From the NCBI GenBank assembly GCA_039586495.1, contig JBDHKG010000020.1, positions 1,181 to 65,180 on the forward strand: a stretch of DNA of 64,000 bases, in the 5' to 3' direction. The notes beneath the pieces are model-generated. The model did not search any database and was not told the DNA's origin. It saw only the letters and a program-made list of their open reading frames with translations. This document shows positions 1-64,000 of the stretch, piece after piece (position 1 is the first letter of the stretch; each line of letters starts with the position of its first letter). This stretch comes from Gemmatimonadota bacterium (GTDB lineage Bacteria > Gemmatimonadota > Gemmatimonadetes > Palauibacterales > KS3-K002). Both the position numbers and the translations under genes were made by a program.

Positions 1-2197
<2,197 letters not shown>

Positions 2198-2304
2198 TGT
2201 CGCAGCAAGGCTTGCTAGATGTCGATTGCGTGAAGCCGCAGGCTACCGCCTCGCCGCGCCGCTGGCAAGCTGTAGGGGTCGAAAAGGATACTCTCGAAAG
2301 TAAG

Positions 2305-2338
2305 GCCGGGACGCGTCTGTAACGAGACGCGCCCCGGC
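2305..2338 (-). terminator. Possible intrinsic terminator for the tricorn protease gene: 14-bp stem hairpin with one mismatch.
   Basis: Inverted repeat gccgggacgcgtctg / cgagacgcgccccggc, followed on the minus strand by cttactttcg (moderately U-rich). It lies 36 nt past the tricorn stop codon. Confidence 0.4.
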
Positions 2339-2373
2339 TTGGCTGACGTCTACAAGCGGCTGTGCGCGGCCGC

Positions 2374-5300
2374 TCAGTTGCGCGGGATCCGGCTCTCGTA
2401 CGAGGGTCGCCGGCCCCTGACCGGCGGGTTCTCTTCCAGCAGCCGCATCACTTCCTGGATCGCCCGCTCGAGCTGCGGGTCGCGACCTCTGGCCAGCTCG
2501 GTGGGATCCTCGGGCACCTCGATGTCGGGGTCGACACCGTAGCCCTCCGCGAACCACACGCCGTCCGTGCTGTACATGCGGAAGGTCGGCACCGTGACGA
2601 TGCCGCCGTCGATGAGGCGCGGCACGCCGCTCATACCGATGAGGCCGCCCCAGGTGCGGCTCCCGATGAGCGGCCCGACGCCGTATTCCCTGAAGTAGTA
2701 GGGGAAGGCGTCGCCGCCCGAGCCGCTCCAGCCGTTGATCAGCATGACCTTGGGCCCGAAGTGGGAGACGGGCGGCCACTGCCAGTCAGCGCCGCTGCGC
2801 ACCGCCCAGAAGGCCAGCGGTGGCCGGTGCAGCAGCTCCACAAAGCGGTCGGGGATCTGGCCGCCGCTGTTGAAGCGCTCGTCGATGATCAGCCCGTCCT
2901 TGTGGAACTGCGCGGCGAACTGGCGGACCAGCTCGGTCTGTCCGTCGATCCCCGTGCTGCGCACGTAGATGTAGCCGACACGCCCGTCGGTCGCCTCATC
3001 CACGCGCGCCCGGTTCGCCTCGATCCAGGCCAAGTGACGAAGCCGTGTCTCGCTGGGACGAAGTCGCTCGCCGCTGTGAAGCGTCTCGACCAGCACCTTT
3101 CGCGCGCCATCCGTGCTCGGCCGGCTGTTCACGGTGAGCTCGACCGTCTCGCCCGCCATCCCTTGGAACGCGGCCCAGGGGTCCTTCGACGTATCGAGCG
3201 GCACACCGTTCACCGCCAGCACGTAGTCCCCTTCCTTCACGTCCACGCCGGGCCGCGCGAGCGGCGAGCGGACCTCGCTGTCCCACGGCGCGCCGTCGAT
3301 GATCTTCTTGATCCGGTAGGCGCCGTTCTCCAGCGACCAATCCACGCCCAAGAGACCGACACGGCGTTGCTGCGCGGATTCGGTGTCACCGCCGCCCCGA
3401 TAGGTGTGCGATGCGCTCAGCTCCGCGATCAGCTCGCCCAGCACGTAGTTGACGTCCCAGCGGGTCACGGCGTCCTCGATCAGACGGCCGTACCGCTCGC
3501 GCATGGCGTTCCAATCGACGCCGTGCATGTTGGGATCGTAGAAGAAATCCCGTTCGAGACGCCACGCGTCCGTGAACAGCTGCCGCCACTCCGCCCGCGG
3601 GTCTATCGTTGCCTCCAGCTCGCTCGTGCGCAGCCGCTTCTCCAACTTCTGGTTCGGCTTCACCTCGACGATGAACCACCCTTGGCGCGCAACCAGCATC
3701 TTCTTGCCGTCGGCGGTCACGACGAAGCTCTCTGCATCCTCCACCACCGTCTTCTCTTCACGTTCCTTCAGATCCCAGTAGACGACCGGGCTCTCGTCGT
3801 CGCCCGAGCCCGTCCTCGGCAGCCGCCGATACAGCAGCTTGCCGGAGACAGCTTGCAGCTGGCTGTAGTTGCCCGCCTCCGGCGGCAGCACGACTAGGCG
3901 CTGCTCGAAGCTCTCCAGCTCGATCCCTACCGGCTGCTCGCCCTCTTCTCTCTCCTCCTTCTCTTCCTCCTCGCCCTCTCCCTCCGCAGCTTCCTCGTCG
4001 CTGCGCGGTGCCAGCGGCGACGGCACGTCGGAGCGCAGCGAGACGGCGACGATGTTGGTGGTGTTCGGGTAGATCCACGAGTTGTCCACGTCGCTGTACG
4101 ACGGCCGGAACGTGCGGTTCGAGAGGTGATGGAGCCTGCCTTCCCGCGTATCGTAGAGGAAGATCGCGTCCTGTCGGCTCTCGAGCCCGCGCGAATAGGC
4201 CAGCCAGCGGCTGTCCGGCGACCAGCTGACCCGGAAACCGTTGAGGTCACCATGAATCATCCACATGTCCCGGTCGATCTCGGTCGTGCGCCTGCGCTCC
4301 AGGTCGTGGACGTAGATCCGCTTCGCATGGTCGACGAACGCGAGCTTCTTGCTGTCCGGCGACCAGTAGGGCCGGTAGCGGTAACCGGCGCCGAGTGACG
4401 TCGGGCGCTGTTCTGTGCCCGAGCCGTCCGCTGGCCGGATCGTCAGCTCGTACTCGCCGGAACGGTCGCTCCAGTAGGCGATGTACACCCCGTCCGGCGA
4501 CCAGGTGGGGTAGCGCTCCGCCACACCCGAGCTGGCCGTCAGGTTGCGGATCGGGCCGTGCTCCGCCGGCACCGTGAACACGTCGCCGCGTGCCTCAAAG
4601 ACTGCCCGCGCACCCGTCGGCGAGACCCAGCCGGTTGTGTCTTGCGGGGCGACGTTTTCGGTACGCGGCTTCAGCGTCGCCAGGTCCGTCACCACATCGA
4701 CCTCGACCTCGTGATATCGCTCCGTCGCCAGGTCCAGCAGGTAGAGCCGCCCGCCCGCCTCGAAGACGATCTCCGAGGGCCCGATGGCCGGGAAGTGGAT
4801 GTCGAAGTCGCCTAAGTCCGTCACCTGGCGGAAGGCCTGGGAGTCCAGGTCATAGGCCCAGATGTTGTGCCGCTGGCTGGGACCGCGGTCCGAGAGGAGG
4901 TACAGCGTGCGGCCGTGCCACATGGGGTGGGACTCGTTGGCGTCGCTGGTCGTGATGTTGCGGGAAGAGTAGTCCTCGAGGTTGAAGAGCCAGATGTCGG
5001 GCGCCATGCCACCGCGATAGCGCTTCCAGGTGCGGAAGTCGCGGCTGATCGGTATGTAAGCCAGCCACTCTCCGTCGGGCGAGATTGCGCCGAACTCGCC
5101 GTAGGGAACTGGCAGCTTCTCGGGCAGGCCGCCGTCCTTCGCGGTCCGGAAGAACTGGTTGAAGCGCTGGCGGCCGCTCTCCATGGACGACGCATACAGG
5201 ATGCTGTTGCCGTCCGGGTACCAGTCGAGCACGCGATCGTCCATCGGATGATGGGTGATCCGCACCGGCCCGCCGCCCATCGTCGGGATCGTGTAGATGT

Positions 5301-5568
5301 CGGTGTTCCCGTCGTAGTTCCCGCTGAAGGCGATGGTCGAGCCGTCCGGCGAGAACCTGGGGAACGACTCCTCGCCGCGCGGCGAGCTGAGTCGCACGGC
5401 TGTGCCCCCGGTCTTGGGGACGACCCAGATATCGCCGGCATAGACGAAGGCGATGTGCGTCTGCGAGACGTCCGGCTGCCTGAGCATCCGGGCATCCACC
5501 TGTGCCTGGAGCGTTCCCGCGGACAGTGCCAGGAACGCTAGTATCCAGAGAAACCGAGTTTGGCGCAT
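2374..5568 (-). CDS. Tricorn protease homolog: N-terminal beta-propeller/TolB-like repeats, a PDZ domain and a C-terminal S41 peptidase domain, with a signal peptide.
   Basis: 1064 aa ORF. It contains many WD/TolB-like blades, and the C-terminal segment 'GYIYVRSTGIDGQ...NGWSGSGGDAFPYYF' is S41-like. The N-terminus MRQTRFLWILAFLALSAGTLQAQ is a signal peptide. An acidic poly-E insert sits at about 3915..3990. Confidence 0.88.
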   Translation of the reverse strand: MRQTRFLWILAFLALSAGTLQAQVDARMLRQPDVSQTHIAFVYAGDIWVVPKTGGTAVRLSSPRGEESFPRFSPDGSTIAFSGNYDGNTDIYTIPTMGGGPVRITHHPMDDRVLDWYPDGNSILYASSMESGRQRFNQFFRTAKDGGLPEKLPVPYGEFGAISPDGEWLAYIPISRDFRTWKRYRGGMAPDIWLFNLEDYSSRNITTSDANESHPMWHGRTLYLLSDRGPSQRHNIWAYDLDSQAFRQVTDLGDFDIHFPAIGPSEIVFEAGGRLYLLDLATERYHEVEVDVVTDLATLKPRTENVAPQDTTGWVSPTGARAVFEARGDVFTVPAEHGPIRNLTASSGVAERYPTWSPDGVYIAYWSDRSGEYELTIRPADGSGTEQRPTSLGAGYRYRPYWSPDSKKLAFVDHAKRIYVHDLERRRTTEIDRDMWMIHGDLNGFRVSWSPDSRWLAYSRGLESRQDAIFLYDTREGRLHHLSNRTFRPSYSDVDNSWIYPNTTNIVAVSLRSDVPSPLAPRSDEEAAEGEGEEEEKEEREEGEQPVGIELESFEQRLVVLPPEAGNYSQLQAVSGKLLYRRLPRTGSGDDESPVVYWDLKEREEKTVVEDAESFVVTADGKKMLVARQGWFIVEVKPNQKLEKRLRTSELEATIDPRAEWRQLFTDAWRLERDFFYDPNMHGVDWNAMRERYGRLIEDAVTRWDVNYVLGELIAELSASHTYRGGGDTESAQQRRVGLLGVDWSLENGAYRIKKIIDGAPWDSEVRSPLARPGVDVKEGDYVLAVNGVPLDTSKDPWAAFQGMAGETVELTVNSRPSTDGARKVLVETLHSGERLRPSETRLRHLAWIEANRARVDEATDGRVGYIYVRSTGIDGQTELVRQFAAQFHKDGLIIDERFNSGGQIPDRFVELLHRPPLAFWAVRSGADWQWPPVSHFGPKVMLINGWSGSGGDAFPYYFREYGVGPLIGSRTWGGLIGMSGVPRLIDGGIVTVPTFRMYSTDGVWFAEGYGVDPDIEVPEDPTELARGRDPQLERAIQEVMRLLEENPPVRGRRPSYESRIPRN

Positions 5569-5738
5569 CTCTGACCTCGCGATTCAGGTTTGAGTTGTAT
5601 GGCTTTGAGGGCGTGTGGAACCGTAATGTCTGTCTGTTAGACGTCGCAAGGACTGAAATGGCTGCCCGCCGGGCGCGTGGCTCATTCTGCCGCCGCCGGG
5701 CCGGTCACGCCGCGCCGCAGATCCGCCTCCGCGGCGCT

Positions 5739-6668
5739 TTAACCGAATGCTGCCCAACCTGGTCCTTTGAGGACATTACGGAGAACGCGCTCCGCCTGTT
5801 TCGGGCGGCCGCTGTAAGCGTGCCAGTTGGCGATCCCGTAACCCAGCGTGGCGTTCTCGATGGGATCGCCCGACCCCGACTCCGCCAGCAGCGCATCCGG
5901 CGTTAGCTCGCCTTTGTACATGAGCAGGAGCCGATGGTAGCTCGCGTTCTCGATGATGTCCATGTCCGCATGGATGGGCTCCAGCACGGCCGCCGCCTCC
6001 GCCTCGCGCCCCAGCCGCCTCAGCGTCATGTAGAGCCAGTGCGAGGTGGCGGCCAGCATGTCCGGGTTGTTCGAGACCTTCAGGCATTCCCGGTAGGCGC
6101 GCAGCGCATTCTCCAGGTCACCGTTCAGGTAGTGGGCGAGCCCCAGGTGGTACCAGATGTTGGAGTGCAGCGAGCTGGTCGGGATGTTGCGGGCGTTGGG
6201 CAGTCCATCCGGCTCGACCTCGTCCGCTGTCCCGGCGACGAGCTGTGCCGCCCGCTCCAGGTCGGCAATTGCGTGGTCGAACTCGCGCACCGTGATGTAG
6301 CGGTGTCCGCGGTGTCGGTACATCCGGGCGTCGTCCGGGTGCTTCTCGATCCCTTCGCTGTAGATGGCGATCGCCTCCCGGTAGTCGCCCAGGTAGGCGG
6401 TGCGCCGGCCCAGCCAGATGATCGCGTCAGCAGCGCTCGGATCGCGATCGTAGTCAGCGCGGGCCTCCGCCAGCTGCGCTTCCCGCTCGGCAAGTGCATC
6501 CGGGGGCAGCTCCGGCGGGTAGAGCGTGTCACCGAAGAGCGAGATCGCCTGGGCCCCGGGCGGTAGCTCCGCCGGGCCGCCCGTGCCGGGTCGCTCGCCT
6601 GTTTCGCCGCAGCCGACGAGCAGGACCGCTGCCGAAAGAGCGGCTGAGAGAACGGACGTCGTACGCAT
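5739..6668 (-). CDS. TPR-repeat lipoprotein.
   Basis: The ORF extends to 6743, but the internal ATG at 6668 gives MRTTSVLSAALSAAVLLVGC, a lipobox signal, with an AGGTGGAGGAG SD just upstream. The body is TPR-like ('YHLGLAHYLNGDLENALRAYRECLK'). Confidence 0.6.
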   Translation of the reverse strand: MRTTSVLSAALSAAVLLVGCGETGERPGTGGPAELPPGAQAISLFGDTLYPPELPPDALAEREAQLAEARADYDRDPSAADAIIWLGRRTAYLGDYREAIAIYSEGIEKHPDDARMYRHRGHRYITVREFDHAIADLERAAQLVAGTADEVEPDGLPNARNIPTSSLHSNIWYHLGLAHYLNGDLENALRAYRECLKVSNNPDMLAATSHWLYMTLRRLGREAEAAAVLEPIHADMDIIENASYHRLLLMYKGELTPDALLAESGSGDPIENATLGYGIANWHAYSGRPKQAERVLRNVLKGPGWAAFG

Positions 6669-6845
6669 ACTCCTCCACCTCGTTGCGGATTGCGCCGTGT
6701 ATGCTAAGCGCTGCAAATCGCCGCTGCCACTGGCCGTTGCCACTCTGTTGCCTCTCTTGGCGCTGGCCCTGCGAGGTGAGGCTGCTGCGCGAACCGGAGG
6801 GTTCCCGGGTCGTTCACTCAGCTGGGATGACTCGAGCGGAGAGAC

Positions 6846-7625
6846 TCAGGCTTTGCGCTGGCGTTTGGTCCGCCGCTGCCGGATTTCGGCGTGCTGGGCT
6901 CTGATGGCCTCCATCACCTTATCCACGATCGCCTGCGCCGTCTCGCGGGTGCGCGGCTTGTCCAGGAACTCCGAGTAGTCGAGCGGTGGCCCGTATCTTA
7001 TGTAGATTCGCTTCCCGATCCGCGGGATGATTCTGCCGATCGGTAGCACCTCCCGCATCCCGTCGATCGCTACCGGTATCACGCGCGGCCGCGTCGCCAG
7101 GATCAACAGGCCCGCCCCTGGCCTCCCGTCTTCCACGTCCCCGGTGCGGCTGCGGGTCCCCTCCGGGAAGAGGATGACCGTTCCCTGAGGCAGCACCTCG
7201 ATCATCTTGTGCAGCGCGTGCAGATCGCGGCGCCCTGGCCTGACCGGGATACAACGTGAGTGGCTGGAAAACCAGGCGATCAGCCGGTTCCTGAAGAAGT
7301 TCTCGCGCGCCGCTGGATGCCAGGCTACGAGGTACGGCTTGAACCACGACTTCGGGTAGTACGCCCCGATACCGATCGGCATGCTGTCGATCATCGACTG
7401 ATGGTTGGACAAGAGAAGCGTGTTCGGCTCCTCGCCGACGTACTTGCGCCCGCGCACCGTCGTCCGGTTCAGGAGGAAGAAGAAGAACGAGGCGAACGTG
7501 ACGGTGATGTTGACAACCAGGTAGCTCGTGAGGTGCCAGATGATGTTGGACAGCCAGCCGGGGCGTCCCCGGGCCTGTGACCCGACGAACCGGATGAACC
7601 GTTTGATTCCGCTGCGTGCTCCCAT
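6846..7625 (-). CDS. plsC: 1-acyl-sn-glycerol-3-phosphate acyltransferase (PlsC family).
   Basis: Carries the HxxxxD motif 'NHQSMIDS' and the 'FPEGTRS' acyltransferase motif, plus an N-terminal TM helix. Confidence 0.85.
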   Translation of the reverse strand: MGARSGIKRFIRFVGSQARGRPGWLSNIIWHLTSYLVVNITVTFASFFFFLLNRTTVRGRKYVGEEPNTLLLSNHQSMIDSMPIGIGAYYPKSWFKPYLVAWHPAARENFFRNRLIAWFSSHSRCIPVRPGRRDLHALHKMIEVLPQGTVILFPEGTRSRTGDVEDGRPGAGLLILATRPRVIPVAIDGMREVLPIGRIIPRIGKRIYIRYGPPLDYSEFLDKPRTRETAQAIVDKVMEAIRAQHAEIRQRRTKRQRKA

Positions 7626-7773
7626 CAGCGATGCTCCGGACCTAGGCTGTGCTGCGCACCAAGCTAAGCCGCGCGTGGGCGCACCGACAAGGACATACGG
7701 AGGGCGCTATGAAAGCGCCGGCTGAGTTCGCGAAGCACCTTCCGGGAAACCAGGCTGCGGATACATTGGGCGC

Positions 7774-8742
7774 ATGATCGCCGCTCCCTCTTCCGGCGCG
7801 CGGGGCCTCGTGCCCACGGGTTTGCGGTACATGCTCGCCAGCGCCTTCTTCTTCAGCCTCATGAGCCTGCAGGTGAAGGCAGCGGGCCGCGGCCTGCCCA
7901 GCCAGGAGATCGTGCTGGCGCGCGGGCTTGTGAGCCTGGTCCTCAGCTACTGGCTGGTCCGGCGTGCGGGCGTATGGCCGTGGGGCCGGCGCCGCTGGAT
8001 CCTCATCCTCCGGGGGCTCCTTGGCTTCGCGGCCATGAGCTGTTTCTACTTCGCCCTCACCCGGCTGCCCATCGCCGAGGCGACCGTTCTGCATTTCACC
8101 AACCCGCTGTGGACGGCGCTGTTCGCCGCGCTGCTCCTCGGTGAGCGACTCACTCGCCGGGTGCTCGGTCCCATCCTGGTGAGCTTCGCCGGTGTCATAC
8201 TGATCACGCGGCCCGCTTTCCTGTTCGGGGGCGCCGCAGCGGAGATCGATCCGCTGGGCCTGGGTGTGGTGCTGCTCGGCGCCATGTTCAGCGCCGGCGC
8301 CTACGTGGCGGTGCGCGAGGCGAGCAAGACCGAGCACCCGCTCGTGATCGTCTTCTACTTCCCCATGGTAGCCGTGCCGGCGACGCTGCCGTTCGCGTCG
8401 AGCTTCGTCTGGCCGCAGGGATGGGAGTGGCTCTTGTTGCTGGGCGTTGGCGTGAGCACGCAGATCGGCCAGGTCTATCTCACGCGCGGGCTCAGCCTCG
8501 AGCCGGCGGGCCGCGCGATGACCGTCGGCTACACGCAGATCGTGTTCGTGACGCTCTGGGGCATGGTCTTCTTCGCCGAGTACCTGGACCTGTGGAGCAC
8601 CGCGGGCTCGCTCCTGGTGATCGCCGGCACCCTCGCCGTCGCCGTGATCAGCCGGGCCGCGGTGCCCGGCGCGGCGCACACGGAGCGCGTCGAGCGCCCG
8701 GAAGGGCCGCGGGAGGGTATCGCGGGCAGGGTTGCTGACTAG
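7774..8742 (+). CDS. DMT superfamily (EamA-like) transporter.
   Basis: About 10 TM helices with two EamA-like halves. An alternative start at M20 (MLASAFFF) is possible. Confidence 0.8.
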   Translation: MIAAPSSGARGLVPTGLRYMLASAFFFSLMSLQVKAAGRGLPSQEIVLARGLVSLVLSYWLVRRAGVWPWGRRRWILILRGLLGFAAMSCFYFALTRLPIAEATVLHFTNPLWTALFAALLLGERLTRRVLGPILVSFAGVILITRPAFLFGGAAAEIDPLGLGVVLLGAMFSAGAYVAVREASKTEHPLVIVFYFPMVAVPATLPFASSFVWPQGWEWLLLLGVGVSTQIGQVYLTRGLSLEPAGRAMTVGYTQIVFVTLWGMVFFAEYLDLWSTAGSLLVIAGTLAVAVISRAAVPGAAHTERVERPEGPREGIAGRVAD

Positions 8743-8832
8743 GAGATCTGTGGCACAGGGCCGGCCCTCACTGGACCGGCCCCGACCACCTATACGCTGC
8801 AGGGGCAAGCTCCGACGCAGCCCTTATGTCAG

Positions 8833-9438
8833 CTACATCCTCCTGTTAGCCAGGACATCCCAGCCGGCACTGACTGTACCCCGCGAGCGCCCTCGTGGAT
8901 CGATGTCGTTGTAGTTCCAGACGATCCTCGCAAAGCTCAGCCGCACCTCCTCCATGACCGGCCCGGACGACTCGCTGCCCGTCATGGCAGTCGTGATCAT
9001 CACATCGGTGAGCCTGACGCTGCCGATCGGTGAGGTGCTGCCGGGAGCGTAGAACACGAGCTCGGCCTCCGGATAGTGCCTGCCCTCGGCGCAGGCGACG
9101 GCGAGCAGAGGACTCGACTTGTCGATGGACTTCGTGACCGCGACATCCTGGAACTGAGCTCGGCCGGCGGTTCGCGCTCCACCGGTCGGGACAGCGCCGG
9201 CGCTACTGGCCAGGCCGTAGTTGAAGCTCAAAACCTCGATCCAGTTCTCGTGACCGGCTCGCGTCGCCCCACCCTCGATGCCTTCGATCCGCAGGAAGGC
9301 GTTGGCGGCCGCCGCGAGTGGCGCTAGCGAGTCCGTCGCAGCGCTGCCGGTTCTGTCCGCCGACACAGCCGCGGTGAGAGTCAGGGCGCCGAGAGCGAGC
9401 GCGGCCGCGAGAAGCGTCATTGGCTGTCTGCGAAACAT
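8833..9438 (-). CDS. Hcp-family (T6SS tube protein-like) protein with an N-terminal signal-peptide-like extension.
   Basis: Matches Hcp1: 'AFLRIEGIEGG..HENWIEVLSFNYG' ~ 'MFIKIGDVKGES..HAEEIDVLAWSWG', and 'FQDVAVTKSIDKSSPLLAVACAEGRHYPEAELVF' ~ 'LSFTKYIDKSTPNLMMACSSGKHYPQAKLTI'. The N-terminus is MFRRQPMTLLAAALALGALTLTAAVSA. Confidence 0.7.
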   Translation of the reverse strand: MFRRQPMTLLAAALALGALTLTAAVSADRTGSAATDSLAPLAAAANAFLRIEGIEGGATRAGHENWIEVLSFNYGLASSAGAVPTGGARTAGRAQFQDVAVTKSIDKSSPLLAVACAEGRHYPEAELVFYAPGSTSPIGSVRLTDVMITTAMTGSESSGPVMEEVRLSFARIVWNYNDIDPRGRSRGTVSAGWDVLANRRM

Positions 9439-9565
9439 ACTCCCCTCCTTGGTTATGGAGACCAGCGTTGGCTCAGATGTTGTCAGTCAACCTGAGACGA
9501 GACCGAAGATCGCAACGCCGCTGAGCTGGAGCCCCAGAGTCGCGGGCATGACTTGCGCCTGCTCG

Positions 9566-9928
9566 TCAGAGGCGATCGAGCTCTTCCACCGTGCGCTCGC
9601 TCCGCACGTTCCCGGTGTTCAAGGTGGACTGGGGCTCCAACACCAGCACGTGGACTTCTTCCGGCGCGACGGGCAGATGCTCCACGCCGTGCGGGATGAT
9701 CACGAACTCGCCTTCGTCCAGCCAGATGTCGCGATCGCGCAGCTTCATCTGAAGCCTGCCCTTGACCACGAGGAAGAGTTCGTCCTCTTCGTCGTGGTGG
9801 TGCCAGACGAACTCGCCCTGCAGCTTGACCAGCTTGACGTGGAAGTCGTTGACTTCACCGACGATCTTCGGGCTCCACAGGTCGGGGAATAGCGACAATT
9901 TCTCCGTGATGTTGACCTTCTCCACCAT
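9566..9928 (-). CDS. Cupin-domain protein.
   Basis: 120 aa with a cupin_2-like core: 'HHHDEEDELFLVVKG...IIPHGVEH'. Confidence 0.8.
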   Translation of the reverse strand: MVEKVNITEKLSLFPDLWSPKIVGEVNDFHVKLVKLQGEFVWHHHDEEDELFLVVKGRLQMKLRDRDIWLDEGEFVIIPHGVEHLPVAPEEVHVLVLEPQSTLNTGNVRSERTVEELDRL

Positions 9929-9980
9929 CGCTCACCTTCCGCTCAGGTTATTTCCGGAGGTAGACGCTTTGCTCTCTCGA

Positions 9981-10913
9981 TCACTCGGCTACGCCGGCCG
10001 ACACCGCCACGGGAAGATCCGCGCGGCTGCTCCACTCCTGGAACGAGCCATCATAAACACTCGCATTGTAGCCCAGGTAGCGCGCGGCGAGGTACGCGAC
10101 GCTCGCCGCCTGCCCGATGAAGCAGTAGCTCACCACCTGGTCGCCCGGCCCCACGCCGGCGGCAGCGAACGCCTGGCTCAAGCTTTCCCGATCCTTGAAC
10201 TTCAGCGTCGGCTCGACCAGCGAGGTAAAGGGGAGGCTCTGAGCGCCGGGGATGTGGCCCACCCGCATGTCAGGGCGGCTGCGGGCGCCGGTGTAGTACT
10301 CCGCCGGCCGCGCATCCAGGAGGATGACGCCGGGGTCCTCACGGTGTTCGATCAGCCAATCGATTGTGGTGATGACATCCGCGCGCGGCTGCGGGGTGAA
10401 GTCTCCCGCGCTGAGCGCCGGCAGCTCGATCGTCACGGGCCGCCCCTCCGCCATCCAGGCCGCCAGGTTCCCAGCCATGACGGAAGTCCGCGAGCCGAGA
10501 CCCAGGTAGTCAAGGGTCAGGAATACGCGAGCCGCGGGCGCTACCCAGTCGCCCGTGAAGTATACCACGATGCGCGATTCGTCCGAGACGCCCAGAGCCT
10601 CGAACGTCCCCTCGAGCTGGGCGACGGGCGGCAGCTCCAGCCTGAGTTCCTGTTCCGGCGGCGTGGAGATCATCCCGAGGTCGAGGTAACGTGCGTCAGG
10701 AAGATGCCCGGCTTGATATCCTTCCGGGGGCCCGACGTGGATCAGCACCAGTTCGTCGTTTCCCAGGCGCTCGGCGACCCACTCGGTCGAGACGATCGGC
10801 TCCTGCCGTGGCTCCTCACTGGGCTGCTCAGCGCGCCGGCAACCGGTCAGCGTGACAGTGCCTGCGGCCAGTAAGGTAAGGGCGAATCGAAACGTGTGGT
10901 TGCGGCTGGACAT
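9981..10913 (-). CDS. Two-domain rhodanese-like sulfurtransferase lipoprotein (thiosulfate/3-mercaptopyruvate sulfurtransferase, SseA-like).
   Basis: Tandem rhodanese domains. The second carries the active-site Cys ('VVSYCFIGQAASVAYL...VYDGSFQEWS'). The internal start at 10913 gives MSSRNHTFRFALTLLAAGTVTLTGC, a lipobox signal, with GAGGAGGAG upstream. The ORF-track start at 11126 is probably too long. Confidence 0.8.
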   Translation of the reverse strand: MSSRNHTFRFALTLLAAGTVTLTGCRRAEQPSEEPRQEPIVSTEWVAERLGNDELVLIHVGPPEGYQAGHLPDARYLDLGMISTPPEQELRLELPPVAQLEGTFEALGVSDESRIVVYFTGDWVAPAARVFLTLDYLGLGSRTSVMAGNLAAWMAEGRPVTIELPALSAGDFTPQPRADVITTIDWLIEHREDPGVILLDARPAEYYTGARSRPDMRVGHIPGAQSLPFTSLVEPTLKFKDRESLSQAFAAAGVGPGDQVVSYCFIGQAASVAYLAARYLGYNASVYDGSFQEWSSRADLPVAVSAGVAE

Positions 10914-11152
10914 GAGTCGGGCTCCTCCTCGCTGTGCTGCATCAAGGACGTGTCGACTAAGGTGTGTCGGCTGACAAGCTAGGGCACGGCGTGGACCTCT
11001 CCAAGGGGTGGCGGGCAGCGACCGGCGACCGGTCACGCTGGCCTTCGCCCGTCTGGAGTGGCGTTCGTTGCTGCCGCGCGCCGGGCACGGCATATTGCCT
11101 GGGGCATACCCCCCGATCGCCCGCACTCCTCAAGGGTCGAGTTGACGGAACC

Positions 11153-12082
11153 ATGGACGAGGGCGGTTCCAGACTGCAGCTCTTACTGGCGGAGCTCAGG
11201 CGCCGTAAGGTCTTCCGCGTCGCCGTCGTCTACGCTGCTGTCGCCTTCGTCATCTGGCAGATCGCCGAGATCGCCGTCCCCGGCCTGAACCTCCCCTCCT
11301 GGGTGCTCACCCTGGTCATCCTGCTCACCGCACTCGGCTTCCCCATCGCCGTCGGCCTCGCCTGGGCGTTCGACATCACGCCGGAGGGTGTCAAACGCAC
11401 CGAGCCGGAGGGCACGGCGGTCGAGCGGTTGGCGGTGCCGACTGTCGAAGTCGCGGCGGAGCGGAAATCGATCGTCGTGCTGCCGTTCGACAACATGAGC
11501 CCCGATCCCGCAGATGCGTACCTCAGCGACGGCCTGACCGAGGAGATCATCACCGGCCTATCCTGCTGCGGCCCGCTGCGCGTGATCTCGCGCAACTCGG
11601 CCCGGGCCCTCAAGGGCACACAGAAGGACACCCGCACCATCGCGCGGGAGCTCGATGTCCAGTACGTGCTCGAAGGCAGCGTGCGCAAAGCGAAGCGGTG
11701 GCGCAAGCCGAGGCCGTCACGCCGCACTTGCCGCAAAGCGCTGTCGGCACGATGCCGGATGAAGAGACCTGGCTCGAGACACCACCGAGCCACTATATCG
11801 AGATCCAAATCTACTACGAGATGGGCCACAGCTATGACGACGCTCTCGAGGCCCTGGTCGAGACGCTGGTTCGGACAGGAACGAGCCCGGAGTCGGCGAC
11901 GGCCTATGAACGAAGATGGCAGGGCTTGGATTGGGACGGCCTCTGGGTCTTCGATCTCTCTGCGTCGGCTTCGCTTCCCTGTCACTGGTGCCAGGCCATC
12001 GCCTATCAGCCCGTTCTTCAGGACGCTGGAAGACGACCCAGAGTACGTCGAACTCTTGCACGTGATGGGCCTGAGGCCCTGA
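11153..12082 (+). pseudogene. Degraded head copy of the receptor/TPR paralog family. The N-terminal module and the C-terminal end motif are intact; the middle is scrambled or deleted.
   Basis: Starts MDEGGSRLQLLLAELRRRKVFRVAVVYAAVAFVIWQ. The N-terminal module runs to 'LEGSVRKA' (~11690), then the frame dissolves into basic low-complexity sequence. A second frame (11698..) is more protein-like. The in-frame tail 'FFRTLEDDPEYVELLHVMGLRP' matches the family C-terminus ('SDPRYQELLRRVGL'). Confidence 0.5.
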
Positions 12083-12094
12083 CCGGATGGTGGC

Positions 12095-13834
12095 ATGTCC
12101 TCCCTCCTCGAGCGTCTGAAGGAGCGCAAGCTTTTCCAGTGGGCTCTGGCCTACCTGGCCGGTGCATGGCTCATCCTGCAGCTCGTCGAGGTGCTGGGAC
12201 AGATCTTCCAGTGGTCGCTCGCCGTCCAGCAGGGCATCACGGTTCTGCTAGCCATCGGCTTCTTCCTTGCCCTGGTCCTTGCCTGGTACCACGGCGAGAA
12301 AGGGCGTCAGCGTGCCAGCGGGGCGGAGCTTCTGATGATCGCGGCGCTGTTGGCGATCGCGGCCATCTTGCTCACCATCGTGGGGCCGAAAGAAGAAGCG
12401 GCTACGACCTCCGAACCGATGCTGGCGGTCGAGGGCGAAAAGCCGGCCGTCGCGGTCCTCCCCTTCGAGAATATCAGTCCCAATCCCGAGGACGCCTACT
12501 TCGCCGACGGGATGCACGAACAGATCACCTCGCAGCTTTCCCAGGTATCGGCGATCCGGGTGATCTCGCGGACTTCGGTGATGCAGTACCGCGAGGAGAG
12601 AAAGCCGGTTCGTGATATCGCTGCGGAGTTGGGCGTCAACTACCTGCTGGAAGGCAGCGCGCGAAAGGCCGAGGATCGGGTTCGGCTCACGGTGCAGCTC
12701 ATCGATGCTGATCGCGACGAGCACGTCTGGGCAGAGGAGTACGACCGGGACCTGACAGCCGCACACCTGTTCGAGATACAGAGTGAGGTAGCCGAAAGAG
12801 TCGCATCTGCCCTGGAGGTCGAACTCACCACAACCGAGCGCGAGCGGATCGAGCGGCACCCCACCGAGAGCCTCGCCGCCTACGACCTCTATCTGCTCGG
12901 CCGCTACTACTGGAACCAGCTGGACGCTGAGGGACTGAGGCGCGCCGTCGAGTACTTTGAAGGTGCGATAGATCTCGATTCCGATTTCGCGCTGGCGTAC
13001 ACCGGTCTCGCCGACACTTACATGATTCAAACGCAAGGCTGGGGCCTCGCGCCGAGGGATGTCTTCCCGAAGGCGCGTGAGGCGGCCACACGGGCGCTGG
13101 AACTGGATCCGACGCTGGCGGAGGCTCACGCCTCGCTCGGACACGTTCGACTCTTCTACGACTGGAATTGGGAGGGTGCTGAAGCTGCGTTTAGGCGGGC
13201 GATCGAGCTCAATCCGAACTACGCGCCGGCACCGCATTGGTTGGCGATGTGTCTCATGGCTCGGGCTCATTTTGCAGAGGCGATCCAGGCGGTCCAGCAG
13301 GCTCTCGCGCTGGATCCCCAGTCACCCTACGTCAGAATGAACGTGGGCTACATCTTTTATGTGTCTCGGCAATACGACCGGGCGCTCGCGGAATACAGCG
13401 ATGCTTTGGAGGCCCACCCGAATGCTGTGATGCGCGCTGTGCGCGGCGGGGTTTATGTGCAGCAGGGAATGTTCGACGAGGGCATCTCGGACATCGAGCT
13501 GGCCAGTGAGATGCTGGAGGGGCGCAACCTGATCCCTGCGGCCTACCTGGGCTTTGCCTACGCGCGTGCCGGTAGAAGAAACGATGCCGAGCGGGTTCTC
13601 CGTGAGCTTCAGGAAATCTCAGCCGAACGGTTCGTGAATCCCGACTACCTCGCGATCGTCCTTATCGGTCTCGGCGAGAACGACCGGGCGATCGAGTGGC
13701 TGTATCGGGCCACCGAGGCGCGGACCGACTGGCCCGTCTTCTTCCCGGTCGATCCGGTGACCGACTCGATTCGGTCAGACCCGCGATACCAAGAGCTTCT
13801 TCGCAGGGTCGGCTTGTCGGAGCTCATCGAGTGA
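12095..13834 (+). CDS. Receptor-like membrane protein, paralog 2: N-terminal conserved helix, TM segment, TolB-N-like periplasmic module and TPR repeats.
   Basis: N-terminal motif 'LKERKLFQWALAYLAGAWLILQ'. The module 'VAVLPFENISPNPEDAYFADGMHEQITSQLSQVSAIRVISRTS...LEGSARKAEDRVRLTVQLIDA' resembles a TolB N-terminal domain and is followed by multiple TPRs. Confidence 0.8.
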   Translation: MSSLLERLKERKLFQWALAYLAGAWLILQLVEVLGQIFQWSLAVQQGITVLLAIGFFLALVLAWYHGEKGRQRASGAELLMIAALLAIAAILLTIVGPKEEAATTSEPMLAVEGEKPAVAVLPFENISPNPEDAYFADGMHEQITSQLSQVSAIRVISRTSVMQYREERKPVRDIAAELGVNYLLEGSARKAEDRVRLTVQLIDADRDEHVWAEEYDRDLTAAHLFEIQSEVAERVASALEVELTTTERERIERHPTESLAAYDLYLLGRYYWNQLDAEGLRRAVEYFEGAIDLDSDFALAYTGLADTYMIQTQGWGLAPRDVFPKAREAATRALELDPTLAEAHASLGHVRLFYDWNWEGAEAAFRRAIELNPNYAPAPHWLAMCLMARAHFAEAIQAVQQALALDPQSPYVRMNVGYIFYVSRQYDRALAEYSDALEAHPNAVMRAVRGGVYVQQGMFDEGISDIELASEMLEGRNLIPAAYLGFAYARAGRRNDAERVLRELQEISAERFVNPDYLAIVLIGLGENDRAIEWLYRATEARTDWPVFFPVDPVTDSIRSDPRYQELLRRVGLSELIE

Positions 13835-13881
13835 AGGCACAGGCTCGACTGGACACGCTCATTCTTCTGGAGGGACCGCTG

Positions 13882-14406
13882 ATGAAGCGCGCACCGATCG
13901 TAGCGACCATCGCACTCCTGCTCGCTGCAACCGCCGGGCAGGCTCAGGAAGCGAAGCCGGGCCCCGAGCACGAGAAGCTCGGGTTCTGGATCGGCGAGTG
14001 GCAGATCGAGGCGGAGGCGAAACCCAACCCCCTGTTCCCCGAAGGGCCGTACTACGGCGCGATGACCGCCGAGTGGTTCGAGGGTGGGTTCCACGTTCTC
14101 GTTCGCACTGATTGGACGGGAGCTCTGGGGCCTTACGCCGAGCTCAACATCCTGGGCTACGATCCGCTCGCCGAGGAATACTTCAACTATGCCGTCGATG
14201 GTCTGGGTAGCAACATGGTGTTCACCGGTCCGGCGGAAGACAACGTCTTCACCTACCTGGCCGAGTTCGAGGCCGAGGGGACGCACGTCGCTTTCAGGTG
14301 GACGGTCACCGACGTATCGCCCGGGGTGATCACCTGGACGAGTGAGCTGTCCATCGATGGCGGCCCGTGGATCTTGGCCGGCGAGGCGAAGGCTACGCGG
14401 CAGTGA
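13882..14406 (+). CDS. Secreted hypothetical protein (DUF1579-like), inserted within the paralog array.
   Basis: The internal ATG at 13882 gives MKRAPIVATIALLLAATAGQAQE, a signal peptide, with GGAGGG 7 nt upstream. The overlapping minus-strand ORF 13645..14424 is antisense junk. Confidence 0.6.
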   Translation: MKRAPIVATIALLLAATAGQAQEAKPGPEHEKLGFWIGEWQIEAEAKPNPLFPEGPYYGAMTAEWFEGGFHVLVRTDWTGALGPYAELNILGYDPLAEEYFNYAVDGLGSNMVFTGPAEDNVFTYLAEFEAEGTHVAFRWTVTDVSPGVITWTSELSIDGGPWILAGEAKATRQ

Positions 14407-14433
14407 GGCCGGGTATCCGACCATGATGACAGC

Positions 14434-16428
14434 ATGAGCCTCCGCGTGTTCTTGTCCGAGCTCAAACGCCGCCGCGTCTACCGCGTCGCCGTCGTCTACG
14501 CTGCGGTCGCTTTCGTCATCTGGCAGGCGGCGGACTTCGCTCTGCCGGCACTGAGACTCCCGGACTGGGTCCCCACACTGGTCGTCGTTCTCACTCTCAT
14601 CGGTTTCCCCATAGCTCTTGTTCTAGCGTGGGCGTTCGATATCACGCCGGACGGTCTGAAGCGTACGGAGCGGGTGAGCCATGCCGCGGCCGCGGGAACG
14701 AGCCGCCGCGGTGCTATCGCGGTCTTCGTCGCCGGAGCGCTGCTGGCCTTCGTTGCCGCCCTTGTCCTCCTGTACCCACGGCACGGTCCGATGCTCGATC
14801 GAGAGCGGGTCGTGGTCGCCGTCTTCGAGAATCAGACCGGAGATCCGTCCCTGGACCCGGTCGGCCGAATGGCGCAGGACTGGATCACCCAGGGCATCGC
14901 CCGCACCGGCCTGGTCAAGGTTGTCCCCACGTTAGAGGCCCTGCGGTCATTCCAGTACGTGGAAGCACAGGCGGGCGCGCTGAGCGCGGCGAGGGGAATC
15001 CGATCGTTTGCTGAGGAGACTGGAGCCGCGTTCGTGGTCTGGGGCAGCTACTACCGGCAGGGAGAGATCCTGCGATTCCAGGTCCAGGTATCCGACGCGA
15101 GCGGTCGCGCCGCGAGACTTGTCGCGGCCCTCGACCCCGTCGACGGCGCGGCCGAGGACCCCGTAGGTGCCCTGGAGGTACTGCGCCAGCGTGTCATGGG
15201 TGCGTTGGCCAGCTTCTTGGATTCGCGGTTGAGCGGTTTCGGCGACGAGTTCGCATCACCGCCCACCTACGAGGCATACCTCGCGTTTGTCCGATGTGTC
15301 GAGCTGTACGTTGCGGGAGAGATAGCGGGCTCCGTCGAGCATTGCCTCAGGGCTCATGCATCGGATACGACGTACGTGCTGCCCCTACTGCACGCGGCGG
15401 TTTCCTACTCCGTCCTCGGCCGGCCTACCCAGGCGGATTCTCTCCTTCGAATCGCGGCGCGTGCCCGAGATCGGCTGTCCCGAGGCGAGCGGCTCTGGCT
15501 GGACCATTGGCGGGCCTACGTGGACGGGGATCACGGGGAGGCGCTCCGCCTGGCTCGCGAGGGTGCCGATCTCATCGGTGGGCAGGCTTGGCACTACGCC
15601 GTCGGCGACGACGCGATATACGCCAACCGGCCGCAGGCGACGCTGGAGGCCTCTGCCCGCATCGATCCTGCGCGCGGCTGGGTCAGAGGTTGGGTGTACT
15701 ACTGGGACAACCTGACCAAGGCCTACCATATGCTCGGCGACCACGAGCGCGAATTGCAGCAAGCCAGACGTGGCCGCCGGCAATACCCGGAGTCCCAGCA
15801 GGCGCTCCAGTACGAGCTGCGAGCACTGGCCGCTCTCGGGCGAGTCGATCAGGTCCGCGCACTTCTGGAGGAGAGTCGTAGGCTGCCGGGGACCCCGTAC
15901 TGGTATGTGAGGCATTCCCGCGACGCCGCGTACGAGCTGCGCGTCCACGGCCATCGAGGAGCAGCCGACGAGATCATCCAGCGTGCGCTGGACTGGCTGC
16001 GCGCCCGTCCCCCTGAGGAGACAGCGACGACGGCTCACAGGGGTCATCTCGCGTTCACCCTGTACGGCGCCGAGCGTTGGCAGGAAGCTGGGGAGGTGTT
16101 CGATTCCCTGGCGGCCGAGTTTCCCGGGGATCTGGACTATACGACGGGGTACCCGGGCGTTGTCGCAGGGCGGCTGGGCGAGCGCGAGACGGCGCTGCGC
16201 TTTGACGGCGCGCTGGCGGCGCAGGACGCGCCCTTTCTGAACGGGGCGAATACCTACTGGCGGGCCCGCATCGCGGCGGTGCTCGGAGATCGAGAGCGGG
16301 CGGTTGAGCTGCTGCGTGCCGCGTATGCCGAGGGCTATAAACACGGCATACACGTCCACCGCGACATGGACTTCGAGTCCTTGTATGACTACGCGCCGTT
16401 CCTCGACCTGCTTCGGCCGAAGGGATAG
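14434..16428 (+). CDS. Receptor-like membrane/TPR protein, paralog 3.
   Basis: MSLRVFLSELKRRRVYRVAVVYAAVAFVIWQAADFALPALRLPDWVPTLVVVLTLIGFPIALVLAWAFDITPDG, then a second TM and a long TPR-like C-terminal region. Confidence 0.8.
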   Translation: MSLRVFLSELKRRRVYRVAVVYAAVAFVIWQAADFALPALRLPDWVPTLVVVLTLIGFPIALVLAWAFDITPDGLKRTERVSHAAAAGTSRRGAIAVFVAGALLAFVAALVLLYPRHGPMLDRERVVVAVFENQTGDPSLDPVGRMAQDWITQGIARTGLVKVVPTLEALRSFQYVEAQAGALSAARGIRSFAEETGAAFVVWGSYYRQGEILRFQVQVSDASGRAARLVAALDPVDGAAEDPVGALEVLRQRVMGALASFLDSRLSGFGDEFASPPTYEAYLAFVRCVELYVAGEIAGSVEHCLRAHASDTTYVLPLLHAAVSYSVLGRPTQADSLLRIAARARDRLSRGERLWLDHWRAYVDGDHGEALRLAREGADLIGGQAWHYAVGDDAIYANRPQATLEASARIDPARGWVRGWVYYWDNLTKAYHMLGDHERELQQARRGRRQYPESQQALQYELRALAALGRVDQVRALLEESRRLPGTPYWYVRHSRDAAYELRVHGHRGAADEIIQRALDWLRARPPEETATTAHRGHLAFTLYGAERWQEAGEVFDSLAAEFPGDLDYTTGYPGVVAGRLGERETALRFDGALAAQDAPFLNGANTYWRARIAAVLGDRERAVELLRAAYAEGYKHGIHVHRDMDFESLYDYAPFLDLLRPKG

Positions 16429-16434
16429 CCGGCT

Positions 16435-18240
16435 ATGAAAGAAGAGCGTTCGAGCTTCAGTGCGCTGCTCGCCGAGCTCAGACGCCGCCGCGTCTACCGG
16501 GTCGCCGTCGTCTATGCGGTTGTCGCCTTCGTCATCTGGCAGGCGGCGGAGATCGCCTTCCCGGCTCTGAACCTGCCGCCCTGGACGCTCACCTTCGTCG
16601 TCGTTCTGACCCTCCTGGGTTTCCCCATCGCGCTCGTACTCGCCTGGGCGTTCGATATCACACCGGAAGGTGTGAAGCGCACGGCACCGGGTGCGGGAGC
16701 GGCGCCGCTTTCGACTCGACGTGGTGGAGCTATCGTGGCGGCTGCGGGTCTTGCGGTCGTGGCGCTGGTCGTCGCGGCCGGCTGGCTCCTACTGCGGGAG
16801 GAAGGCGGTGCCTCCGCCGACAGGACGATGCTGGTGGTGCTGCCGCTCGAGAATCTGGGGGCTGCGGACGACGAGTACTTCGCTGACGGTGTATCCGAGG
16901 AGATACACTCCAAGCTCAGCGCCGTCAGTGCCCTCGGAGTCATCGGGCGAACAAGTGCCCGTCAGTACAAGAACACCGACAAGACGATCTCGGAGATTGG
17001 CGACGAACTCGGCGTCGATTTTATCGTGGATGGTGCGGTCCGCCTGCAACACCAGCAGGGCAGCCGCGTGGTTCGTGTCAACACCGAGCTGATCCGGGTG
17101 TTGGATGCGAGGAGCATCTGGTCGAACACTTACGAAGCCTTGCTGGAAGACATCTTCCGGGTGCAGACCGATATCGCGCTTCACGTCGCTGAGGCGCTGG
17201 AGGTCACACTCCTCCAGCCCGAGCGCAGGTCGTTGACGGCTCGACTGACCGAGAATCTTCAAGCCTACGACTACTACCTCTTAGGTCGCCAATACCTGGC
17301 TCAGTGGGAGCTGGGAGCCATCGAGCAAGCTATCCAGTACTTCCGACGCGCCGTTGAAGCGGATTCCAGCTACGCTCGGGGCTACGCGGGCCTGGCGTAC
17401 GCCTATGCCGTTCTGGGGGGCTTTGGGGGCGTTCATCCGAACGACTCTTGGCCCTATGCGAGGGTGGCAGCAGAAAAGGCTTTGGCGCTGGACGAGGGAT
17501 TGGCGGAGGCCCACACCGCAATGGCAGTCGAGGCGATGTCGCATCGCTACGAGTGGCGGGCGGCGAGGGAAGAGTTCGAGCGAGCCCTCGAGCTCAACCC
17601 GAGTTCCGTTGACGCTCTAGTGTGGTACGCGATGCTTGAGGGCGGGATATGGGGACAGTTCGATCGTGCCATGGAGCTCTTGGTGCGTGCCGAACGATTG
17701 GACCCGCGCTCTAGGGAGGTCAGCTACAACATCGGGTGGCCGCTGCTCTGGGCTGGACGGCAGGAGGAGGCCGTGGCAGCGTTCGAGAGCCTAGTGGCGT
17801 CGGAGCCGGAGTACTACGGGGGCCACGAGGGTCTCGCCATTGCTCTGATGGCACAGGGCAGGTACGAGGAAGCGCTCGCTGCAGCACAAACCACGATGGC
17901 TGTGGGCGATCCCAACTATGATCCGGCGATCGGTCTCCTCGGGTATCTCTTCGGCCGATTGGGACGGAGAGCCGACGCCTTGAAGCAGCTCGAGCGACTC
18001 GACGAGCTCGCCGCGCGTGGGAGATACGTGTCGCCCGTGAGCAGAGCGCACGTCTACGCTGGGCTCGACGAGCCTGACGAAGCGTTCGCGTGGCTGGAGA
18101 AGGGCTACGAAGAGCGAACGCACTGGCTCATCTGGTTGGGAAGGGAGCCGTACGATTGGGAGAACCTGGCGTCCGACCGGCGCTTCCAAAATCTGGTCCG
18201 TCGCATGAACTTCCCGCGTCCGATGGCCGAAGCGAGATGA
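16435..18240 (+). CDS. Receptor-like membrane/TPR protein, paralog 4.
   Basis: ELRRRRVYRVAVVYAVVAFVIWQAAEIAFPALNLPPW..., then a TolB-N-like module ('LVVLPLENLGAADDEYFADGVSEEIHSKLSAVSALGVIGRTS') and TPRs. The start is 7 nt after the previous stop. Confidence 0.8.
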   Translation: MKEERSSFSALLAELRRRRVYRVAVVYAVVAFVIWQAAEIAFPALNLPPWTLTFVVVLTLLGFPIALVLAWAFDITPEGVKRTAPGAGAAPLSTRRGGAIVAAAGLAVVALVVAAGWLLLREEGGASADRTMLVVLPLENLGAADDEYFADGVSEEIHSKLSAVSALGVIGRTSARQYKNTDKTISEIGDELGVDFIVDGAVRLQHQQGSRVVRVNTELIRVLDARSIWSNTYEALLEDIFRVQTDIALHVAEALEVTLLQPERRSLTARLTENLQAYDYYLLGRQYLAQWELGAIEQAIQYFRRAVEADSSYARGYAGLAYAYAVLGGFGGVHPNDSWPYARVAAEKALALDEGLAEAHTAMAVEAMSHRYEWRAAREEFERALELNPSSVDALVWYAMLEGGIWGQFDRAMELLVRAERLDPRSREVSYNIGWPLLWAGRQEEAVAAFESLVASEPEYYGGHEGLAIALMAQGRYEEALAAAQTTMAVGDPNYDPAIGLLGYLFGRLGRRADALKQLERLDELAARGRYVSPVSRAHVYAGLDEPDEAFAWLEKGYEERTHWLIWLGREPYDWENLASDRRFQNLVRRMNFPRPMAEAR

Positions 18241-18247
18241 GAGAGCG

Positions 18248-19988
18248 ATGAACGATCCGCCGTCTCGTCTGAACTCCTTCCTTAGCGAACTGAAACGCCG
18301 CCGCGTCTATCGCGTCGCCGTCGTCTATGTGGTCGTGGGTCTGGGTGTCCTTGGCGCCGCCGAGGTCATCCTGGACCCGCTCGGCCTGGAAGCCCTCCGG
18401 GCCTACATCGTTATCCTCGTGCTGCTCGGCTTCCCCATCGCCCTTGTCCTCGCGTGGGCATATGAGGTGAAGCCGGAAGAGCCAAGAGAGGCCGAGCCGA
18501 TCACCACAGCGATCATCGAAACCGCAGAGACCGAGCGTAAGAAATCCATCGTTGTCCTCCCATTCGACAACCTTAGTCCCGATCCCGGGGATGCCTACTT
18601 CAGTGACGGGTTGACGGAAGAGGTCATCACCAACCTATCGCACCTCCAGTCTTTGCGTGTGATCTCGAGAAACTCGGCGATGGCGCTCAAGGGCTCCCAG
18701 AAGGACACACGGACCATTGCTGAAGAGCTCGACGTTCAATACGTCCTTGAAGGGAGCGTGCGGAAGGCAGGGGATGATCTGCGCATTACGGCTCAGCTGA
18801 TCGATGCGGGGAGTGACGAGCATCTCTGGGCAGAGAAGTACGACGGACGGCTCGAAGATGTCTTCGAGATGCAGGAGAAAGTGTCTCGTTCCATTGTTGA
18901 CGCCCTCGCGCTCAGGCTGAGTCCGGCAGAGGAGCGCAGGCTGGCTGATCGTCCGATCAAGAACCTCACCGCCTTCGAGTGTTTGTTGAGAGCGAGAGCC
19001 GACATGTGGCTTCTGAGTAGCGAAGGCCTCGACCGTGCACTCGATTGGGCCGAGCGTGGTCTCAGCATCGTGGGTGACGATGCGGAGCTACTGGCCATGA
19101 AGGGCGTCATCCTCTTCCAGTACGTCAACACCCTGGCCGCGCCTCCGGAGACCTATTCGTCGCTCATGGGGCAGGCGCAGGCATGTGCAGACCGAGCGTT
19201 ATCTCTCAACCCTGAGTCAGGGTGGGTCCAATGGGTGCAGGCCGCGATCCGCCATCAGAGCGGTGATCCGGGGGGGATGATCCGGCACATGGACAGGGCG
19301 GTTGCCCTGGAACCGAGCCATGCGGACGCACTCATGTTACTTGGGTATCAGCTTGCTGCGGTGGGTCGGCATCTCGATCACGCACACCGGTTGTTGACCC
19401 GAGCCGCTGAGTTGGATCCGCTCACGCCGATGATCCAGGGAGCCCTCGGTGCGCTCAAGATGTTCGAAGGCGAGTTCTCGGAAGCCGCGAACTGTTTCAG
19501 CGATTGGCAGCAGGCGTTGGAGAAGGGGGAAAAGTCCCTTTCGGTTCTGGGTCGCCTGGATTCATGCGGCGAGCGGAAACCTCGACGAGGCCGTCCGGCT
19601 CGTGGATCAGATGGTGAGCGATTCCCCGGACCATATCCTCACGAAGGGAATGAAGTTCCTGAGACACGCCTGGCTCGGACAGCGGGCGGCGGCCGTGGAA
19701 GCACTGACGGACGAATGGGAGAAGGCGGCCCGCTGGGATGACTTCTATCCCCTCCTCATGGCGGACGGATATGCCCTTATCGGAGAACCAGAGCTTGCCC
19801 TCCGGTGGTTGGAGTACACGATCGACTATGGGATCAGGAATCCCGCGTTCCTCGGGAAGCATGAGCCATTCCTCGAGCCCCTTCGGTCCACCCAGCGGTT
19901 TGGAGAACTGATGGAAAAGGCGACCCGGCTGTCGGAGCCCCTCCCCGTACCTGCAGAGTCAATCCAACTGATGGGCGGCGGCCGATGA
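18248..19988 (+). CDS. Receptor-like membrane/TPR protein, paralog 5. It needs a +1 frameshift near 19520..19560 to reach its conserved C-terminus.
   Basis: N-terminus SELKRRRVYRVAVVYVVVGLGVLGAA plus the TolB-N-like module. ORF 18248..19741 ends in junk ('RKPRRGRPARGSDGERF...'). Frame 0 (19449..19988) encodes a plausible C-terminus ('WIHAASGNLDEAVRLVDQMVSDSPDHIL...RWLEYTIDYGIRNPAFLGKHEPFLEPLRSTQRFGELMEKA'). A homopolymer gggggaaaag sits at 19526..19534. Confidence 0.6.
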
Positions 19989-22351
19989 ATCTGCACGTGT
20001 TCTTCTCGGAACTGAAACGCCGCCGCGTCTACCGCGTCGCGGTTGTCTACGCCGCCGTCGCCTTCGTCATCTGGCAAGCGGCCGAGATCGCCTTCCCGGC
20101 GCTCAGCGTTCCGGATTGGGCGCTCACGCTGGTCGTCGTTCTCACACTCATCGGCTTCCCCATCGCCGTCGTCCTCGCCTGGGCCTTCGAGATCACGCCC
20201 GAAGGGGTGAAGCGCACCGCGCCGGCGAGTGGCGCGCCCGCGGAGGTGGTGCGTCCGTCGATTCGGAGGTTCCGGCTCGCAGCCGCGGCAGCGGTCGTCC
20301 TGGTCGTGATCGTCGCCGCGTGGTGGGCCTGGGCGCGGCGGCCCTCGCCGGTGTCAGATCTGTCCGCCAATCGCATCGCCGTCTTTCCCTTCGCGATTCG
20401 GGGTGAGGAAGATCTTCTGTACCTGCACGAGGGCATGGTCCACCTGCTGAGCAATGCGCTGGACGGCGCCGGTGAGCTCCGCACCGTTGATCCCCACGCG
20501 CTCCTGAGCGGTCTGTCGGTGCAAGAGGGGGACGCGCCCGATCCAGAGACGGCGGGCGCCGTCGCTGCTCGCTATGGCGCGGGTCTCTATGTGTTAGGAA
20601 GCGTGGTCGGCTCGGCGGAGCGGATGGAGATGACGGCGTCGCTGTACGATGCGACCAGAGGCGACAGAACCACCGCCGAGACCGTGCCCGGGCGTGAAAT
20701 GGACATCCATGATCTTGTGGACGAGCTCGCCCGCGGCCTGGTTGCGGAGCTGGCAGGTCGGCCGGGCGACCGGCTCGTGGGTCTCGCGGCGCGTACGACC
20801 CGGTCCGTTCCCGCTCTTAAAGCCTACTTGGAGGGTCAGGTTGCTCTGGGGCACGTTGACCTGAACGGAGCGATCGAGGCGTTCCGCGGCGGTGTCGAAT
20901 TGGACAGCGGTTTCGTTCTGGCCCGTTACAAACTGGCGGTCGTGACCGCCTGGGAAGGTAGCGGTCAGCAGGGGCGCATGCTGGCCGTTCGCGCCCTGCG
21001 CGACAGCGCAATGCTTCCTCCTCGCGAGCGCCGCCTGCTTGTGGGCCTGCACGCTTTTCTGACGGGTGACATACAGACTGCGGAAGAAGCGTACGGCGCC
21101 GTCTTGGGGGAGTACCCCGATGAGGTGGAAGCCAACTACATGTTGGGAGAGACCCTCTTTCACCTGAGCCCCTATCGCGGACGCTCGATGCAACGTGCTC
21201 GAGGTCCGTTAGAGCGTGCTCTGGTTGTGAATCCCGACGATGTCATCACTCTTCATCATCTGGCGGCACTCGCCATCAAGCGAGGCGATATGGTCGCGGC
21301 CGATTCACTGGTGCGCCACGCATTGGCAGCTGAGCCGGCCCCGTGGTTCGGCACCTCTCTACATGTGATGCGGGCCCTAACGAGCGACGATCACACCTTA
21401 CGCGTCGCGGCGGAAGGCGAGCTGGTATCAGTGGAGACGCTTGGGTTGTACGGGTCTGCAATGGTGGCCACTTCAGTCTTCCATCAACCGCGCGAGGGTC
21501 GCTGGGTCGTCGAGGCGCTGACAGCGTCGCACCGGCCCAGTCAGGTCCGGGCCGCAGGCCATGCCATGCTTGCCTACCTCGATGTGGCCAATGGTCGTTG
21601 GAACCAGGCCGAGCAGGAGCTGCTTGAGGTGGATCATCTGTACCCCATCGGCCCGAGCTACCGGGCCTACCTCGTCCTGCTCCCGCTGACCCCGTACGAC
21701 CAGGCTGAGCTGGAACGACGACTCGCTGAGGTGGCGGACTGGGATGCGGCGGGTACACCGCCCAGTTCGTTCGCCCAGTTGCTGCCGCCACACGAGGTGC
21801 AGCCGGCCATCCGTGTTTATCTACTGGGGATGTTGAATGCGCGGCTCGCTCGTGACTCGGCTGCGCTTGCTCACGCTGACCGCCTGCAGCAGGTGGAGTG
21901 GACGGTCGGCGGCAATATCTCGGCGACACTGGCACCGGGGATTCGCGCAGCCCTCGCGGCCGCCCACGGTGAGGTGGAGCAGGCACTGCGATTACTGGAA
22001 GCGGCGCCGTTCGAGGGGAATTATGAAGAGCTCGTATCGTCGCCCGTGCTCGCGATGGCCGCGGAGCGCTACTTGATGGCCGAGCTGCTCGTGGCCGTAG
22101 GTCGCAGCCGCGACGCGCTCGGCTGGTTCGCGTCGCTGGGTGGCTTGCAGCCCTACGAGATTGCCTACGTCGCGCCGGCGCATCTACGTCGCGCACAGAT
22201 CCACGAGCGCCTAGGTGAGCTGCAGCAGGCCGCGGAGCACTACGCCCGCTTCATCGAGCTCTGGCGGGACTGCGACCCTGAACTGCGGGCTCTTGTCGAG
22301 GAAGCCGAGCGCCGGCTGGAGGCGCTGGCCGAGTCGCCCGCCAGCCCCTAA
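19985..22351 (+). CDS. Receptor-like membrane/TPR protein, paralog 6, with a divergent ectodomain.
   Basis: MNLHVFFSELKRRRVYRVAVVYAAVAFVIWQAAEIAFPALSVPDWALTLVVVLTLIGFPIAVVLAWAFEITPEGVKRT. The start overlaps the previous stop (ATGA). Confidence 0.8.
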   Translation: MNLHVFFSELKRRRVYRVAVVYAAVAFVIWQAAEIAFPALSVPDWALTLVVVLTLIGFPIAVVLAWAFEITPEGVKRTAPASGAPAEVVRPSIRRFRLAAAAAVVLVVIVAAWWAWARRPSPVSDLSANRIAVFPFAIRGEEDLLYLHEGMVHLLSNALDGAGELRTVDPHALLSGLSVQEGDAPDPETAGAVAARYGAGLYVLGSVVGSAERMEMTASLYDATRGDRTTAETVPGREMDIHDLVDELARGLVAELAGRPGDRLVGLAARTTRSVPALKAYLEGQVALGHVDLNGAIEAFRGGVELDSGFVLARYKLAVVTAWEGSGQQGRMLAVRALRDSAMLPPRERRLLVGLHAFLTGDIQTAEEAYGAVLGEYPDEVEANYMLGETLFHLSPYRGRSMQRARGPLERALVVNPDDVITLHHLAALAIKRGDMVAADSLVRHALAAEPAPWFGTSLHVMRALTSDDHTLRVAAEGELVSVETLGLYGSAMVATSVFHQPREGRWVVEALTASHRPSQVRAAGHAMLAYLDVANGRWNQAEQELLEVDHLYPIGPSYRAYLVLLPLTPYDQAELERRLAEVADWDAAGTPPSSFAQLLPPHEVQPAIRVYLLGMLNARLARDSAALAHADRLQQVEWTVGGNISATLAPGIRAALAAAHGEVEQALRLLEAAPFEGNYEELVSSPVLAMAAERYLMAELLVAVGRSRDALGWFASLGGLQPYEIAYVAPAHLRRAQIHERLGELQQAAEHYARFIELWRDCDPELRALVEEAERRLEALAESPASP

Positions 22352-22401
22352 TTTGGATCTTCCCAACCACAGTTCCTGATTCTCAACGCTGGAGGGACAC
22401 C

Positions 22402-25400
22402 ATGCTCCGCCGCCTGATCTCCGGGGGTGCGGCCCTGCTGCTCTCCGCTGCCCTGGCCGCGCCGCTCCACGCACAGGTCGATCCCGAGCTGCTGGCCGGC
22501 ATGCGCGCCCGCTCCATCGGGCCCGCCGGGATGAGCGGCCGGATCGGCAGCGTCGACGCAGTCGTCTCGAACCCCAACATCATCTACGTGGGCACCGCGA
22601 CCGGCGGCGTCTGGAAATCGGTGAACGGGGGCGTAAGCTTCGAACCGATCTTCGACGACCAGCCGGTCCATGCCATCGGCGCCGTCCGGGTATTCCAGGC
22701 GAGCCCGGACATCGTTTGGGTGGGTACGGGGGAGGGTAACCCGCGGAACAGTGTGTCGGGCACGGGCTACGGGGTCTTCAAGTCGATGGACGCCGGTCGC
22801 AACTGGACGCACCTGGGTCTCGAGAACACCGAGCGCGTCCACCGGATCGCGCTGCACCCGTCGAACCCTGACATCGCTTACGTCGGCGCGATGGGCTCGA
22901 TGTGGAAGCCGAACCCGGAGCGCGGTGTGTTCAAGACCGAGGACGGTGGCCGGACCTGGCAGAAGATCCTCTATGTCGATGAGAACACGGGCGTCGGCGA
23001 CATGGAGATGGATCCGACGAACCCGAACAAGCTGATCGTGGCGATGTGGGAGTACCGGCGCTGGCCGTGGTTCTTCAAGTCGGGTGGGCCCGGTTCCGGT
23101 CTCTTCCTGACGGTGGACGGCGGCCGCAACTGGACGAAGCTGACGCCGGAGGACGGGCTGCCCGAGGGGGACGTGGGTCGCATCGGTCTGGCGATCGCGC
23201 CGTCGAATCCGAACATCGTCTATGCGCTGACCGAGGCAAGCGAGAACGCGCTGTACAAGTCGGAGGACGGCGGCTACACCTGGAGGAAGATCGACTCTGA
23301 GGGCACGATCGGGAACCGTCCCTTCTACTACTTCGACCTGCGGGTCGATCCCCAGGATCCGAACCGCGTCTACAGTCTCTATTCGCGTGTGGGCTTGTCG
23401 ACGGATGGGGGCAGGAGTTTCCAGGTGCTCGTCCGCGGCGGTGTCCATTCCGACCACCACGCGATGTGGATCAACCCGAACGATCCGTCACACATCATCG
23501 ATGGTAACGATGGCGGCGTGTACATCAGCCGCGATCACGGTCAGACCTGGCGGTTCGTCACGGACCTGCCGCTGGCCCAGTACTACCACATCAACGTGGA
23601 CATGGAGACGCCGTACAACGTGCTCGGCGGCCTGCAGGACAACGGGTCGTGGCGCGGGCCCAGCAGCGTCTGGGAGGACGGCGGGATACGCAATCACCAC
23701 TGGCAGCGGGTCGGCGGCGGCGATGGGTTCGCGACGCTGGCGCTCCCCAGCGACCCGAAGGTGGGCTACTCGATGAGCCAGGGGGGCAACCTGAGGCGCT
23801 GGAACGTTTACAGCGGCGAGTTCAAGGACATCCGGCCGGCACACCCGGATGGTGTCGAGTTGCGCTTCAACTGGAACGCGGCGATCGCCGTTGATCCCTT
23901 CGACCCGAACATCGTCTATTACGGCAGCCAGTTCGTCCACAAGTCGCCCGACATGGGCGAGACGTGGGAGGTCATCAGCCCGGACCTGACGACGAATAAC
24001 CCAGAGCGGCAGAAACAGCAGGAGAGCGGTGGCCTGACCTACGACGTCACCGGCGCCGAGAACTTCACGACGATCATGACGATCGCGCCCAGCCCGGTGG
24101 CGCAGGGCGTCATTTGGGTCGGCACCGATGACGGTCGTGTGCACGTGACCCGGGACGGCGGCGCGACATGGACGAGCGTGGAGCGAAACGTGCGTGGCGT
24201 GCCCGCCAACACCTGGGTACCGCACATCGAGCCATCGAAGTTCGACGCGGCGACGGCGTATGTGGTCTTCGACAACCATCGGCGCGGCGACTTCACGCCG
24301 TACGTCTACGTGACGCGCGATTACGGCCGGCGCTGGAGCAGCCTGGTGAGCGACGACATCTGGGGCTACGCGCTGGTGGTCGAGCAGGACCCGGTGAAGG
24401 AGGACCTGCTGTTCCTGGGGACGGAGTTCGGGCTGTACTCCAGTCTCAATGGTGGCCAGAGCTGGATGAAGTGGACGCACGGGTTCCCGACGGCGTCGGC
24501 GATGGCGCTGATCGTGCACCCGCGTGAGCACGACCTGGTGATCGGCACGCACGGGCGTTCGGTGTACATCATCGACGACATCCGTCCGTTGCGGACGATC
24601 TCGGCGGAGACAATGGCGCAGCCGATTTACCTGTTCGAGATCCCGGATGCCATCCAGTACCAGGAGAATCAATCTGCGGGTGAGGGTTCTCCGGGGCACG
24701 GCGCGTTCCGTGGCGAGAACCGGCCGTACGGTGCGCTGATCACTTTCTCCCTGAACATCGAGGGCCTGCCGCGCGCCAGCGCGCAGCAGCCTCAGCCGGG
24801 AGGGTCCGGGCAAGGGGGGCCGCAAAGGTTCGGGCAAGCGCGGCGCGGGCCGCAGGTGACGGTCGAGATCAGCGACTCGGACGGCGAGCTGATCCGCACC
24901 TTGCGGGCGCCGGCGCGGCTGGGTGTGAACCGGATTGCCTGGAACCTGCGGCGCGACGAGTTCAGGCGCCCGAGGGCCGCCGAAGAGCAGGAGGAGTTCT
25001 TCCGCTTCGGGCGCGGCGGGCCGGACGTGCTGCCCGGCAGCTACGGCGTGAAGATCAAGTACGGCGACCACGAGGCAACGGGTTCGGTGAACGTGCTGGC
25101 CGACCCGCGCTACGACATCACGCTGGCAGAGCGGGAGGAGAAGCTGGCGGCCATCATGTACGCCGGTGCCCTGCAGGAGGTGGTGGCCGACGCGGTCGAG
25201 CGCATCCGGGACACGCGTAGCGAGATCGACGATGTGCTCGAGCGGCTCAGGAGAGCCGAGGAAGAGAGCGGAGACGACGAGCTGCTGCGGGCAGGACGCA
25301 GCCTCAACACGGCGCTGACAGAACTGGAAAAGGAGTTCTGGTCGCCTCCGGGCAGCAGGGGCCAGCGCACTCCCCGGACGGACAACGTGCTCCGGCTGAT

Positions 25401-25614
25401 TGAGAGGGTGTCCAGCTCGCTCGAGTCGTCCTGGGACGCGCCGACGCAGGCCCAGGAGATCAACCTGCGGCAGGCGGAGGCGATGTTACAGGACGCTCTG
25501 GACGAGTTCAACCAAGTCTTCGCCGAGGACGTGGCCGAGTTCATCGACAAGGTGGAGGCAGTGGGGATCAGCTTCGTAAAGTCTACGGAGCCGCTAGCGA
25601 TGCCGCAGCGCTAG
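22402..25614 (+). CDS. Secreted BNR/Asp-box repeat protein (sortilin/VPS10-like, GH74-like beta-propellers), copy 1.
   Basis: 1070 aa. Signal peptide MLRRLISGGAALLLSAALAAPLHAQ. Repeated S-x-D-x-G-x-(T/S)-W motifs ('SMDAGRNWT', 'TEDGGRTWQ', 'TVDGGRNWT', 'SEDGGYTWR', 'TRDGGATWT'). Confidence 0.85.
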   Translation: MLRRLISGGAALLLSAALAAPLHAQVDPELLAGMRARSIGPAGMSGRIGSVDAVVSNPNIIYVGTATGGVWKSVNGGVSFEPIFDDQPVHAIGAVRVFQASPDIVWVGTGEGNPRNSVSGTGYGVFKSMDAGRNWTHLGLENTERVHRIALHPSNPDIAYVGAMGSMWKPNPERGVFKTEDGGRTWQKILYVDENTGVGDMEMDPTNPNKLIVAMWEYRRWPWFFKSGGPGSGLFLTVDGGRNWTKLTPEDGLPEGDVGRIGLAIAPSNPNIVYALTEASENALYKSEDGGYTWRKIDSEGTIGNRPFYYFDLRVDPQDPNRVYSLYSRVGLSTDGGRSFQVLVRGGVHSDHHAMWINPNDPSHIIDGNDGGVYISRDHGQTWRFVTDLPLAQYYHINVDMETPYNVLGGLQDNGSWRGPSSVWEDGGIRNHHWQRVGGGDGFATLALPSDPKVGYSMSQGGNLRRWNVYSGEFKDIRPAHPDGVELRFNWNAAIAVDPFDPNIVYYGSQFVHKSPDMGETWEVISPDLTTNNPERQKQQESGGLTYDVTGAENFTTIMTIAPSPVAQGVIWVGTDDGRVHVTRDGGATWTSVERNVRGVPANTWVPHIEPSKFDAATAYVVFDNHRRGDFTPYVYVTRDYGRRWSSLVSDDIWGYALVVEQDPVKEDLLFLGTEFGLYSSLNGGQSWMKWTHGFPTASAMALIVHPREHDLVIGTHGRSVYIIDDIRPLRTISAETMAQPIYLFEIPDAIQYQENQSAGEGSPGHGAFRGENRPYGALITFSLNIEGLPRASAQQPQPGGSGQGGPQRFGQARRGPQVTVEISDSDGELIRTLRAPARLGVNRIAWNLRRDEFRRPRAAEEQEEFFRFGRGGPDVLPGSYGVKIKYGDHEATGSVNVLADPRYDITLAEREEKLAAIMYAGALQEVVADAVERIRDTRSEIDDVLERLRRAEEESGDDELLRAGRSLNTALTELEKEFWSPPGSRGQRTPRTDNVLRLIERVSSSLESSWDAPTQAQEINLRQAEAMLQDALDEFNQVFAEDVAEFIDKVEAVGISFVKSTEPLAMPQR

Positions 25615-25640
25615 CTACCACGATCATCCGCACGCGAGGA

Positions 25641-25676
25641 GGGCGCCGGGGTCGCCGGCGCCCTCTGTGCTTCTGG
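25641..25676 (+). terminator. Candidate intrinsic terminator after BNR copy 1.
   Basis: 9-bp perfect stem gggcgccgg/ccggcgccc with loop ggtcg, followed by tctgtgcttctgg. Confidence 0.4.
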
Positions 25677-25752
25677 CCGCCCCGGCCGCTGACCCCTAAG
25701 TTGGAACCTGCCCAACCACCGAAACCCTGATCCAAAACTCGGGAGGCTGACC

Positions 25753-28700
25753 ATGCTTCGCCGCCTGATCTCTTCAGGTGCGGCCGCTCTGCTGATCGTT
25801 GCCCTGGCCGCGCCCCTTCACGCTCAGGTCGATCCCGAGCTGCTCGCCGGTATGCAGGCCCGCTCGATTGGGCCCGCCGGCATGAGTGGCCGGATCGCCG
25901 ACGTCGAGGCGGTCGTCTCGAACCCGGACATCGTTTACGTGGGCGCTGCCACCGGCGGCGTGTGGAAGTCGCTGAACGGTGGGCTGACCTTCGAGCCGAT
26001 CTTCGACGATCAGCCGGTCCACGCGATCGGCGACATCGCGATCTTCCAGGCCAGCCCCGACATCGTCTGGGTCGGTACGGGCGAAGGGAACCCCAGGAAC
26101 AGCGTGTCGGTGGGCAACGGCGTCTACAGGTCCCTCGACGGTGGCCGCAGCTGGACCCACCTGGGGCTAGACGAAACGGAGCGCATCCACCGCATCGCGC
26201 TCCACCCGTCTAACCCGGATGTCGCCTACGTGGGGGCGATCGGTAAGGAGTGGGGTGAGAGCCCGGAGCGCGGCCTGTTCAAGACGGAGGACGGCGGCGC
26301 AACCTGGCGGAAGATCCTCTACGTCAACGAGACCACCGGCGTCGGCGACATGGAGATGGACCCGACGAACCCCAACAAGCTGATCGTCGCCATGTGGGAC
26401 TATCGCCGCTGGCCCTGGTTCTTCCGCTCCGGCGGCCCGGGCTCGGGCCTGTACCTGACGGTGGACGGCGGCCGCAACTGGAAGAAGCTGACGCCGGAGG
26501 ACGGGCTGCCCGAGGGTGACCTCGGCCGCATCGGGCTGGCGATCGCGCCGTCGAACCCGAACATCGTCTACGCGCTGATCGAGGCGAAGGAGAACGCGCT
26601 CTACAAGTCGGAGGACGGCGGTTACACCTGGAGGAGGACGGGCGCGCGAGACAACATCGGGAGCCGGCCGTTCTACTACTTCGACCTGCGAGTCGATCCT
26701 CAGGATCCCAACCGGGTCTACAGCCTCTGGTCGCTGGTCAGCGTCTCGAACGACGGCGGCGCGAGCTTCGAGCTCTTGATGACGTGGGATGCGGCGCATC
26801 CCGATCACCATGCCATGTGGATCAGTCCGAACGATCCGACGCTGATCTACGAGGGCAATGACGGCGGCGTCTATGTCAGCCGCGATCGCGGAGAGACGTG
26901 GCGCTTCGTGAGCAACCTGCCGTTCGCCCAGTTCTACCACATCAACGTAACCATGGAGACCCCCTACAACGTGCTTGGCGGTCTGCAGGACAACGGGTCC
27001 TGGCGCGGCCCGAGCGTTGTCTGGGAGAACGGCGGGATCCGCAACCATCACTGGGAGGAGGTAGGCTTCGGCGACGGATTCGCGACGCTGGCCGATCCCA
27101 GTGACCCGATGATCGGCTACGCGATGAGTCAGGAAGGCTTCCTGACGCGTTGGGACCTGCGCACCGGCGAGCGCAAGGACATCCGGCCGGCGCATCCCGA
27201 GGGGATCGAGCTGCGCTTCAACTGGAACGCGGCCATCGCCATCGACCCCTTCGAGCCCAGCACCGTCTACTACGGCAGCAACTGGAACGCGGCCATCGCC
27301 ATCGACCCCTTCGAGCCCAGCACCGTCTACTACGGCAGCCAGTTCGTGCACAAATCCACCGACCGGGGCGACACGTGGGAGATCATCAGCCCGGACCTCA
27401 CCACCAATAATCCCGAGTGGCAGAAGCAGGCGGAGAGCGGCGGCCTGACCCTGGATGTGACGGGCGCCGAGAACTTCACCACGATCATCACGATTGCACC
27501 CAGCCCGGTGGAGCAAGCTGTGATCTGGGTGGGTACGGATGACGGCCGAGTGCAGGTGACCCGCGACGGCGGCGCGACCTGGGAGAGCGTGGAGCGGAAC
27601 ATCCGTGGCGTGCCGGCGAACACGTGGGTGCCGCATATCGAGCCGTCGAAGTTCGATGCGGCGACGGCGTTCGTGGTGTTCGACAACCATCGACGTTCGG
27701 ACTGGACGCCCTATGTCTATGTGACCCACGACTACGGGCGCAGGTGGCGGAGCCTGGCGACGGATGATCTCTGGGGCTACGCGCTGGTGATCGAGCAGGA
27801 TCCGGTGAAGGCGGACCTGCTGTTCCTGGGCACGGAGTTCGGGCTGTACGTGAGCGTGGACGGCGGGAGGGAGTGGCTGAAATGGACGCATGGCGTTCCG
27901 ACCGCCTCGGCGATGGCGCTGATCGTGCACCCGCGGGAGCACGATCTGGTGATCGGGACGCACGGGCGCGCGGCGTACATCCTCGATGACATCCGGCCGT
28001 TACGGTCGCTCACGGCGGAGACACTGGCCCAGCCGATCCACCTGTTCGACATCGCCGACGCGCAGCAGTACATGGTGAAGCAGACCGGCGCCTCGCGCTT
28101 CCCCGGCCACGCTGAGTTCCGCGGCGCGAACCGGCCGTACGGGGCGCTGATCACGTACTCGCTCCACATCGAGGGGTTGCCGCACCCCGACGAGGAGGTC
28201 GAGAGGCAGCGGAAGGCGGCCCAGCGCGAGGCCGGGGCGCCCGAGGAGGAAGCCGCCGGGGAGACCGCGGCGGCCGAGCGCGAGGGCCCGCCCGACCGCG
28301 GTCCCCAGGTCACCATCGAGATCAGCGACGCCGAGGGCGAGGTGATTCGCAGCTTCAAGGGCCCGGCGAAACTGGGGGTCAACCGTGTCGCCTGGGACCT
28401 GCGCCGCGACAGCTTCAGGCGGCCGCGCGGCGACGAGGAGATGTCCTTCTTCGAGCGCGGCGGCCCGGAGGTGCTACCCGGCATCTTCGGTGTACGCATC
28501 AAGTACGGCGAGCACGAGGCGACGGGCCCGGTCACCGTGCTGCCCGATCCGCGTTACGACATCCTGGGCGCCGATCGGGAGGCGAAGTTCGCCGGGATCA
28601 TGCACGCCGGCGCGCTCCGGGAGGTGGCGGCCGAGGCGATCGACCGCATCCAGGACACCCGCGCCGACATCGATGTCGTACTCGACAAGGCCAAGCAGGG

Positions 28701-29085
28701 TGAGGAGGGCGCGGAGAAATCGGCGGCGCGCTCCGAGGAAGAAAGCGCGAACAACGAGTTGATTGAGGCGGCCCGCGAGTTGAAGAAGACGCTCAAGGGG
28801 GTGGAGGAGCGGCTCTGGGTTCCGCCCGGCACCAAAGGCATTGTCGCCGAGACCGCGGTCTACTCGCGCATCGGGTACGTCTTGCGCGCCCTGAGCTCCT
28901 CGTGGGATGCGCCGACGCCGGCGCAGCAGACCTACACGCGTCAGGCGGAGGTGCGGCTCGAAGAGGTCCTTGCCGAGTTCAACCGTGTGTTCGCCGAGGA
29001 CGTGGCCGAGTTCCGGAACAAGGTCGAGGCGGCAGGGATCGAGTTCCTCGGGCCACAGGAGCCTCTGCAGATGCCGGAGCGCTAG
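25753..29085 (+). CDS. Secreted BNR/Asp-box repeat protein, copy 2 (tandem paralog of 22402..25614).
   Basis: 1110 aa, collinear with copy 1 over most of its length. It has an extra Glu/Ala-rich insert at about 28190..28290 and a 20-aa internal duplication. Confidence 0.85.
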   Translation: MLRRLISSGAAALLIVALAAPLHAQVDPELLAGMQARSIGPAGMSGRIADVEAVVSNPDIVYVGAATGGVWKSLNGGLTFEPIFDDQPVHAIGDIAIFQASPDIVWVGTGEGNPRNSVSVGNGVYRSLDGGRSWTHLGLDETERIHRIALHPSNPDVAYVGAIGKEWGESPERGLFKTEDGGATWRKILYVNETTGVGDMEMDPTNPNKLIVAMWDYRRWPWFFRSGGPGSGLYLTVDGGRNWKKLTPEDGLPEGDLGRIGLAIAPSNPNIVYALIEAKENALYKSEDGGYTWRRTGARDNIGSRPFYYFDLRVDPQDPNRVYSLWSLVSVSNDGGASFELLMTWDAAHPDHHAMWISPNDPTLIYEGNDGGVYVSRDRGETWRFVSNLPFAQFYHINVTMETPYNVLGGLQDNGSWRGPSVVWENGGIRNHHWEEVGFGDGFATLADPSDPMIGYAMSQEGFLTRWDLRTGERKDIRPAHPEGIELRFNWNAAIAIDPFEPSTVYYGSNWNAAIAIDPFEPSTVYYGSQFVHKSTDRGDTWEIISPDLTTNNPEWQKQAESGGLTLDVTGAENFTTIITIAPSPVEQAVIWVGTDDGRVQVTRDGGATWESVERNIRGVPANTWVPHIEPSKFDAATAFVVFDNHRRSDWTPYVYVTHDYGRRWRSLATDDLWGYALVIEQDPVKADLLFLGTEFGLYVSVDGGREWLKWTHGVPTASAMALIVHPREHDLVIGTHGRAAYILDDIRPLRSLTAETLAQPIHLFDIADAQQYMVKQTGASRFPGHAEFRGANRPYGALITYSLHIEGLPHPDEEVERQRKAAQREAGAPEEEAAGETAAAEREGPPDRGPQVTIEISDAEGEVIRSFKGPAKLGVNRVAWDLRRDSFRRPRGDEEMSFFERGGPEVLPGIFGVRIKYGEHEATGPVTVLPDPRYDILGADREAKFAGIMHAGALREVAAEAIDRIQDTRADIDVVLDKAKQGEEGAEKSAARSEEESANNELIEAARELKKTLKGVEERLWVPPGTKGIVAETAVYSRIGYVLRALSSSWDAPTPAQQTYTRQAEVRLEEVLAEFNRVFAEDVAEFRNKVEAAGIEFLGPQEPLQMPER
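27219..27339 (+). repeat. Perfect 60-bp tandem duplication (2 units) inside BNR copy 2. It is in-frame and duplicates NWNAAIAIDPFEPSTVYYGS.
   Basis: Unit 27220..27279 is identical to 27280..27339. Copy 1 has this motif once (FNWNAAIAVDPFDPNIVYYGSQFVHKS). Confidence 0.9.
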
Positions 29086-29121
29086 CTGCAGGCCTGAATC
29101 AGACTGGTACTTAGCCAACGA

Positions 29122-29161
29122 GCGAAGGGCGCCGCAGCGACGACGCCCTTCGCTTTGTCTT
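29122..29161 (+). terminator. Intrinsic terminator after BNR copy 2.
   Basis: 10-bp stem gcgaagggcg/cgcccttcgc with a 12-nt loop, followed by tttgtctt. Confidence 0.5.
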
Positions 29162-29201
29162 GGCTGGCATTCTGGGGATTGTTGGCTGGCTCCGCCCTTT
29201 G

Positions 29202-29705
29202 TCAGAGGCCCGGCCCGACGTTGAACAACACGCCGAGGCTCAGCACGAACTGTTCGCCGCCGTCCAACTCGAACCGCAGCTCGCCGAACGGGGTGACCGG
29301 GCCCGCGTTGTACTTGATGCCACCCAGCAGGTTGATGCCAACTTCAGTGTCAGACGCGTCCACGCCTTCAATGTCGACTGACGCGTGCGCGATGTTGATC
29401 CCGGTACCCGCGTAGGGCGTGAGCATCGGGACCTGCACCGGAATCCGGTAGACGATGTTCGCGTTCAGCTCCCAGTAGGTAACGTCGGCACCTCCCACCC
29501 CTTCGTCGGGGAAGAAGTAGTCGAACGTGCCGATGACCTCGAGCGGGACCTGCTCGAACGGTAGCCCGAGTACGACGCGGCCGCCGATACCGAAGTCGGC
29601 ATCGTCGCCCCAACTCAGCTGGCCGCCCAGGTCCACCTGGGCATAGGCCGCGCTCGGGACGGCGACGAGGGCCGCGAGACAGACGGCGACTAGCAGCCTT
29701 CTCAT
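29202..29705 (-). CDS. Outer-membrane beta-barrel protein (OmpW/OmpA-barrel-like).
   Basis: Internal start at 29705 gives MRRLLVAVCLAALVAVPSAAYAQ, with AGGAGG upstream. The sequence has alternating hydrophobic beta-strand patterns and ends '...VLFNVGPGL', an aromatic/hydrophobic C-terminus. Confidence 0.65.
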   Translation of the reverse strand: MRRLLVAVCLAALVAVPSAAYAQVDLGGQLSWGDDADFGIGGRVVLGLPFEQVPLEVIGTFDYFFPDEGVGGADVTYWELNANIVYRIPVQVPMLTPYAGTGINIAHASVDIEGVDASDTEVGINLLGGIKYNAGPVTPFGELRFELDGGEQFVLSLGVLFNVGPGL

Positions 29706-29995
29706 GGAAGCCTCCTGCGTTGAGGTGCGCTGGCTGCTCACCACGCAACCCGTCGCTCAGGTGAGTGGTGTGCGACGCCACGTTGCTAGCTGGTAACGGC
29801 TGTGGCAGGGGGTAGGGCAGACGCAGTGCGGACTGGCAGCAAGATGGCGGGTTGTGTGGCCACCCGTCAAGCGTGGCAGGGCGAGGAGGTGGGGGGCGGG
29901 TCTTGACGGGCGGCGGTGGAGCGGATATAGTTGGTACTGACAACTAGATGTGGACAACCAGCCCTGCCAGGAATCGCATCTTGAAGACGACCCGC

Positions 29996-30104
29996 GGTAT
30001 CATGTGGCTATCATGTGCTATCAGGTTGCTATCACGGTCCAGCGAACAGTCGTCACCTGCTATCACGCAACCGATCACGTGGGGATCAGGTAGCGATCAT
30101 CTAC
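29996..30104 (+). promoter_or_regulatory. Array of eight helically phased 'G(C/G)(T/G)ATCA(T/C/G)G' boxes upstream of arsM.
   Basis: ATCA cores sit at 29999, 30010, 30020, 30031, 30062, 30074, 30085 and 30096. Spacings are 11, 10, 11, 31, 12, 11 and 11 bp. The array ends 13 nt before the arsM ATG. Confidence 0.4.
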
Positions 30105-30116
30105 TGAGAGGAAGAC

Positions 30117-30971
30117 ATGAGCGAAAGCGATGAGATCCGTGAGGCGGTCCGCCGGCGCTATGCTGCCGCGGCGCGCCGAGCGCTGGAGGTCAAGCCGGCG
30201 AGCTGTTGTCCACCGAGTTGCTGTGGTGCGGAAGCTGGGGATACGACAGCTGACTCCGGGAGCGCGGAAAAAGGTGTGATCTCACGCGAACTCTACGCTG
30301 TCGGTGAAACGTCGCAGCTTCCGGAGGCCGCGGTGCTCGCCTCGCTCGGTTGCGGCAACCCCGCGGCCTTAGCGGAGCTGAGACCGGGCGAGGTCGTGCT
30401 CGACCTCGGTTCGGGCGGTGGCATCGATGTACTGCTTTCGGCGCGCCGCGTAGGGCCCACGGGCGTGGCGTACGGCGTGGACATGACCGACGAGATGCTG
30501 GACCTGGCGCGCCGTAACCAGAGGGAGGCCGGGGTCAGCAACGCCGAGTTCCTCAGAGGTACGATCGAGGATGTTCCGCTCCCTGACGAGAGCGTCGACG
30601 TGGTCATCTCCAACTGCGTGATCAACCTGTCCACGGACAAGGATCGAGTGCTACGGGAGGCGTTTCGGGTCCTGCGAGCTGGCGGCCGGTTTGCCGTTTC
30701 CGATGTGGTGTTTCAGGGGCGGATACCGGAGGAGATCCGCCGGAGCATCGAGGCCTGGAGCGGCTGCCTGGCCGGTGCGCTGCACGAGGACGAGTACCGG
30801 GCCAAGCTGGCCGCGACAGGATTCACTGACATCGAGGTGGAGATCACTCGCAGCTTCGAAGGTCAGGATTTGGAGGAGCTCGCCCGCGAGTTTGGCGTGA
30901 AAGTCGAAGAGAGCTGGCTGGCGGAAGGGCGTTTCTGCTCCGCCTTCATCCGGGCACGGCGTCCAAGCTGA
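30117..30971 (+). CDS. arsM: Arsenite S-adenosylmethionine methyltransferase (ArsM).
   Basis: Conserved Cys pairs ('SCCPPSCCG'), a SAM-binding motif 'VLDLGSGGGID' and a C-terminal Cys ('SGCLAG'). Confidence 0.85.
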   Translation: MSESDEIREAVRRRYAAAARRALEVKPASCCPPSCCGAEAGDTTADSGSAEKGVISRELYAVGETSQLPEAAVLASLGCGNPAALAELRPGEVVLDLGSGGGIDVLLSARRVGPTGVAYGVDMTDEMLDLARRNQREAGVSNAEFLRGTIEDVPLPDESVDVVISNCVINLSTDKDRVLREAFRVLRAGGRFAVSDVVFQGRIPEEIRRSIEAWSGCLAGALHEDEYRAKLAATGFTDIEVEITRSFEGQDLEELAREFGVKVEESWLAEGRFCSAFIRARRPS

Positions 30972-31076
30972 AGTGCGCCGGCGCGCCTTCGTCGTTGCGG
31001 ACGCAAAGGGCAGGCAGTAATCTGCTCGCGCCTGTGTAGCCGAATCTGCTGACATCGGCCTGTCGTAGGTTAGGGC

Positions 31077-33182
31077 ATGAGAGCACCGTCTGGAGTCCGC
31101 GTTCTGACGCTTGGCGCGCACCTGTTTGCGGCGCTTGTAGGGTTGCCCTTTGTCGCCGCGGAGGCCTCAGCGCAGGCACCTCAGGACACGGTCGCGCCTG
31201 ACACGGTCTTCCTCGTCGAGGAGATCACGGTCCGGATCGCCCGGCCTGTCGCCACGGCAGGTGGCGCCAGCGCGCTCACCGCCGCACTGGACTCGTTGAG
31301 GGTGAGGGCGTCGCCGACGCTGGAGGAGGTGCTGCGGCAGGTACCGCTTATCCAGATCCGCGAGAACTCGCGGGGCGAGGCACAGCCGCAGCTGCGGGGC
31401 ATGGAGTCGCGAAATGTGGCGGTGTTGGTGGACGACGTGCCGCTCACGCTGGGCTGGGACAACCGCACTGACCTATCGGTCATCCCGCTGACGGCGGCCC
31501 GTGAACTGACATTGGTGCGAGGCCTCTCCTCGGTGCTCCACGGGCCGAACGCGCTGGGCGGTGTGGTTATCGTCGCTCTGGGAGATGGATCTTCTATCCC
31601 GCGTGATCTCCCGCCGCTGCGACTCTCGGCGGGCGTGGATCACCTGGGTGGCAGCGCCCTGGCCTTGGGGCTGGCGACCGTGTTCCGCGGCGATGCCGGT
31701 GATCTGCTGCTGCGGGCCGGGGGCGGCTACCGAAAACGTTCGGCGACGCCGCTGCCGTCAGGTTCGGATGAGGATCAGCGTGATCTCTTCGAACGCTTCG
31801 AGCAGGTGCCGCCGTCGGACGTCGACGATGAGCGCCTGAACAGCGACTTCGAGCAAGCCAACGGCTACGTCATAGCGCGCTATCAGGACGAAGACGGTCC
31901 TTGGGCGTCGCTCTCCTCCTTCGGTTTCGTGGCGGAGCGAGGTGTGCCGCCGGAACTGCATATCCGGGGACCGCGTCTGTGGCGCTACCCGAGGACGGCG
32001 CGCTGGGTGGCAGCTCTGTCCGCTGGCACCGGCTGGTCGGGTACACCGCTGGGCGAGGGTGATCTGGAGGCGAGCCTGGGGCTCGACTTCGGCGAGACGG
32101 AGATTGACGAGTATTGGACTCCGGCCTACGACTCCATCTCCTCCGGCGAGTCGGGGGACGACCGGACGCTATCGCTCCGGTTGTTGGGCGACCATACGCT
32201 GGGCCCGGGGATCCTGCGCGGCGCCCTCACACTTGTGGAGACGCGCCATGTGGAGGTCATCGACGACGGTGATCCCCGCTCGTACAAGCAGCGTCTCTGG
32301 AGCCTGGGACTCGAGGTTGAGCAGCCGTTCAGCGGGGGCGGACGGGCGTCGCCGCGGGCCAGGGTGAGCGTGGGCGTGAGCGTGGACGGGTCCGACACAC
32401 CGGAGGTGCCGGCGGACATCACACCCCGTGATCGCATCTGGGACTGGGGCGCCCGGGCCGGCGGGACGGTGGCACTGGGGGCGGGAAACGTGTTGCTCAA
32501 CGCCGGGGTGAGTCGCCGCGTTCGCTTCCCAGCGCTGCGGGAGCTCTACTCGGGTGCCCTTGGCAAGTTCGAGCCCAATCACGACCTCGGTCCGGAGGTT
32601 CTCGCCGTTGCGGAGCTGGGCGTCACGGCCCAGGTTGGCAAGCTGGAGGCGCAAGCTGTCGCGTTCCACCAGCGGCTCACCGACGCGATCGTCCGGGTCA
32701 GCATCGGTGACGGCAGGCTGCAACGGCAGAACCGTGACAAGATCCTCAGCACGGGGCTCGAGCTGTTGGCAAGCCACGCGTGGCGTGGGCTGGCACTGGC
32801 CGCGGACTTGACGCTCAAGGACGTCAGCCTGGAGGATCCGACGGTTCCGCAAGAGCAAGAGGAGCCCGAGTATCAGCCGTGGATCGCGGGCAGCCTCGCG
32901 TTGGCTACGCCGCTAGCCTTCGGCGTCTGGGCAAGCGGCCGCGTGCGGCACGTGGGCCGTCGCTACTGCGTGCACCCGGACCAAGAGGAGCAGGAGCGAG
33001 TGGGCGCCGACAGCTGGTTGGATCTCGAGGTCGGCCGTGGCTTCAATCTGCGTGGCGCCTATCCCGGCCGGCGCCTGGAGCTTACCTTCAGCGCGGACAA
33101 CGTGACGGACACGGCAGCCTACGATCAGTGCGGGCTGCCGCAACCGGGCCGGCTGCTACGCTTGCAGGTGCGTATTTTCTAG
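31077..33182 (+). CDS. TonB-dependent outer-membrane receptor.
   Basis: Signal peptide, a plug domain ('NVAVLVDDVPLTLGWDNRTDLSVIPL', 'LTLVRGLSSVLHGPNALGGVVIV'), a long barrel and a C-terminal '...LQVRIF' with terminal Phe. Confidence 0.85.
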   Translation: MRAPSGVRVLTLGAHLFAALVGLPFVAAEASAQAPQDTVAPDTVFLVEEITVRIARPVATAGGASALTAALDSLRVRASPTLEEVLRQVPLIQIRENSRGEAQPQLRGMESRNVAVLVDDVPLTLGWDNRTDLSVIPLTAARELTLVRGLSSVLHGPNALGGVVIVALGDGSSIPRDLPPLRLSAGVDHLGGSALALGLATVFRGDAGDLLLRAGGGYRKRSATPLPSGSDEDQRDLFERFEQVPPSDVDDERLNSDFEQANGYVIARYQDEDGPWASLSSFGFVAERGVPPELHIRGPRLWRYPRTARWVAALSAGTGWSGTPLGEGDLEASLGLDFGETEIDEYWTPAYDSISSGESGDDRTLSLRLLGDHTLGPGILRGALTLVETRHVEVIDDGDPRSYKQRLWSLGLEVEQPFSGGGRASPRARVSVGVSVDGSDTPEVPADITPRDRIWDWGARAGGTVALGAGNVLLNAGVSRRVRFPALRELYSGALGKFEPNHDLGPEVLAVAELGVTAQVGKLEAQAVAFHQRLTDAIVRVSIGDGRLQRQNRDKILSTGLELLASHAWRGLALAADLTLKDVSLEDPTVPQEQEEPEYQPWIAGSLALATPLAFGVWASGRVRHVGRRYCVHPDQEEQERVGADSWLDLEVGRGFNLRGAYPGRRLELTFSADNVTDTAAYDQCGLPQPGRLLRLQVRIF

Positions 33183-33206
33183 AAGGAACCGGAAGAGGCG
33201 CCGATC

Positions 33207-33617
33207 GTGAGTACGCAGCGGCAGAAGACCCTCCCATTCATCGTCGTGCTTGTGGCGATCGCTGTCCTGGCGCTCGGTATCGTTCTGCCTACAAGCGGTG
33301 CGCTGGAGCCGATGGAGGGGTTCGTACGCCGCTGGTTCTTCGCGGTCTTCTGCACGCTCTATGCGCTGGCCCAGGCGCGGGTCTATCGGATGCGCCGACG
33401 TCAGCAAGCGCGTGTGGCGAGCGACATGCCCGTCTTTTCGTTCGGCTTCTTCACCCTGCTCTGGTTCGTACTCGCCGTCGCCGCGGTCATCTACGGGATA
33501 GTCGGCCCTGGAGGGCGGTGGGAGACCGCCGCCTGGGTGACGGTCGGGCTCGTCGTCTCCATCCAGCTTGTCATCCTGGGCAGGCTGCAGCGCCGGACCG
33601 AGACCGAGCGAGGCTAG
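33207..33617 (+). CDS. Small integral membrane protein (hypothetical).
   Basis: GTG start. Four predicted TM helices. No recognisable family. Confidence 0.45.
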   Translation: MSTQRQKTLPFIVVLVAIAVLALGIVLPTSGALEPMEGFVRRWFFAVFCTLYALAQARVYRMRRRQQARVASDMPVFSFGFFTLLWFVLAVAAVIYGIVGPGGRWETAAWVTVGLVVSIQLVILGRLQRRTETERG

Positions 33618-33771
33618 AGGCCGGCCCTCTCTGCCGTTATCGCTGTGGCCCTGCCGTCCCCTCGAGGTTGTCCCCACATTCGGTGCCTCACATCTTGCGG
33701 ACTGTTGGCCGGTGGCCTGTGACGTGGAGTGAACGGCTCAGGACATGTAACAGACGAGCGGGAGGTGCACT

Positions 33772-34623
33772 ATGCGATGCTCAAGCCGATTTGCGCTCAC
33801 CTGCCTGGCGGGCCTGGCTGTCTGGATCGGCTGTCAGCCGGCGCAGCGTGAACCCGGCGATACGCTTGCGGCTCTCTTCTCGGGTGAGGAAGCTGAGTGG
33901 ATCGACATGAGCTACGCGTATGATGAGAGCACGATCTTCTGGCCGACGGCCCAGTCCTTCGAGCTGGAAGTCGTCTCGGCGGGCGTGACCGAGCGCGGCT
34001 ACTTCTACGCGTCCAACAACTTCTGCATGGCCGAGCACGGCGGCACGCACTTCGACGCGCCGATCCACTTCGCCGAAGGCGGGCAGACGGCGGAGCAGGT
34101 TCCGATCGAGCGGCTGATCGGCCCGGCGGTGGTGATCGATGTGAGCGCGGCGGCCGAGGCCGATCCTGACTATCAGATCGGCGTGAGCGACTTCGAGGCC
34201 TGGGAGGCGGAGCACGGGCGCATCCCTGAGGGCGCGATCGTGCTGCTGAACACCGGCTGGGGTGAGCGCTGGCCGGATCGTGGCCGCGTTCTCGGGACCA
34301 CGCTCACCGGTCCAGAGGCGGTCCCGGAGCTGCACTTCCCGGGCCTGCACCCGGACGCCGCCCGCTGGCTGGTGGAGAACCGGCAGATCGACGCGATCGG
34401 GCTCGACACGCCGAGCATCGACTACGGTCAGTCGACGCTGTTCGAGACCCATCGGGTCCTCTACGCCGCCAGCCTCCCGGCGCTGGAAAACGTAGCGCTG
34501 CTGGACAGGCTGCCGGCGACTGGCGCCTACGTGATCGCGTTGCCGATGAAGATCCGGCGCGGCAGCGGCGGCCCGACCCGCCTCGTGGGTGTGATTCCAC
34601 GTGCGGCGAGTGCAGGGGGTTGA
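33772..34623 (+). CDS. Cyclase-family protein (kynurenine formamidase-like, PF04199), lipoprotein.
   Basis: Signal with lipobox (LAVWIGC). Metal-binding motifs 'EHGGTHFDAPIHF' and 'IDAIGLDTPSIDYG'. Confidence 0.8.
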   Translation: MRCSSRFALTCLAGLAVWIGCQPAQREPGDTLAALFSGEEAEWIDMSYAYDESTIFWPTAQSFELEVVSAGVTERGYFYASNNFCMAEHGGTHFDAPIHFAEGGQTAEQVPIERLIGPAVVIDVSAAAEADPDYQIGVSDFEAWEAEHGRIPEGAIVLLNTGWGERWPDRGRVLGTTLTGPEAVPELHFPGLHPDAARWLVENRQIDAIGLDTPSIDYGQSTLFETHRVLYAASLPALENVALLDRLPATGAYVIALPMKIRRGSGGPTRLVGVIPRAASAGG

Positions 34624-34651
34624 GCGCGTAGGTGCGCGGTAGCCAACGCGT

Positions 34652-34679
34652 AAACAGAAAGGGCCGGCCGCGCCGGCCC
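34652..34679 (-). terminator. Bidirectional intrinsic terminator between convergent genes. It is a better fit for the minus-strand blaR-like gene.
   Basis: Perfect 8-bp stem gggccggc/gccggccc with loop cgc. On the minus strand it is followed by tttctgttta. Confidence 0.5.
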
Positions 34680-34723
34680 CTGTTGCACAGCCACTGACTC
34701 GAGTCGGGGATCACCGCCGCTTG

Positions 34724-36016
34724 CTAAGACTTGGGCTTAACGGCGAAGGTGATCGGGATCGCCATCCAGACCGGCACGACTTCCTCACGGTTACGGGCGG
34801 GTATGAACTCCCACTCGCGGGCCACCACCAGCCCCGCCGCGTCCAGCGCCTCGTTCCCAGAGCTCTCCTTCAGTTTCACGTTGGCGACGTTGCCGTCGCT
34901 ATCGATGAAAACCCAGACGACCATGGTGCCGCCGATGCCGGCACCTTTGAGGTCCTCCGGGTAGTGCCGCTCGACTGCGCGCTTCGCCTCCTCGAGGTCC
35001 TTGAACTCAGGCCTTGCCGTGTACGGCGTGAACACCGGCTCGGCGCCGATCTCTTGGGCAACGCTCTCCGCCGGCGGCAGGTCAACACCGCTCTCCGTCG
35101 ACTCCTGCGGCGCGCGCAGCTGACAGGCCGCGGCGAGCAGCGTGCCCGCAATCAGGGATGCGGCTATCGCACTCTCGACGCGCCGATGTGGTCTCCTGGC
35201 AGTCATGTTCCGAACTCTCCTTTCCAGAAACGTCTTGTGCTCCGCAAACGCCGTCGGAAGCGTCGCGAGCCCCGAGCCGTGGCGGGCTACCTCTAGCAGG
35301 AGCGTGCCATACAGCTGCGGCTGCGCACCCTTGAGCAGCACCCGCCCGTCACAGTCCAACTCCACCGCCAGACGCAGGCGGCGAAACTGCCACCACAGCG
35401 GAAGGTTCCACGGCATGAGGACAAGCGCCGCCAACGCGAAGCCGAGTAAACGATGATCTCCTGCGCGCACGTGCTCCTCCTCGTGCGTCAGCACTAATCG
35501 CCTAAGTCCCTCCTCCAGCTCCAGTGCCCAGCGGGGGATCACGATCCGGCCGCGGACTAGCCCCAGTACCGCCGGACCCAGCTGTCGTGAGATGAAGACC
35601 GTGCTGCCCGCGAGCACCTCCGCGGACCAGTCTCGGCTCTCGCTCCGGAGGCACCTGTAGGAGCGGAGGTAGAAGAGCAGCAAGGTGAGGGAGGCGAGCA
35701 GCCAGAGGGCAATGAGCACAGAGTCGATCTGCGCCAACAGCGGCCGCGTGGTCGGCCCCGCGCTCAAAGGCCCAGCAGCGACGGTAAGACCTTCCACGGC
35801 CGCCTGGAGCGCGGGTGGCAGCGACTCTCGCGAGAACCTTTGCCACCCAGGGAGGACATACGTGGAGAGGGGCAGGGCAAGAGACCCGATCATAGCGCCC
35901 AGCCAGACCCAGCGGACGGGCCGGCCGTAGAGGCGAAACGCGTGCTCAAACGCCAGGGCCGCACCCGCGAGCAGGAGGCCGACGACAAGGCAGTAAGCGA
36001 TCCAGGCCGCGATCAT
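34724..36016 (-). CDS. BlaR1-like M56 metallopeptidase signal transducer with a C-terminal TonB-C domain.
   Basis: HExxH site 'LTHEEEHVRAGDH' within an M56 TM region. The C-terminus 'GTMVVWVFIDSDGNVANVKLKESSGNEALDAAGLVVAREWEFIPARNREEVVPVWMAIPITF' is TonB C-terminal-like. It overlaps the upstream blaI by 4 nt. Confidence 0.8.
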   Translation of the reverse strand: MIAAWIAYCLVVGLLLAGAALAFEHAFRLYGRPVRWVWLGAMIGSLALPLSTYVLPGWQRFSRESLPPALQAAVEGLTVAAGPLSAGPTTRPLLAQIDSVLIALWLLASLTLLLFYLRSYRCLRSESRDWSAEVLAGSTVFISRQLGPAVLGLVRGRIVIPRWALELEEGLRRLVLTHEEEHVRAGDHRLLGFALAALVLMPWNLPLWWQFRRLRLAVELDCDGRVLLKGAQPQLYGTLLLEVARHGSGLATLPTAFAEHKTFLERRVRNMTARRPHRRVESAIAASLIAGTLLAAACQLRAPQESTESGVDLPPAESVAQEIGAEPVFTPYTARPEFKDLEEAKRAVERHYPEDLKGAGIGGTMVVWVFIDSDGNVANVKLKESSGNEALDAAGLVVAREWEFIPARNREEVVPVWMAIPITFAVKPKS

Positions 36017-36390
36017 GCTTCGCCCTCCTCTCCCAGCCGCTGGTTCAGAAGCTCACGCAGGCGGCGCAGTTCCGCCTCCGAGATGGCTTCTTCGGCGACG
36101 AGCTGGGTCAGTAACGCCTCCGGCGACCCGCTGAAGATCTTGCTGACCACGTGCCGCAGAGCGGTGGCGCGGGCCTCGTCACGGCCCACCAGCGGGAAGT
36201 AGCGGTGAGCGCGACCCTCTGGCTCGCGGCGCACGTGGCCCTTGGCCTCGAGGGTGCGCAGGATGGTGAGGACCGTGGTGTAAGCCAGGTCCGGCTCAAG
36301 GCGTTCCTGCACCTGCCGCACCGTGGCCGAGCCCAGGCCCCAGAGCACGGCCATAATGTCGAGCTCGCGATCGGTGAACGAGACGGACAT
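36013..36390 (-). CDS. BlaI/MecI/CopY-family transcriptional repressor.
   Basis: 125 aa. 'LDIMAVLWGLGSATVRQVQERL...YTTVLTILRTLEAKGHVRRE...RYFPLV' is a penicillinase-repressor wHTH. Confidence 0.85.
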   Translation of the reverse strand: MSVSFTDRELDIMAVLWGLGSATVRQVQERLEPDLAYTTVLTILRTLEAKGHVRREPEGRAHRYFPLVGRDEARATALRHVVSKIFSGSPEALLTQLVAEEAISEAELRRLRELLNQRLGEEGEA

Positions 36391-36409
36391 GTTGCCCCCC
36401 TGGCTATTT

Positions 36410-36471
36410 ACTATGCTTATAGTAGATGATAGGGCAGGGGGGCCGCTTTGTCAACTATTCATGTAGTAGAT
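36410..36471 (-). promoter_or_regulatory. blaI promoter (TTGACA-17-TATCAT on the minus strand) overlapped by two 18-bp operator-like boxes.
   Basis: Minus-strand -35 is TTGACA (plus coordinates 36449..36454). The 17-nt spacer precedes the -10 TATCAT (36426..36431). Box 1 ACTATGCTTATAGTAGAT (36410..36427) overlaps the -10. Box 2 ACTATTCATGTAGTAGAT (36454..36471) overlaps the -35. Fourteen of 18 positions are identical between the boxes, and each has dyad character (ACTAT..TAGTA). The region is flanked by CCCCCCTG...CAGGGGGG. Confidence 0.55.
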
Positions 36472-36491
36472 AAACAGGGCCGGGACACGCC

Positions 36492-37736
36492 CTACTCGTA
36501 GCGCAGCGCCTCCACCGGATCGACCTTCGCCGCCCGGCGCGCCGGTAGGATGCCGGCGGCTAGGCCGATCGCGATGAGCACACCGGCGCAGACGAGGGCG
36601 ATGGGCAGGGAGAGCTTGGGGTTGGCGATGTAGACCATGGCGCCGTCGTCGGCGGGCAGGCTGTCCACCCCGAGGATCACAGCGATCGAGAAGACGAGCC
36701 CGATGGTGCCGCCGATCAGCGTGAGCGCTACCGACTCGAAGATGAACTGGCCCATGATGTGGCGCCTGCGCGCGCCGATCGACCGCTTGATGCCGATCTC
36801 CTTCGTCCGCTCCTTCACGACCACGTACATGATGTTGGCGACGCCGACGCCGGCGACCAGCAGCGTGAACAGGCCCACCAGGCCGAGGAAGATCTCGATC
36901 CCATAGCCGATGGCGTTCACCTCTTTCTGGTCCTCGATGAAGTCCCACATGGGGAGGGCGCGCTCGTCTTCCGGGTCGAACTTGTACTTGGCCCCCAGCA
37001 CCCGGAACAGCTCCCCTCTAACGGACTCGGCGCGCATAACGTCCCGCGGCCTGAGCAGCAGGTGGCTCACGTAGCGCTGGCCGTAGATGTTCCTGAAGGT
37101 TGAGGCGGGGATGATCGCCCGGTCGGCGTCGGGCCCATTGTTCATGCTGTCCTGGAACTTCTTCTGCATGACGCCGATGACCGTGAACGGCAGGCCGTCC
37201 AACCTCACGGTCCTGCCCACGGGGTCTTCCTCACCGAACAGCTCCTCGGCGATCTCGTTGCCCAGGAACAGAACGCGCCGTCGCTCGTCCAGGTCGCGCT
37301 GGTTGATGAAGCGGCTGCCTGCGCGCGGGAACATCCGCCGCATCTCCTCGAAGGCGGGGTGGACGCCCTCCATGAAAGTAGTCGTTTTGTTGTCGCCAGC
37401 CTCCAGGGTGGTGCCCCAGCGGCCGTAAGAAGGGCTGACGAGGTCGATCTCGGGGATGGCGCGGCTGATGAGATCGAGGTCGTCTTCGATCAAGCGGACC
37501 TGGCGGCCCTTCGGCAGGCCCTCGTAGGGCATGCTGGTCACGCCGCCGTAGACCATGAAGATGCGCTCGCCCGCGTTGACTAGACCGCGGAGGATGGCGA
37601 GGCGGAGACCTTCGCCGAAGCCGAGGAGCAGGACGACCGCGATCGTGCCCCAGGTGATCGCGAACATGGTGAGCAAGACGCGGGTCTTCTGCGCCTTCAG
37701 GTCACCGATGAACTCGCCGAGTAGTATTCTCCACAT
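36492..37736 (-). CDS. ABC-transporter permease, FtsX/MacB-like, permease-only with no ATPase domain.
   Basis: 414 aa. N-terminal TM, a large periplasmic domain and three C-terminal TMs ('GVANIMYVVVKERTKEIGIKRSIGARRRHIMGQFIFES'). Confidence 0.85.
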   Translation of the reverse strand: MWRILLGEFIGDLKAQKTRVLLTMFAITWGTIAVVLLLGFGEGLRLAILRGLVNAGERIFMVYGGVTSMPYEGLPKGRQVRLIEDDLDLISRAIPEIDLVSPSYGRWGTTLEAGDNKTTTFMEGVHPAFEEMRRMFPRAGSRFINQRDLDERRRVLFLGNEIAEELFGEEDPVGRTVRLDGLPFTVIGVMQKKFQDSMNNGPDADRAIIPASTFRNIYGQRYVSHLLLRPRDVMRAESVRGELFRVLGAKYKFDPEDERALPMWDFIEDQKEVNAIGYGIEIFLGLVGLFTLLVAGVGVANIMYVVVKERTKEIGIKRSIGARRRHIMGQFIFESVALTLIGGTIGLVFSIAVILGVDSLPADDGAMVYIANPKLSLPIALVCAGVLIAIGLAAGILPARRAAKVDPVEALRYE

Positions 37737-37739
37737 GGC

Positions 37740-38972
37740 TCAGTACCGCAGGCACTCCACGGGGTCCAGGTTCGCCGCCTTGCGGGCGGGGAAGTATCCG
37801 GCGAGAAGCGCGACCCCGGTCAGCAGGACGATCGTGACGGTCGCGACGACCGGCGAGAGCGTGGGCCGACCGACGAACTCCTGCATCGGCAGGTTGGCTC
37901 CGAGTCTGATGATCGCCAGGGAGATGACGAAGCCGAGGGCGGCGCCGCTGCCGACGACGACGAAGGCTTGGCCGAGGAACTGGAGCAGGATGTCGCGCTT
38001 GCGGGCGCCGACGGAGCGTCGGATGCCGATCTCACGGGTGCGTTCCTTGACGACGATGTACATGATGTTGGCCACGCCGATACCGCCGACGGTCAGCGTG
38101 AAGGCGCCGACGATCCCGAGAAAGATGTTCATGCCGAGGAAGATGGCGTTGGCCATCTGATCGTATTCATGGGTGTCCCACTCCATCAGGGCATCGTCGT
38201 CGCTCGGGTCGTAGCGGTACTTGCGGCCCAGCACCTCGTTGATGCGCCGCTCCACGCCCCGGGTCACCTCGGGGGTGCTGGTGCGGTAGACGATGTTGGC
38301 CAGGTAGCGCTGGCCGAAGATCGCCCTGTGCGTGCTTGCCGGGATGAAGACGCGGTCGCGGTCGCGCGAGTTGTAGGAGGAATTCTGCTGCTTCTCCTTG
38401 AGCACGCCGATGACGGTGAACGGCACGTCGCCGACGAACACCTGCTTACCGACCGGGTTCTCGTCCTCGAATAGGAGATTGGTCAGCTCGTTGCCTAGGA
38501 AGGCCACGCGGCGCCGCTCGTCCATGTCCGCCTGGTTGATGAAGCGGCCGCCCCAGTCGGGGATCACGTTGCGCATGTCGCCGAAGACCGGGTAGACGCC
38601 GGTCACGTTGGGCCGCGCGCTGTTCCGCCCGCGCCGCACCGCAACGCCCCAGCGGCTGTATTCCGGGCTGATCTGGAGGATGTCGGGGATCTCGCGCTGC
38701 AGCAGACGGACATCCTCCTCTTGCAGCCGGATGAAGCGCCCTTCCGGGAAGCCCTCGTAGGTCTTGGTCGTTCGGTTGCCGAAGACGATGACGATCCGCT
38801 CGCCGATACCGTGCATCCGCTTGCGGGTCTGCCTCTCCAGACCGACGCCGAAGGCCAGCAGCACGACCACGGCGACGGTGCCCCAGGTGATCCCCATGAT
38901 GGTGAGCACCGTGCGCAGCCGCTGCGTGCGGATGTCGTTGAAGAAGTCCGTGAAGCTGCCGAAGATCCGCAT
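37740..38972 (-). CDS. ABC-transporter permease, FtsX/MacB-like, permease-only, paralog of 36492..37736.
   Basis: 410 aa with the same architecture ('GVANIMYIVVKERTREIGIRRSVGARKRDILLQFLGQA'). Confidence 0.85.
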   Translation of the reverse strand: MRIFGSFTDFFNDIRTQRLRTVLTIMGITWGTVAVVVLLAFGVGLERQTRKRMHGIGERIVIVFGNRTTKTYEGFPEGRFIRLQEEDVRLLQREIPDILQISPEYSRWGVAVRRGRNSARPNVTGVYPVFGDMRNVIPDWGGRFINQADMDERRRVAFLGNELTNLLFEDENPVGKQVFVGDVPFTVIGVLKEKQQNSSYNSRDRDRVFIPASTHRAIFGQRYLANIVYRTSTPEVTRGVERRINEVLGRKYRYDPSDDDALMEWDTHEYDQMANAIFLGMNIFLGIVGAFTLTVGGIGVANIMYIVVKERTREIGIRRSVGARKRDILLQFLGQAFVVVGSGAALGFVISLAIIRLGANLPMQEFVGRPTLSPVVATVTIVLLTGVALLAGYFPARKAANLDPVECLRY

Positions 38973-38980
38973 GGCTTGGC

Positions 38981-40072
38981 CTACTCGATCTCGCGCGGCG
39001 GCGGCTCGACCACCTTCTCGCCCTCTTCCAGGCCGGAGATGACCTCGACGTTGATGGCATCGCTGAGCCCGGTCTCGATGACACGCTCCTCCTGGGTCCC
39101 GTCATCCAGCAGCACGGTCACGCGGGCAGTGTCACTTGAGATTCTGATGAGCCGTTCTGGGATCATCAGGGCATCGTCGCGCCGGTCGATGATGACGTCG
39201 GCCTGGGCTGAGTAGCCTGCCCGCAGGACCACGTCGTCCGTGGGATCGAGGGTGATCTCGACGGGGAAAACCGTGGCGTTGTCCTGGGTTCGTGCCTTGA
39301 GCGAGATCTTGTAGAGCGTGCCGGTCACGCTGGCGTTCGGTAGCGCGCCGATCTTGATCTCTACCGGCATCCCCTCACGCAGGCGTCCCACATCGATCTC
39401 GTCCACGCTGCCGCGGAAGATCAGCGAGCTCATCTCCGCCATCGTGATGAGCACTGTCCCCTCCTGGTACGGGTTGAGCGGCACGACCGGGTCTCCGATC
39501 TCGACGTTCTTCTCCAGGATGAATCCGTCGATGGGCGACTTGATGATGGCGTCGATGTTCTGGTCGGCCATGCGGACACGGCCTTCCTCGAGCAGTGCCA
39601 GCCGTTCCTCCGCCAGCTTCAAGTTGAGTTCCGCTTCGTCGTAGGCGCGCTCCGCGGTCTCGTACTGGTCCTGAGAGATGAGGCCCTGGTCCATCAGGCT
39701 GCGCTGGCGAGCCAGCTCGCGGCGCTGGTTCTCGAGCTCGAGTTGGCGCAGCTCGAGCTGGCGCCGCGTCTCCACCAGTTCGAGAGGCGTCGGCGTCGGC
39801 TTGATCTCCAGCAGCGGGGCGCCGGCCCGGACGAACTCGCCGACTTCGGCGAACTCCTGGCTCACCACGCCGGAGATCTTCGACTTGACGCTGATCTCCA
39901 CCTCGGGCTCGATCTGGCCGACGGCGAGCGCCTTGTCGACGATCTCGCCGCGCTCGACCTCGACGGTCCTGACATCGTTGCCGTTCGAGCCGCCGTTGCG
40001 GACGGCGGCGACCGCTCCAACGCCGACCACGGCGGCGGCGACGCCGAGGACGACCTTAGTCCGTCGCTTCAT
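38981..40072 (-). CDS. Periplasmic adaptor / membrane-fusion protein (HlyD/MacA family).
   Basis: N-terminal TM, a coiled-coil region ('LELRQLELENQRRELARQRSLMDQGLISQDQYETAERAYDEAELNLKLAEERLALLEE'), and beta-barrel/lipoyl segments. Confidence 0.85.
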   Translation of the reverse strand: MKRRTKVVLGVAAAVVGVGAVAAVRNGGSNGNDVRTVEVERGEIVDKALAVGQIEPEVEISVKSKISGVVSQEFAEVGEFVRAGAPLLEIKPTPTPLELVETRRQLELRQLELENQRRELARQRSLMDQGLISQDQYETAERAYDEAELNLKLAEERLALLEEGRVRMADQNIDAIIKSPIDGFILEKNVEIGDPVVPLNPYQEGTVLITMAEMSSLIFRGSVDEIDVGRLREGMPVEIKIGALPNASVTGTLYKISLKARTQDNATVFPVEITLDPTDDVVLRAGYSAQADVIIDRRDDALMIPERLIRISSDTARVTVLLDDGTQEERVIETGLSDAINVEVISGLEEGEKVVEPPPREIE

Positions 40073-40270
40073 CCTGACTGCTCCGTAGAGAAAAGCTGGT
40101 GTGTCTGCTGTCTGTGGGATTCAGGCCAGAACGCGGCTGCCTGTCCCACCTGCCCGGCCCCTTCCCGGGCCCTCCAACCCTTCGGGGCGCGAGAATGGGG
40201 CCTTACATGCGACACTACGGAGGTGGGCCGGCGGGAGGTTTCAGCCTGGCCGCCGGCCGCCGGGACCCGC

Positions 40271-42352
40271 CTACTCGAAGACCTGGCGGGATTCCAGGTG
40301 CGCCTCGATCTCCTCACGGGTCCGCCAGACCGGGCGCAGCTCCTTGCGGGCCACGAGCTCGAGCTGGTCCATGAGGTGCGGCGAGCTGGGCTGGCTGGCG
40401 TTGCCGTAGCCGAGCACCGCCATGGCCTTCACGGGGTCGGAGAACTCGATGGCCGCGACGTAGCTGTCGCCGCCGAAGGCCTGGAAGTGCGCGTCCTCGG
40501 TGGGTTGATACCAGGCGGCTCGGAAGATGCCCAGGTTGTCCCGGCCGCCGTTCCCCGGGAGGTCCAGCCCGCCTCCGCGCAGCCGGTGCACGTCACCATA
40601 AGGCACGTCGAGGGCGCCGTAGGCGGAATCGACTCGCACCGCGGCGGCCTCCAGGGCTGCTGCTGCGGCGGCGGGGTCCGCCAGACCGTCGGGCGTTTCG
40701 AGGGGAGACTCGGGGCTCCAGGCCACCGCGAAGGCTCTGGCGCCGAAGCGGCCCATCAGCCCCTCCAGGAAAGCGATGAAGAGGACGGCGCCGCGACTCT
40801 CCGCGTCGGTCTTCCGGTCCCACCTCTCCAGCACGTCAGCGGCTTGGCGGGCGAGCGCGCCGCCGTGCTCCCGTGTGGCCGCGATCACGTCATCCAGGAT
40901 ACGGTCGGCCAACTCCACACGCGTGGAGTGCTTGTAGGCGACCAGCTCGTCGAACGTGATGGATTCGTCTTCCGACAGCATCCGCGCTGAGCGCTGCGCG
41001 CGGAAGTGCATGAAGCGGGGCGCCATGTAGTCGGGGTAGTCTTCGGGATCGAGCGCGCGGGGGAATGTGGTCGTCCAGGGCGGGTCGTTGGCGTTCTGGA
41101 GCCAGCCGCTCTCCGGGTCGAGCACGCGGGGCAAGTCCTCGTAAGGGTGCGTCTCCGTCCAAAGGGTCGCCGATGTATCACCGGGCGCAACCAACCTCCA
41201 GTCCCATGGCCCGGCCGGCCTCACCGGCGTCAAGCCGCCGAAGAGGTGCATGATGTGGCCGTCGCGGTCGGCGTACATCACGGTGAACATGGCGAGCTGC
41301 ATGCGCTTGAGCGCCGCCTCGAACTCGCCCAGGTTCGCGGCTTGGGCCATCTCCCACCACTGCTCCAACAACCCAGGACGATCGAGGCCCACCATGCGAA
41401 GGGCCAGCGCGGAACCACCGTTCTCGAAGACCACCGGGCCGTGGACGGAACGTTTGACCTGGAGAGGCTCCTCACGGAGCACGCTGTCCGGCCCCTTGAC
41501 CCGCAGGGTGTACTCTTCGGTCTCGAAAGGCTGCACGCCGCCGTCCCAACCGTAGCCGTCCTCCGTGAGGGTGAGCTCATAGAGGTCAGCGCCGTCGAAG
41601 GTGTTGACGGTATGGGTCCAGCCGAGATAGTCGTTGAAGGCGATGGCGAGCGTGGGAATCCCCACCAGGGTCGTGCCGTAGACGTCGATACCCGGGCCGA
41701 CGAGCTGAGCCTCGTAGAACAGAAACAGGTCAGACCAGGGCAGGTGTGGGTTCGCCAGCAGCATGGCGTTGCCGCTGGCCGAGCGGGAGCGTGCAATGGC
41801 CCAGGCGTTGGAGCCGGCGGCCTGCCATGCTCGCGCGATGTGGGCGACCGCGTCCTGGCTGAAGACGAAGGTGAAGAGAACTGCGCGCTGGAAGTGGGCC
41901 AGCACGTCGGTGGCATCCACCGGCAGGACGACCTCGACTTCGTCGTTGATCTCGTCGCTGTGCTCGGCGGCGTACGCGTTGAAGCCTTCCGCGAAGGCAT
42001 CGAGGTTCCGGCGGAATGCGGGTTTCTGGGCCTCGTACCAGCTTCGGGCACGCTCGGGCAGGCCCACGGTGACGAGCCAGCGATCCGAGCCCAGGTAGTC
42101 CTCGCCCCAGTACTCCGCGGCCCGGGCGCGGGCCTGTCCGTACAGCCTGAGGATGAGATCGCCGTGGCTCTGCGCCTGGGCCCAGCCGAAGCCGTAGAAC
42201 AGCTCCTCCTGGCTCCTCCCATAGATGTGCGGGACGCCCCAGGTGTCCCAGAGGATCTCCGTACGCTCCGGCCCGGAGGGCCGGCAGGCGCCCGCCACTA
42301 GAGCGGCAGCAGTCAGTGCTACGGCAAGAGAGCGCCGATTTCTCGAGATCAT
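40271..42352 (-). CDS. Penicillin acylase / Ntn-hydrolase family (penicillin amidase or AHL acylase-like), lipoprotein.
   Basis: The internal start at 42352 gives MISRNRRSLAVALTAAALVAGAC, with GGGAGG upstream. The beta-subunit N-terminal nucleophile context is 'GSNAWAIA'. Confidence 0.85.
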   Translation of the reverse strand: MISRNRRSLAVALTAAALVAGACRPSGPERTEILWDTWGVPHIYGRSQEELFYGFGWAQAQSHGDLILRLYGQARARAAEYWGEDYLGSDRWLVTVGLPERARSWYEAQKPAFRRNLDAFAEGFNAYAAEHSDEINDEVEVVLPVDATDVLAHFQRAVLFTFVFSQDAVAHIARAWQAAGSNAWAIARSRSASGNAMLLANPHLPWSDLFLFYEAQLVGPGIDVYGTTLVGIPTLAIAFNDYLGWTHTVNTFDGADLYELTLTEDGYGWDGGVQPFETEEYTLRVKGPDSVLREEPLQVKRSVHGPVVFENGGSALALRMVGLDRPGLLEQWWEMAQAANLGEFEAALKRMQLAMFTVMYADRDGHIMHLFGGLTPVRPAGPWDWRLVAPGDTSATLWTETHPYEDLPRVLDPESGWLQNANDPPWTTTFPRALDPEDYPDYMAPRFMHFRAQRSARMLSEDESITFDELVAYKHSTRVELADRILDDVIAATREHGGALARQAADVLERWDRKTDAESRGAVLFIAFLEGLMGRFGARAFAVAWSPESPLETPDGLADPAAAAAALEAAAVRVDSAYGALDVPYGDVHRLRGGGLDLPGNGGRDNLGIFRAAWYQPTEDAHFQAFGGDSYVAAIEFSDPVKAMAVLGYGNASQPSSPHLMDQLELVARKELRPVWRTREEIEAHLESRQVFE

Positions 42353-42368
42353 GTTCGCCTCCCGGCGT

Positions 42369-43160
42369 TCAGAGGAGCCCGCGGACATAGCCGCCGTCGA
42401 TCTGGACCGTCGCGCCCGTGATGTAGGCGGCCCGCTCCGAGGCGAGAAAGGCCACCAGGTCGCCGAGCTCCTTGGGGTCGCCCATGCGCCCGGCGGGGAT
42501 GGCGGTCACCAGCTGGGCCGTGATGTCCGTGACGCTCTTTCGCGACTCGGCGGCCCGCTGTTCCAGAAGTTCCGTCACCCGATCGGTCGCCATATAGCCT
42601 GGACAGACCACGTTCACCGTGATCCCCTCCGCGGCGAATTCCTCAGCGATCGTCTTGGCGTAGCCGACGACGCCGGGCCGGGCCGTGTTGGAGAGGATCA
42701 AGCCGGGGATCGGCGACTTCACCGAGACCGAAGTGAGGCAGATGATGCGGCCCCAACGATTCTTGCGCATGTGCGAGATCGCTGCCTGGGCGAGGCGGAT
42801 GGTGCTCAGCAGGTTCAGCTCCAGCGCTTCGGCCCAGGCCTCGGGCGGCGTGTTGATGCTGGTCGTGGCCGGCGGCCCGCCCGCGTTGCAGACCAGGATG
42901 TCGAGCCGCCCGAACTGCTTGATCGTCGCCTCGACGAAGTCACGCGGTCCGTCTTCGGTGGCGAGGTCGGTGGGGTGGGCGAAGATCTCCTGGCCGGAGG
43001 CGCGATGTAGGGCCACACCGGCGTGCTCGAGCCGCTCCTCGTCGCGGGCGCAGATCGCGACACGGGCGCCTTCCCGAGCCAAAGCCCAGGCGATAGCCTT
43101 ACCGAGCCCGCTGCTCGCGCCGCCGACCGCTGCGACTCTTCCCTCGAGTCCCAAGTCCAT
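42369..43160 (-). CDS. SDR-family oxidoreductase.
   Basis: Internal start at 43160 (MDLGLEGRVAAVGGASSGLGKAIA) carries the Rossmann TGxxxGxG-like motif, and an 'NAG' motif is present. The ORF-track start at 43232 looks too long. Confidence 0.8.
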   Translation of the reverse strand: MDLGLEGRVAAVGGASSGLGKAIAWALAREGARVAICARDEERLEHAGVALHRASGQEIFAHPTDLATEDGPRDFVEATIKQFGRLDILVCNAGGPPATTSINTPPEAWAEALELNLLSTIRLAQAAISHMRKNRWGRIICLTSVSVKSPIPGLILSNTARPGVVGYAKTIAEEFAAEGITVNVVCPGYMATDRVTELLEQRAAESRKSVTDITAQLVTAIPAGRMGDPKELGDLVAFLASERAAYITGATVQIDGGYVRGLL

Positions 43161-43397
43161 GACGCTGCTCCATGCTTGTTGCTTCTGTGTAGGGCTAGCT
43201 GCCGAACCTAAGGGAGCCACCGCGCCGCGCAAGCCAGACGTACGCGCCGGGTGGGGGCCGGTGGCGCTCCATTGACAGTCGTCCAGCGCGACCTGAGTCT
43301 ATCTCGGGATCCGGGGCGGCGCTGCGGAGCGCTGCGCGGGCCGAGCCACGTGAAAGCCTCAACGATTCGCCTCTTCAATCGTGACGGAGGTCAGCCG

Positions 43398-44920
43398 ATG
43401 AAGCTCGCCGACGGGCTGTTCGCATTGGGCGCTGTGCTGGGCACCGCGCTGTTTCTGGCGTACTACGACGCCGCCTTCCCGGCCGCGGCCATCGATCTCC
43501 AGATGTCGCGTGGCGAGATCCGGCACCGGGCCGATGACTACGTGCGCGAGCTGGGGATTGACCCCGATACCTTCGAGTCGGCTCTCACCTTCGAGGCCGA
43601 CGGTGGGGCCGCGGTGTTCCTCCAGCGCGTGCTGGGGCTGAGGGAGACCAGCCGTTTCGCCCGTGAGGAGCTTGCCCTCTGGAACTGGCGTGCCCGCTGG
43701 TTCCGCTCCGGCGAGATCGAGGAGTTGATCCTGCGGCTGACTCCGGATGGCCGGCCACTCCGCTTCCTGTACAAAATTCCCGAGGCCGCGGCGGGTGACT
43801 CGATCAGCCAGGATTCGGCGCTGGCCATCGCGGGTTCGTTCGTGACGGACGAGCTGGGCATCGACCTGACCGAGTGGCGGCTGGAGGACCAGTCCAGCGA
43901 GGCGCGCGAGAACCGGCTCGATCACTCGTTCACCTGGGAGCTGGTCGGCTCGGAGATCGAGTGGCGGCCTGACGACCCGGAGGCGGGCACGGCGAGCCGG
44001 CGCCTCTCGGTGGAGGTCTTCGGATCGGACGTCGGTTACTTCAGTCAGTTCCTGAAGGTGCCGGAGAAGTTCGAGCGCGAGCAGGTGAAAGAGACCTCGG
44101 GCGGCATGTTGCTGACGCTCGTGAGTTTCGCGCTGATGGCCGCTCTGGTGATCGCGGCACTGGTGGTGGCGATCGTTCGCTACAAGCAGGAGCAGATCCG
44201 CTGGCGTCCGGGCCTGGTGCTGGGGGGCGTCGTGGGCGCTGCCATCCTGATCAGCGGCCTGCTCAGCTACCCGCTGCTCAAGTCCGCGTACCGCACGGAG
44301 TGGCCGTTCAACACTTACATCCTCGCGGCGTTGATCGCAGGGCTCATCGGTGCTGCTCTGTACGGCCTGGCCGTTTGGGTCAGCGCGGCGGCCGGGGAAT
44401 CGCTCTCGCTCGAGAGTTTTCCGGACGCGCTGAAGGCGTTGAGGGACTGGGTGGCGCGCCGCTGGTTCACGCGGGCCGCGGCTGTGGAGACGATTCGCGG
44501 CTACGCGGTCGGCCTCGCCTTCCTCGGTTATGTCACCGCGTTCTATCTCGTCGGCAGGCGCTATCTCGGAGTCTGGCTGCCGGCCGAGAGCCCGCACTCA
44601 CGTTCCTGGCGCTCCTCATCCCGGCGGTCGTCTGGGCGCTGGGCCACTCGGGCTACGCCGTCTACCCCGTGTACGTACGCGGTATCGAGCTGACGATCGC
44701 CGGCGTGGTCTTCGGCTGGGTCTTCATCCGCTACGGCCTGGTCGCGATGCTCGTCGCCCACTACGCGATCGACGCGATACTGCTGGCCATGCCGCTGCTG
44801 CGGGCCTCGGGCGGATCGTACCTGGGCTACGGGGTGGCCGCGCTGGTGTGCGCGGCGCTGCCGCTGGCCGTGCCGCTGGTGGTGGTCTTGCGTCGAGCGG
44901 AGCGACCGCCTGCGACCTAG
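43398..44920 (+). CDS. CPBP-family (CAAX-protease/Abi-like) intramembrane metalloprotease with a large N-terminal domain. The frame is broken near 44580..44600.
   Basis: Start MKLADGLFALGAVLG with GGAGG 7 nt upstream. The frame-0 ORF decays after 'YLVGRRYLGVWLPAE'. Frame 2 continues with 'LTFLALLIPAVVWALGHSGYAVYPVYVRGIELTIAGVVFGWVFIRYGLVAMLVAHYAIDAILL', a CPBP core. Confidence 0.55.
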
Positions 44921-44977
44921 AGGTCGCGGGTTCTGTGATAGAAGGGCCGCTGAGCTGAAGAGAGTTGGCTGGCTGCC

Positions 44978-45355
44978 CTAAACTCCGGCGCAGCGCGTGA
45001 ACAAGGGTGAGCTGTGGTCACGAGTCTGTAGCAGATCGTGCAGCATCTCGTGCTTGACCCCGCCCTCGAACAGCAAATAGCCGGAATCCACGTAGATGGT
45101 ATGCGGTGGCCACCAGGCCCCCACGTGCTCGGTTCCTGCCTCCCTGTTGATCAGACGATCGGCTTCGTACCAGCTCACCCGCTCGAACGCTGCACGGACG
45201 TCAGCGCAGGCTTCTACCTCGGCCCACCAGGAGCGATAGATGCCAGGAGGATCGAGCGGGCGGGGGTTGACGGGCTCGAACGCTACTTCGGAGCAAGAGC
45301 CGAGGAGCACCGGCAGAAGGCAAAGCGGTCCTAACAGCTGCCTGGGGGAGGGCAT
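44978..45355 (-). CDS. Small lipoprotein (hypothetical).
   Basis: Internal ATG at 45355 gives MPSPRQLLGPLCLLPVLLGSC, a lipobox signal. The longer ORF (GTG at 45604) has an implausible Pro-rich N-terminus. Confidence 0.4.
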   Translation of the reverse strand: MPSPRQLLGPLCLLPVLLGSCSEVAFEPVNPRPLDPPGIYRSWWAEVEACADVRAAFERVSWYEADRLINREAGTEHVGAWWPPHTIYVDSGYLLFEGGVKHEMLHDLLQTRDHSSPLFTRCAGV

Positions 45356-45591
45356 AACTGCATCCAGCCAGGGTGATTCTGTCACACTGCGCGGCCTAGG
45401 CTGCGCTAGGAACAAGTTAAGTGTGGCGTCAGTGCGTGCCAAGCCTGACGGCGGCGCGTACTGGGGTGCGGCGGATTGGTCGAAGGAGCTCTTTCCGTCA
45501 CGACCCGTGGGGTCGCTGTGGACACGACCGCTCGGTGGTGCGGCGCGCGGGGGTGGCGGGTGAGGGGTAACTCCGTCCCATCTTGTAGAGG

Positions 45592-45978
45592 ATGGAAGCT
45601 CCACGCGTGCTCATAGTCTCGCCGGACCAGTGGCCCCGGGCGCTGCTGCGGGCGGAGCTGCTGGAGGCCGGATACGATGCGATCGGGGCGCGCACGCTGT
45701 CCGCGTCGCTACGCTACCCCGCCACGCAGCCGGGCCGAGGGCCCGTGAGACTGATTATCGTGGATCAGTGTGTCGTGGAGCGTGAGGCGTCGGAGGTTCG
45801 TGCGCGGCTCGCAGCGAAGCACACCGGGAGTCGGTGGTTTCTTCTTGCACACTCGAGCGGTGTGCTTCCGGCGGGAGACTGGTATGCTGTGCTGCGGCGG
45901 CCGCTGAGCATCGGCCAGGTCGTGGAAGCCGTTAAGCGCGTTCTCCCGATCCCCTACGGTTCCAGCGAATCGGATTGA
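45592..45978 (+). CDS. Possible atypical or pseudo receiver (CheY-like) domain protein.
   Basis: Beta-alpha pattern 'RVLIVSPDQ...', 'VRLIIVDQC', '...FLLAHSSG'. The acidic pocket is incomplete (SPD instead of DD; no conserved Lys). Confidence 0.35.
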   Translation: MEAPRVLIVSPDQWPRALLRAELLEAGYDAIGARTLSASLRYPATQPGRGPVRLIIVDQCVVEREASEVRARLAAKHTGSRWFLLAHSSGVLPAGDWYAVLRRPLSIGQVVEAVKRVLPIPYGSSESD

Positions 45979-47525
45979 GCCGGCGCCGCCCTCGTATCCA
46001 GCGCCTCGGTCGCGGCTGGGGCGTCGGATGTCACCTCAGGGACCTCGCACTCCTGGTTCGCCAAGTAGTCGTACGCTTCCGTCACAGTCTCCCACGCTCT
46101 TGCCCGACCATAGTTCCAGGTTCGCCAAGAGGTCCCTGCCGGCGGCGCCCAACGTTTCAGGATCCGAGCGGCGACCATACAGCGATCGTGGGGGCTCAAT
46201 CCGGGAAGCGCCGACACTACAATCGGGACGGCGTCGGCGCTCAGCGACGTGGCGTACAGCGCGTCGAACTCCTGACCCGTCAGCGCTCGATCGGTGTTCG
46301 TCTTCGCGATCAGTGCGTCCGGGTTCATGATGTTGAGCATCCCAATCAAACAGAATCCCGCGAGCGTGGCACCGGTCACGAAGGGCTGTCTCCAGCCACG
46401 GAGGACGGTGATCGCGAACCAGATCAACACGACGCCGAGCCAGGTCATGAAAGCAGTCGTGTAGAGGCGAAGCTCGGTGAGCCCGTACGCGCCTACGTAC
46501 AGCTGCATGCGCGTTACGGCGGACGTCATGATGACGAAGAGCAGCAGGAGCTGTAGCGCCGCCAGGATTCGAAAGGCGCGCAGGCTCCGGCGATCGGCCT
46601 TCGCCAGCACCCAATCCGCCACGAGCAGCAACGGCAACACGAGCGCGGCGACGGCCACGAGCTCGAAGAACCCGCGGCGCGCGTACTCGGCGTACGTGAG
46701 ACCGACCGTCTGCTCGACCAGCGAAGCGTCACCGAACAGATAGCGGATCTGCACCACCACGAAGACGAGGAAGAGAAAATCGATCAGAGCCAAAGGCACC
46801 GCGATCTCGACGATACCGAGGCCGGGTCGCTCCGGCGCTGCGGCCTCCGTGAAACCGGGCTTGCTGAACCTGAGGATCAGCAGCAGGAAGCCGCACACGG
46901 TCCAGGCGAAGAAGGCTATGAGTGCCGCGTGCGATAGAAGGTTGGCGAGGTCGATGTTCAGGGCGCGCGTCACCAACTGATCGAACACGGCATCGGCTGC
47001 CATCAACAGGCCGCCGAACACGAAGAGCAGCGGAAAAGCGATGAGCAGACCGAGAGCGGCGGAGCGGGCGTGCCGCCAACGCGTGCGGCTCGCCGAACTG
47101 GTCCACGTGATGTCGCTGCGCGCCAACGCCGCGGCACCTACCGCTGCCGCGGTGCCGGAGTTCAGGAGTCCGCGTACGTAGTCCAAGAACCCCCAGCTGC
47201 TAACGGACGTGCCCTCGAGACTGCGGCTCCAGATTGAGATCGCCAGCATCATCGCGAAGGCATCGAAAAACTTCACGGCAGGAGAATCGCGCCAGGCGAA
47301 GCCCGCTGAGAAGATGAGCGCCAGGAATGCGGGCCAGAGCATACCCGGGTTCCATTCGATGCGGTGGCGTGTCGAAAGGATCAGCACGCACACCAACACC
47401 GCCGCCGTCCATACCGGCACGTTGATTCCCCAGGGCAACCCCCGGAGCAGCGCATCGCCCAACACGCCGAGCAGGATCCCGGCGGCCGCTACCTGGAGTG
47501 CGAGCTTAGACTTCGTATCCATCAT
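45954..47525 (-). CDS. Polytopic integral membrane protein (hypothetical; DUF4153/DUF4173-like).
   Basis: 523 aa with at least 12 predicted TM helices. No catalytic motifs recognised. Confidence 0.55.
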   Translation of the reverse strand: MMDTKSKLALQVAAAGILLGVLGDALLRGLPWGINVPVWTAAVLVCVLILSTRHRIEWNPGMLWPAFLALIFSAGFAWRDSPAVKFFDAFAMMLAISIWSRSLEGTSVSSWGFLDYVRGLLNSGTAAAVGAAALARSDITWTSSASRTRWRHARSAALGLLIAFPLLFVFGGLLMAADAVFDQLVTRALNIDLANLLSHAALIAFFAWTVCGFLLLILRFSKPGFTEAAAPERPGLGIVEIAVPLALIDFLFLVFVVVQIRYLFGDASLVEQTVGLTYAEYARRGFFELVAVAALVLPLLLVADWVLAKADRRSLRAFRILAALQLLLLFVIMTSAVTRMQLYVGAYGLTELRLYTTAFMTWLGVVLIWFAITVLRGWRQPFVTGATLAGFCLIGMLNIMNPDALIAKTNTDRALTGQEFDALYATSLSADAVPIVVSALPGLSPHDRCMVAARILKRWAPPAGTSWRTWNYGRARAWETVTEAYDYLANQECEVPEVTSDAPAATEALDTRAAPAQSDSLEP

Positions 47526-47534
47526 TCGCTTCCT

Positions 47535-47903
47535 CTATTCACCGCGCATCACGCGGATGAGATCCTCCATGTCATCCAGATAGCACTCGAGGGCTCGGCG
47601 GCCCGTCTCGGTCAGTCGGTACTCCGTCTTGGGCACCCTTCCTTCGAACGACTTCGTGCAGGCGACGTAACCCGCCTCCTCGAGTTTCCGTGCGTGCACG
47701 CTGAGGTTGCCGTCCGTGATTTCGAGGAGACCTTTCAGATCGCTGAAGGTCAGCGACTCGTTCACGGCGAGTGCGCTCATGATGCCGAGTCGGACCCGCT
47801 GATGGATGAGGCGATCGAGCTCCGGCGTGGCGCTGCTTGAGGCTCGCCCGGGCGGACGACCCGCTGGACTTCCCACGTCTGACGAACCCCGTCGCCTGTT
47901 CAT
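47535..47903 (-). CDS. Winged-helix (HTH_34-type) transcriptional regulator.
   Basis: 'LDRLIHQRVRLGIMSALAVNESLTFSDLKGLLEITDGNLSVHARKLEEAGYVACTKSFEGRVPKTEYRLTETGRRALECYL'. The start is uncertain: the ORF extends to 47975 and would then overlap the upstream gene. Candidate starts are M25 (47903) and M16 (47930). Confidence 0.65.
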   Translation of the reverse strand: MNRRRGSSDVGSPAGRPPGRASSSATPELDRLIHQRVRLGIMSALAVNESLTFSDLKGLLEITDGNLSVHARKLEEAGYVACTKSFEGRVPKTEYRLTETGRRALECYLDDMEDLIRVMRGE

Positions 47904-47919
47904 CGTCGAGGAGCCGCCG

Positions 47920-48531
47920 CTAGCCACCATACCTGCGGGCGATGATGGCGCCGAAGACGACATTGATCCCGCCAAAACCAGCCGCCATGAACGCGTTGCC
48001 CCATGCCGCTGGGGCGAGAAAAGCCCCGAGGCCCACCAGCATGAAGCAGACCCCCATGATCGGGACGGCTCTCACGGAGAACGCGCCGCCCGTCGTGACG
48101 CCCGTGCCATATAACAACAGCCAGGTGCCCGGCATGGCGTCGAAGAGGCGCGCCGAATAGAGGACCGCCGTGAGCACAGCGCCAGCGACCAGGGGAGGGC
48201 AGAGGCCGAAGACGAAGCGTGCGCCGGCGCCGCGCAGCAGCGGCGCCTTGACGGCTCTGGCTTTGAGAGCCATTGCGACGGCCCCGATGGCGATCGCCAG
48301 GGCAGCCTCGGCGAGCCAGGTGAGGAGCCAGGCGCTGGGGGTCATCTGGCGCGCGGCCAGTGCGGCGGCGGCGAACGCGGTCAGGCCGATGGCCAGGGTG
48401 CCCCACCCGGGGACGGCGGTGAAGGAGCTGGCGCGCGCCATGGTGTCGCGAATGAAGCGGAGGTCATCGAGGGCGCGGGACCGGGTGGGGGAGTGGCCGT
48501 TGCACTGGGGTTGAGAGCGTTCGTTGTTCAT
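47920..48531 (-). CDS. Integral membrane protein (hypothetical), probable partner of the wHTH regulator.
   Basis: 203 aa with five or six TM helices. No recognisable motifs. Confidence 0.5.
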
Positions 48532-48597
48532 GAGGGCTCAAAATAGGGGGTGGGGTTGGTGTTGTCAAGTACTTTGCATTGTAAAGGAGATAGGGGG

Positions 48598-48626
48598 TTG
48601 CGCACTCACGGTCTTCGGTTTATATT
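48598..48626 (+). promoter_or_regulatory. Candidate sigma70-type promoter (TTGCGC-17-TATATT) upstream of dnaE2.
   Basis: -35 TTGCGC at 48598..48603, a 17-nt spacer, then -10 TATATT at 48621..48626, in an AT-richer island. A palindrome AAGTACTT (48567..48574) and the CTTT-N7-AAAG dyad lie just upstream. Confidence 0.35.
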
Positions 48627-48638
48627 CGGTATCCCAGG

Positions 48639-48713
48639 GCGGAGGGGTGACCCACTCCCCCTACCTGCGAAGTGCCCCTCCGCTCTGGACCCACCTTGCG
48701 GTGGGCTTTTTTG
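48639..48713 (+). terminator. Leader or small-RNA-like structure: a 9-bp hairpin plus a canonical intrinsic terminator 39 nt upstream of the dnaE2 ATG.
   Basis: Hairpin 1 is gcggagggg (48639..48647) paired with cccctccgc (48675..48683). The terminator has stem cccacc (48690..48695), loop ttgc and stem ggtggg (48700..48705), then cttttttg (48706..48713). Confidence 0.55.
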
Positions 48714-48751
48714 TCGCCAGGGCTTACGGGCTTTATTCGGGACACTGGTTT

Positions 48752-51700
48752 ATGCCCTCATACGCCGAGCTCCACTGTCACTCCGCCTTCTCCCTCCTCG
48801 ACGGCGCCTCCACGCCGGAAGTCCTGGTTCGACGGGCGGTGGAGCTCGGCATCCGCGCCCTGGCGCTCACCGACCACGACGACCTGGGCGGCGCGGTGCG
48901 CTTCAGCCGGGCGGCCCGGGAGGCGGGATTGGAGGCGATCGTGGGGGCTGAGCTCACGATCGTGCCGCCGGAGGACGCTGCCGGTCCTCCCAACCATCTC
49001 ACGCTGCTGGCGCGGACCGCCGAGGGCTACGCGAACCTCTCGGAGCTGGTGACGCGGGGACGGTCGGGCACGGCGGGAACCCTCGCTTCATGTCGCGCGA
49101 CACGGGTTGGGATGTGTGACGGGCCACCGCGCTCCAAATGTCCGCTCGCGGCTCCCGCCGTGCCCTCCCTGTCGCGGAAAGGAGCCCGCCCCGAATCAAC
49201 TTCGAGAGTCCCCATCACGAACAGCTGGGCGCCGGACAGGGGGCGCCCACGGGTGACCTGGGAGGACCTGGCGGAGCTGGGATCCGGGCTCTTCGCCCTC
49301 ACGGGCTGTCCGCAAGGCGAGCTGGCCCGGCGGGTGCGGGCGGGCGATGGGAAGGGGACGCGGGAGCTGCTCGATTTCCTGCGGAGCGCCTTCCACGGCT
49401 ACTTGGCCGTGGAAGTCTGGGATCATGCGTTGCCGGAGGAACGGGCGCTGGCGGATCGCTTGCTGGAGCTGGCGGACCGCCAGGGGCTGCCGGCGGTGGC
49501 GACCAACGATGTGCACTATGCGCTGCCGTCGGGCCGAATCGTCCACGATCTGCTCACCTGCCTGCGCCATCAGGTGACGCTGGATGAGGCGGGCAGGCGG
49601 CTGCGCCCCAACGGCGAGTGGCATCTGAAGCCGTCCTCGGTGGTGTGGCGGCGCTGGCGCCAGCGGCCCGACGTGGTGGAGAACACCCACGGCGTCGCCG
49701 CCGAGTGTTCTTTCCGCTTGGCGGACCTCTCGCCGGCGATGCCGGGGTTCCAGGTGCCGCCCGGCGTGACGACGCAGGAGTATCTGGAGCGGTTGGTCTG
49801 GCGGGGTGCGCTGGAGCGCTACGGTGGGGCAGGGCAGGTGCGGAACGGCGATCCGATCTGCATTTCCGCTCCTGTGGAGGAGGGAGGAGTCGGGGAGATC
49901 GTCTCGCTCCACCGCTCGCAGCCTCCTGCGCCGCCCCCGGATCTCCAGCGCGGCCGCACGGTTGAGCGCGAGCCGCCGACCACCCCACCGGCCCTTGCAA
50001 AGGAAGTACTGCGGCCTGGCCGAGGCACGTCCAGGCACTTGAGCGAGGCGGGTCAAATCTGGAACAGTGACTCGAGTGGCGTGGTCGTTCCGACTAGGGA
50101 TGGGGCGCCGGATGGGTCGTCGAGCGTAACTCGCGAGCGGTGGAGCGAGATGATCCCACCGGCGCCCCGTCTAAACGGCGGCTCGGGTCTCAGGCAGCGA
50201 GTGCGTCGCCAGATCCGCCACGAACTCGAGGTGATCAAGCGCTTGGACCTGGCCGGGTACTTCCTCACCGTCTGGGACATCGTCCGCTTCGCCCGGCGCC
50301 AAGGGATCCTGTTGCAGGGACGCGGCTCGGCCGCCAACTCCTGCGTCTGCTACTGCCTGGGGATCACGGCGGTGGATCCCATCAAGTTCGAGCTGTTGTT
50401 CGAGCGCTTCCTCTCGGAGGAGCGGGGCGGCGCGCCCGACATCGATCTCGACATCGAGCACGAGCAGCGCGAGGAGGTGCTCCAGTACGTCTACCGCAAG
50501 TACGGCCGCGAGCGGGCGGCGATGGTCTGCGAGACGATCACCTATCGCGGCCGCTCCGCGGTGCGCGATGCCGCCCGCGTGCTCGGCTTTTCCACCGATG
50601 TGGCCGATCGACTGGCGGCGGAAGTGGAGCGCTGCGAAGCGGTAGAGGCGGCCGATGTGCTGGAGAACGGCGGACTGGCCGCCTGCGGGCTCGATCCGCG
50701 GGACCGTCGTGTCGCGGCGCTGGTCCACGTGGTGCGCGGGCTCGACCAACTACCGCGTCACCGCTCCATCCATGTAGGCGGCTTCGTCCTCACCGCGAGC
50801 CCACTCTCCCTGGTCGTCCCCATCGAGCCGGCGGCGATGCCGGAGCGCACCGTCATCCAGTGGGACAAGGACGACCTCGACTTCGTGGGCCTCATCAAGA
50901 TCGATCTGTTGGGCCTGGGGATGCTTACCTGCCTGGCGAAGGCGATCCGCTACATCCGCGAGACGCGCGGTGTGGCCATCGACCTGGCCCAGCTGCCGGC
51001 GGGCGACCCCGAGGTCTACCGGATGATCCAGCAGGCGGACACGGTAGGCGTCTTCCAGATCGAGAGCCGGGCGCAGATGAACTCGCTGCCGCGCTTGAAA
51101 CCCGGGGATTTCTACGATCTGGTCGTCCAGGTGGCGCTCATCCGGCCGGGCCCCATCCAGGGCGAGATGGTGCACCCCTATGTGCGGCGGCGGCGCGGCG
51201 AGGAGCCGGTGACGTATCTGCATCCGGATCTTGAGCCGATCCTCAAGCGGACGCTGGGCGTGCCGCTCTTCCAGGAGCAGGGGATGAAGGTCGCGGTGGC
51301 GATGGCGAACTTCACGCCGGGCCAGGCGGACGCATTGCGCCGGGCGATGGGGTTCAAGCGCTCGAGGGAGGCGATGGCGCTGATCGAGCCGGCGCTACGG
51401 GCGGGGATGACGGCGCGCGGGATCACCACAGACGTGCAGGATCAGATCGTCAAGCAGCTCACCGCCTTCGCCAACTACGGTTTTCCGGAGAGCCATGCGG
51501 CGTCATTCGCGCTCCTGGTCTACGCCTCGGCGTATCTCAAGCGCTACTACGCGCCCGAGTTCTACTGCGCGCTGCTCAACGCGCAACCGATGGGGTTCTA
51601 CGCGCCGGGGACGCTCGTTCATGATGCACGTCGCCACGGGGTCGAGATGCGGCCCGTCGATCTCGCGTACTCGAGCTGGGACTGCACGCTCGAACCCGGC

Positions 51701-52699
51701 ATCGAGGAAGACGGGGTGCGGCAGGGTCGTCTCGCTTCATGTCGCGCGGCACCGTGCCGATGTCGAAGGACCGGCGGGGGCGCTCCAAATGTCCGCTCAA
51801 CGACACCTGCCGCACCCCTGGACTCCGGGGACACGGCAGGAGATCCTCGAGCGGCCTTGTCACCACGAAAGGGAGGGCACGGCACCGACCCACGAGCGGA
51901 CATTTGGAGCGCCCCGGCCCGTCTCGTACACGTGCCCGAGTCGCGCGACATGAAGCGAGGGGTCGGTGCCGTGCCCGACCGGCCGGCTCTGCGGATCGGA
52001 CTGCGCTATGTGCGCGGGCTGGGCTCGAAGGCGGAGGAGAAGCTCAAGGCGGCATGGGAGGCCGGGGGACGTTTCCGGTCGGTGGAGGATGTGGTGCGGC
52101 GGTCGGGCCTCGGCCTCCCCTCCCTCAAGACGCTGGCGGAGGCCGGCGCCTTCCGGACGCTCTGGGGGCCGGGCCGGCGCTCCGCCCTCTGGGAGATGCT
52201 GGCGAAGCTCGCCCAGCGGCCACTGGCGCCGGTGGATTCGGCGCCTCATCCGTACCCGCACCCGAAACTGAAGGAGATGACCCGGGTCGAGTTCATCGCC
52301 GCCGATTACCTGACCACCGGACTCTGCACCCACGGGCATCCCATGGAGCACCTGCGGGCAACACTGCGCGCTCACGGTGTGGTCTCGGCCGAGGAGCTCA
52401 AGCGGGTCCGCAGCGGTCAGCGAGTGAAGGTGGCTGGCGTGGTGATCTGCCGGCAGCGGCCGGGCACCGCCAAAGGCGTGTGCTTCATCACTCTGGAGGA
52501 TGAGACCGGGTTCTCCAACTTCGTGGTCTACGCCGACCTGTTTCAGCGCTACCGCCGCACCATCGTCCGCTCACCGGTGCTCTTGATCGAGGGGATCGCC
52601 CAGCACGAGCAGGACGTGATCAACGTGCAGGCACGGCGGATCACCGCGATCGAGCCGACCGCGGGCGCCGACGTCATCGAGAGCCACGACTTTCACTGA
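48752..52699 (+). CDS. dnaE2: Error-prone DNA polymerase III alpha-subunit homolog (DnaE2/ImuC type), lengthened by three in-frame palindromic-element insertions.
   Basis: Starts MPSYAELHCHSAFSLLDGAS, the PHP domain. The polymerase core includes 'GFVLTASPL...IDLLGLGMLT...GVFQIESRAQM', and the OB-fold tail is 'VKVAGVVICRQRPGTAKGVCFITLEDETG'. The ORF-track start at 48524 is probably too long. Confidence 0.85.
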   Translation: MPSYAELHCHSAFSLLDGASTPEVLVRRAVELGIRALALTDHDDLGGAVRFSRAAREAGLEAIVGAELTIVPPEDAAGPPNHLTLLARTAEGYANLSELVTRGRSGTAGTLASCRATRVGMCDGPPRSKCPLAAPAVPSLSRKGARPESTSRVPITNSWAPDRGRPRVTWEDLAELGSGLFALTGCPQGELARRVRAGDGKGTRELLDFLRSAFHGYLAVEVWDHALPEERALADRLLELADRQGLPAVATNDVHYALPSGRIVHDLLTCLRHQVTLDEAGRRLRPNGEWHLKPSSVVWRRWRQRPDVVENTHGVAAECSFRLADLSPAMPGFQVPPGVTTQEYLERLVWRGALERYGGAGQVRNGDPICISAPVEEGGVGEIVSLHRSQPPAPPPDLQRGRTVEREPPTTPPALAKEVLRPGRGTSRHLSEAGQIWNSDSSGVVVPTRDGAPDGSSSVTRERWSEMIPPAPRLNGGSGLRQRVRRQIRHELEVIKRLDLAGYFLTVWDIVRFARRQGILLQGRGSAANSCVCYCLGITAVDPIKFELLFERFLSEERGGAPDIDLDIEHEQREEVLQYVYRKYGRERAAMVCETITYRGRSAVRDAARVLGFSTDVADRLAAEVERCEAVEAADVLENGGLAACGLDPRDRRVAALVHVVRGLDQLPRHRSIHVGGFVLTASPLSLVVPIEPAAMPERTVIQWDKDDLDFVGLIKIDLLGLGMLTCLAKAIRYIRETRGVAIDLAQLPAGDPEVYRMIQQADTVGVFQIESRAQMNSLPRLKPGDFYDLVVQVALIRPGPIQGEMVHPYVRRRRGEEPVTYLHPDLEPILKRTLGVPLFQEQGMKVAVAMANFTPGQADALRRAMGFKRSREAMALIEPALRAGMTARGITTDVQDQIVKQLTAFANYGFPESHAASFALLVYASAYLKRYYAPEFYCALLNAQPMGFYAPGTLVHDARRHGVEMRPVDLAYSSWDCTLEPGIEEDGVRQGRLASCRAAPCRCRRTGGGAPNVRSTTPAAPLDSGDTAGDPRAALSPRKGGHGTDPRADIWSAPARLVHVPESRDMKRGVGAVPDRPALRIGLRYVRGLGSKAEEKLKAAWEAGGRFRSVEDVVRRSGLGLPSLKTLAEAGAFRTLWGPGRRSALWEMLAKLAQRPLAPVDSAPHPYPHPKLKEMTRVEFIAADYLTTGLCTHGHPMEHLRATLRAHGVVSAEELKRVRSGQRVKVAGVVICRQRPGTAKGVCFITLEDETGFSNFVVYADLFQRYRRTIVRSPVLLIEGIAQHEQDVINVQARRITAIEPTAGADVIESHDFH
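49082..49180 (-). repeat. Truncated copy of palindromic MITE-like element family 1, inverted relative to the 51731 copy, inside dnaE2 and in-frame.
   Basis: The 18-bp terminus ctcgcttcatgtcgcgcg (49082..49099) is identical to 51731..51748. The inner box gcgctccaaatgtccgctc (49129..49147) is identical to the inner repeat of the full copy. ccgtgccctccc (49158..49169) is the reverse complement of gggagggcacgg in the full copy. The second half is missing. Confidence 0.7.
49897..50153 (+). mobile_element. Palindromic MITE-like element family 2 (~257 bp) inside dnaE2, in-frame.
   Basis: The terminal inverted repeats atcgtctcgctccaccgctcgc (49897..49918) and gcgagcggtggagcgagatgat (50132..50153) match at 21 of 22 positions. 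The element encodes a low-complexity ~90-aa Pro/Gly/Ser-rich insert ('...SLHRSQPPAPPPDLQRGRTVEREPPTTPPALAKE...') absent from typical DnaE2. Confidence 0.6.
51731..51959 (+). mobile_element. Full-length palindromic MITE-like element family 1 (229 bp, nested inverted repeats) inside dnaE2, in-frame.
   Basis: The outer TIRs are ctcgcttcatgtcgcgcg (51731..51748) and cgcgcgacatgaagcgag (51942..51959), an 18/18 match. The inner inverted repeats are ggggcgctccaaatgtccgctc (51778..51799) and gagcggacatttggagcgcccc (51894..51915), a 22/22 match. The central part has a further cctgccg...cggcagg dyad. The element encodes '...LASCRAAPCRCRRTGGGAPNVRSTTPAAPLDSGDTAGDPRAALSPRKGGHGTDPRADIWSAPARLVHVPESRDMKRG...' between the conserved DnaE2 segments 'SSWDCTLEPG' and 'PALRIGLRYVRGLG'. 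Confidence 0.75.
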
Positions 52700-52882
52700 C
52701 GCGAGCCTCTAGTGATTCGCTTTTGAGGACGACAGGAGCTGTGCTCTGCCTCCAAACGGTCAAAGGCTAACGGGGCTCTCAAGAGGTTGGCAGCGAAAGC
52801 CATCGCGAAGCATATTGTAGGGTCAACGCGGTTTAAATCCAACTGATTCTTCCATTCGAGTCGTTCGAGCCCACGTGCCGCT

Positions 52883-53437
52883 ATGACCAATGGCCTGACC
52901 AAAACTGCCTTGTTGGGGTCCCTGCTCGGCATCATTGGCGTACCGGGCACCGCTCTCGGTACGCAGCTCCCGGGCGGCGCGGATTCCGTCAAGGTTCGGG
53001 CGCTGGCGACGCCCGCCAACCCTCAAGCGGGGGATCAGGTGTCCGTTGCGGTCGCCCTGGAGCACGCCGCGGGGTTCCATTCCTGGCCGCATGAACCGGT
53101 CGTTCCGCCGGAGCTCCGGGGGGTGATGCCCATCGCCACGACGATCGAGGTGTTGTCGCTCCCGGAAGGGGCCGTCGTCGAGGAGATCCAGTGGCCAGCG
53201 CCCGTCCCGGTGATCGTGCGCTACACCCGGGGACCGGTGCTTCTGCTCGCCTATACTGACACGGCCGTCGCGCAGCTGCGCCTCAGGCTGGAGTCGGACC
53301 AGCCAGCCGAGGGAACGAGCGTCGCGCTCAGAGTGCGCTATCAGGCCTGCGACGAACGGGTATGCTATCCACCGAAGACGGTGGGCCTTGTAGTGCCTCT
53401 GTGGCACGGCCCGGCCCGCGACGATAGCCGGAGCTAA
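52883..53437 (+). CDS. Periplasmic DsbD N-terminal (alpha) domain-like protein, standalone.
   Basis: Signal peptide. The C-terminal motif 'YQACDERVCYPPKT' matches the DsbD-alpha active-site pattern (QGCADAGFCYPP). Confidence 0.65.
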   Translation: MTNGLTKTALLGSLLGIIGVPGTALGTQLPGGADSVKVRALATPANPQAGDQVSVAVALEHAAGFHSWPHEPVVPPELRGVMPIATTIEVLSLPEGAVVEEIQWPAPVPVIVRYTRGPVLLLAYTDTAVAQLRLRLESDQPAEGTSVALRVRYQACDERVCYPPKTVGLVVPLWHGPARDDSRS

Positions 53438-53658
53438 CCGGCGGCCAGGGCCGGCGACGCGCCCACCGAGGTCGACGAGGCGGCGTATTCAGCTGGCGAT
53501 GGAGTGCGGGCCGCGAGCCCACGTCCAGCCAAGAGCAGAAGCGCTAGAAGGGCGAGAAACGGTGAGCGGACAGCGCTGTGGGCTCGGGCCGTGTTGAGGG
53601 CCGGTCGCGCAGGCCGGCCCTCAAAGGTGAAGATGGATGCGGGTCGTTCTAGCCGAGC

Positions 53659-54279
53659 TTAGCAGGGCCCGTCGGTACCCGTCCCCGCGCCGTCGATCAT
53701 GCACCAGACCGCGTTGTTCTGGGCGGTGGTCCCGAAGGGCACGTCGAACTCACCGTCGTCCACGGTGATAGTGTCCGACCCGGCCCCACCTTGGTCGAGC
53801 GCGTTGAACTGGAAGCTGCCGCGCAGCCGACCTGCGCCGACCTCCGCGATCGTGACGCTGCCCGACACGATCTCGAAGTAGTAGTCGTAGTCGGTGAAGT
53901 CGTCGGTGCTCACCCCGAAGAAGATCCTGCCGTGGCAGTCCGCATTCGGCTCGCAAGGTGTGAATTCCCCGGTCTGCAGTGAGGCGAGCTGAAGGACGAA
54001 CAGGTCGCCACGCGGGTCCTCGGTCGTGCGGAAGCTGGCGATGACCACACCGTCCAGGGAATCGGGCTCCGCCATGATCGCCCAGCTACCGAATTCCGGC
54101 CGGCCAGCGGTATCGACGGCCGGCGTGCCGGTGGCCTCATAGGAGCCGGAGGTGACGCCGCTGAAGCTGAAGTTCAGGTCGCTCGGTGTCTCGATTCCGG
54201 TGGAGTCCTCATCACACGCGACGAGCAACGCCGCGAGGGCGAAGAGCCCGACGACCGCGAGAGAAGATAGTGCCTTCAT
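53659..54279 (-). CDS. Lipoprotein (hypothetical).
   Basis: MKALSSLAVVGLFALAALLVAC lipobox. Beta-rich, with conserved Cys pairs. Confidence 0.5.
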   Translation of the reverse strand: MKALSSLAVVGLFALAALLVACDEDSTGIETPSDLNFSFSGVTSGSYEATGTPAVDTAGRPEFGSWAIMAEPDSLDGVVIASFRTTEDPRGDLFVLQLASLQTGEFTPCEPNADCHGRIFFGVSTDDFTDYDYYFEIVSGSVTIAEVGAGRLRGSFQFNALDQGGAGSDTITVDDGEFDVPFGTTAQNNAVWCMIDGAGTGTDGPC

Positions 54280-54563
54280 GAGTCATCCTCCCATATGGTG
54301 GGTGACGTGTCGTGAGGAGGGCGGCTTGCTTGTGCGACTTGAGGGGCAAGAGGTGTGCCCGGACGAGACCGGGAACGCCAGCGAGCTAAGTCGATTCGCG
54401 GCAACGAATTCCAGCCGGGGACGGACCGGAGGCGGCTCGCCCGGGATTCAGCTTCCTGACGGTCTCAGTCAGGAGTCTGAAGTCGGACCCGGGAGCGAGG
54501 GCAGGAGCGAGCTGCCAGGTGGCCACTGTCGCGCCGCGAGGCTTCCGTGCATCTTGGAGCCTG

Positions 54564-55007
54564 ATGAGAGCTCGAACGCTGGCGCTTGCCTGCGCCTTGG
54601 TGCTGCTGCTCACGGGGTGCGAAGATGAGGAGGCCAGCGGCATTGTCGTCGGGCCGCTGGCCGGGCCGCGCGTCGCCGAGTCGGTCCTCGCGCTCGCCGT
54701 GGTCGACGGGGTACCGGTAGGGATCACGACCATCTTCGAGCAGGGCGAGGTCGTGAACCTGTGGGTCCACTGGGAGGCACTTCAACCGCCTCACGTGGCG
54801 GAGGCGGTCTGGTTCGACGCGTTCGCTGACGACGTGGATGCGACGACACTGGAGATCAGGGGCCGCGCAGCAGAGCAGGTTACGGTCTTCAGCCTCCAGC
54901 TCACCAGCTTTTCGCAGACGGGCCGCTGGGGTGTCGAGCTTTACCTGGACGGGGAGTTCCAGCGGAGCCACGCGTTCCACGTAGTGGAGGTTGTGCCCGG
55001 CGAGTAG
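54564..55007 (+). CDS. Lipoprotein (hypothetical).
   Basis: Internal ATG at 54564 gives MRARTLALACALVLLLTGC, a lipobox. The ORF-track start is a GTG at 54519. Confidence 0.45.
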   Translation: MRARTLALACALVLLLTGCEDEEASGIVVGPLAGPRVAESVLALAVVDGVPVGITTIFEQGEVVNLWVHWEALQPPHVAEAVWFDAFADDVDATTLEIRGRAAEQVTVFSLQLTSFSQTGRWGVELYLDGEFQRSHAFHVVEVVPGE

Positions 55008-55201
55008 CTGAGGTATGAGCTGGGCGGAGTGGCGTGAAACTTCCTGGGTGCCGCGATGTGGGCGGCGCCCGCTTCCTTAGGGCCCGGCAAAGTCATAACT
55101 TGTGGGCTTTCGTGTGGCACGGCCCAATGGTGCTCAGGCTCGCAGCGTTCGAGACCTGAGGCTGTCATCGCGCACATCCAGACTCAAACTTCGGACGGCT
55201 G

Positions 55202-56464
55202 ATGGGTATCCGAGAGCGCTACGCGCGTGAAGCGTTGATCTTCCTGCTTTGGTGCATCGCGCCATCCGTGGGATACGCCCAGGCCCAGGAAGGTACGTGT
55301 GTGAGCTGTCATTCCGGGCTGAGCGGTAACCTGGCCGAGCCTGTAGAGGAGTATGCGGCAAGCGTGCACGCAGCCAGGGGCTTCGGGTGCGTCTCTTGCC
55401 ACGGCGGCGACGCTCAGGAATTCAGTATGGCGGCGATGGACCCGAGCAGGGGGTATGTCGGCGTCCCGGAGCGCCAGCAGATTCCGACCCTGTGTGGCCG
55501 CTGCCACTCCGACGCGCAGTTCATGAGGCAGTACAATCCAGCGCTGCGTGTGGACCAGGTGGCCGAATACCTCACTTCGGTGCACGGCCAGCAGTTGATG
55601 CGGTCGAATGATGAGAGGGTCGCGACCTGCGTGAGCTGTCACCCTGCGCACGCGATCAAGCCGCCCTCGGACCCGACCTCCAGCGTCAACACGCTGAACG
55701 TGGCTCAGCTGTGCGGATCGTGCCACAGCGACCCGGACTACATGCAGCCGTACATGATCCCGACGGACCAGGAAGAGAGGTATCGGCAGAGCATCCACTG
55801 GCAGATGCTTTCTGTGGAGGGCGATCTCTCGGCGCCGACCTGCAATGACTGTCACGGCAACCACGGCGCGGCCCCGCCCGGGATCTCCTGGGTAGGTAAC
55901 GTCTGCGGTCAATGCCACACGGTGATGTCGGGTCTGTTCCAGGAGAGCCAGCACGCGCGTGTGCTCGCGATGCTGGGCTCTCCAGGCTGCGCCACCTGCC
56001 ACAGGAACCACGACATCCACGAGGCCGGGGACGAGTTGCTCGGTCTAGGGGAAGGTGCTGCCTGCGGGATGTGCCACGCGGAAGTGGATGCGGGCGGCGC
56101 CGTCGCGTCCGAGATGCGAAGCCTGATCGATTCGCTGCACAGGGAATTCGCGAAGGCCGACTCGGTTCTCGCGCGGGCCGAGCACGCGGGGATGGAGGTC
56201 AGCGAGGCTCAATTCGATCTTAACGCTGCCACGACCGCCTTGATCAGCGCGAGGGCGGCGGTGCACGGGTTCTCTGTTGACGCGGTGCGGCAAGAGGTCG
56301 CGGCCGGACTGGAGGTGACATCGCGGGCCTACGAGCGTGGCCAGAAGGCACTCGCCGATCTCCAATTCCGGCGCGTGGGTCTGGCGGTCTCGGTAACTAT
56401 CATTCTGCTGCTGATCGTCGGGCTCGTGCTCAAGATTCGACAGATCGAGCGAAAGACAGCGTAG
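55202..56464 (+). CDS. Nonaheme c-type cytochrome with a C-terminal membrane anchor; first gene of the bc-type complex operon.
   Basis: Nine CxxCH motifs (CVSCH, CVSCH, CGRCH, CVSCH, CGSCH, CNDCH, CGQCH, CATCH, CGMCH). C-terminal TM helix 'VGLAVSVTIILLLIVGLVL'. Confidence 0.85.
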   Translation: MGIRERYAREALIFLLWCIAPSVGYAQAQEGTCVSCHSGLSGNLAEPVEEYAASVHAARGFGCVSCHGGDAQEFSMAAMDPSRGYVGVPERQQIPTLCGRCHSDAQFMRQYNPALRVDQVAEYLTSVHGQQLMRSNDERVATCVSCHPAHAIKPPSDPTSSVNTLNVAQLCGSCHSDPDYMQPYMIPTDQEERYRQSIHWQMLSVEGDLSAPTCNDCHGNHGAAPPGISWVGNVCGQCHTVMSGLFQESQHARVLAMLGSPGCATCHRNHDIHEAGDELLGLGEGAACGMCHAEVDAGGAVASEMRSLIDSLHREFAKADSVLARAEHAGMEVSEAQFDLNAATTALISARAAVHGFSVDAVRQEVAAGLEVTSRAYERGQKALADLQFRRVGLAVSVTIILLLIVGLVLKIRQIERKTA

Positions 56465-56502
56465 CTGGTTTGGTGCGGGGCCAGCTTCCAGGGAGGAACG
56501 CG

Positions 56503-56958
56503 ATGGCTGAAAAGGTGGGAGCTGCCGGCCAGAGCCGGCGAGGCTTCGTCAACTGGATTCTAGGTACGGGCGTGGGAGGACTGCTGCTCGCCGTCCTCTA
56601 TCCGCTCAGCCGTTACCTGATTCCACCGGAGGTGGAGGAATCGACGGCCGGGACGGTCACGCTCGCGATCAAGCCGGAGGAGATTGCCGCGAACACCGGT
56701 CACATCTTCAAGTTCGGAAGCCAACCGGGGATTCTGATCCGGACACCGTCAGGTGAGCTGCGCGCGTTCTCGGCGACGTGCACACACCTGGCCTGCATCG
56801 TCCAGTACCGGAGTGATCTCGGGCGCATCTGGTGCGCCTGCCATAACGGACATTTCGACCTCAGCGGCCGGAACATCGAGGGGCCACCCCCGCGGCCGCT
56901 TGAGAGCTTTGCGGTGAACGTACGTGGGGAGCAGATCGTGGTGAGCAGGGACGTCTGA
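56503..56958 (+). CDS. Rieske [2Fe-2S] subunit of the cytochrome bc-type complex, with a Tat signal.
   Basis: Twin-arginine '[11 protein letters not shown]'. Box I 'CTHLAC' and box II 'CACH' are present. GGGAGG lies 6 nt upstream of the ATG at 56503. Confidence 0.85.
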
Positions 56959-56960
56959 CG

Positions 56961-58058
56961 ATGGGAACCCTCAAGCAGAAGTTCAGCGGTCTCTGGGGCT
57001 GGCTCGACGAGCGATTGGGGCTCGCCGATGTCGAGACGCTCGCCAAGAAAAAGGAGGTGCCGATCCACCGGCACACGGTCTGGTACTACCTGGGCGGGAT
57101 GACGCTCTTCCTCTTCCTGATACAGGTCGCCACTGGGATCTTGCTTCTCTTCTACTATCGCCCGAGCGCCGAGCACGCTTACGAGTCGGTGCAGTTCCTG
57201 ATGGCGGAGGTCGAGTTCGGTTGGCTGGTTCGCTCGATTCATTCGTGGGCGGCTAATCTGATGATCTTCACGGCCTTCCTGCACCTTTTCAGCGTCCTGC
57301 TCCTGAAAGCGTACCGCAGGCCCCGCGAGGTCACCTGGCTGTCTGGCGTGCTCTTGCTGGGGCTTGCCATGGGCTTCGGCTTCACCGGGTACCTGCTGCC
57401 CTGGAACGAGCTGGCGTACTTCGCGACGAGGGTCGGCACCCAGATCGTCGACGCGGTTCCGCTTGTCGGCCGGTTCGCCGGCCGAGTGCTCCGCGGCGGC
57501 GACGATGTCACGGGCGCGACCCTCACGCGCTTCTACGCCATCCACGTGGCTGTCCTGCCAATGGTGACGACTTTCCTGCTGGTCCTGCATCTGTTCATGG
57601 TCCAGAAACACGGGATGAGCGTGCCTCCGGATATGGAGCGCCAGGGCGGTGCGAAGGGCGCCATGCCGTTCTTCCCCCACTTCCTGCTCCGCGATCTGGT
57701 GGGCTGGCTTTCGGCGCTGGCGATCCTCGCTGCGCTAGCCGCCTATTTCCCGGCGGAGCTCGGCGAGAAGGCGGACCCCTTCGCGTCCGCGCCGGCAGGC
57801 ATCAAGCCGGAGTGGTACTTCATGTTCATGTTCCAGACGCTGAAGTACCTGCCGGCTCATATCCTCTGGATGGAGGGGGAGGCTGTCGGCATTGTCGCTT
57901 TCATGCTGGCCGGTCTGCTGCTGCTCATCATCCCCTTCCTGGACCGTCGCTCGGCGCGTGGCGAGCCGAGCCGGCTGTTCACGTGGATCGGCATCGTAAT
58001 TATCGTCTACATCATCATCCTGACCTATCTCGGCTACACGGCGAATCCTGCGGCCTAG
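56961..58058 (+). CDS. Cytochrome b subunit (fused b6 and subunit-IV type).
   Basis: Heme-ligating His in helices B and D ('[19 protein letters not shown]', '[23 protein letters not shown]'), a PEWY-region analog, and 8 TM helices. Confidence 0.88.
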
Positions 58059-58126
58059 CAGCGGTGAGGACTCGAAGCCGCCGGCCCGCTTGTCTGCTGT
58101 TGTACCAGGCAGCGCGACAGGGTCGG

Positions 58127-60112
58127 CTATCCCCCGCTCAGCGCAGGGATCTCGTGGCAGAGGACACAGTCCGCCGGAGCGTTGTGCTCGACCTTGTCGA
58201 CGTGACACACGGTACAGACCTGCCGGCTCCACTCAGTGATGTTGGCGACGCGCTCTCCGTGGCAGGGGGCGCAGCCACTGTGTGCGGCAGGCGGATGGAT
58301 CTGCATGACTCCGCCGCGGTGGCATGATAGGCAGGAGTTGTCTGGCTGGTGATGGCGATCGTGGCAACTCTCACAGCGTACGCCGCTGGCGCTCATCGCG
58401 GGCGCCTCATGGCACTGCGAGCAGCCCAAGCCCGCCTCGAGGTGCGTCTGGTGTGGGAAATCGCCGGTCTCGGTCGCCATCGCTGTCTGAGGGGCGCCGC
58501 CCGGGCCCGCGTGACACGCGGCACAGTTGAGCGGGTCGATCACGCGATGATGGCAGTTGTCGCAGCTTGATCTTCCGCGCAGGGTGATCCCGCCGTGCTC
58601 TTCCAAAGGCGTGTGGCACTCGGAACAGCCCAGTGCGGCTCGCTGAACGTGGGGGCCGTGGCTGAACGCTTGGCCCGCAAAGGCGCCCTCTTGCCCACCG
58701 ATACCGAGGTGGCACTGCAGGCAGGTGTTCTCGGCTAGCGCTGGCCCGAGGTCTAGGTCAGGGACGGAGTAGGTCAGTCGGCCGACCTCGACGGCCTGCC
58801 TGGCGAGTCCAAGGGAGGCGCGCAGCAGGTCGTCGGCGTAGCCGATGTTGTGGGCGCCCTTCCCGCGTTCCACGAGACCCACGTTCTCCTCGGCGAGCCT
58901 GAGAAGGCTATCGGCTCTGGCCCGGGTGCGCAGCGGCGCGCTGCCCAGTGTCTGCCGGGCCGCCCTGATGACGGAAGCGACCTCGCTCCGGCGTCGCTCG
59001 ATCTCCCTTTGCCAGTTGGGGAGAATGTTCGCGTAGCGGATGCCGTGGCAGGACATGCAGGTCGCTTCGCCAGCGCGCCGGACCTCCTCGTGGCCGGGAA
59101 CCTCCGCTGGCAGGCCGTGGCAGCTCTGGCAGAGCACGCGGGCCAGATACATGGAGCTGGGCCTGTTATCGGTGCCGTGCCCGCCCATGCCCGCATACAT
59201 GAGCCTCTGCTCGTTGTGGGCGCGCTGATGGCATGCCTGACAGTCGAGCTCGAACGTGGCGGCGAGGGACAGCACCCGATGCTGCATGGGCGTGTGGCAC
59301 TGCGTGCACTCGACCTTGTTCTCGGAGATGTGGAGTCGGTGAACGAGCGTGGTGTTCTCGAACTGACCCAGCCGTTCGGGCTCGTTATGGCAAATGAAGC
59401 AGCGATCCCGGTCCGCGGCACCCGAGCCGCTGATCACGTTCTCGTGGCACCCGGTACAGGAGATGAGGTTCCTCACGTACTCTCGGTGGTCGACCACGAA
59501 GCCTGCGGGCGAGGTGAAGCGTGGCGGTGAGGCGTGGCAGCCGGTGCAACCCGCGATGGGTTGACCCGCGGGCCGATCCTTGAAGTGACACAGGTAGCAG
59601 GTCTCTGCCGTGACCGTCACATGGGCGCCCTGCACGATCTGGGAGTGGCAGCTCGTGCAGCGCAGATTCTTGCCGCGCCGGAGCTCGCCCAGGTGGTGGG
59701 TGTGATCGAAGCGGACGCCCTCAAAATTCACCTCCCCTTCAAGCGCCCGCTCCGAGTGACAACCCGAGCGCAGACAGGCTGCATCCTCGATCTCCGCCCA
59801 CGGTCTGATCCCGTAGGTGCCGGTGATGTACTTGACGACCTGGTTGGCTGCCTGGAGCTTCCCCATCGCCTCCGCCCTGATCCCGGGCGCGTAGTGACAG
59901 TCGATGCATTTCACGCTGTTGTGAGACGAGCTTGCCCAGGAATCGTAATAGGGCCGCATGATGTGGCAGTTGGTGCAGAAGCTGGGCTGACCGCTGTACT
60001 CGATGAACCCTACTGTCCCGATCGCAGCCAGTATCACCAGCAGGATGCCCACCTGGATGGCGATCTTCAGAGGGTCGGAAAAGCGGTCCAGAAAACCCAT
60101 GAGAGGCGCCAT
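58127..60112 (-). CDS. Large multiheme c-type cytochrome (~21 CxxCH plus one CX4CH) with a NapC/NirT-like N-terminal TM anchor; last gene of the minus-strand bc-type operon.
   Basis: 661 aa. N-terminal TM 'IAIQVGILLVILAAIGTVGF' then 'CTNCH...CIDCH'. CxxCH motifs recur throughout, and 'CLRSGCH' is a CX4CH variant. Confidence 0.85.
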   Translation of the reverse strand: MAPLMGFLDRFSDPLKIAIQVGILLVILAAIGTVGFIEYSGQPSFCTNCHIMRPYYDSWASSSHNSVKCIDCHYAPGIRAEAMGKLQAANQVVKYITGTYGIRPWAEIEDAACLRSGCHSERALEGEVNFEGVRFDHTHHLGELRRGKNLRCTSCHSQIVQGAHVTVTAETCYLCHFKDRPAGQPIAGCTGCHASPPRFTSPAGFVVDHREYVRNLISCTGCHENVISGSGAADRDRCFICHNEPERLGQFENTTLVHRLHISENKVECTQCHTPMQHRVLSLAATFELDCQACHQRAHNEQRLMYAGMGGHGTDNRPSSMYLARVLCQSCHGLPAEVPGHEEVRRAGEATCMSCHGIRYANILPNWQREIERRRSEVASVIRAARQTLGSAPLRTRARADSLLRLAEENVGLVERGKGAHNIGYADDLLRASLGLARQAVEVGRLTYSVPDLDLGPALAENTCLQCHLGIGGQEGAFAGQAFSHGPHVQRAALGCSECHTPLEEHGGITLRGRSSCDNCHHRVIDPLNCAACHAGPGGAPQTAMATETGDFPHQTHLEAGLGCSQCHEAPAMSASGVRCESCHDRHHQPDNSCLSCHRGGVMQIHPPAAHSGCAPCHGERVANITEWSRQVCTVCHVDKVEHNAPADCVLCHEIPALSGG

Positions 60113-60118
60113 CCTCTG

Positions 60119-61381
60119 TCAGCTTTCTCCTTTCAACAGTACCCGCAGTTTGAACCAGGAGAGGATGATGGCGGAAAGCGCCAGGAACCAGATGAGAATG
60201 AGGATAAGCCTGTGTTCCCAGCGCTGCTCGGCGCTCACCTCCGCGGCTGCCCGCACATCCCGCGAGATCGAGGCCACCTGCCGACTCAGATCCTCGAGCG
60301 TTTCGAGTCCTAGGCTGTGTTGAGTCTGAGCCATCTGCATGTACGAGGTCAGCGCACTCTGGTAGCGAAACTCTACGTCCGAGACCTGCTGGCCGGCACG
60401 GGTGAGTTCTAGGATCGCCTCTTCGGCACTTCGCAGATCCTCGCTGGCACGTGTCACCTGTTCTTGGATCTCTACCCCGGCAAGAGCGGCGGGTTCTTCG
60501 GTGTCGTGGCAGTTCAGGCAGGTGGCCGCGACCCTTTCAGGATGCACTCGTTCGGTGCCGTGGTTGGAGTGGCAGGCGGTGCAGCCGGGCAGGACCCCGG
60601 CGCGGGCCGCGGCACCATGCGGTCCCGCGTCGAACGCGCGGCGAACCAGGACGTGGCATTGACCGCACACGTTCCCGATTTGGCTGACTGCCGGTGGTAG
60701 CGCCGCATGGGAACCGTGGCAGCCTACGCAGGTCGGTGCCGCGAAATTCTCTTTCTCGTAGAGCGCTACACCGTGGGTGCTTGCCCGGTGCGTCGTGACC
60801 TGGTCCGTGGTCAGGCCATACTTCGCCATCAACGCCGCCTGCTCGTGGCAGCGTGCGCAGGTGGCTGCGATGTTGGTGGGGTAGACGTTGCTGCGTGCGT
60901 CGTTGGGCGGCAGGATCATGTGCGCGTCGTGGCAGTCGGTGCAGGTAGGCGCATCGAAGTCCCGTTGCTCCAGCAATAGCCTGCCGTGCCGACTGGTGCG
61001 GTACTCGGCGAGCTGGCCCGCCGGCAAGCCGTACTGGCGCATCCGATCGGGGTCGGAGTGGCACGACGCGCACAGCTGCACCGTACGAATCTTGTCGGGC
61101 GACCCGATGTAGTTTGCGCCGGTGTGGGCGGTGGCGCGCTCGAACGCCCTCGGGTCCCCACCGTGGCAGTCGTGACAGCGGATGCCACGCTCGGAGTGCG
61201 CGCCGAGCAGGAACGCTCTCCGCTTGTCGGTGTGGCAGACAACACAGCTGTACTCAGGGTCGATGTCGAATTCGCGCTGCTGAGAAGGCACCGGCGAAGC
61301 CGTCGCTGTCTCAGCGTCGACGGACGCCGCCGCCAGAGCCAGCAGGGTGCTGGAAGTCAGTATCCACGGGCCCGCTCTCAC
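60119..61381 (-). CDS. Nonaheme c-type cytochrome, paralog of 55202..56464, with a C-terminal TM anchor.
   Basis: Nine CxxCH motifs. Segments collinear with the plus-strand paralog include 'CASCHSDPDRMRQYGL' ~ 'CGRCHSDAQFMRQYNP' and 'IGNVCGQCH' ~ 'VGNVCGQCH'. Confidence 0.85.
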   Translation of the reverse strand: MRAGPWILTSSTLLALAAASVDAETATASPVPSQQREFDIDPEYSCVVCHTDKRRAFLLGAHSERGIRCHDCHGGDPRAFERATAHTGANYIGSPDKIRTVQLCASCHSDPDRMRQYGLPAGQLAEYRTSRHGRLLLEQRDFDAPTCTDCHDAHMILPPNDARSNVYPTNIAATCARCHEQAALMAKYGLTTDQVTTHRASTHGVALYEKENFAAPTCVGCHGSHAALPPAVSQIGNVCGQCHVLVRRAFDAGPHGAAARAGVLPGCTACHSNHGTERVHPERVAATCLNCHDTEEPAALAGVEIQEQVTRASEDLRSAEEAILELTRAGQQVSDVEFRYQSALTSYMQMAQTQHSLGLETLEDLSRQVASISRDVRAAAEVSAEQRWEHRLILILIWFLALSAIILSWFKLRVLLKGES

Positions 61382-62640
61382 TGCTGGTCCTCCCTGTCGC
61401 CAGGGTTCTGGGAGCGTGAGTCACGCTCCGGTGTCTCTGCTTCGAGTTCTCGCGGAACGAACCGCTCGACCACGCCTTCAGATCGTAGGTGCGTGCCGGG
61501 CGGCAGCGACTCGAGCTGACGACCGGCCACCCAAGCGACGAGGAAGCCGGCGAAGAACACCAACCCGAGCGCCAGCGCGAGGGGCCTCTTACGCAGCCGC
61601 CGCTCAGGTCGGCGATCGAACAGGGGAAGCAACGCCAGGCTGATCCCCAACAATGTGAAGAGCGAGAAGCCCCACACACCGAGGTAGCGTATCAGAGCCA
61701 ACGCGACGTCCACGACGATCCATGAGGAAACGAGTTCCTCCGGGAGCTGGAACGGGTCGGCGGGGTCCCCCACCGCTCGCGGGTAGAGGGCTGCCAGGCT
61801 GAACGTTACGGCCAGGACCAGGATCCCGACGATGAACGAGCGCAAGAGATGATTCGGGAAAAACCGCGTCCCTTCGCCGGCGCTCGCTGTCGCTTCGGGA
61901 GGCGGGGCGATCCCGTGCCTTCGCACCAAATTGAAGTGGAACAGGAGCAGCGCGAAGGCTACCCAGGGAAGCAGGATCACGTGGAGGGCGAAGAAGCGGC
62001 TTAGGGTCGCGCCCGACACGATCACGTCGCCCTGCAGAACCGAAGCTGCGAGACTGAGCAGCGGCGCGCGCGACATGGTGCCCAGCACCTCCGTGACCGT
62101 CCAGTAAGCCCACTGATCCCAGGCCAGCAAGTAGCCGGTGGTACCGAAAGCCAGTACAACCAGCAGCAGGAGCACGCCTACCACCCAGTTCGTCTCGCGC
62201 GGCGGCTTGTAGGTCGCGTGAAAGAAGACGCGGGCCATATGGGCCAGTATCGCGAGCACGATGAGGTTTGCCGACCAGACGTGGAGGTTGCGGACCAGCC
62301 AGCCCATCGGAACCTCGGTAACGATGTACTGGATACTCGGGTAGGCTTCTTGCACCGAAGGCCGGTAGTAGAAGGACAGCAGCACACCGGTAACCACCAG
62401 GACGATGAAAAGCAGGTACGTGATGCCGCCGAGCGCATGGCGCCAGCCGACGTGACCCGCTAAGCGGTAGCCGAGCGCTTTGCGCAGTGCCTGATCGATT
62501 GGCAGGCTTCGGTCGATGCGGCCGTACAGCAGCCCCAGGAACCGCGCTACCCCGAGCAGCCCGGGATCGGTACTGGCCTTGAGGTCGGCCCAGAACTGGG
62601 CCAACCATCTGGCTCTTGGCTTCCGTTCTGAATCGTTCAC
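61378..62640 (-). CDS. Cytochrome b subunit, paralog of 56961..58058.
   Basis: '...SIQYIVTEVPMGWLVRNLHVWSANLIVLAILAHMARVFF...' is collinear with the plus-strand cytochrome b. 4-nt overlaps with both neighbouring genes. Confidence 0.85.
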   Translation of the reverse strand: MNDSERKPRARWLAQFWADLKASTDPGLLGVARFLGLLYGRIDRSLPIDQALRKALGYRLAGHVGWRHALGGITYLLFIVLVVTGVLLSFYYRPSVQEAYPSIQYIVTEVPMGWLVRNLHVWSANLIVLAILAHMARVFFHATYKPPRETNWVVGVLLLLVVLAFGTTGYLLAWDQWAYWTVTEVLGTMSRAPLLSLAASVLQGDVIVSGATLSRFFALHVILLPWVAFALLLFHFNLVRRHGIAPPPEATASAGEGTRFFPNHLLRSFIVGILVLAVTFSLAALYPRAVGDPADPFQLPEELVSSWIVVDVALALIRYLGVWGFSLFTLLGISLALLPLFDRRPERRLRKRPLALALGLVFFAGFLVAWVAGRQLESLPPGTHLRSEGVVERFVPRELEAETPERDSRSQNPGDREDQQ

Positions 62641-63098
62641 CTTTCTCCTTCCGAAACGTAGACGACACCGTCCCTGACAGACACGGAGTAGCGTCGAAGC
62701 GCCTGCATGGACAGGCCTGCAACTACATCTCCTCGCAGGTCATAGACCGTGTACCGGCACGGCGAATAGACTCGCGAGGACTCGGGGTCCCAGCGCAGGA
62801 TGCAGCCGTCGAACGGCGAGACCCCCTGCAGCGCGAAGTAGCGGAGAGAATCGGGCCGGATGACAAGAATGGTCTTCTCACCCCAGTTCCGCACCCGGCT
62901 GGACCCGACAGGGAAATCGGCCTCCCGGGCCACGCGAATCACCGGCTGAAGCTCAGGGATCTCGAGATGCTCGGAGGGGGCGACATAGAACGTGGTCGCT
63001 ATCGCCAGCAGCACGATCATCACGAGGATGACGCCGCCCAGGAGAAGTTCGGTGAAGCCGAATCGCGAAGTCCTCAGCTGTTTCTCCATTGCTTGCAT
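62637..63098 (-). CDS. Rieske-fold paralog lacking all four Fe-S ligands (pseudo-Rieske) but keeping the disulfide Cys pair. It has a degenerate Tat motif.
   Basis: Aligns with 56503..56958: 'SRFGFTELLLG' ~ '[11 protein letters not shown]' (RR to RF). Box I 'CTHLAC' becomes 'SPFDGC' and box II 'CACH' becomes 'SPCR'. Confidence 0.55.
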   Translation of the reverse strand: MQAMEKQLRTSRFGFTELLLGGVILVMIVLLAIATTFYVAPSEHLEIPELQPVIRVAREADFPVGSSRVRNWGEKTILVIRPDSLRYFALQGVSPFDGCILRWDPESSRVYSPCRYTVYDLRGDVVAGLSMQALRRYSVSVRDGVVYVSEGER

Positions 63099-63263
63099 AC
63101 GGTTGACGCGAAGCCGCGCAAACGGGTTCTCCGCAGGATCACCCGCAGCATCGGGAAGCGAGCTGAAACTACCACGCTTCCCCGAAATTGCGCCACCGGT
63201 TGAGGCGGCAAGCCGGTGAGCGTCAAGTCGCTTATCGTTCTGCCGACTTGCCCGGAGTCAGAC

Positions 63264-64000
63264 TTCCAGCCCGAGCCGCGTTTTCATCTGCTCAACCAGC
63301 CATTCCGCCTCAGATTTGTCTCGTATCGAGCTTCCCGCGTGCAGCCGCACCCCGTCGCGACGCACGAGCCGGATGTCATAGTACACCGTGTTGCCGGAGT
63401 GCATCCCGATCTTCAGCACGATGTCTTCGATGTCGTGAACTGGGATCTTGCGGGTGGGACCGAGGCCCAGGAGCCCACGGCAGATCTCGATGCCCCCCGA
63501 CGTGAGGGTGACGCGGGTGGTGCCGAGCCAGACTCTGATCAGCGCGTAGGCTAGCAGCAGGTCGAACGCGCCGAAGACGACAGGGAAGACGATCGGCGCG
63601 CCGAGTCGCGGGAGCGCGCGCGGGCGCGAAGAAGATCTCGGTGCGCCGCAGGCCGGAGGTGACGTAGATGCGGGAGTCGGGTGGTTGACGGTATTCGGCA
63701 GTGTATTCGGCTAGCGGCTCTTCCTCCTCGGGCGGCAAGGGGATCTCACTTGCCGGCGTCCGGAACACCGGGACCTCGAAGCCCGCGTGGTAGTCGACGC
63801 CCGGCACGGAGGCGCGAGCCTCGAGGCGCCAGAGGATCTCGCTACTGGGGTCACTCGCGTCGGTTTCCCTCGCGTTGAGGGGCAGCCGGAACGAGACGGG
63901 GATCGCTGTCGCGGTTCGCCCGACGTGCCCCGTCTCGGTGACCTGGCGTTCCTCCTGCCAGAGAATTCGCTCTCTCGTCGAGCTCTCCCCGCCGGAGCGG
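63264..64000 (-). CDS. Hypothetical membrane-anchored protein, partial: the N-terminus is beyond the window end. A frameshift is possible near 63600.
   Basis: The minus-strand frame from the window end reads '...ILWRLEARASVPGVDYHAGFEVPVFRTPASEIPLPPEEEEPLAEYTAEYRQPPDSRIYVTSGLRRTEIFFAPARA'. A +1 frame continues with 'LPRLGAPIVFPVVFGAFDLLLAYALIRVWLG...HDIEDIVLKIGMHSGNTVYYDIRLVRRDGVRLHAGSSIRDKSEAEWLVEQMKTRLGLEV*', ending near 63264. The switch sits at a cgcgcccgcgcgcgctccc run. Confidence 0.3.

What the first reader, a model, noticed from the sequence alone, without database searches (positions are those of the whole stretch)
8833..9438. Orphan Hcp-like (T6SS tube fold) protein carrying a predicted signal peptide
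Clear Hcp1-family similarity across the whole fold. Two things are atypical: a ~45-aa N-terminal extension that looks like a Sec signal peptide (positive N-region, Ala/Leu-rich core, AVSA cleavage-like site), and no other T6SS core genes in 64 kb.

Hcp is normally cytosolic and exported through the T6SS itself. A Sec-exported Hcp-fold protein could be an exapted periplasmic or secreted ring protein.
Basis: partly seen in the sequence, partly recalled or inferred. Interest (0 to 1): 0.55.

Follow-up and report, generated by a model that had tools for sequence, protein, structure and literature searches.

The report
Hcp tube-fold protein with export signal
A Gemmatimonadota gene encodes a full copy of the type VI secretion "tube" protein Hcp with a conserved export signal and no secretion-machine genes nearby, so it probably works outside the cytoplasm independently of that machine, and many environmental bacteria carry similar proteins that I found described in no paper.

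Summary
Window 8833-9438 (minus strand) encodes a 201-aa protein. Residues 46-201 are a complete Hcp domain (Pfam PF05638, E 8.7e-32; AF2 model TM 0.89 to P. aeruginosa Hcp1). Residues 1-27 look like a Sec signal peptide and residues 28-45 form a variable linker.

The start codon is real. An AAGGAGG ribosome-binding site lies 5 nt upstream. The same GGAGG-ATG arrangement opens the hydrophobic segment in all 10 orthologous loci examined. No usable start codon lies near the Hcp domain. dN/dS is below 1 across the whole ORF.

None of the 43 window ORFs scanned is a T6SS gene. The gene sits in a conserved housekeeping neighbourhood (cupin, Hcp, EamA, acyltransferase, Tricorn) in the Gemmatimonadota MAGs whose locus includes the flanks.

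Signal-bearing Hcp homologs are common: 74 of 109 single-domain relatives carry one. In six independent lineages they had no T6SS neighbour. Two signal-less relatives used as controls sat inside complete T6SS loci.

Best reading: a Sec-exported, T6SS-independent Hcp-fold protein that probably forms rings. Its ligand and role are unknown. Export, cleavage, ring assembly and genome-wide absence of a T6SS remain untested. I rate it a new variant of a known kind, interest about 0.6.

The parts
9444..9450 (-). Shine-Dalgarno sequence AAGGAGG, 5 nt upstream of the ATG
   Evidence: Read from the sequence. An equivalent GGAGG at 5-7 nt lies before the orthologous ATG in all 10 loci.
9358..9438 (-). 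Codons 1-27, the predicted Sec-type signal peptide MFRRQPMTLLAAALALGALTLTAAVSA. It could instead be an N-in signal anchor. Likely cleavage lies between residues 24 and 28.
   Evidence: It has an Arg-Arg n-region, a hydrophobic core of about 19 aa, and the conserved motif TAAV[S/A]. dN/dS is 0.42. Other exported proteins in the window carry the same style of signal. There is no lipobox Cys. The RR is not conserved in orthologs (KR, AR, TR), so it is not a Tat signal.
9304..9357 (-). Codons 28-45, a variable low-complexity linker (DRTGSAATDSLAPLAAAA)
   Evidence: pLDDT is below 50. The sequence is poorly conserved among orthologs. dN/dS is 0.45.
8836..9303 (-). Codons 46-201, a complete Hcp (TssD-fold) domain
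   Evidence: Pfam PF05638, E 8.7e-32. PDB 1y12, E 1.9e-22. AF2 plus Foldseek, TM 0.89. dN/dS is 0.145.
8833..8835 (-). Stop codon
8758..8782 (.). GC-rich hairpin (GGGCCGGCCC-5 nt-GGACCGGCCC) between the convergent EamA and Hcp-like stop codons. It may be a bidirectional terminator.
   Evidence: Inverted repeat I2. It has no T-run, so the consensus terminator scan did not call it.
9566..9928 (-). Upstream same-strand Cupin_2 gene (120 aa, no signal peptide). It is a syntenic neighbour and possibly co-transcribed.
   Evidence: Pfam Cupin_2. It lies next to the Hcp-like gene in most orthologous loci, with gaps of about 33-50 bp in most of them versus 127 bp in the window. In L012 and L018 another gene lies between the two, so the linkage is not obligatory.

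Best explanation
The gene encodes a pre-protein whose N-terminal signal sequence targets it to the Sec translocon. The chain crosses the inner membrane unfolded. It is most likely cut by signal peptidase I around residues 24-28. The Hcp domain, preceded by a flexible tail of about 18 aa, then folds in the periplasm. There, or after further release, it most likely assembles into the six-membered ring typical of the fold. It works without a T6SS sheath or baseplate, most plausibly as a ring-shaped binding or scaffolding protein of the cell envelope. This would reuse Hcp's known ability to hold small proteins in its lumen.

Shown here: the fold, the real start codon, conservation of the signal, purifying selection, the lack of T6SS neighbours, and membership in a broad class of signal-bearing Hcp homologs.

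Inferred: export, cleavage, ring assembly and independence from any T6SS elsewhere in the genome.

Guessed: the ligand and the physiological role.
For: - Fold and family.
- Start codon and signal: SD-ATG conserved in 10 of 10 orthologous loci and no alternative start near the domain. The hydrophobic segment and TAAV motif are conserved down to 43% identity. Signals of the same style occur on the Tricorn, sortilin-like and OMP proteins of the same window.
- Functional gene: dN/dS is 0.145 for the domain, 0.42 for the signal and 0.45 for the linker, against 0.11-0.17 for neighbours. The gene keeps its position in a housekeeping neighbourhood in the Gemmatimonadota MAGs whose locus includes the flanks, including closed chromosome CP070812.1.
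- T6SS independence: no T6SS family among 43 window ORFs. No T6SS gene lay within 10 kb of signal-bearing Hcp genes in six independent lineages. Both signal-less controls lie inside complete TssK-L-M-A-B-C-Hcp-E-F-G-ClpV loci.
- Breadth: 68 signal-peptide-like plus 6 lipobox-like N-termini among 109 single-domain relatives, and 42 of 114 in a second set. All 159 plasmid-borne Hcp matches start at query residue about 50.
- Ring: natural relatives occur as 1, 2, 3 or 6 Hcp domains per chain, with 38 of 64 multi-domain proteins having exactly six. A 6x concatemer of the mature protein gave AF2 pTM 0.71 over 1044 aa despite disordered linkers. Solved N-terminal fusions to Hcp1 (7o42, 4kss, 6ap1) show that an N-terminal appendage is compatible with the hexamer. 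That last step is my inference from how those constructs are designed.
Against: - No dedicated signal-peptide predictor could be run.
- The hydrophobic core of about 19 aa is long enough to be an uncleaved membrane anchor.
- The rest of this genome could not be searched for a T6SS.
- Ring geometry was not inspected, because no coordinates were available. The concatemer alignment consisted of natural six-domain proteins, which biases it towards a packed arrangement.
- No conserved partner gene emerged across lineages, so nothing points to a ligand.
- The protein is only 45-51% identical between sub-lineages whose neighbouring genes are 71-82% identical. That could mean relaxed constraint rather than a tuned function.
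Confidence: 0.7

Rival explanations
1. The hydrophobic N-terminus is an uncleaved N-in/C-out signal anchor. The Hcp domain, as a ring held by six helices, would then be tethered to the periplasmic face of the inner membrane through the 18-aa linker rather than released.
For: The uncharged stretch is about 19-22 aa with mean Kyte-Doolittle about 2.05, which is within the transmembrane range (and my hand calculation). The HlyD-type membrane-fusion protein in the same window has a similar N-terminus that is normally an anchor. Relative P0018 has a clearly TM-like N-terminus plus a long linker. N-terminal fusions to Hcp1 place the partner on one ring face.
Against: A conserved small-residue motif (TAAV[S/A]) sits at the end of the hydrophobic stretch, as expected for a signal peptidase I site. 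Undoubted secreted proteins in the window have equally long Ala/Leu-rich signals. Many relatives have textbook cleavage sites directly before the canonical Hcp N-terminus, for example ...APLQA|AFDAFLK.
Confidence: 0.2
2. It is an ordinary cytosolic accessory Hcp of a T6SS encoded elsewhere, and the signal peptide is an artefact of a mis-called start codon.
For: The rest of the genome was not available. JGI called the same gene from M7 (195 aa), which shows that start calls differ between pipelines.
Against: M7 still leaves the hydrophobic segment in place. No ATG/GTG/TTG lies between codon 25 and the domain, and GTG25 has no SD and is not conserved. SD-ATG is conserved in 10 of 10 loci. The N-terminus is under purifying selection. 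Signal-less relatives sit in T6SS loci and signal-bearing ones do not.
Confidence: 0.03
3. It is a decaying remnant of a lost T6SS or of a prophage or contractile-injection-system tail tube, with no present function.
For: It has no machine genes nearby. It matches PHROG 27303, of unknown function. It has diverged strongly between sub-lineages.
Against: The ORF is intact in every ortholog. dN/dS is 0.145 for the domain. Its position is stable among housekeeping genes across species-level genomes. The window holds no phage or baseplate genes. There is no PADLOC hit.
Confidence: 0.03

Closest known systems
T6SS tube protein Hcp1/TssD of Pseudomonas aeruginosa (PA0085, PDB 1Y12)
   Same: It has the same domain over its full length: about 30% identity, only small indels, TM 0.89 and rmsd 1.9 A. 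The DKS(S/T)P...AC..G.HYP.A helix motif and the extended Gly-rich loop are present.
   Different: Hcp1 starts at the first beta-strand, has no signal peptide, is encoded in a T6SS locus and polymerises in the cytoplasm inside the TssBC sheath. This protein has a 27-aa export signal plus an 18-aa linker and no T6SS genes nearby.
Signal-less Hcp relatives P0013 and P0256 (metagenomic; P0013 is 35% identical to the query)
   Same: They belong to the same Pfam family and have a similar domain length.
   Different: Both lie between tssC and tssE in complete T6SS loci. The query and five other signal-bearing lineages do not.
Engineered N-terminal fusions to Hcp1 (TrwK-Hcp1 7O42, EpsE/GspE-Hcp1 4KSS and 4KSR, Vps4-Hcp1 6AP1)
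   Same: Extra polypeptide is attached to the N-terminus of an Hcp domain. From memory, these constructs use the Hcp1 ring to force hexamers. That would show an N-terminal tether is compatible with ring formation.
   Different: They are artificial and cytosolic, and the appendage is a folded ATPase rather than a signal or linker.
Hcp-ET 'extended Hcp' toxins, and HilE of Salmonella (an Hcp-like regulator); both cited from memory
   Same: They are precedents for Hcp-fold proteins with added parts or with roles other than a plain tube subunit.
   Different: Hcp-ET proteins carry C-terminal toxin domains and still travel through the T6SS. HilE is cytosolic. Neither has an N-terminal export signal. 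The query ends at the Hcp domain.
Single-chain six-domain Hcp proteins of Planctomycetota (e.g. P0308, Pirellulaceae bacterium SH467, CP197412.1), noticed here
   Same: They have Hcp domains about 25-36% identical to the query, N-terminal motifs typical of exported planctomycetal proteins, and no T6SS neighbours.
   Different: Six domains are fused in one polypeptide of about 1050-2100 aa, often with extra domains. I found no description of them in the searchable literature.

Membership tests
Hcp/TssD sequence and fold family (Pfam PF05638, TIGR03344) | Significant full-length match to the family profiles | tested here: met
   PF05638: 110.6 bits against cutoff 23.5, profile positions 1-129 of 129. 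TIGR03344: 60.8 bits against cutoff 58.9, which is only marginal.
Hcp/TssD sequence and fold family (Pfam PF05638, TIGR03344) | Hcp beta-barrel fold with a single helix | tested here: met
   The AF2 domain has pLDDT mostly above 90. Foldseek to 1y12 gives TM 0.89 and rmsd 1.9 A over 159 columns. This is a predicted structure, not a solved one.
Functional T6SS tube subunit (TssD) | No Sec or Tat signal; cytosolic protein exported only through the T6SS | tested here: not met
   A conserved N-terminal signal-like segment has a verified start codon.
Functional T6SS tube subunit (TssD) | Encoded in, or together with, a T6SS locus or a vgrG/PAAR/effector island | tested here: not met
   None was found in the 64-kb window or around the orthologs. 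Genome-wide presence of a T6SS could not be tested.
Functional T6SS tube subunit (TssD) | Assembles into hexameric rings | tested here: inconclusive
   The 6x concatemer gave pTM 0.71. Relatives show a 1/2/3/6 domain-copy pattern. No coordinates or multimer prediction were available, and Foldseek cannot assess a ring.
Functional T6SS tube subunit (TssD) | Head-to-tail stacking into a tube inside the TssB/TssC sheath | not testable with these tools
   This needs the genome's sheath genes and structural or biochemical work. The stacking behaviour of canonical Hcp is described in PMC3925092.
Sec-type (signal peptidase I) signal peptide | Positively charged n-region, uncharged hydrophobic h-region, small residues at -3/-1 | tested here: met
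   R3 and R4; residues 6-27 are uncharged; TAA, AVS or VSA motifs. The pattern is conserved in orthologs and matches in-window secreted proteins. The h-region is longer than typical.
Sec-type (signal peptidase I) signal peptide | Positive call and cleavage site from a trained predictor (SignalP, DeepTMHMM), or experimental cleavage | not testable with these tools
   No such tool is available. Only a crude heuristic of my own was run.
Lipoprotein (signal peptidase II) signal | Lipobox ending in Cys | tested here: not met
   Residues 1-45 contain no Cys. Six other relatives do have lipobox-like sites.
Tat signal peptide | Conserved twin-arginine motif (S/T-R-R-x-F-L-K) | tested here: not met
   RR is present in the window protein, but orthologs have KR, AR or TR, and the following residues do not fit the motif.
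Hcp-ET (extended Hcp effector) | C-terminal toxin domain after the Hcp domain | tested here: not met
   The protein ends at the canonical ...GWDVLANRRM Hcp C-terminus.
Phage or contractile-injection-system tail tube | Neighbouring sheath, baseplate, spike or other phage genes | tested here: not met
   The window contains none. The only PHROG hit is an Hcp-like family of unknown function.

The most novel reading that the evidence does not exclude
Signal-bearing Hcp proteins, and the planctomycetal single-chain six-domain versions, may form a widespread Sec-dependent class of Hcp rings that is independent of the T6SS. These rings would assemble outside the cytoplasm and do something no known Hcp does. 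One possibility is that they act as periplasmic traps for Hcp-carried toxins injected by attacking bacteria. Another is that they polymerise into an envelope or extracellular tube. Rapid divergence relative to neighbouring genes would fit an arms-race role.
Probability: 0.12. Interest if true: 0.85.

Novelty: new variant of a known kind. Interest (0 to 1): 0.6.

Why it matters
Hcp was defined from the start as a protein secreted without a signal peptide, and that property helped define the type VI secretion system. Here a complete Hcp domain sits behind a conserved, selection-maintained export signal, in a housekeeping neighbourhood with no secretion machine.

The same architecture recurs in many unrelated environmental bacteria. 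The public sources that name these proteins call them "type VI secretion system tube protein Hcp".

If these proteins really are exported, two things follow. First, Hcp genes cannot be used alone as markers of a T6SS in metagenomes. Second, the Hcp ring has been reused at least once, and probably many times, for a job outside the cytoplasm.

The prediction is directly testable with export reporters, N-terminal sequencing and electron microscopy of the mature protein.

Tried and rejected
- Exact look-up of the window protein's contig found nothing on record.
- A 13-sequence alignment was too diverse for the genome scan, so I used the 7-sequence one. The window's own genome is not among the GTDB species representatives. 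The single genome-contig scan was then spent, so no genome-wide T6SS search was possible.
- The afdb50 fold library was unavailable.
- The sigma-70 promoter and intrinsic-terminator scans found nothing, which is uninformative for this phylum.
- PADLOC gave no hit.
- An NJ tree of 106 Hcp domains is star-like, with signal-bearing and signal-less forms intermixed and about 15 parsimony changes. I could not decide whether the signal arose once or many times.
- No conserved partner gene appears across lineages. Neighbours are Sel1/TPR/caspase in one, ATP synthase/EF-G in another, and MiaE/rhodanese in a third. The cupin linkage looks like general synteny rather than a functional pair, because L012 and L018 have another gene between the two.
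Natural hexa-Hcp rows were accepted.
- Foldseek of the concatemer matched only single Hcp chains, so ring geometry stays unverified.
- Seven literature searches returned no paper whose title or abstract describes signal-peptide Hcp or six-domain Hcp. I opened only four of the papers, so absence from this library is not proof of novelty.

Full report
**What is there**

Window 8833..9438 holds a 201-codon ORF on the minus strand. Its GC3 is 0.80, which is typical of real genes in this 66% GC window.

Residues 48-176 match the whole Pfam T6SS_HCP profile, E 8.7e-32. TIGR03344 is passed only marginally, at 60.8 against 58.9 bits. The best solved relative by sequence is P. aeruginosa Hcp1, PDB 1Y12, E 1.9e-22, aligned over residues 42-198 with three small indels.

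An AlphaFold2 model built from 24 homologs has pLDDT mostly above 90 for residues 45-201 and below 50 for residues 1-42. Foldseek places the domain on 1Y12 with TM 0.89 and rmsd 1.9 A. The Hcp assignment is therefore solid.

**Is the N-terminal extension translated?**

The ATG at 9438 is preceded by AAGGAGG with a 5-nt spacer. Before the Hcp domain, the only other in-frame ATG/GTG/TTG codons are M7 and GTG25.
- M7 lies inside the hydrophobic segment. JGI used it as the start.
- GTG25 has no Shine-Dalgarno sequence and is a Thr codon in the 85%-identical ortholog.

I extracted the orthologous reading frames from ten loci. In every one, the ATG that opens the hydrophobic segment is preceded by GGAGG at 5-7 nt.

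The segment is conserved as M-x-x-[KR/x]-R-x(3-4)-LLA..G.L..TAAV[S/A] down to 43% overall identity.

Nei-Gojobori dN/dS against the 85% ortholog gives:
- signal: 0.42
- linker: 0.45
- Hcp domain: 0.145
- four neighbouring genes: 0.11-0.17

The whole ORF is therefore coding and under purifying selection. The start is real.

**What kind of N-terminus is it?**

It has two arginines, then about 19-22 uncharged residues with mean Kyte-Doolittle about 2.05 (hand calculation), then small residues that fit the -3/-1 rule (TAA|V, AVS|A or VSA|D).

There is no Cys, so it is not a lipoprotein. The Arg-Arg pair is not conserved in orthologs (KR, AR, TR), so it is not a Tat signal.

Undoubted exported proteins in the same window have the same style of signal. 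These are the Tricorn protease, two sortilin-like proteins and an OMP beta-barrel.

The hydrophobic core is long enough that an uncleaved N-in anchor cannot be excluded, and I could not run a trained predictor. Either way, the topology puts the Hcp domain outside the cytoplasm.

**Context**

A Pfam scan of 43 ORFs found only housekeeping and envelope genes. Examples are DnaE, two cytochrome bc-type clusters, a MacB-type ABC exporter, a TonB receptor, Tricorn and TPR paralogs. There is no T6SS, phage or defence family.

The local gene order is rhodanese, cupin, Hcp-like gene, convergent EamA, acyltransferase, TPR, Tricorn, DsbH-thioredoxin. This order recurs in an 85%-identical relative and in the Gemmatimonadota MAGs whose locus includes the flanks, among them closed chromosome CP070812.1.

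The gene is therefore an old, vertically inherited resident of this lineage and not an island. Between the two sub-lineages the neighbours are 71-82% identical, but the Hcp-like protein is only 45-51% identical. I cannot explain this. Exposure to outside selection and relaxed constraint are both possible.

**Is it a one-off?**

It is not. A full HMMER scan of 1.84 billion representative proteins gave 9126 hits at E<=1e-3.

Among the single-domain proteins in the pooled set (the best 150 representatives plus the 24 homologs), N-termini classified as follows:
- signal-peptide-like: 68
- lipobox-like: 6
- no extension: 30

Many have textbook cleavage sites directly before the canonical Hcp N-terminus, for example MKLRFILSLAALLAAAPLQA|AFDAFLK. 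A second, profile-based search gave 42 of 114 with a hydrophobic N-terminal extension.

Both samples are biased, because their queries carried signals. The class is nonetheless clearly large.

All 159 plasmid-borne Hcp matches, mostly from Proteobacteria, begin at query residue about 50.

**Context contrast**

Signal-bearing Hcp genes from six independent lineages had no T6SS gene within 10 kb:
- the Gemmatimonadota family
- P0024, which has a Tat-like RRDIL motif
- P0018
- P0197, on a 2.58-Mb planctomycete/verrucomicrobium-type contig
- P0180, from 'Geobacter sp.'
- P0211

I took two signal-less relatives as controls. Both sit between tssC and tssE in complete T6SS loci. Two controls are few, but the contrast is sharp.

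**Ring formation**

This was not directly tested. Three indirect lines support it:
1. The query aligns along the full length of Hcp1, including the extended loop.
2. Relatives occur with 1, 2, 3 or 6 Hcp domains per chain. Of 64 multi-domain representatives, 38 have exactly six. The 4- and 5-domain cases look truncated. This pattern is what a six-fold ring predicts.
3. A 6x concatemer of the mature protein, aligned with natural six-domain proteins, gave pTM 0.71 over 1044 residues even though the linkers were disordered. That implies a defined mutual arrangement of the domains.

I had no coordinates, so I did not see the geometry. Foldseek matched only single Hcp chains.

For comparison, canonical Hcp hexamers are 80 A rings with a 40 A lumen that stack head-to-tail in the cytoplasm (PMC3925092).

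**Comparison with the known**

By sequence and fold this protein is an Hcp. As a functional TssD it fails two defining features tested here: absence of an export signal and linkage to T6SS genes.

It is not an Hcp-ET, because it has no C-terminal domain. It is not a phage tube, because there are no phage neighbours.

Seven full-text searches returned no paper whose title or abstract describes signal-peptide Hcp homologs or six-domain Hcp proteins. The library is incomplete and I opened only four of the papers, so this is weak evidence of novelty. The public sources that give these proteins a name call them T6SS tube protein Hcp.

**Verdict**

The most likely mechanism is Sec export of an Hcp-fold protein that forms rings in the envelope and acts independently of a T6SS. 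My confidence is about 0.7 for export plus independence, and much lower for any specific role.

I rate it a new variant of a known kind, with moderate to high interest. It contradicts a textbook property of the family and appears to be widespread. However, every step beyond the sequence is inference.

Noticed in passing
Not in the window. Proteins P0025-P0038, P0040-43, P0073, P0308 and others; locus L029 10001-13279 (Pirellulaceae bacterium SH467, CP197412.1): Some single polypeptides of about 1000-2100 aa carry exactly six tandem Hcp domains (38 of 64 multi-domain representatives). This suggests a covalent six-fold ring. Sixteen start with a [LIVMF]E.R.[LVM][LMF][SA] motif, and one hits Pfam PF07595; from memory, both mark exported planctomycetal proteins. 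Others start directly with an Hcp domain and have C-terminal extensions of 300-600 aa. The copy in the cultured strain has no T6SS gene within 10 kb. I found no paper describing them.
   Followed up: partly
L021 10001-11299; L025 10001-11522: In two unrelated lineages a signal-bearing Hcp gene is followed directly by a second signal-bearing Hcp gene. The second carries a C-terminal extension (235 aa and 345 aa, the latter with a faint TSP3 hit). The pairs are flanked by housekeeping genes such as ATP synthase, EF-G and MiaE.
   Followed up: partly
L008 10001-10576 (protein P0024): An Hcp homolog has an N-terminus that looks like a Tat signal (NRRDILRTATGLAAAAVVGGAL). It lies on a 454-kb contig with no T6SS genes nearby. 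Tat exports folded proteins, which would be interesting for a ring former.
   Followed up: no
window 8833-9438 compared with L007 and L011-L020: The Hcp-like protein is only 45-51% identical between sub-lineages whose flanking genes (cupin, EamA, acyltransferase, Tricorn, DsbH) are 71-82% identical. Against the close relative L001, however, its domain dN (0.035) is lower than that of the neighbours. This points to episodic divergence, which is unexplained.
   Followed up: partly
window 11153-22351: There is a tandem array of about six paralogous membrane-anchored TPR proteins with the N-terminal motif ...RR.V(F/Y)RVAVVYA... One copy is only an N-terminal fragment (11153-11692). Another appears frameshifted near 19530, running 18248-19531 in one frame and 19530-19943 in the next. 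My GC3-based pick 11230-12129 (-) is probably the antisense shadow of the fragment.
   Followed up: partly
window 22402-25614 and 25753-29085: Two adjacent paralogous Sortilin/BNR-repeat proteins of about 1100 aa have nearly identical signal peptides (MLRRLIS.GAA.LL..ALAAPLHA|QVD).
   Followed up: no
window 55202-58058 (+) and 58127-63098 (-): Two divergently oriented clusters each combine multihaem c-type cytochromes with a Rieske protein and a cytochrome b. These are duplicated bc-type respiratory modules.
   Followed up: no
L012 1694-3202 (and the equivalent gap in L018): In two Gemmatimonadota MAGs a gene is inserted between the cupin and the Hcp-like gene. In L012 it encodes a 502-aa predicted lipoprotein with internal repeats. 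The downstream EamA/acyltransferase block is replaced in both loci.
   Followed up: no
window 34724-36390 (-): A BlaR1-type M56 peptidase fused to a TonB C-terminal domain lies next to a BlaI/Penicillinase_R repressor. Downstream are a MacB-type ABC exporter and a penicillin amidase.
   Followed up: no

What the first reader, a model, noticed from the sequence alone, without database searches (positions are those of the whole stretch)
34724..40072. BlaI/BlaR1-like (M56 peptidase with TonB-C domain) pair co-oriented with an MFP plus two FtsX-only permeases and no ABC ATPase
On the minus strand the gene order is MFP, FtsX permease, FtsX permease, a 100-nt regulatory gap with the BlaI operators, blaI, and the BlaR1-like M56 protease with a TonB C-terminal domain. 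A strong terminator follows.

The two permeases are MacB/DevC-like but lack any nucleotide-binding domain, and no ATPase gene is nearby. The signal-transducing protease has a TonB-C domain instead of a penicillin-binding sensor. This may be an uncharacterised envelope-sensing and export module, possibly energised by a trans-encoded ATPase or the TonB system.
Basis: partly seen in the sequence, partly recalled or inferred. Interest (0 to 1): 0.7.

Follow-up and report, generated by a model that had tools for sequence, protein, structure and literature searches.

The report
Orphan MacB-type exporter beside BlaI/BlaR-TonB sensor
A Gemmatimonadota chromosome carries a widely conserved efflux-pump membrane unit that lacks its ATPase gene, next to a separate self-regulating repressor/sensor-protease pair; both kinds are already known as families, and their pairing here is specific to one lineage.

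Summary
No ABC ATPase is encoded anywhere in the 64 kb.

The five genes are not one conserved module. The adaptor plus two FtsX/MacB permeases form a triad found in 70 complete copies across Gemmatimonadota, Rhodothermales, Balneolales and Bacteroidota. No ATPase gene lies inside or beside any copy. The NBD-coupling helices are among the most conserved segments, so a trans-encoded ATPase is the likeliest energy source.

The BlaI/M56-TonB_C pair follows the triad only in a patchy subset of one Gemmatimonadota clade. Its two operator dyads flank only its own promoter, and none precedes the exporter genes. M56+TonB_C is already reported as the second commonest M56 architecture.

One lead was unexpected. 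Other Gemmatimonadota carry a highly conserved stand-alone MacB-class ATPase, and a BlaI/M56-TonB_C cassette often sits directly upstream of it. BlaI/BlaR cassettes also sit beside other FtsX permeases. This suggests a link between these sensors and split MacB-type transporters, but does not prove one.

This is a new variant of known kinds, of moderate interest.

The parts
38981..40072 (-). Periplasmic adaptor (membrane fusion protein, MacA/RND-MFP type), 363 aa; first gene of the conserved triad
   Evidence: Pfam HlyD_3 and HlyD_D23. NCBIfam TIGR01730 RND_mfp at 150 bits, above the 94.9 cut-off. Orthologs at 48-82% identity lie directly before the two permeases in 70 loci.
37740..38972 (-). 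FtsX/MacB-type permease 1, 410 aa (4-TM FtsX domain plus MacB periplasmic core domain, no NBD)
   Evidence: Pfam MacB_PCD 123 bits and FtsX 72 bits. It matches MacB residues 265-645 only. It is 47% identical to permease 2. TM2 with coupling helix 1 and the C-terminal coupling helix 2 are among its most conserved segments across 80 orthologs.
36492..37736 (-). FtsX/MacB-type permease 2, 414 aa; presumed heterodimer partner of permease 1
   Evidence: Pfam MacB_PCD 128 bits and FtsX 72 bits. It aligns full-length with the transmembrane halves of E. coli, A. baumannii and A. actinomycetemcomitans MacB (5nik, 5gko, 5lil; E values 1e-33 to 1e-36). The alignment includes ERTKEIGI against ERTREIGI in coupling helix 1 and the C-terminal LPAR..DPVEAL motif. 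There are 80 orthologs at 57-83% identity.
36426..36454 (-). Sigma-70-like promoter of blaI-blaR: TTGACA, 17-nt spacer, TATCAT
   Evidence: It matches the consensus at 11 of 12 positions and is the only such site in 34400-40400. It is conserved in L006, L011 and L012, and in distant cassettes L089 and L128.
36452..36469 (-). Operator dyad 1, CTACTACATGAATAGTTG, overlapping the -35 hexamer
   Evidence: The same dyad at the same position occurs in relatives. In about 690 kb of BlaR loci, 70 of 83 dyad sites lie within 160 nt upstream of blaI, typically as pairs about 44 nt apart.
36408..36425 (-). Operator dyad 2, CTACTATAAGCATAGTAA, immediately after the -10 hexamer
36013..36390 (-). BlaI/MecI/CopY-family winged-helix repressor, 125 aa
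   Evidence: Pfam Penicillinase_R 112 bits. It aligns full-length with M. tuberculosis BlaI (2g9w) and S. aureus MecI (1sd6, 1okr). It scores below the NCBIfam BlaI and MecI cut-offs. Its stop overlaps the blaR start by 4 nt.
34724..36016 (-). M56 zinc-protease signal transducer with a periplasmic TonB C-terminal domain, 430 aa. HEEEH lies at residues 178-182. Hydrophobic segments lie at 5-23, 37-55, 99-117, 190-208 and 280-300. TonB_C spans residues 350-425.
   Evidence: Pfam M56 64 bits and TonB_C 57 bits. H178, E179, H182, E219, D221, D223 and the TonB Y352-P353 motif are invariant in 30 homologs. The family profile hits S. aureus BlaR1 (8exp) and TonB C-terminal domains. In the AlphaFold model (pLDDT 82), the top Foldseek hits are BlaR1 and TonB C-terminal domains, at 1.7-1.9 A to TonB in its FoxA, BtuB and FhuA complexes. 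Hydropathy and charge distribution place TonB_C in the periplasm.
34659..34681 (-). Intrinsic-terminator-like hairpin ending the blaI-blaR unit
   Evidence: A 10-bp stem with 8 G-C pairs and a 3-nt loop, followed by a T-rich tail. The next gene is a convergent cyclase at 33772-34623.
40271..42388 (-). Neighbour, not part of the conserved unit: a penicillin-amidase/Ntn-hydrolase family acylase inserted between the SDR gene and the MFP gene
   Evidence: Pfam Penicil_amidase 450 bits. Its PvdQ score is 241 bits against a cut-off of 950. tblastn finds it in none of the 80 related triad loci, where the SDR gene directly precedes the MFP gene.

Best explanation
The locus holds two adjacent but separable units.

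Unit 1 is the adaptor plus permease 1 plus permease 2. It is the membrane and periplasmic part of a MacAB-like (type VII ABC) tripartite exporter. The two paralogous permeases form a LolC/LolE-style heterodimer. They are driven by a MacB/LolD-class ATPase dimer encoded elsewhere in the genome and use an outer-membrane channel that is also encoded elsewhere. The substrate is unknown; by analogy it is taken from the periplasm or the outer leaflet.

Unit 2 is blaI plus the M56-TonB_C gene. It is a self-contained, autoregulated signalling cassette. A BlaI dimer binds two dyads that bracket its own promoter. The membrane zinc protease is inferred to cleave BlaI when its periplasmic TonB_C domain is engaged, most plausibly by an exposed TonB box of an outer-membrane TonB-dependent receptor.

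The cassette landed, or was retained, downstream of the triad in one Gemmatimonadota clade. It is not needed for the triad and does not control the triad's promoter.

Shown: the domain identities, the conservation pattern, the operator location, the absence of an ATPase, and the intact coupling helices. Inferred: the heterodimer, the trans ATPase, BlaI cleavage, and the TonB-box signal.
For: - Triad conservation. The triad is present in 80 species-level genomes from several phyla at 57-83% identity. It is the only gene block shared by all of these loci.
- No adjacent ATPase. Seventy loci hold all three genes, and none has an NBD gene inside or abutting the triad. Of 34 loci with at least 5 kb on both sides, 31 have no MacB-type NBD. 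In the other 3 it lies at least 2 kb away on the opposite strand, and in L046 and L052 it sits beside a separate set of permease-like genes.
- Coupling helices. The permeases align with the whole MacB transmembrane half, including both NBD-coupling helices (the role of CH1 and CH2 is described in PMC8277102). These segments are among the most conserved across 80 orthologs.
- Candidate ATPase. A stand-alone MacB/LolD/FtsE-class ATPase family exists in Gemmatimonadota. Members are 75-95% identical, and no permease lies within 5-6 kb on either side.
- Patchy BlaI/BlaR. The pair follows the triad only in the window, L006, L011, L012, L085, L086 and L174. It is absent without remnants in close relatives L005, L007, L009, L010, L014, L017 and L018, and in every more distant locus.
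- Operator location. The operator pair occurs only at the blaI promoter in the window and in relatives. Only the ribosome-binding site is conserved upstream of the MFP gene. Across about 690 kb of BlaR loci, the dyads sit before blaI or blaR, or before a downstream target, and never before MFP or FtsX genes.
- Sensor identity. The M56 and TonB_C identity and topology are supported.
- Literature. About 96% of M56 proteins lie near a BlaI, and M56+TonB_C is the second commonest architecture.
Against: - There is no terminator between permease 2 and blaI, so read-through co-transcription is possible.
- The pair has stayed at this exact site while BlaR diverged to 51-55% identity. The association is therefore old within the clade and may be selected.
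- BlaI/BlaR cassettes also abut other MacB-type parts in unrelated loci. L089 has PadR, a duplicated FtsX permease, BlaI and BlaR. L128 and L156 have MFP, ATPase, a duplicated permease, BlaI and M56-DUF3471. L095, L137, L171, L172 and L173 have BlaI, BlaR and a stand-alone ATPase.
- MacB-type genes are roughly 3 times denser in BlaR flanks than in triad flanks. The taxa differ between the two sets, and several loci are orthologous.
- It was not shown that the window's own genome encodes the stand-alone ATPase.
Confidence: 0.6

Rival explanations
1. There is real functional coupling. BlaI/M56-TonB_C cassettes are recurrent accessory regulators or sensors of split MacB-type transporters. In the window, the cassette is co-transcribed with the triad or senses an envelope state created by it. 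A paralogous cassette elsewhere gates expression of the shared stand-alone ATPase.
For: - The cassette is co-oriented with the triad, with a 101-nt gap and no terminator after permease 2.
- The pair has been retained for a long time at this site.
- Independent adjacencies occur in L089, in L128 and L156, and in L095, L137, L171, L172 and L173. In L173 the gap between BlaR and the ATPase is only 9 nt.
- Five of 48 BlaR loci with more than 1.5 kb of upstream flank have a MacB-type gene as an immediate neighbour (about three independent cases).
Against: - The triad lacks the pair in the great majority of species, including nested close relatives.
- The stand-alone ATPase also occurs without the cassette (L175-L178). 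The cassette also occurs at that locus without the ATPase (L090).
- No operator precedes any exporter gene.
- The enrichment test lacks a taxon-matched background.
- The ATPase-linked BlaRs are no closer to the window's BlaR (39-43%) than other paralogs are.
Confidence: 0.22
2. The triad works without any ABC ATPase. It could be a proton-motive-force-driven or passive envelope device, or a sensor or scaffold. Separately, the first reader suggested it is energised through the TonB_C protein.
For: An adjacent NBD gene is absent in 70 triad loci across several phyla. Orphan FtsX permeases (the ADOP family, TIGR03434) are a recognised phenomenon. Both permeases hit that model at 126-131 bits, below its 622 cut-off.
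Against: - Both NBD-coupling helices are intact and are among the most conserved segments.
- No FtsX-family protein is known to work without an NBD (the PMC8277102 review, describes only NBD-coupled members).
- The M56-TonB_C protein lacks a TonB-type N-terminal anchor and is absent from most triad loci.
Confidence: 0.07
3. This is a canonical beta-lactam sensing and resistance locus: BlaI/BlaR1 with a penicillin amidase and an efflux pump.
For: The family names alone suggest it: Penicillinase_R, Peptidase_M56 and Penicil_amidase.
Against: - There is no transpeptidase or penicillin-binding sensor domain. The blaR1_generic model scores 34.5 bits against a cut-off of 400, and the BlaI and MecI models score far below their cut-offs.
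- The acylase is unique to this genome and is not PvdQ or a known penicillin acylase by score.
- Only about 6% of M56 proteins carry the beta-lactam-binding domain.
Confidence: 0.03

Closest known systems
MacAB-TolC (E. coli) and related type VII ABC tripartite exporters such as PvdRT-OpmQ, DevBCA and YknXYZ
   Same: It has the same adaptor and the same permease fold: 4 TM helices plus the MacB periplasmic core domain, with coupling helices CH1 and CH2. It aligns full-length with the MacB transmembrane half.
   Different: No NBD is fused or adjacent, and this state is conserved in 70 loci. There are two paralogous permeases (47% identical) instead of a homodimer. No outer-membrane factor is encoded in the window.
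LolCDE (heterodimeric LolC/LolE permeases with a LolD dimer)
   Same: Two paralogous FtsX-type permeases sit in tandem. A separately encoded ATPase is the norm for this class.
   Different: It has a membrane fusion protein, which Lol systems lack. Scores against the lolCE, LolC and LolE models are far below their cut-offs (57 against 362 bits). The ATPase is unlinked rather than in the operon.
ADOP family (duplicated orphan FtsX permeases, TIGR03434) of Acidobacteria and relatives
   Same: These are FtsX/MacB_PCD permeases with no ABC ATPase gene nearby. Partial matches reach 126-131 bits. A true ADOP-like gene lies next to a BlaI/BlaR cassette in L089.
   Different: Here there are single-copy 410-aa permeases in a pair with an adaptor, not an 800-aa duplicated protein with a PadR regulator. 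The score is below the 622-bit cut-off.
BlaI/BlaR1 and MecI/MecR1 of Staphylococcus
   Same: The repressor and the M56 membrane zinc protease are encoded as a pair. The operators are dyads at the pair's own promoter. The HEXXH motif and the fold of the TM and protease domain match BlaR1 (8exp, 8exr).
   Different: The sensor is a TonB C-terminal domain, not a penicillin-binding domain. No beta-lactamase or PBP2a target gene is under the operators. The gene order is blaI then blaR. The residues at the MecI N101-F102 cleavage position are Q-L.
M56-TonB_C proteins such as Bacteroides thetaiotaomicron TonB1 and TonB10, and non-canonical BlaIR systems such as C. difficile CenIR
   Same: The domain architecture is identical. 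It is reported as the second commonest M56 architecture, usually with a BlaI upstream, and its function is uncharacterised.
   Different: None in architecture. This is a Gemmatimonadota member placed after an orphan exporter.

Membership tests
Type VII ABC (MacB/FtsX) exporter | Permease with a 4-TM FtsX domain and a large periplasmic core domain between TM1 and TM2 | tested here: met
   Both permeases have Pfam MacB_PCD (123-128 bits) and FtsX (72 bits). They align with MacB structures at E values of 1e-33 to 1e-36.
Type VII ABC (MacB/FtsX) exporter | Cognate NBD, either fused (MacB) or encoded in the same operon (LolD, FtsE, DevA, YknY) | tested here: not met
   No NBD is found in the 64 kb. 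None lies inside or abutting the triad in 70 related loci.
Type VII ABC (MacB/FtsX) exporter | Cytoplasmic coupling helices CH1 (TM2-TM3 loop) and CH2 (C-terminus) that dock the NBD | tested here: met
   ERT(K/R)EIGI and PAR..A..DPVE.LR align with MacB CH1 and CH2. They are among the most conserved segments in 80 orthologs. Definitions come from PMC8277102.
Type VII ABC (MacB/FtsX) exporter | ATP-driven transport of a periplasmic or outer-leaflet substrate through adaptor and outer-membrane channel | not testable with these tools
   This needs biochemistry or genetics. No OEP/TolC gene was found among the window ORFs scanned.
MacA/RND-type membrane fusion protein | Score above the curated TIGR01730 cut-off, with barrel-sandwich and beta-barrel domains | tested here: met
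   TIGR01730 scores 150.4 bits against 94.9. HlyD_3 and HlyD_D23 are present. The MacA equivalog scores 82.8 against 342, so it is not met.
LolCE lipoprotein-release permeases | Score above the lolCE equivalog cut-off; no adaptor; linked lolD | tested here: not met
   TIGR02212 scores 57.5 and 41.7 bits against 362. An adaptor is present and no lolD is linked.
ADOP duplicated orphan permease (TIGR03434) | Protein of about 800 aa with two FtsX modules; no nearby ATPase | tested here: not met
   These are single-module proteins of 410-414 aa, scoring 126-131 bits against 622. Only the 'no nearby ATPase' trait is shared.
BlaI/MecI/CopY repressors (Penicillinase_R) | N-terminal winged helix plus C-terminal dimerisation helices; binds dyads at its own promoter | tested here: met
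   Pfam scores 112 bits against 22.6. It aligns full-length with 2g9w, 1sd6 and 1okr. Two conserved dyads bracket the promoter. DNA binding itself was not tested.
BlaR1/MecR1 beta-lactam sensor-transducers | M56 gluzincin protease domain with HEXXH embedded in a 4-TM scaffold | tested here: met
   Pfam M56 scores 64 bits against 31. H178, E179 and H182 are invariant. The profile and the fold both match BlaR1 8exp and 8exr.
BlaR1/MecR1 beta-lactam sensor-transducers | Extracellular penicillin-binding (class D beta-lactamase-like or transpeptidase) sensor domain | tested here: not met
   The C-terminal domain is TonB_C. NF000326 blaR1_generic scores 34.5 bits against 400.
TonB energy transducers | C-terminal domain with the YP motif and the fold that pairs with TonB boxes | tested here: met
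   TonB_C scores 57 bits and TIGR01352 scores 58.9 against 27.1. Y352 and P353 are invariant. The fold is 1.7-1.9 A from TonB in the FoxA, BtuB and FhuA complexes.
TonB energy transducers | Single N-terminal TM anchor that couples to ExbB/ExbD, and a long Pro-rich periplasmic spacer | tested here: not met
   The N-terminal 300 residues are the multi-TM M56 domain. The linker (residues 301-345) is short and not Pro-rich.

The most novel reading that the evidence does not exclude
Gemmatimonadota, and perhaps other FCB-group bacteria, may run a genomically split type VII ABC system. Many ATPase-less FtsX permease units, namely this adaptor-permease-permease triad and the ADOP-like permeases, would share one highly conserved stand-alone MacB-class ATPase. 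BlaI/M56-TonB_C cassettes sit beside both halves: after the triad here, and before the stand-alone ATPase in L095, L171, L172 and L173. They would gate the system in response to TonB-box exposure on outer-membrane receptors. That would be a new kind of cell-surface signalling feeding an export machine.
Probability: 0.1. Interest if true: 0.75.

Novelty: new variant of a known kind. Interest (0 to 1): 0.42.

Why it matters
Type VII (MacB/FtsX) transporters are understood as fixed permease-ATPase pairs. This triad has kept its NBD-docking helices while lacking a linked ATPase in dozens of species across several phyla. A conserved stand-alone MacB-class ATPase exists in the same phylum. Together these point to ATPase sharing among exporters. 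Such sharing is known to me only for sugar importers (MsiK, MsmK; from my own knowledge, not checked here).

It also adds a defined operator/promoter module (CTACTA-N6-TAGTWG, twice, around TTGACA-17-TAxxAT) for the very large but uncharacterised BlaI/M56-TonB_C family. That module could be used to read their regulons from sequence.

As it stands, this is an orderly annotation result with one testable lead, not a new system.

Tried and rejected
- ATPase just outside the finding or elsewhere in the window. Motif scans, phmmer and Pfam all found none.
- Permeases as pseudogenised MacB fragments. Rejected: they are full-length, conserved and intact.
- BlaI operator in front of the MFP gene or any other window gene. 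None was found at 2 mismatches or fewer. At 3 mismatches the count equals chance, with 17 observed against 13.7 expected. Upstream of the MFP gene, only the ribosome-binding site is conserved.
- Conserved flanking partner such as TolC, a regulator or an ATPase around the triad. Clustering of flanking ORFs in 80 loci showed that only the triad is shared. The ZnuC/ZnuB-like genes upstream in one clade are an unrelated importer type.
- A pyoverdine-like story (PvdQ acylase next to a PvdRT-like pump). The acylase is below the PvdQ cut-off and is absent from all related loci.
- LolCE identity. Scores are far below the cut-offs and an adaptor is present.
- Structured RNAs in the window. No Rfam hit reached gathering score.
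- Enrichment of MacB-type genes near BlaR cassettes. The density is about 3 times that in triad flanks, but the taxa are unmatched and several loci are orthologous, so I treat it as suggestive only.
- Whether ATPase-linked BlaRs are the closest paralogs of the window's BlaR. They are not; they are 39-43% identical, like other paralogs.
- Literature search for this triad, or for orphan type VII permeases in Bacteroidetes or Gemmatimonadetes. Nothing specific was found.
- An intein in the long DnaE. No support was found.
- Showing that the window's own lineage carries the stand-alone ATPase. This was not possible, because the collection scans and contig look-ups were exhausted.

Full report
**1. 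What is in the window**

On the minus strand, from 40072 down to 34724, lie five ORFs with strong coding signal (GC3 0.81-0.92). Their domains come from Pfam and NCBIfam.
- Adaptor/MFP, 38981-40072, 363 aa: HlyD_3, and TIGR01730 at 150 bits against a cut-off of 94.9.
- Two FtsX/MacB_PCD permeases, 37740-38972 (410 aa) and 36492-37736 (414 aa).
- A Penicillinase_R repressor, 36013-36390, 125 aa.
- A 430-aa protein with Peptidase_M56 (64 bits) and TonB_C (57 bits), 34724-36016.

The blaI stop overlaps the blaR start by 4 nt. The 101-nt gap before blaI contains the only strong sigma-70-like promoter of the region, TTGACA-17-TATCAT, matching 11 of 12 positions. A hairpin terminator follows blaR at 34659-34681.

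Two dyads lie at 36452-36469 and 36408-36425. The first overlaps the -35 hexamer and the second abuts the -10 hexamer. They occur nowhere else in the 64 kb at 2 mismatches or fewer.

No ABC ATPase is encoded anywhere in the window. This rests on motif scans, on phmmer with a MacB-type NBD against all six-frame ORFs, and on Pfam scans of the remaining ORFs.

**2. Source**

Identical copies of this stretch occur on metagenome contigs. The nearest genomes are Gemmatimonadota MAGs. The surroundings are ordinary chromosome: DnaE, cytochromes, TonB-dependent receptors and TPR proteins.

**3. The exporter triad is a conserved, free-standing, ATPase-less unit**

A scan of one genome per species with permease 2 returned 80 loci. 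Identity is 66-83% in Gemmatimonadota and 57-63% in Rhodothermales, Balneolales and Bacteroidota.

In 70 of these loci all three genes are present in the same order. Clustering of all flanking ORFs shows the triad is the only block common to the loci. The flanks change from clade to clade.

No NBD gene lies inside or next to the triad in any locus. Of 34 loci with at least 5 kb on both sides, 31 have no MacB-class NBD at all. In the other three it lies at least 2 kb away on the opposite strand. In L046 and L052 it sits next to separate permease-like genes.

The permeases are not relics. They align from end to end with the transmembrane half of MacB structures. The alignment covers the CH1 coupling helix (ERTKEIGI against ERTREIGI) and the C-terminal CH2. 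The roles of CH1 and CH2 are described in PMC8277102. TM2 with CH1, together with CH2 and TM1, are the best-conserved segments across the 80 orthologs.

The two permeases are 47% identical paralogs and are kept as a pair everywhere. This suggests a LolC/LolE-like heterodimer.

I conclude, by inference, that the triad needs a MacB-class ATPase dimer and an outer-membrane channel that are encoded elsewhere.

**4. The BlaI/BlaR pair is a separate, self-regulating cassette**

The M56 domain carries an invariant HEXXH (H178, E179, H182) plus E219, D221 and D223. The TonB_C domain keeps the YP motif.

The family profile hits S. aureus BlaR1 and many TonB C-terminal domains. An AlphaFold model (pLDDT 82) finds BlaR1 cryo-EM structures first. 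It then finds TonB C-terminal domains, at 1.7-1.9 A to TonB bound to FoxA, BtuB and FhuA.

Hydropathy and charge distribution place the protease loops in the cytoplasm and TonB_C in the periplasm.

The repressor aligns full-length with M. tuberculosis BlaI and S. aureus MecI.

The promoter/operator module is conserved in relatives. It is also conserved in distant cassettes with other sensor domains. In about 690 kb of loci holding BlaR relatives, 70 of 83 dyad sites lie within 160 nt upstream of blaI. The rest lie before a blaR gene or, in L166, before a downstream CBM9/DUF5916 gene. None lies before an MFP or FtsX gene.

Upstream of the window's MFP gene, only the ribosome-binding site is conserved among relatives. 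Locally, therefore, BlaI controls only blaI-blaR.

**5. Is the five-gene arrangement a module?**

From the triad side, no. The pair follows permease 2 only in the window, L006, L011, L012, L085, L086 and L174. All of these belong to the clade with about 80% triad identity.

Close relatives L005, L007, L009, L010, L014, L017 and L018 lack the pair, with no remnant detectable even at E = 1. Carriers and non-carriers are interleaved in a permease-2 tree. All more distant loci lack it.

The sensor part also varies among orthologs: 430 aa, 514-537 aa, or 613 aa with two TonB_C domains.

From the BlaR side, more distant homologs sit in other contexts.

Against a purely accidental adjacency, three points stand. 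The pair has stayed at this site while BlaR diverged to 51-55% identity. There is no terminator before blaI. And BlaI/BlaR cassettes recur beside MacB-type parts elsewhere.
- L089: PadR, a duplicated FtsX permease, BlaI, BlaR.
- L128 and L156: MFP, ATPase, a duplicated permease, BlaI, M56-DUF3471.
- L095, L137, L171, L172 and L173: BlaI, M56-TonB_C, then a stand-alone MacB-class ATPase.

**6. The stand-alone ATPase**

The ATPase is about 230 aa. Its best NCBIfam matches are DarD, the MacB NBD, FtsE, LolD and DevA, all below their cut-offs. It is 75-95% identical among the listed hits; those that carry a source name are mostly Gemmatimonadota or Longimicrobiales.

It lies in a stable housekeeping neighbourhood: GGDEF, aminotransferase, phosphoglycerate mutase, DUF218 and M16 peptidases. 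No permease lies within 5-6 kb on either side.

At that locus the BlaI/BlaR cassette is again optional. The ATPase occurs alone in L175-L178, and the cassette occurs alone in L090. No operator lies between blaR and the ATPase.

This family is a credible trans partner for orphan FtsX permeases of the phylum. I could not show that the window's own genome carries it.

A crude density comparison gives about 12 MacB-type genes per 523 kb of BlaR flanks, against 7 per 944 kb of triad flanks. That is roughly 3-fold. The taxa are not matched and several loci are orthologous, so I treat it as a lead only.

**7. Comparison with what is known**

- M56+TonB_C is reported as the second commonest of 254 M56 architectures. 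About 96% of M56 proteins lie near a BlaI, and true beta-lactam sensors are only about 6% (bioRxiv 10.64898/2026.04.08.717257).
- B. thetaiotaomicron TonB1 and TonB10 have this architecture and are uncharacterised (PMC10350073).
- Orphan FtsX permeases are known as the ADOP family (TIGR03434). The present permeases match that model only partially.
- I found no paper on this adaptor-permease-permease triad or on a shared type VII ATPase.
- The locus fails the membership tests for BlaR1 proper (no penicillin-binding domain), for TonB proper (no ExbBD-coupled anchor), for LolCE, and for ADOP.
- It meets the tests for the M56, TonB_C, Penicillinase_R, MacB_PCD/FtsX and RND_mfp families.

**8. Verdict**

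It overreaches in treating the five genes as one module and in invoking TonB energisation.

The best-supported reading is two separable units (confidence 0.6). A weaker functional-coupling hypothesis remains open (0.22).

In novelty this is a variant of known kinds. The main value lies in three things: the conserved ATPase-less triad, the defined BlaI operator module, and the stand-alone ATPase lead.

Noticed in passing
L095:7585-10803; also L137, L171:3582-6699, L172:3494-6693, L173:3809-6702: There is a conserved three-gene unit in other Gemmatimonadota: BlaI, then M56 with two TonB_C domains (about 600 aa), then a stand-alone MacB/LolD-class ATPase (about 230 aa, 75-95% identical across hits). 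No permease lies within 5-6 kb on either side. In L175-L178 the same ATPase sits at the same locus without the cassette. In L090 the cassette sits there without the ATPase.
   Followed up: partly
window 40271-42388 (-): A penicillin-amidase/Ntn-hydrolase family acylase (705 aa) lies between the SDR gene and the MFP gene, and its start overlaps the SDR stop by 20 nt. tblastn finds no trace of it in any of the 80 related triad loci, where the SDR gene directly precedes the MFP gene. It looks like an insertion specific to this genome.
   Followed up: partly
L166:1002-5054: BlaI plus a short M56 protein (315 aa, no sensor domain) is followed by a second copy of the promoter plus two-dyad module. 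That module sits directly in front of an 880-aa CBM9-like/DUF5916 protein. This is a readable example of a BlaI-family target gene. L161 shows the same second module at its contig end.
   Followed up: partly
L089:3506-8272; L128:217-6674; L156: BlaI/BlaR cassettes lie directly downstream of other FtsX-type exporters. L089 has PadR plus an 887-aa duplicated (ADOP-like) permease. L128 has MFP, ABC ATPase and an 825-aa duplicated permease, here with an M56-DUF3471 sensor instead of TonB_C.
   Followed up: partly
L074:7513-15491: The whole adaptor-permease-permease triad is tandemly duplicated in one uncultured bacterium.
   Followed up: no
L031, L038, L042, L044, L047, L049 (upstream of the triad): In one Gemmatimonadota clade, ZnuC-like ATPase and ZnuB-like (ABC-3) permease genes sit co-oriented just upstream of the MFP gene. 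This is an importer type and is probably unrelated to the triad.
   Followed up: no
window 12095-22351 (+) and 22402-29085 (+): Five consecutive TPR-repeat proteins (497-788 aa) have a lower GC3 than the rest of the window. Two paralogous Sortilin/BNR-repeat proteins of 1070-1110 aa follow them.
   Followed up: no
window 48524-52699 (+): DnaE is unusually long (1391 aa). Its PHP domain is split, and the pol III alpha domain starts only at residue 553. No intein or other Pfam domain was found in the extra segment.
   Followed up: partly
window 8833-9438 (-): An isolated Hcp (type VI secretion tube protein) gene has no other T6SS genes among the window ORFs that were scanned.
   Followed up: no
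window 31077-33617 (+): A TonB-dependent receptor (701 aa) plus a small 136-aa membrane protein form a pair conserved in the related Gemmatimonadota loci. In L011, L012 and L085 the pair lies convergent and directly next to the BlaI/BlaR cassette. It is a candidate source of the TonB box that the sensor might read.
   Followed up: no
window 55202-62640: There is a cluster of multihaem c-type cytochromes (420 and 661 aa, the latter NapC/NirT-like) and two cytochrome b genes.
   Followed up: no

What the first reader, a model, noticed from the sequence alone, without database searches (positions are those of the whole stretch)
36410..36471. Textbook BlaI-type regulatory region: TTGACA-17-TATCAT promoter with duplicated 18-bp operators over the -35 and -10
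On the minus strand a near-consensus promoter drives blaI-blaR. Two 18-bp boxes (ACTATGCTTATAGTAGAT and ACTATTCATGTAGTAGAT, 14/18 identical, each with ACTAT/TAGTA dyad arms) overlap the -10/TSS and the -35 respectively. This is the classic arrangement for BlaI/MecI autorepression.

The region is AT-rich within a ~68% GC genome and is flanked by CCCCCCTG...CAGGGGGG. Because the upstream permease gene ends only 21 nt away, read-through from the transporter genes could also be gated here.
Basis: seen in the sequence. Interest (0 to 1): 0.55.

Follow-up and report, generated by a model that had tools for sequence, protein, structure and literature searches.

The report
Self-repressed blaI–blaR promoter, two operators
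This short AT-rich stretch is the promoter of a repressor/membrane-protease gene pair in a Gemmatimonadota bacterium, carrying two palindromic repressor-binding sites that recur in nearly identical layout at about 180 related loci; it is a solid but ordinary example of a known regulatory design.

Summary
On the minus strand, TTGACA-17-TATCAT is the only promoter match of at least 11/12 in the 64-kb window. Two related boxes sit on it; they are 15/18 identical, not 14/18.

Comparison with 80 Gemmatimonadota loci refines each box to an 18-bp palindrome, CTACTA-N6-TAGTAG. The distal copy shares its right arm with the -35 (TAGTTGACA). The proximal copy abuts the -10 and covers the predicted transcription start. 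Sixty of 80 upstream regions (79 related loci plus the window) carry both sites, usually 44 bp apart.

A metagenome scan seeded only with the DNA cassette found a BlaI gene within 560 nt downstream in 102 of 119 usable loci. The other loci mostly place the cassette before PF00144 serine hydrolases, DUF5916 outer-membrane proteins or an M56 peptidase.

The genes driven here are a 125-aa BlaI-family repressor and an M56 protease. The protease carries a TonB C-terminal domain in place of a penicillin-binding sensor, so the signal is unknown.

The GC-rich inverted repeat is real and structurally retained in a 97%-identical ortholog, with unproven function. Verdict: a new member of a known kind, of modest interest.

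The parts
36452..36469 (-). Distal operator. Minus strand reads CTACTACATGAATAGTTG (11/12 to CTACTA-N6-TAGTAG). Its right arm TAGTTG overlaps the first three bases of the -35.
   Evidence: The same -35-fused site is present in 67 of 80 upstream regions analysed (79 related loci plus the window).
36449..36454 (-). -35 hexamer TTGACA
   Evidence: TAGTTGACA is visible in the unfiltered upstream sequences of most related loci.
36432..36448 (-). 17-nt promoter spacer AAGCGGCCCCCCTGCCC. It contains the 5' arm of the GC-rich inverted repeat (36435-36443).
   Evidence: A 17-nt spacer is the commonest length in relatives (32 of 36 scorable). The spacer sequence itself is not conserved.
36426..36431 (-). 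-10 hexamer TATCAT
   Evidence: The hexamer is identical in the 97% ortholog L081. TAnnnT directly abuts the proximal operator in 28 of 36 scorable relatives.
36408..36425 (-). Proximal operator. Minus strand reads CTACTATAAGCATAGTAA (11/12). It starts immediately after the -10 and covers the predicted transcription start near 36419.
   Evidence: A proximal site is present in 68 of 80 upstream regions analysed. The transcription start is inferred from promoter geometry and was not measured.
36394..36402 (-). 3' arm (minus strand CAGGGGGGC) of the GC-rich inverted repeat. It overlaps the G-rich putative ribosome-binding site 5-11 nt before the blaI ATG.
   Evidence: An architecture-level equivalent with different sequence exists in L081.
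36013..36390 (-). blaI: a 125-aa BlaI/MecI/CopY-family winged-helix repressor with no cysteine
   Evidence: Pfam PF03965, E 2.5e-32, full length. Nearest solved relative is M. tuberculosis BlaI 2G9W, E 2.7e-12. 4331 homologues were found, the named ones Gemmatimonadota.
34724..36016 (-). blaR-like gene: a 430-aa membrane M56 zinc protease (HEEEH) with a C-terminal TonB_C domain. Its start overlaps the blaI stop by 4 nt.
   Evidence: Pfam PF05569, E 1.7e-17, and PF03544, E 2.7e-15; no PF00905 match. TIGR01352 tonB_Cterm, 58.9 bits against a cut-off of 27.1. Sequence.
34659..34681 (-). Intrinsic-terminator-like hairpin (10 pairs, 8 of them G-C, then a T-rich tail) 43 nt after the blaR stop. It marks the likely end of the operon.
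36492..40072 (-). Upstream co-oriented genes: a membrane-fusion protein (38981-40072) and two MacB-type permeases (37740-38972, 36492-37736). They are context and a possible source of read-through, and are not driven by this promoter.
   Evidence: The synteny is kept only in the closest relatives: L003, L004, L045 and L202.

Best explanation
The segment 36406-36471 is the sigma-70-type promoter of a two-gene operon, blaI then blaR-like, in a Gemmatimonadota genome. Two operators for the operon's own BlaI-family repressor are built into it.

Each operator is an 18-bp palindrome, CTACTA-N6-TAGTAG. The arm centres lie 12 bp apart, about one helical turn, which fits a winged-helix dimer. The distal operator shares its right arm with the -35 hexamer (TAGTTGACA). 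The proximal operator begins at the base after the -10 hexamer and covers the predicted start site.

Two dimers (four protomers) bound here would exclude RNA polymerase, so the operon represses itself (inferred). By analogy with BlaR1/BlaI, a signal would activate the cytoplasmic M56 zinc protease. The protease would then cut BlaI in its dimerisation helix; the position aligned with the staphylococcal Asn101-Phe102 bond is Gln96-Leu97 here. Cleavage would release the promoter (inferred).

The signal is not a beta-lactam acylating a penicillin-binding domain, because that domain is replaced by a periplasmic TonB C-terminal domain. What it senses is unknown.

In this window the promoter controls only blaI-blaR. 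In related organisms the same cassette also heads PF00144 serine-hydrolase genes and DUF5916 outer-membrane protein genes, which are the likely outputs of such systems.
For: - Shown in the sequence: a unique 11/12 promoter and two related palindromes found nowhere else in the window.
- Gene identities: PF03965 repressor; PF05569 protease with an HEEEH motif plus PF03544 TonB_C; a 4-nt gene overlap; a terminator after blaR.
- Conservation: in 80 upstream regions (79 related loci plus the window), 67 have the -35-fused site, 68 the proximal site and 60 both. Start-to-start spacing is 43-45 nt in 44 of those 60.
- Background: in 424 kb of those loci only 10 sites of at least 10/12 lie outside the blaI upstream region, and 9 of them sit at or beside another such promoter (4 full cassettes and a lone proximal site).
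- Footprinting against the 97%-identical ortholog L081: operator arms, -35 and -10 are kept, while the spacer, proximal N6 and leader have diverged.
- Reverse test: the DNA-only cassette pattern found 120 metagenome loci, and 102 of the 119 usable ones have BlaI within 560 nt downstream.
- The central N6 is not self-complementary: 16, 15 and 2 of 57 sites pair at the three central position pairs. The distal arm is systematically 'spoiled' to TAGTTG to form the -35. Both features fit a protein site on DNA.
- Literature: BlaI-family regulators of C. thermocellum bind inverted repeats of GTCTAT or GACTAT as two pairs (four protomers) in front of their own operons (PMC8457756). The pneumococcal CopY study proposes that a distal operator blocks the -35 and a proximal one occludes RNA polymerase, and says this fits why BlaI has two operators (PMC7253601). 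BlaR1 cleaves BlaI directly at Asn101-Phe102 (PMC9834060).
- The recognition-helix motif DLAYTTV is shared with M. tuberculosis BlaI.
Against: - No binding, footprint, transcription start or expression data exist for this locus or any Gemmatimonadota homologue that I could find.
- The half-site differs from the experimentally defined TACA/TGTA.
- The M56 protein is too divergent for a sequence match to any solved structure. It scores 34.5 bits against a 400-bit cut-off for NCBI's BlaR1 model, so proteolytic signalling rests on family-level homology.
- The site-counting criteria (at least 10/12, then regular expressions) partly build in the invariance reported. The unfiltered list is the unbiased view.
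- About a quarter of related loci lack one or both sites directly upstream of blaI. In at least three of these (L037, L056, L076) the cassette sits further upstream, before another gene.
Confidence: 0.8

Rival explanations
1. The palindromes and the GC-rich inverted repeat act mainly at the RNA level. In transcripts reading through from the upstream permease genes they would fold into a compound hairpin. That hairpin would mask the blaI ribosome-binding site, or stabilise or attenuate the upstream message. On this view they are not repressor operators.
For: - The read-through RNA (36491 to 36380) folds at -37.3 kcal/mol, z -2.6, with the 9-bp GC helix enclosing the proximal palindrome and covering the G-rich pre-ATG stretch.
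- The 97% ortholog L081 keeps the same architecture with different arm sequences: -36.8 kcal/mol, z -3.5.
- Across 176 cassettes, the spacer pairs with the leader slightly better than a shuffled spacer does. Mean z is -0.50 +/- 0.10, and 12.5% of loci have z below -2.
- The effect is stronger where a co-oriented ORF ends within 120 nt upstream: mean z -1.09 against -0.35, one-sided p 0.024.
- No terminator is predicted between the permease gene and blaI.
Against: - The operator arms are conserved as sequence, not as pairing, and the distal arm is consistently imperfect (TAGTTG) so that it forms a -35.
- The distal palindrome and the 5' GC arm lie upstream of the predicted start, so they are absent from this promoter's own transcript.
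- Perfect 9-nt inverted repeats with loops up to 40 nt are common in this window: 35 observed against about 24 expected.
- Close relatives L001, L002 and L004 show no such pairing.
- Permease linkage exists only in the nearest clade, whereas the cassette is phylum-wide.

At best this is an added layer in some lineages, not an alternative to the operators.
Confidence: 0.12
2. The boxes are operators, but for a regulator encoded elsewhere in the genome rather than the adjacent BlaI. A paralogous BlaI or an unrelated dimeric factor would be the candidate, so the locus would not be autoregulated.
For: - The same consensus heads genes other than blaI in related loci: PF00144, DUF5916 and an M56 gene placed first.
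- The BlaI family is very large in this phylum: 4331 hits, and at least 539 genomic stretches.
- Cross-talk between paralogues sharing one operator consensus therefore cannot be excluded.
Against: - The cassette and a BlaI gene co-occur in 102 of 119 loci found from DNA alone. In several exceptions blaI is the next gene or sits just upstream.
- Only one BlaI gene lies in the window.
- Autoregulation is the documented rule for the family (PMC8457756).
Confidence: 0.06
3. BlaI bound at the two operators also acts as a roadblock that gates read-through from the MFP-MacB-MacB genes into blaI-blaR.
For: - There are 20 nt between the permease stop and the distal box, with no predicted terminator there.
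- The same tight junction occurs in L003, L004, L045 and L081.
Against: - There are no transcript data.
- The arrangement is confined to the closest relatives (3 of 80 genome loci).
- No operator lies upstream of the MFP gene.
- Roadblocking is not established for this repressor family, to my knowledge.
Confidence: 0.15

Closest known systems
Staphylococcus aureus bla/mec operators bound by BlaI/MecI (PDB 1XSD, 1SAX, 2D45)
   Same: - The repressor belongs to the same Pfam family (PF03965).
- Two dyad operators overlap the promoter elements.
- A partner M56 membrane protease is present. In S. aureus that protease inactivates the repressor by cleavage at Asn101-Phe102 (PMC9834060).
- The aligned position here is a conserved Gln96-Leu97.
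   Different: - The half-site is CTACTA/TAGTAG with a 6-bp centre, not TACA/TGTA.
- Gene order is blaI then blaR, with no divergent resistance gene.
- The sensor domain is TonB_C, not a penicillin-binding transpeptidase fold.
- Sequence similarity is weak: E 1e-10 to MecI, and 36-52 bits against cut-offs of 180-250 for NCBI's BlaI/MecI models.
Clostridium thermocellum BlaI_0696 and BlaI_1845 (DAP-seq and EMSA, PMC8457756)
   Same: - They are autoregulated BlaI-family repressors.
- Their targets carry two pairs of inverted repeats (four protomers) upstream of their own blaI-blaR operon.
- Their half-sites GTCTAT and GACTAT share a CTA core with CTACTA.
- Their regulons are small.
   Different: - The phylum is different.
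- The repeat spacing is 5 nt rather than 6.
- Fusion of the sites to the -35 and -10 hexamers was not described there.
- Binding is experimentally shown there and only predicted here.
Mycobacterium tuberculosis BlaI (Rv1846c, PDB 2G9W) with sensor-less BlaR (Rv1845c)
   Same: - It is the closest solved structure by sequence (E 2.7e-12).
- The recognition-helix motif is nearly identical: DLAYTTV(M/L).
- Gene order is blaI then blaR.
- The BlaR partner lacks the beta-lactam sensor domain.
   Different: - The mycobacterial BlaR has no TonB_C domain.
- I could not retrieve the published mycobacterial operator sequence to compare half-sites.
CopY/CopR cop-box operators (PMC7253601)
   Same: - The repressor family is the same.
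- There are two operators. The authors propose the distal one blocks the -35 and the proximal one occludes RNA polymerase.
   Different: - CopY is released by copper binding at C-terminal CXC motifs. The protein here has no cysteine at all.
- It scores 60.5 bits against a 122-bit cut-off for the CopY_TcrY model.
- The cop box is RNYKACANNTGTMRNY.
M56-TonB_C 'BlaR-like' proteins, such as Bacteroides thetaiotaomicron TonB1/TonB10; architecture survey in the CenIR paper (PMC13492132)
   Same: - The domain architecture is the same. It is the second most common among about 15,000 M56 proteins.
- About 96% of those proteins are encoded within five genes of a BlaI homologue.
- None has a known signal.
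   Different: Those reports do not describe operators or regulons. Here a conserved operator consensus and candidate regulon members are derived for the Gemmatimonadota branch.

Membership tests
BlaI/MecI/CopY transcriptional repressors (Pfam PF03965) | N-terminal winged-helix Penicillinase_R domain, full length | tested here: met
   PF03965 at E 2.5e-32. Residues 6-117 match profile positions 2-115 of 115, at 112 bits against a cut-off of 22.6.
BlaI/MecI/CopY transcriptional repressors (Pfam PF03965) | Encoded next to an M56 (BlaR1-type) membrane metalloprotease | tested here: met
   blaR-like (34724-36016) overlaps the blaI stop by 4 nt. PF05569 at E 1.7e-17. 73 of 80 related genome loci also contain a homologue of the window's M56 protein.
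BlaI/MecI/CopY transcriptional repressors (Pfam PF03965) | Binds dyad-symmetric operators in its own promoter (autorepression) | not testable with these tools
   Only comparative support is available: conserved palindromes on the promoter, and cassette-to-BlaI linkage in 102 of 119 loci.
BlaI/MecI subgroup (protease-inactivated) | Cleavable bond in the dimerisation helix (Asn101-Phe102 in S. aureus) | tested here: inconclusive
   The aligned residues are Gln96-Leu97 within the conserved LLTQLV motif. T95 and L97 are at least 90% conserved and V98 is invariant in 29 sequences. Cleavage was not tested.
CopY/TcrY copper-responsive subgroup | C-terminal CXC...CXC metal-binding motif | tested here: not met
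   The 125-aa sequence contains no cysteine. TIGR02698 scores 60.5 bits against a cut-off of 121.95.
Canonical BlaR1/MecR1 beta-lactam sensor-transducers | M56 gluzincin protease with an HEXXH motif | tested here: met
   HEEEH followed by D five residues later, and ELDCD (EXXXD), are present in the sequence. PF05569 scores 64 bits against a cut-off of 31.
Canonical BlaR1/MecR1 beta-lactam sensor-transducers | Extracellular penicillin-binding (transpeptidase-fold, PF00905) sensor domain | tested here: not met
   There is no PF00905 match. The C-terminus is TonB_C (PF03544, E 2.7e-15). NF000326 blaR1_generic scores 34.5 bits against a cut-off of 400. No PDB sequence match was found.
TACA/TGTA operator class (S. 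aureus bla/mec, cop box) | TACANNTGTA core in the operator | tested here: not met
   Neither box contains TACANNTGTA. The conserved arms across relatives are CTACTA/TAGTAG, separated by 6 variable bases.
Sigma-70-type promoter | -35 and -10 hexamers at 16-18 nt spacing, conserved among relatives | tested here: met
   An 11/12 match with a 17-nt spacer, unique in the window. TTGACA and TAnnnT are conserved in relatives. Promoter activity itself was not tested.

The most novel reading that the evidence does not exclude
The conserved cassette (CTACTA-N6-TAGTTGACA, 17 nt, TAnnnT, CTACTA-N6-TAGTAG) may be the common cis-element of a phylum-wide Gemmatimonadota network. In that network, sensor-variable M56 proteases would control secreted PF00144 serine hydrolases and DUF5916 outer-membrane proteins. 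The TonB_C type would perhaps report on an outer-membrane TonB-dependent receptor.

In lineages where blaI follows other genes, such as this window, the promoter's own spacer may double as an anti-Shine-Dalgarno. BlaI would then be translated only from its autoregulated transcript and not from read-through.
Probability: 0.15. Interest if true: 0.55.

Novelty: new member of a known kind. Interest (0 to 1): 0.3.

Why it matters
BlaR-like M56 proteases with a TonB C-terminal domain are reported as the second most common architecture of this sensor family, and none has a known signal or output (PMC13492132, PMC10350073).

A sharply defined, conserved operator makes the regulons of these systems computable in Gemmatimonadota, a poorly studied and mostly uncultured phylum. 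It already points to serine hydrolases of the beta-lactamase fold and to DUF5916 outer-membrane proteins as outputs.

For this window the practical gain is annotation:
- a confident promoter,
- two predicted repressor sites,
- operon boundaries.

It does not change how this regulator family is understood.

Tried and rejected
- Further copies in the window. I searched for the box (up to 3 mismatches) and the refined palindrome (at least 9/12). Nothing turned up beyond the two sites except four weak 9/12 matches; I did not check whether those lie in genes, and I discounted them.
- An operator upstream of the MFP gene, which would place the efflux genes in the regulon. None is present in the window or in L202.
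- A second BlaI gene in the window. None was found.
- The published M. tuberculosis BlaI operator, wanted for a half-site comparison. The paper is not held and the text searches were unproductive.
- Literature on Gemmatimonadota BlaI or M56-TonB systems. Nothing specific was found.
- A PDB sequence match for the M56-TonB_C protein. There were no hits.
- tRNA and Rfam scans of the window. Nothing was found, so no known RNA element explains the region.
- The adjacent TonB-dependent receptor as a general partner of the TonB_C sensor. It is linked only in the closest relatives (2 of 80 genome loci, plus L202), so it is synteny and not evidence of function.
- Chance. I rejected it for the promoter and boxes on the statistics. 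I could not reject it for the GC inverted repeat taken alone.

Full report
**What is in the sequence**

Read on the minus strand, the 101-nt gap between a permease gene (stop codon at 36492-36494) and the next ATG (36390) is:

GGCGTGTCCCGGCCCTGTTT-AT-CTACTACATGAATAGTTGACA-AAGCGGCCCCCCTGCCC-TATCAT-CTACTATAAGCATAGTAA-ATAGCCAGGGGGGCAAC-ATG

- The consensus scan reports TTGACA, 17 nt, TATCAT as an 11/12 match.
- My own scan shows it is the only match of at least 11/12 on either strand of the 64-kb window. Markov shuffles give 0.017.
- The degenerate box with up to three mismatches occurs nowhere else in the window: 0.12 expected, and none of 100 shuffles reached the observed three matches.
- GC is 43.5% across the boxes against 66% for the window.
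- The inverted repeat GCCCCCCTG/CAGGGGGGC is real. It brackets only the -10 and the proximal box.

**The genes**

- The ORF starting at 36390 encodes a 125-aa protein that matches the Penicillinase_R family end to end (PF03965, E 2.5e-32).
- The next ORF overlaps it by 4 nt. It encodes a 430-aa protein with a BlaR1-type M56 peptidase domain (PF05569, E 1.7e-17; motif HEEEH) and a C-terminal TonB_C domain (PF03544, E 2.7e-15). It has no transpeptidase-type sensor domain.
- A 10-pair GC-rich hairpin with a T-rich tail follows this gene. The promoter therefore drives a two-gene operon.
- Upstream, in the same orientation, lie a membrane-fusion protein, two MacB-type permeases and a penicillin-amidase homologue.
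- Named homologues of the repressor are all Gemmatimonadota.

**Test by conservation**

I aligned 29 homologues and fetched 80 genomic loci whose BlaI is 57-79% identical. The unfiltered upstream sequences show the same design again and again:

CTACTA-N6-TAGTTGACA, about 17 nt, TAnnnT, CTACTA-N6-TAGTAG, then a short leader and the start codon.

- I scored 80 upstream regions, 79 related loci plus the window. Of these, 67 have the site fused to the -35, 68 the proximal site and 60 both. Start-to-start spacing is 43-45 nt in 44 of the 60, with a mode of 44 as in the window.
- The -10 abuts the proximal palindrome with no gap in 28 of 36 scorable cases, and a 17-nt spacer is the rule.
- In the 424 kb of fetched DNA, only 10 sites of at least 10/12 lie outside the blaI upstream region. 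Nine of those sit at or beside another such promoter, placed before a gene that precedes blaI or after blaR.
- The 97%-identical ortholog L081 gives a footprint. The distal operator, the -35, the -10 and the proximal arms are retained. The spacer (10 of 17 positions), the proximal operator's central bases and the leader have changed.

The units become 36452-36469 and 36408-36425, each matching the palindrome at 11 of 12 arm positions.

One caveat applies. My counting thresholds and regular expressions fix some positions, so the near-invariance is partly built in. The raw listing is the unbiased evidence.

**Reverse test**

I scanned the metagenome collection with the DNA cassette alone, CTACTA-N6-TAGTTGACA-N20-27-CTACTA-N6-TAGTAG.

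A profile built from the BlaI alignment finds a BlaI gene within 560 nt downstream in 102 of the 119 loci with enough sequence. The 17 exceptions are informative:

- Seven place the cassette before secreted PF00144 'beta-lactamase family' serine hydrolases. In four of those, blaI and an M56 gene follow in the same operon.
- Three place a second cassette, after blaI-blaR, before a DUF5916 outer-membrane protein gene.
- One puts the M56 gene first.
- The remaining six are not informative. Three are small ORFs with no Pfam match, and three (L128, L134, L135) are short or truncated ORFs that I did not scan.

The cassette is thus tied to BlaI, and in other organisms it also marks plausible output genes. 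In this window no further copy exists, and none lies upstream of the efflux genes.

**How it most likely works**

Shown here:
- a unique, conserved sigma-70-type promoter;
- two conserved palindromes welded to its -35 and -10;
- a BlaI-family gene and an M56 protease gene downstream.

Inferred:
- A BlaI dimer sits on each palindrome, whose arm centres are 12 bp apart. Four protomers then block the -35 and the start site, so the operon represses itself.
- The protease relieves repression by cutting BlaI.

The inference rests on three bodies of published work.
- C. thermocellum BlaI proteins bind GTCTAT or GACTAT inverted repeats as two pairs before their own operons (PMC8457756).
- The pneumococcal CopY study proposes that the distal operator blocks the -35 and the proximal one occludes RNA polymerase, and says this fits why BlaI has two operators (PMC7253601).
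- S. aureus BlaR1 cleaves BlaI directly at Asn101-Phe102 (PMC9834060). The aligned residues here are Gln96-Leu97, inside a conserved LLTQLV motif.

The closest solved relative is M. tuberculosis BlaI (2G9W), which shares the recognition-helix motif DLAYTTV.

Two features favour a DNA-protein site over an RNA hairpin. The central six bases are not self-complementary. The distal arm is always TAGTTG rather than TAGTAG.

**What it is not**

- It is not a canonical beta-lactam sensor. The penicillin-binding domain is absent, and NCBI's BlaR1, BlaI, MecI and CopY equivalog models all score far below their cut-offs.
- It is not CopY-like, because the repressor has no cysteine.
- The operator lacks TACANNTGTA.

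M56-TonB_C is a recognised but uncharacterised architecture. It is the second most common among about 15,000 M56 proteins, and about 96% of those proteins are encoded near a BlaI homologue (PMC13492132). B. thetaiotaomicron TonB1 and TonB10 are examples without a known role (PMC10350073).

**The GC-rich inverted repeat and read-through**

No terminator is predicted between the permease gene and blaI, so read-through is possible.

- A read-through RNA would fold at -37.3 kcal/mol (z -2.6). The 9-bp GC helix would pair the promoter spacer with the G-rich stretch before the ATG. A transcript starting at the predicted start lacks the 5' arm.
- L081 keeps this architecture with different sequences, at z -3.5.
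- Over 176 cassettes, spacer-leader pairing slightly exceeds that of a shuffled spacer: mean z -0.50 +/- 0.10, with 12.5% of loci below -2.
- The excess is larger where a co-oriented ORF ends close upstream: -1.09 against -0.35, p 0.024, n 22 against 111.

Against this, perfect 9-nt inverted repeats are common in this GC-rich window (35 against about 24 expected). Relatives L001, L002 and L004 show no such pairing. I treat a translational-insulation role as an unproven add-on with low confidence.

The permease linkage is confined to the nearest clade: L003, L004, L045 and L202.

**Verdict**

This is a BlaI-type autoregulated promoter with two operators, and its conservation is unusually clear.

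It is a new member of a known kind. It has a phylum-specific half-site and a non-beta-lactam sensor. It is useful for annotation and regulon prediction in Gemmatimonadota, but it would not surprise a specialist.

Noticed in passing
window 36394-36402 and 36435-36443; L081 445-500: The promoter spacer is complementary to the G-rich pre-ATG leader. A 97%-identical ortholog keeps the pairing with different sequences. Across 176 cassettes there is a weak general excess of such pairing, larger where a co-oriented gene ends just upstream. The spacer may act as an anti-Shine-Dalgarno in read-through transcripts.
   Followed up: partly
L115, L137, L167, L172, L173, L176, L197 (metagenome loci): The same promoter-operator cassette directly precedes secreted PF00144 'beta-lactamase family' serine hydrolases. 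In L115, L172, L173 and L197 these are followed by blaI and an M56 gene. They are candidate outputs of this regulator family.
   Followed up: partly
L139, L150, L152; also L008 4340-4401 and L029 4435-4496: A second complete cassette lies after blaI-blaR. In L139, L150 and L152 it heads a DUF5916/CBM9-like outer-membrane protein gene.
   Followed up: partly
L146 about 4135-4570: The cassette precedes a small cysteine-rich ORF (begins MRKLKLELDELEVESFSV and ends in a Cys/Pro/Gly-rich tail) with no Pfam match.
   Followed up: no
window 36492-40072: An MFP gene plus two MacB_PCD/FtsX permease genes has no ABC ATPase gene in the cluster. The permeases match only the permease half of MacB and the ADOP family. 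The same ATPase-less trio occurs in L202.
   Followed up: partly
window 40271-42388: A penicillin-amidase (PF01804, E 3e-134) gene sits between the SDR gene and the MFP gene. It is absent from the otherwise syntenic locus L202, so it looks like a lineage-specific insertion or loss.
   Followed up: partly
window 40209-40219 (minus strand); L202 about 6169-6179: An 11-nt motif, CGTAGTGTCGC, is shared upstream of the MFP gene in the window and in the 79%-related locus. It is preceded in both by GAAAC at 16-18 nt, so it may be a promoter for an alternative sigma factor.
   Followed up: no
window 30117-33182 (plus strand): Methyltransferase and TonB-dependent receptor genes converge on the M56-TonB_C gene. 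The neighbourhood is conserved in L003, L045 and L202 but not in more distant relatives.
   Followed up: partly
window 22402-25614 and 25753-29085; 12095-22351: Two tandem paralogous genes of about 1100 aa encode Sortilin/BNR-repeat proteins. They are preceded by a run of TPR-repeat protein genes and a 664-aa ORF with no Pfam match.
   Followed up: no
window 55202-62640: Two clusters pair multihaem c-type cytochromes (MtrC/MtrF-like, NapC/NirT-like) with cytochrome b genes, on opposite strands.
   Followed up: no
window 2374-5568: A 1064-aa tricorn-protease-like protein with PD40 repeats, tricorn C1 and PDZ domains, and peptidase S41.
   Followed up: no
L063 3001-3351 and 5891-6241: Two BlaI paralogues (about 60% identical to the query) lie 2.9 kb apart. 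The first has only the -35-fused operator, and the second has no recognisable cassette upstream.
   Followed up: partly
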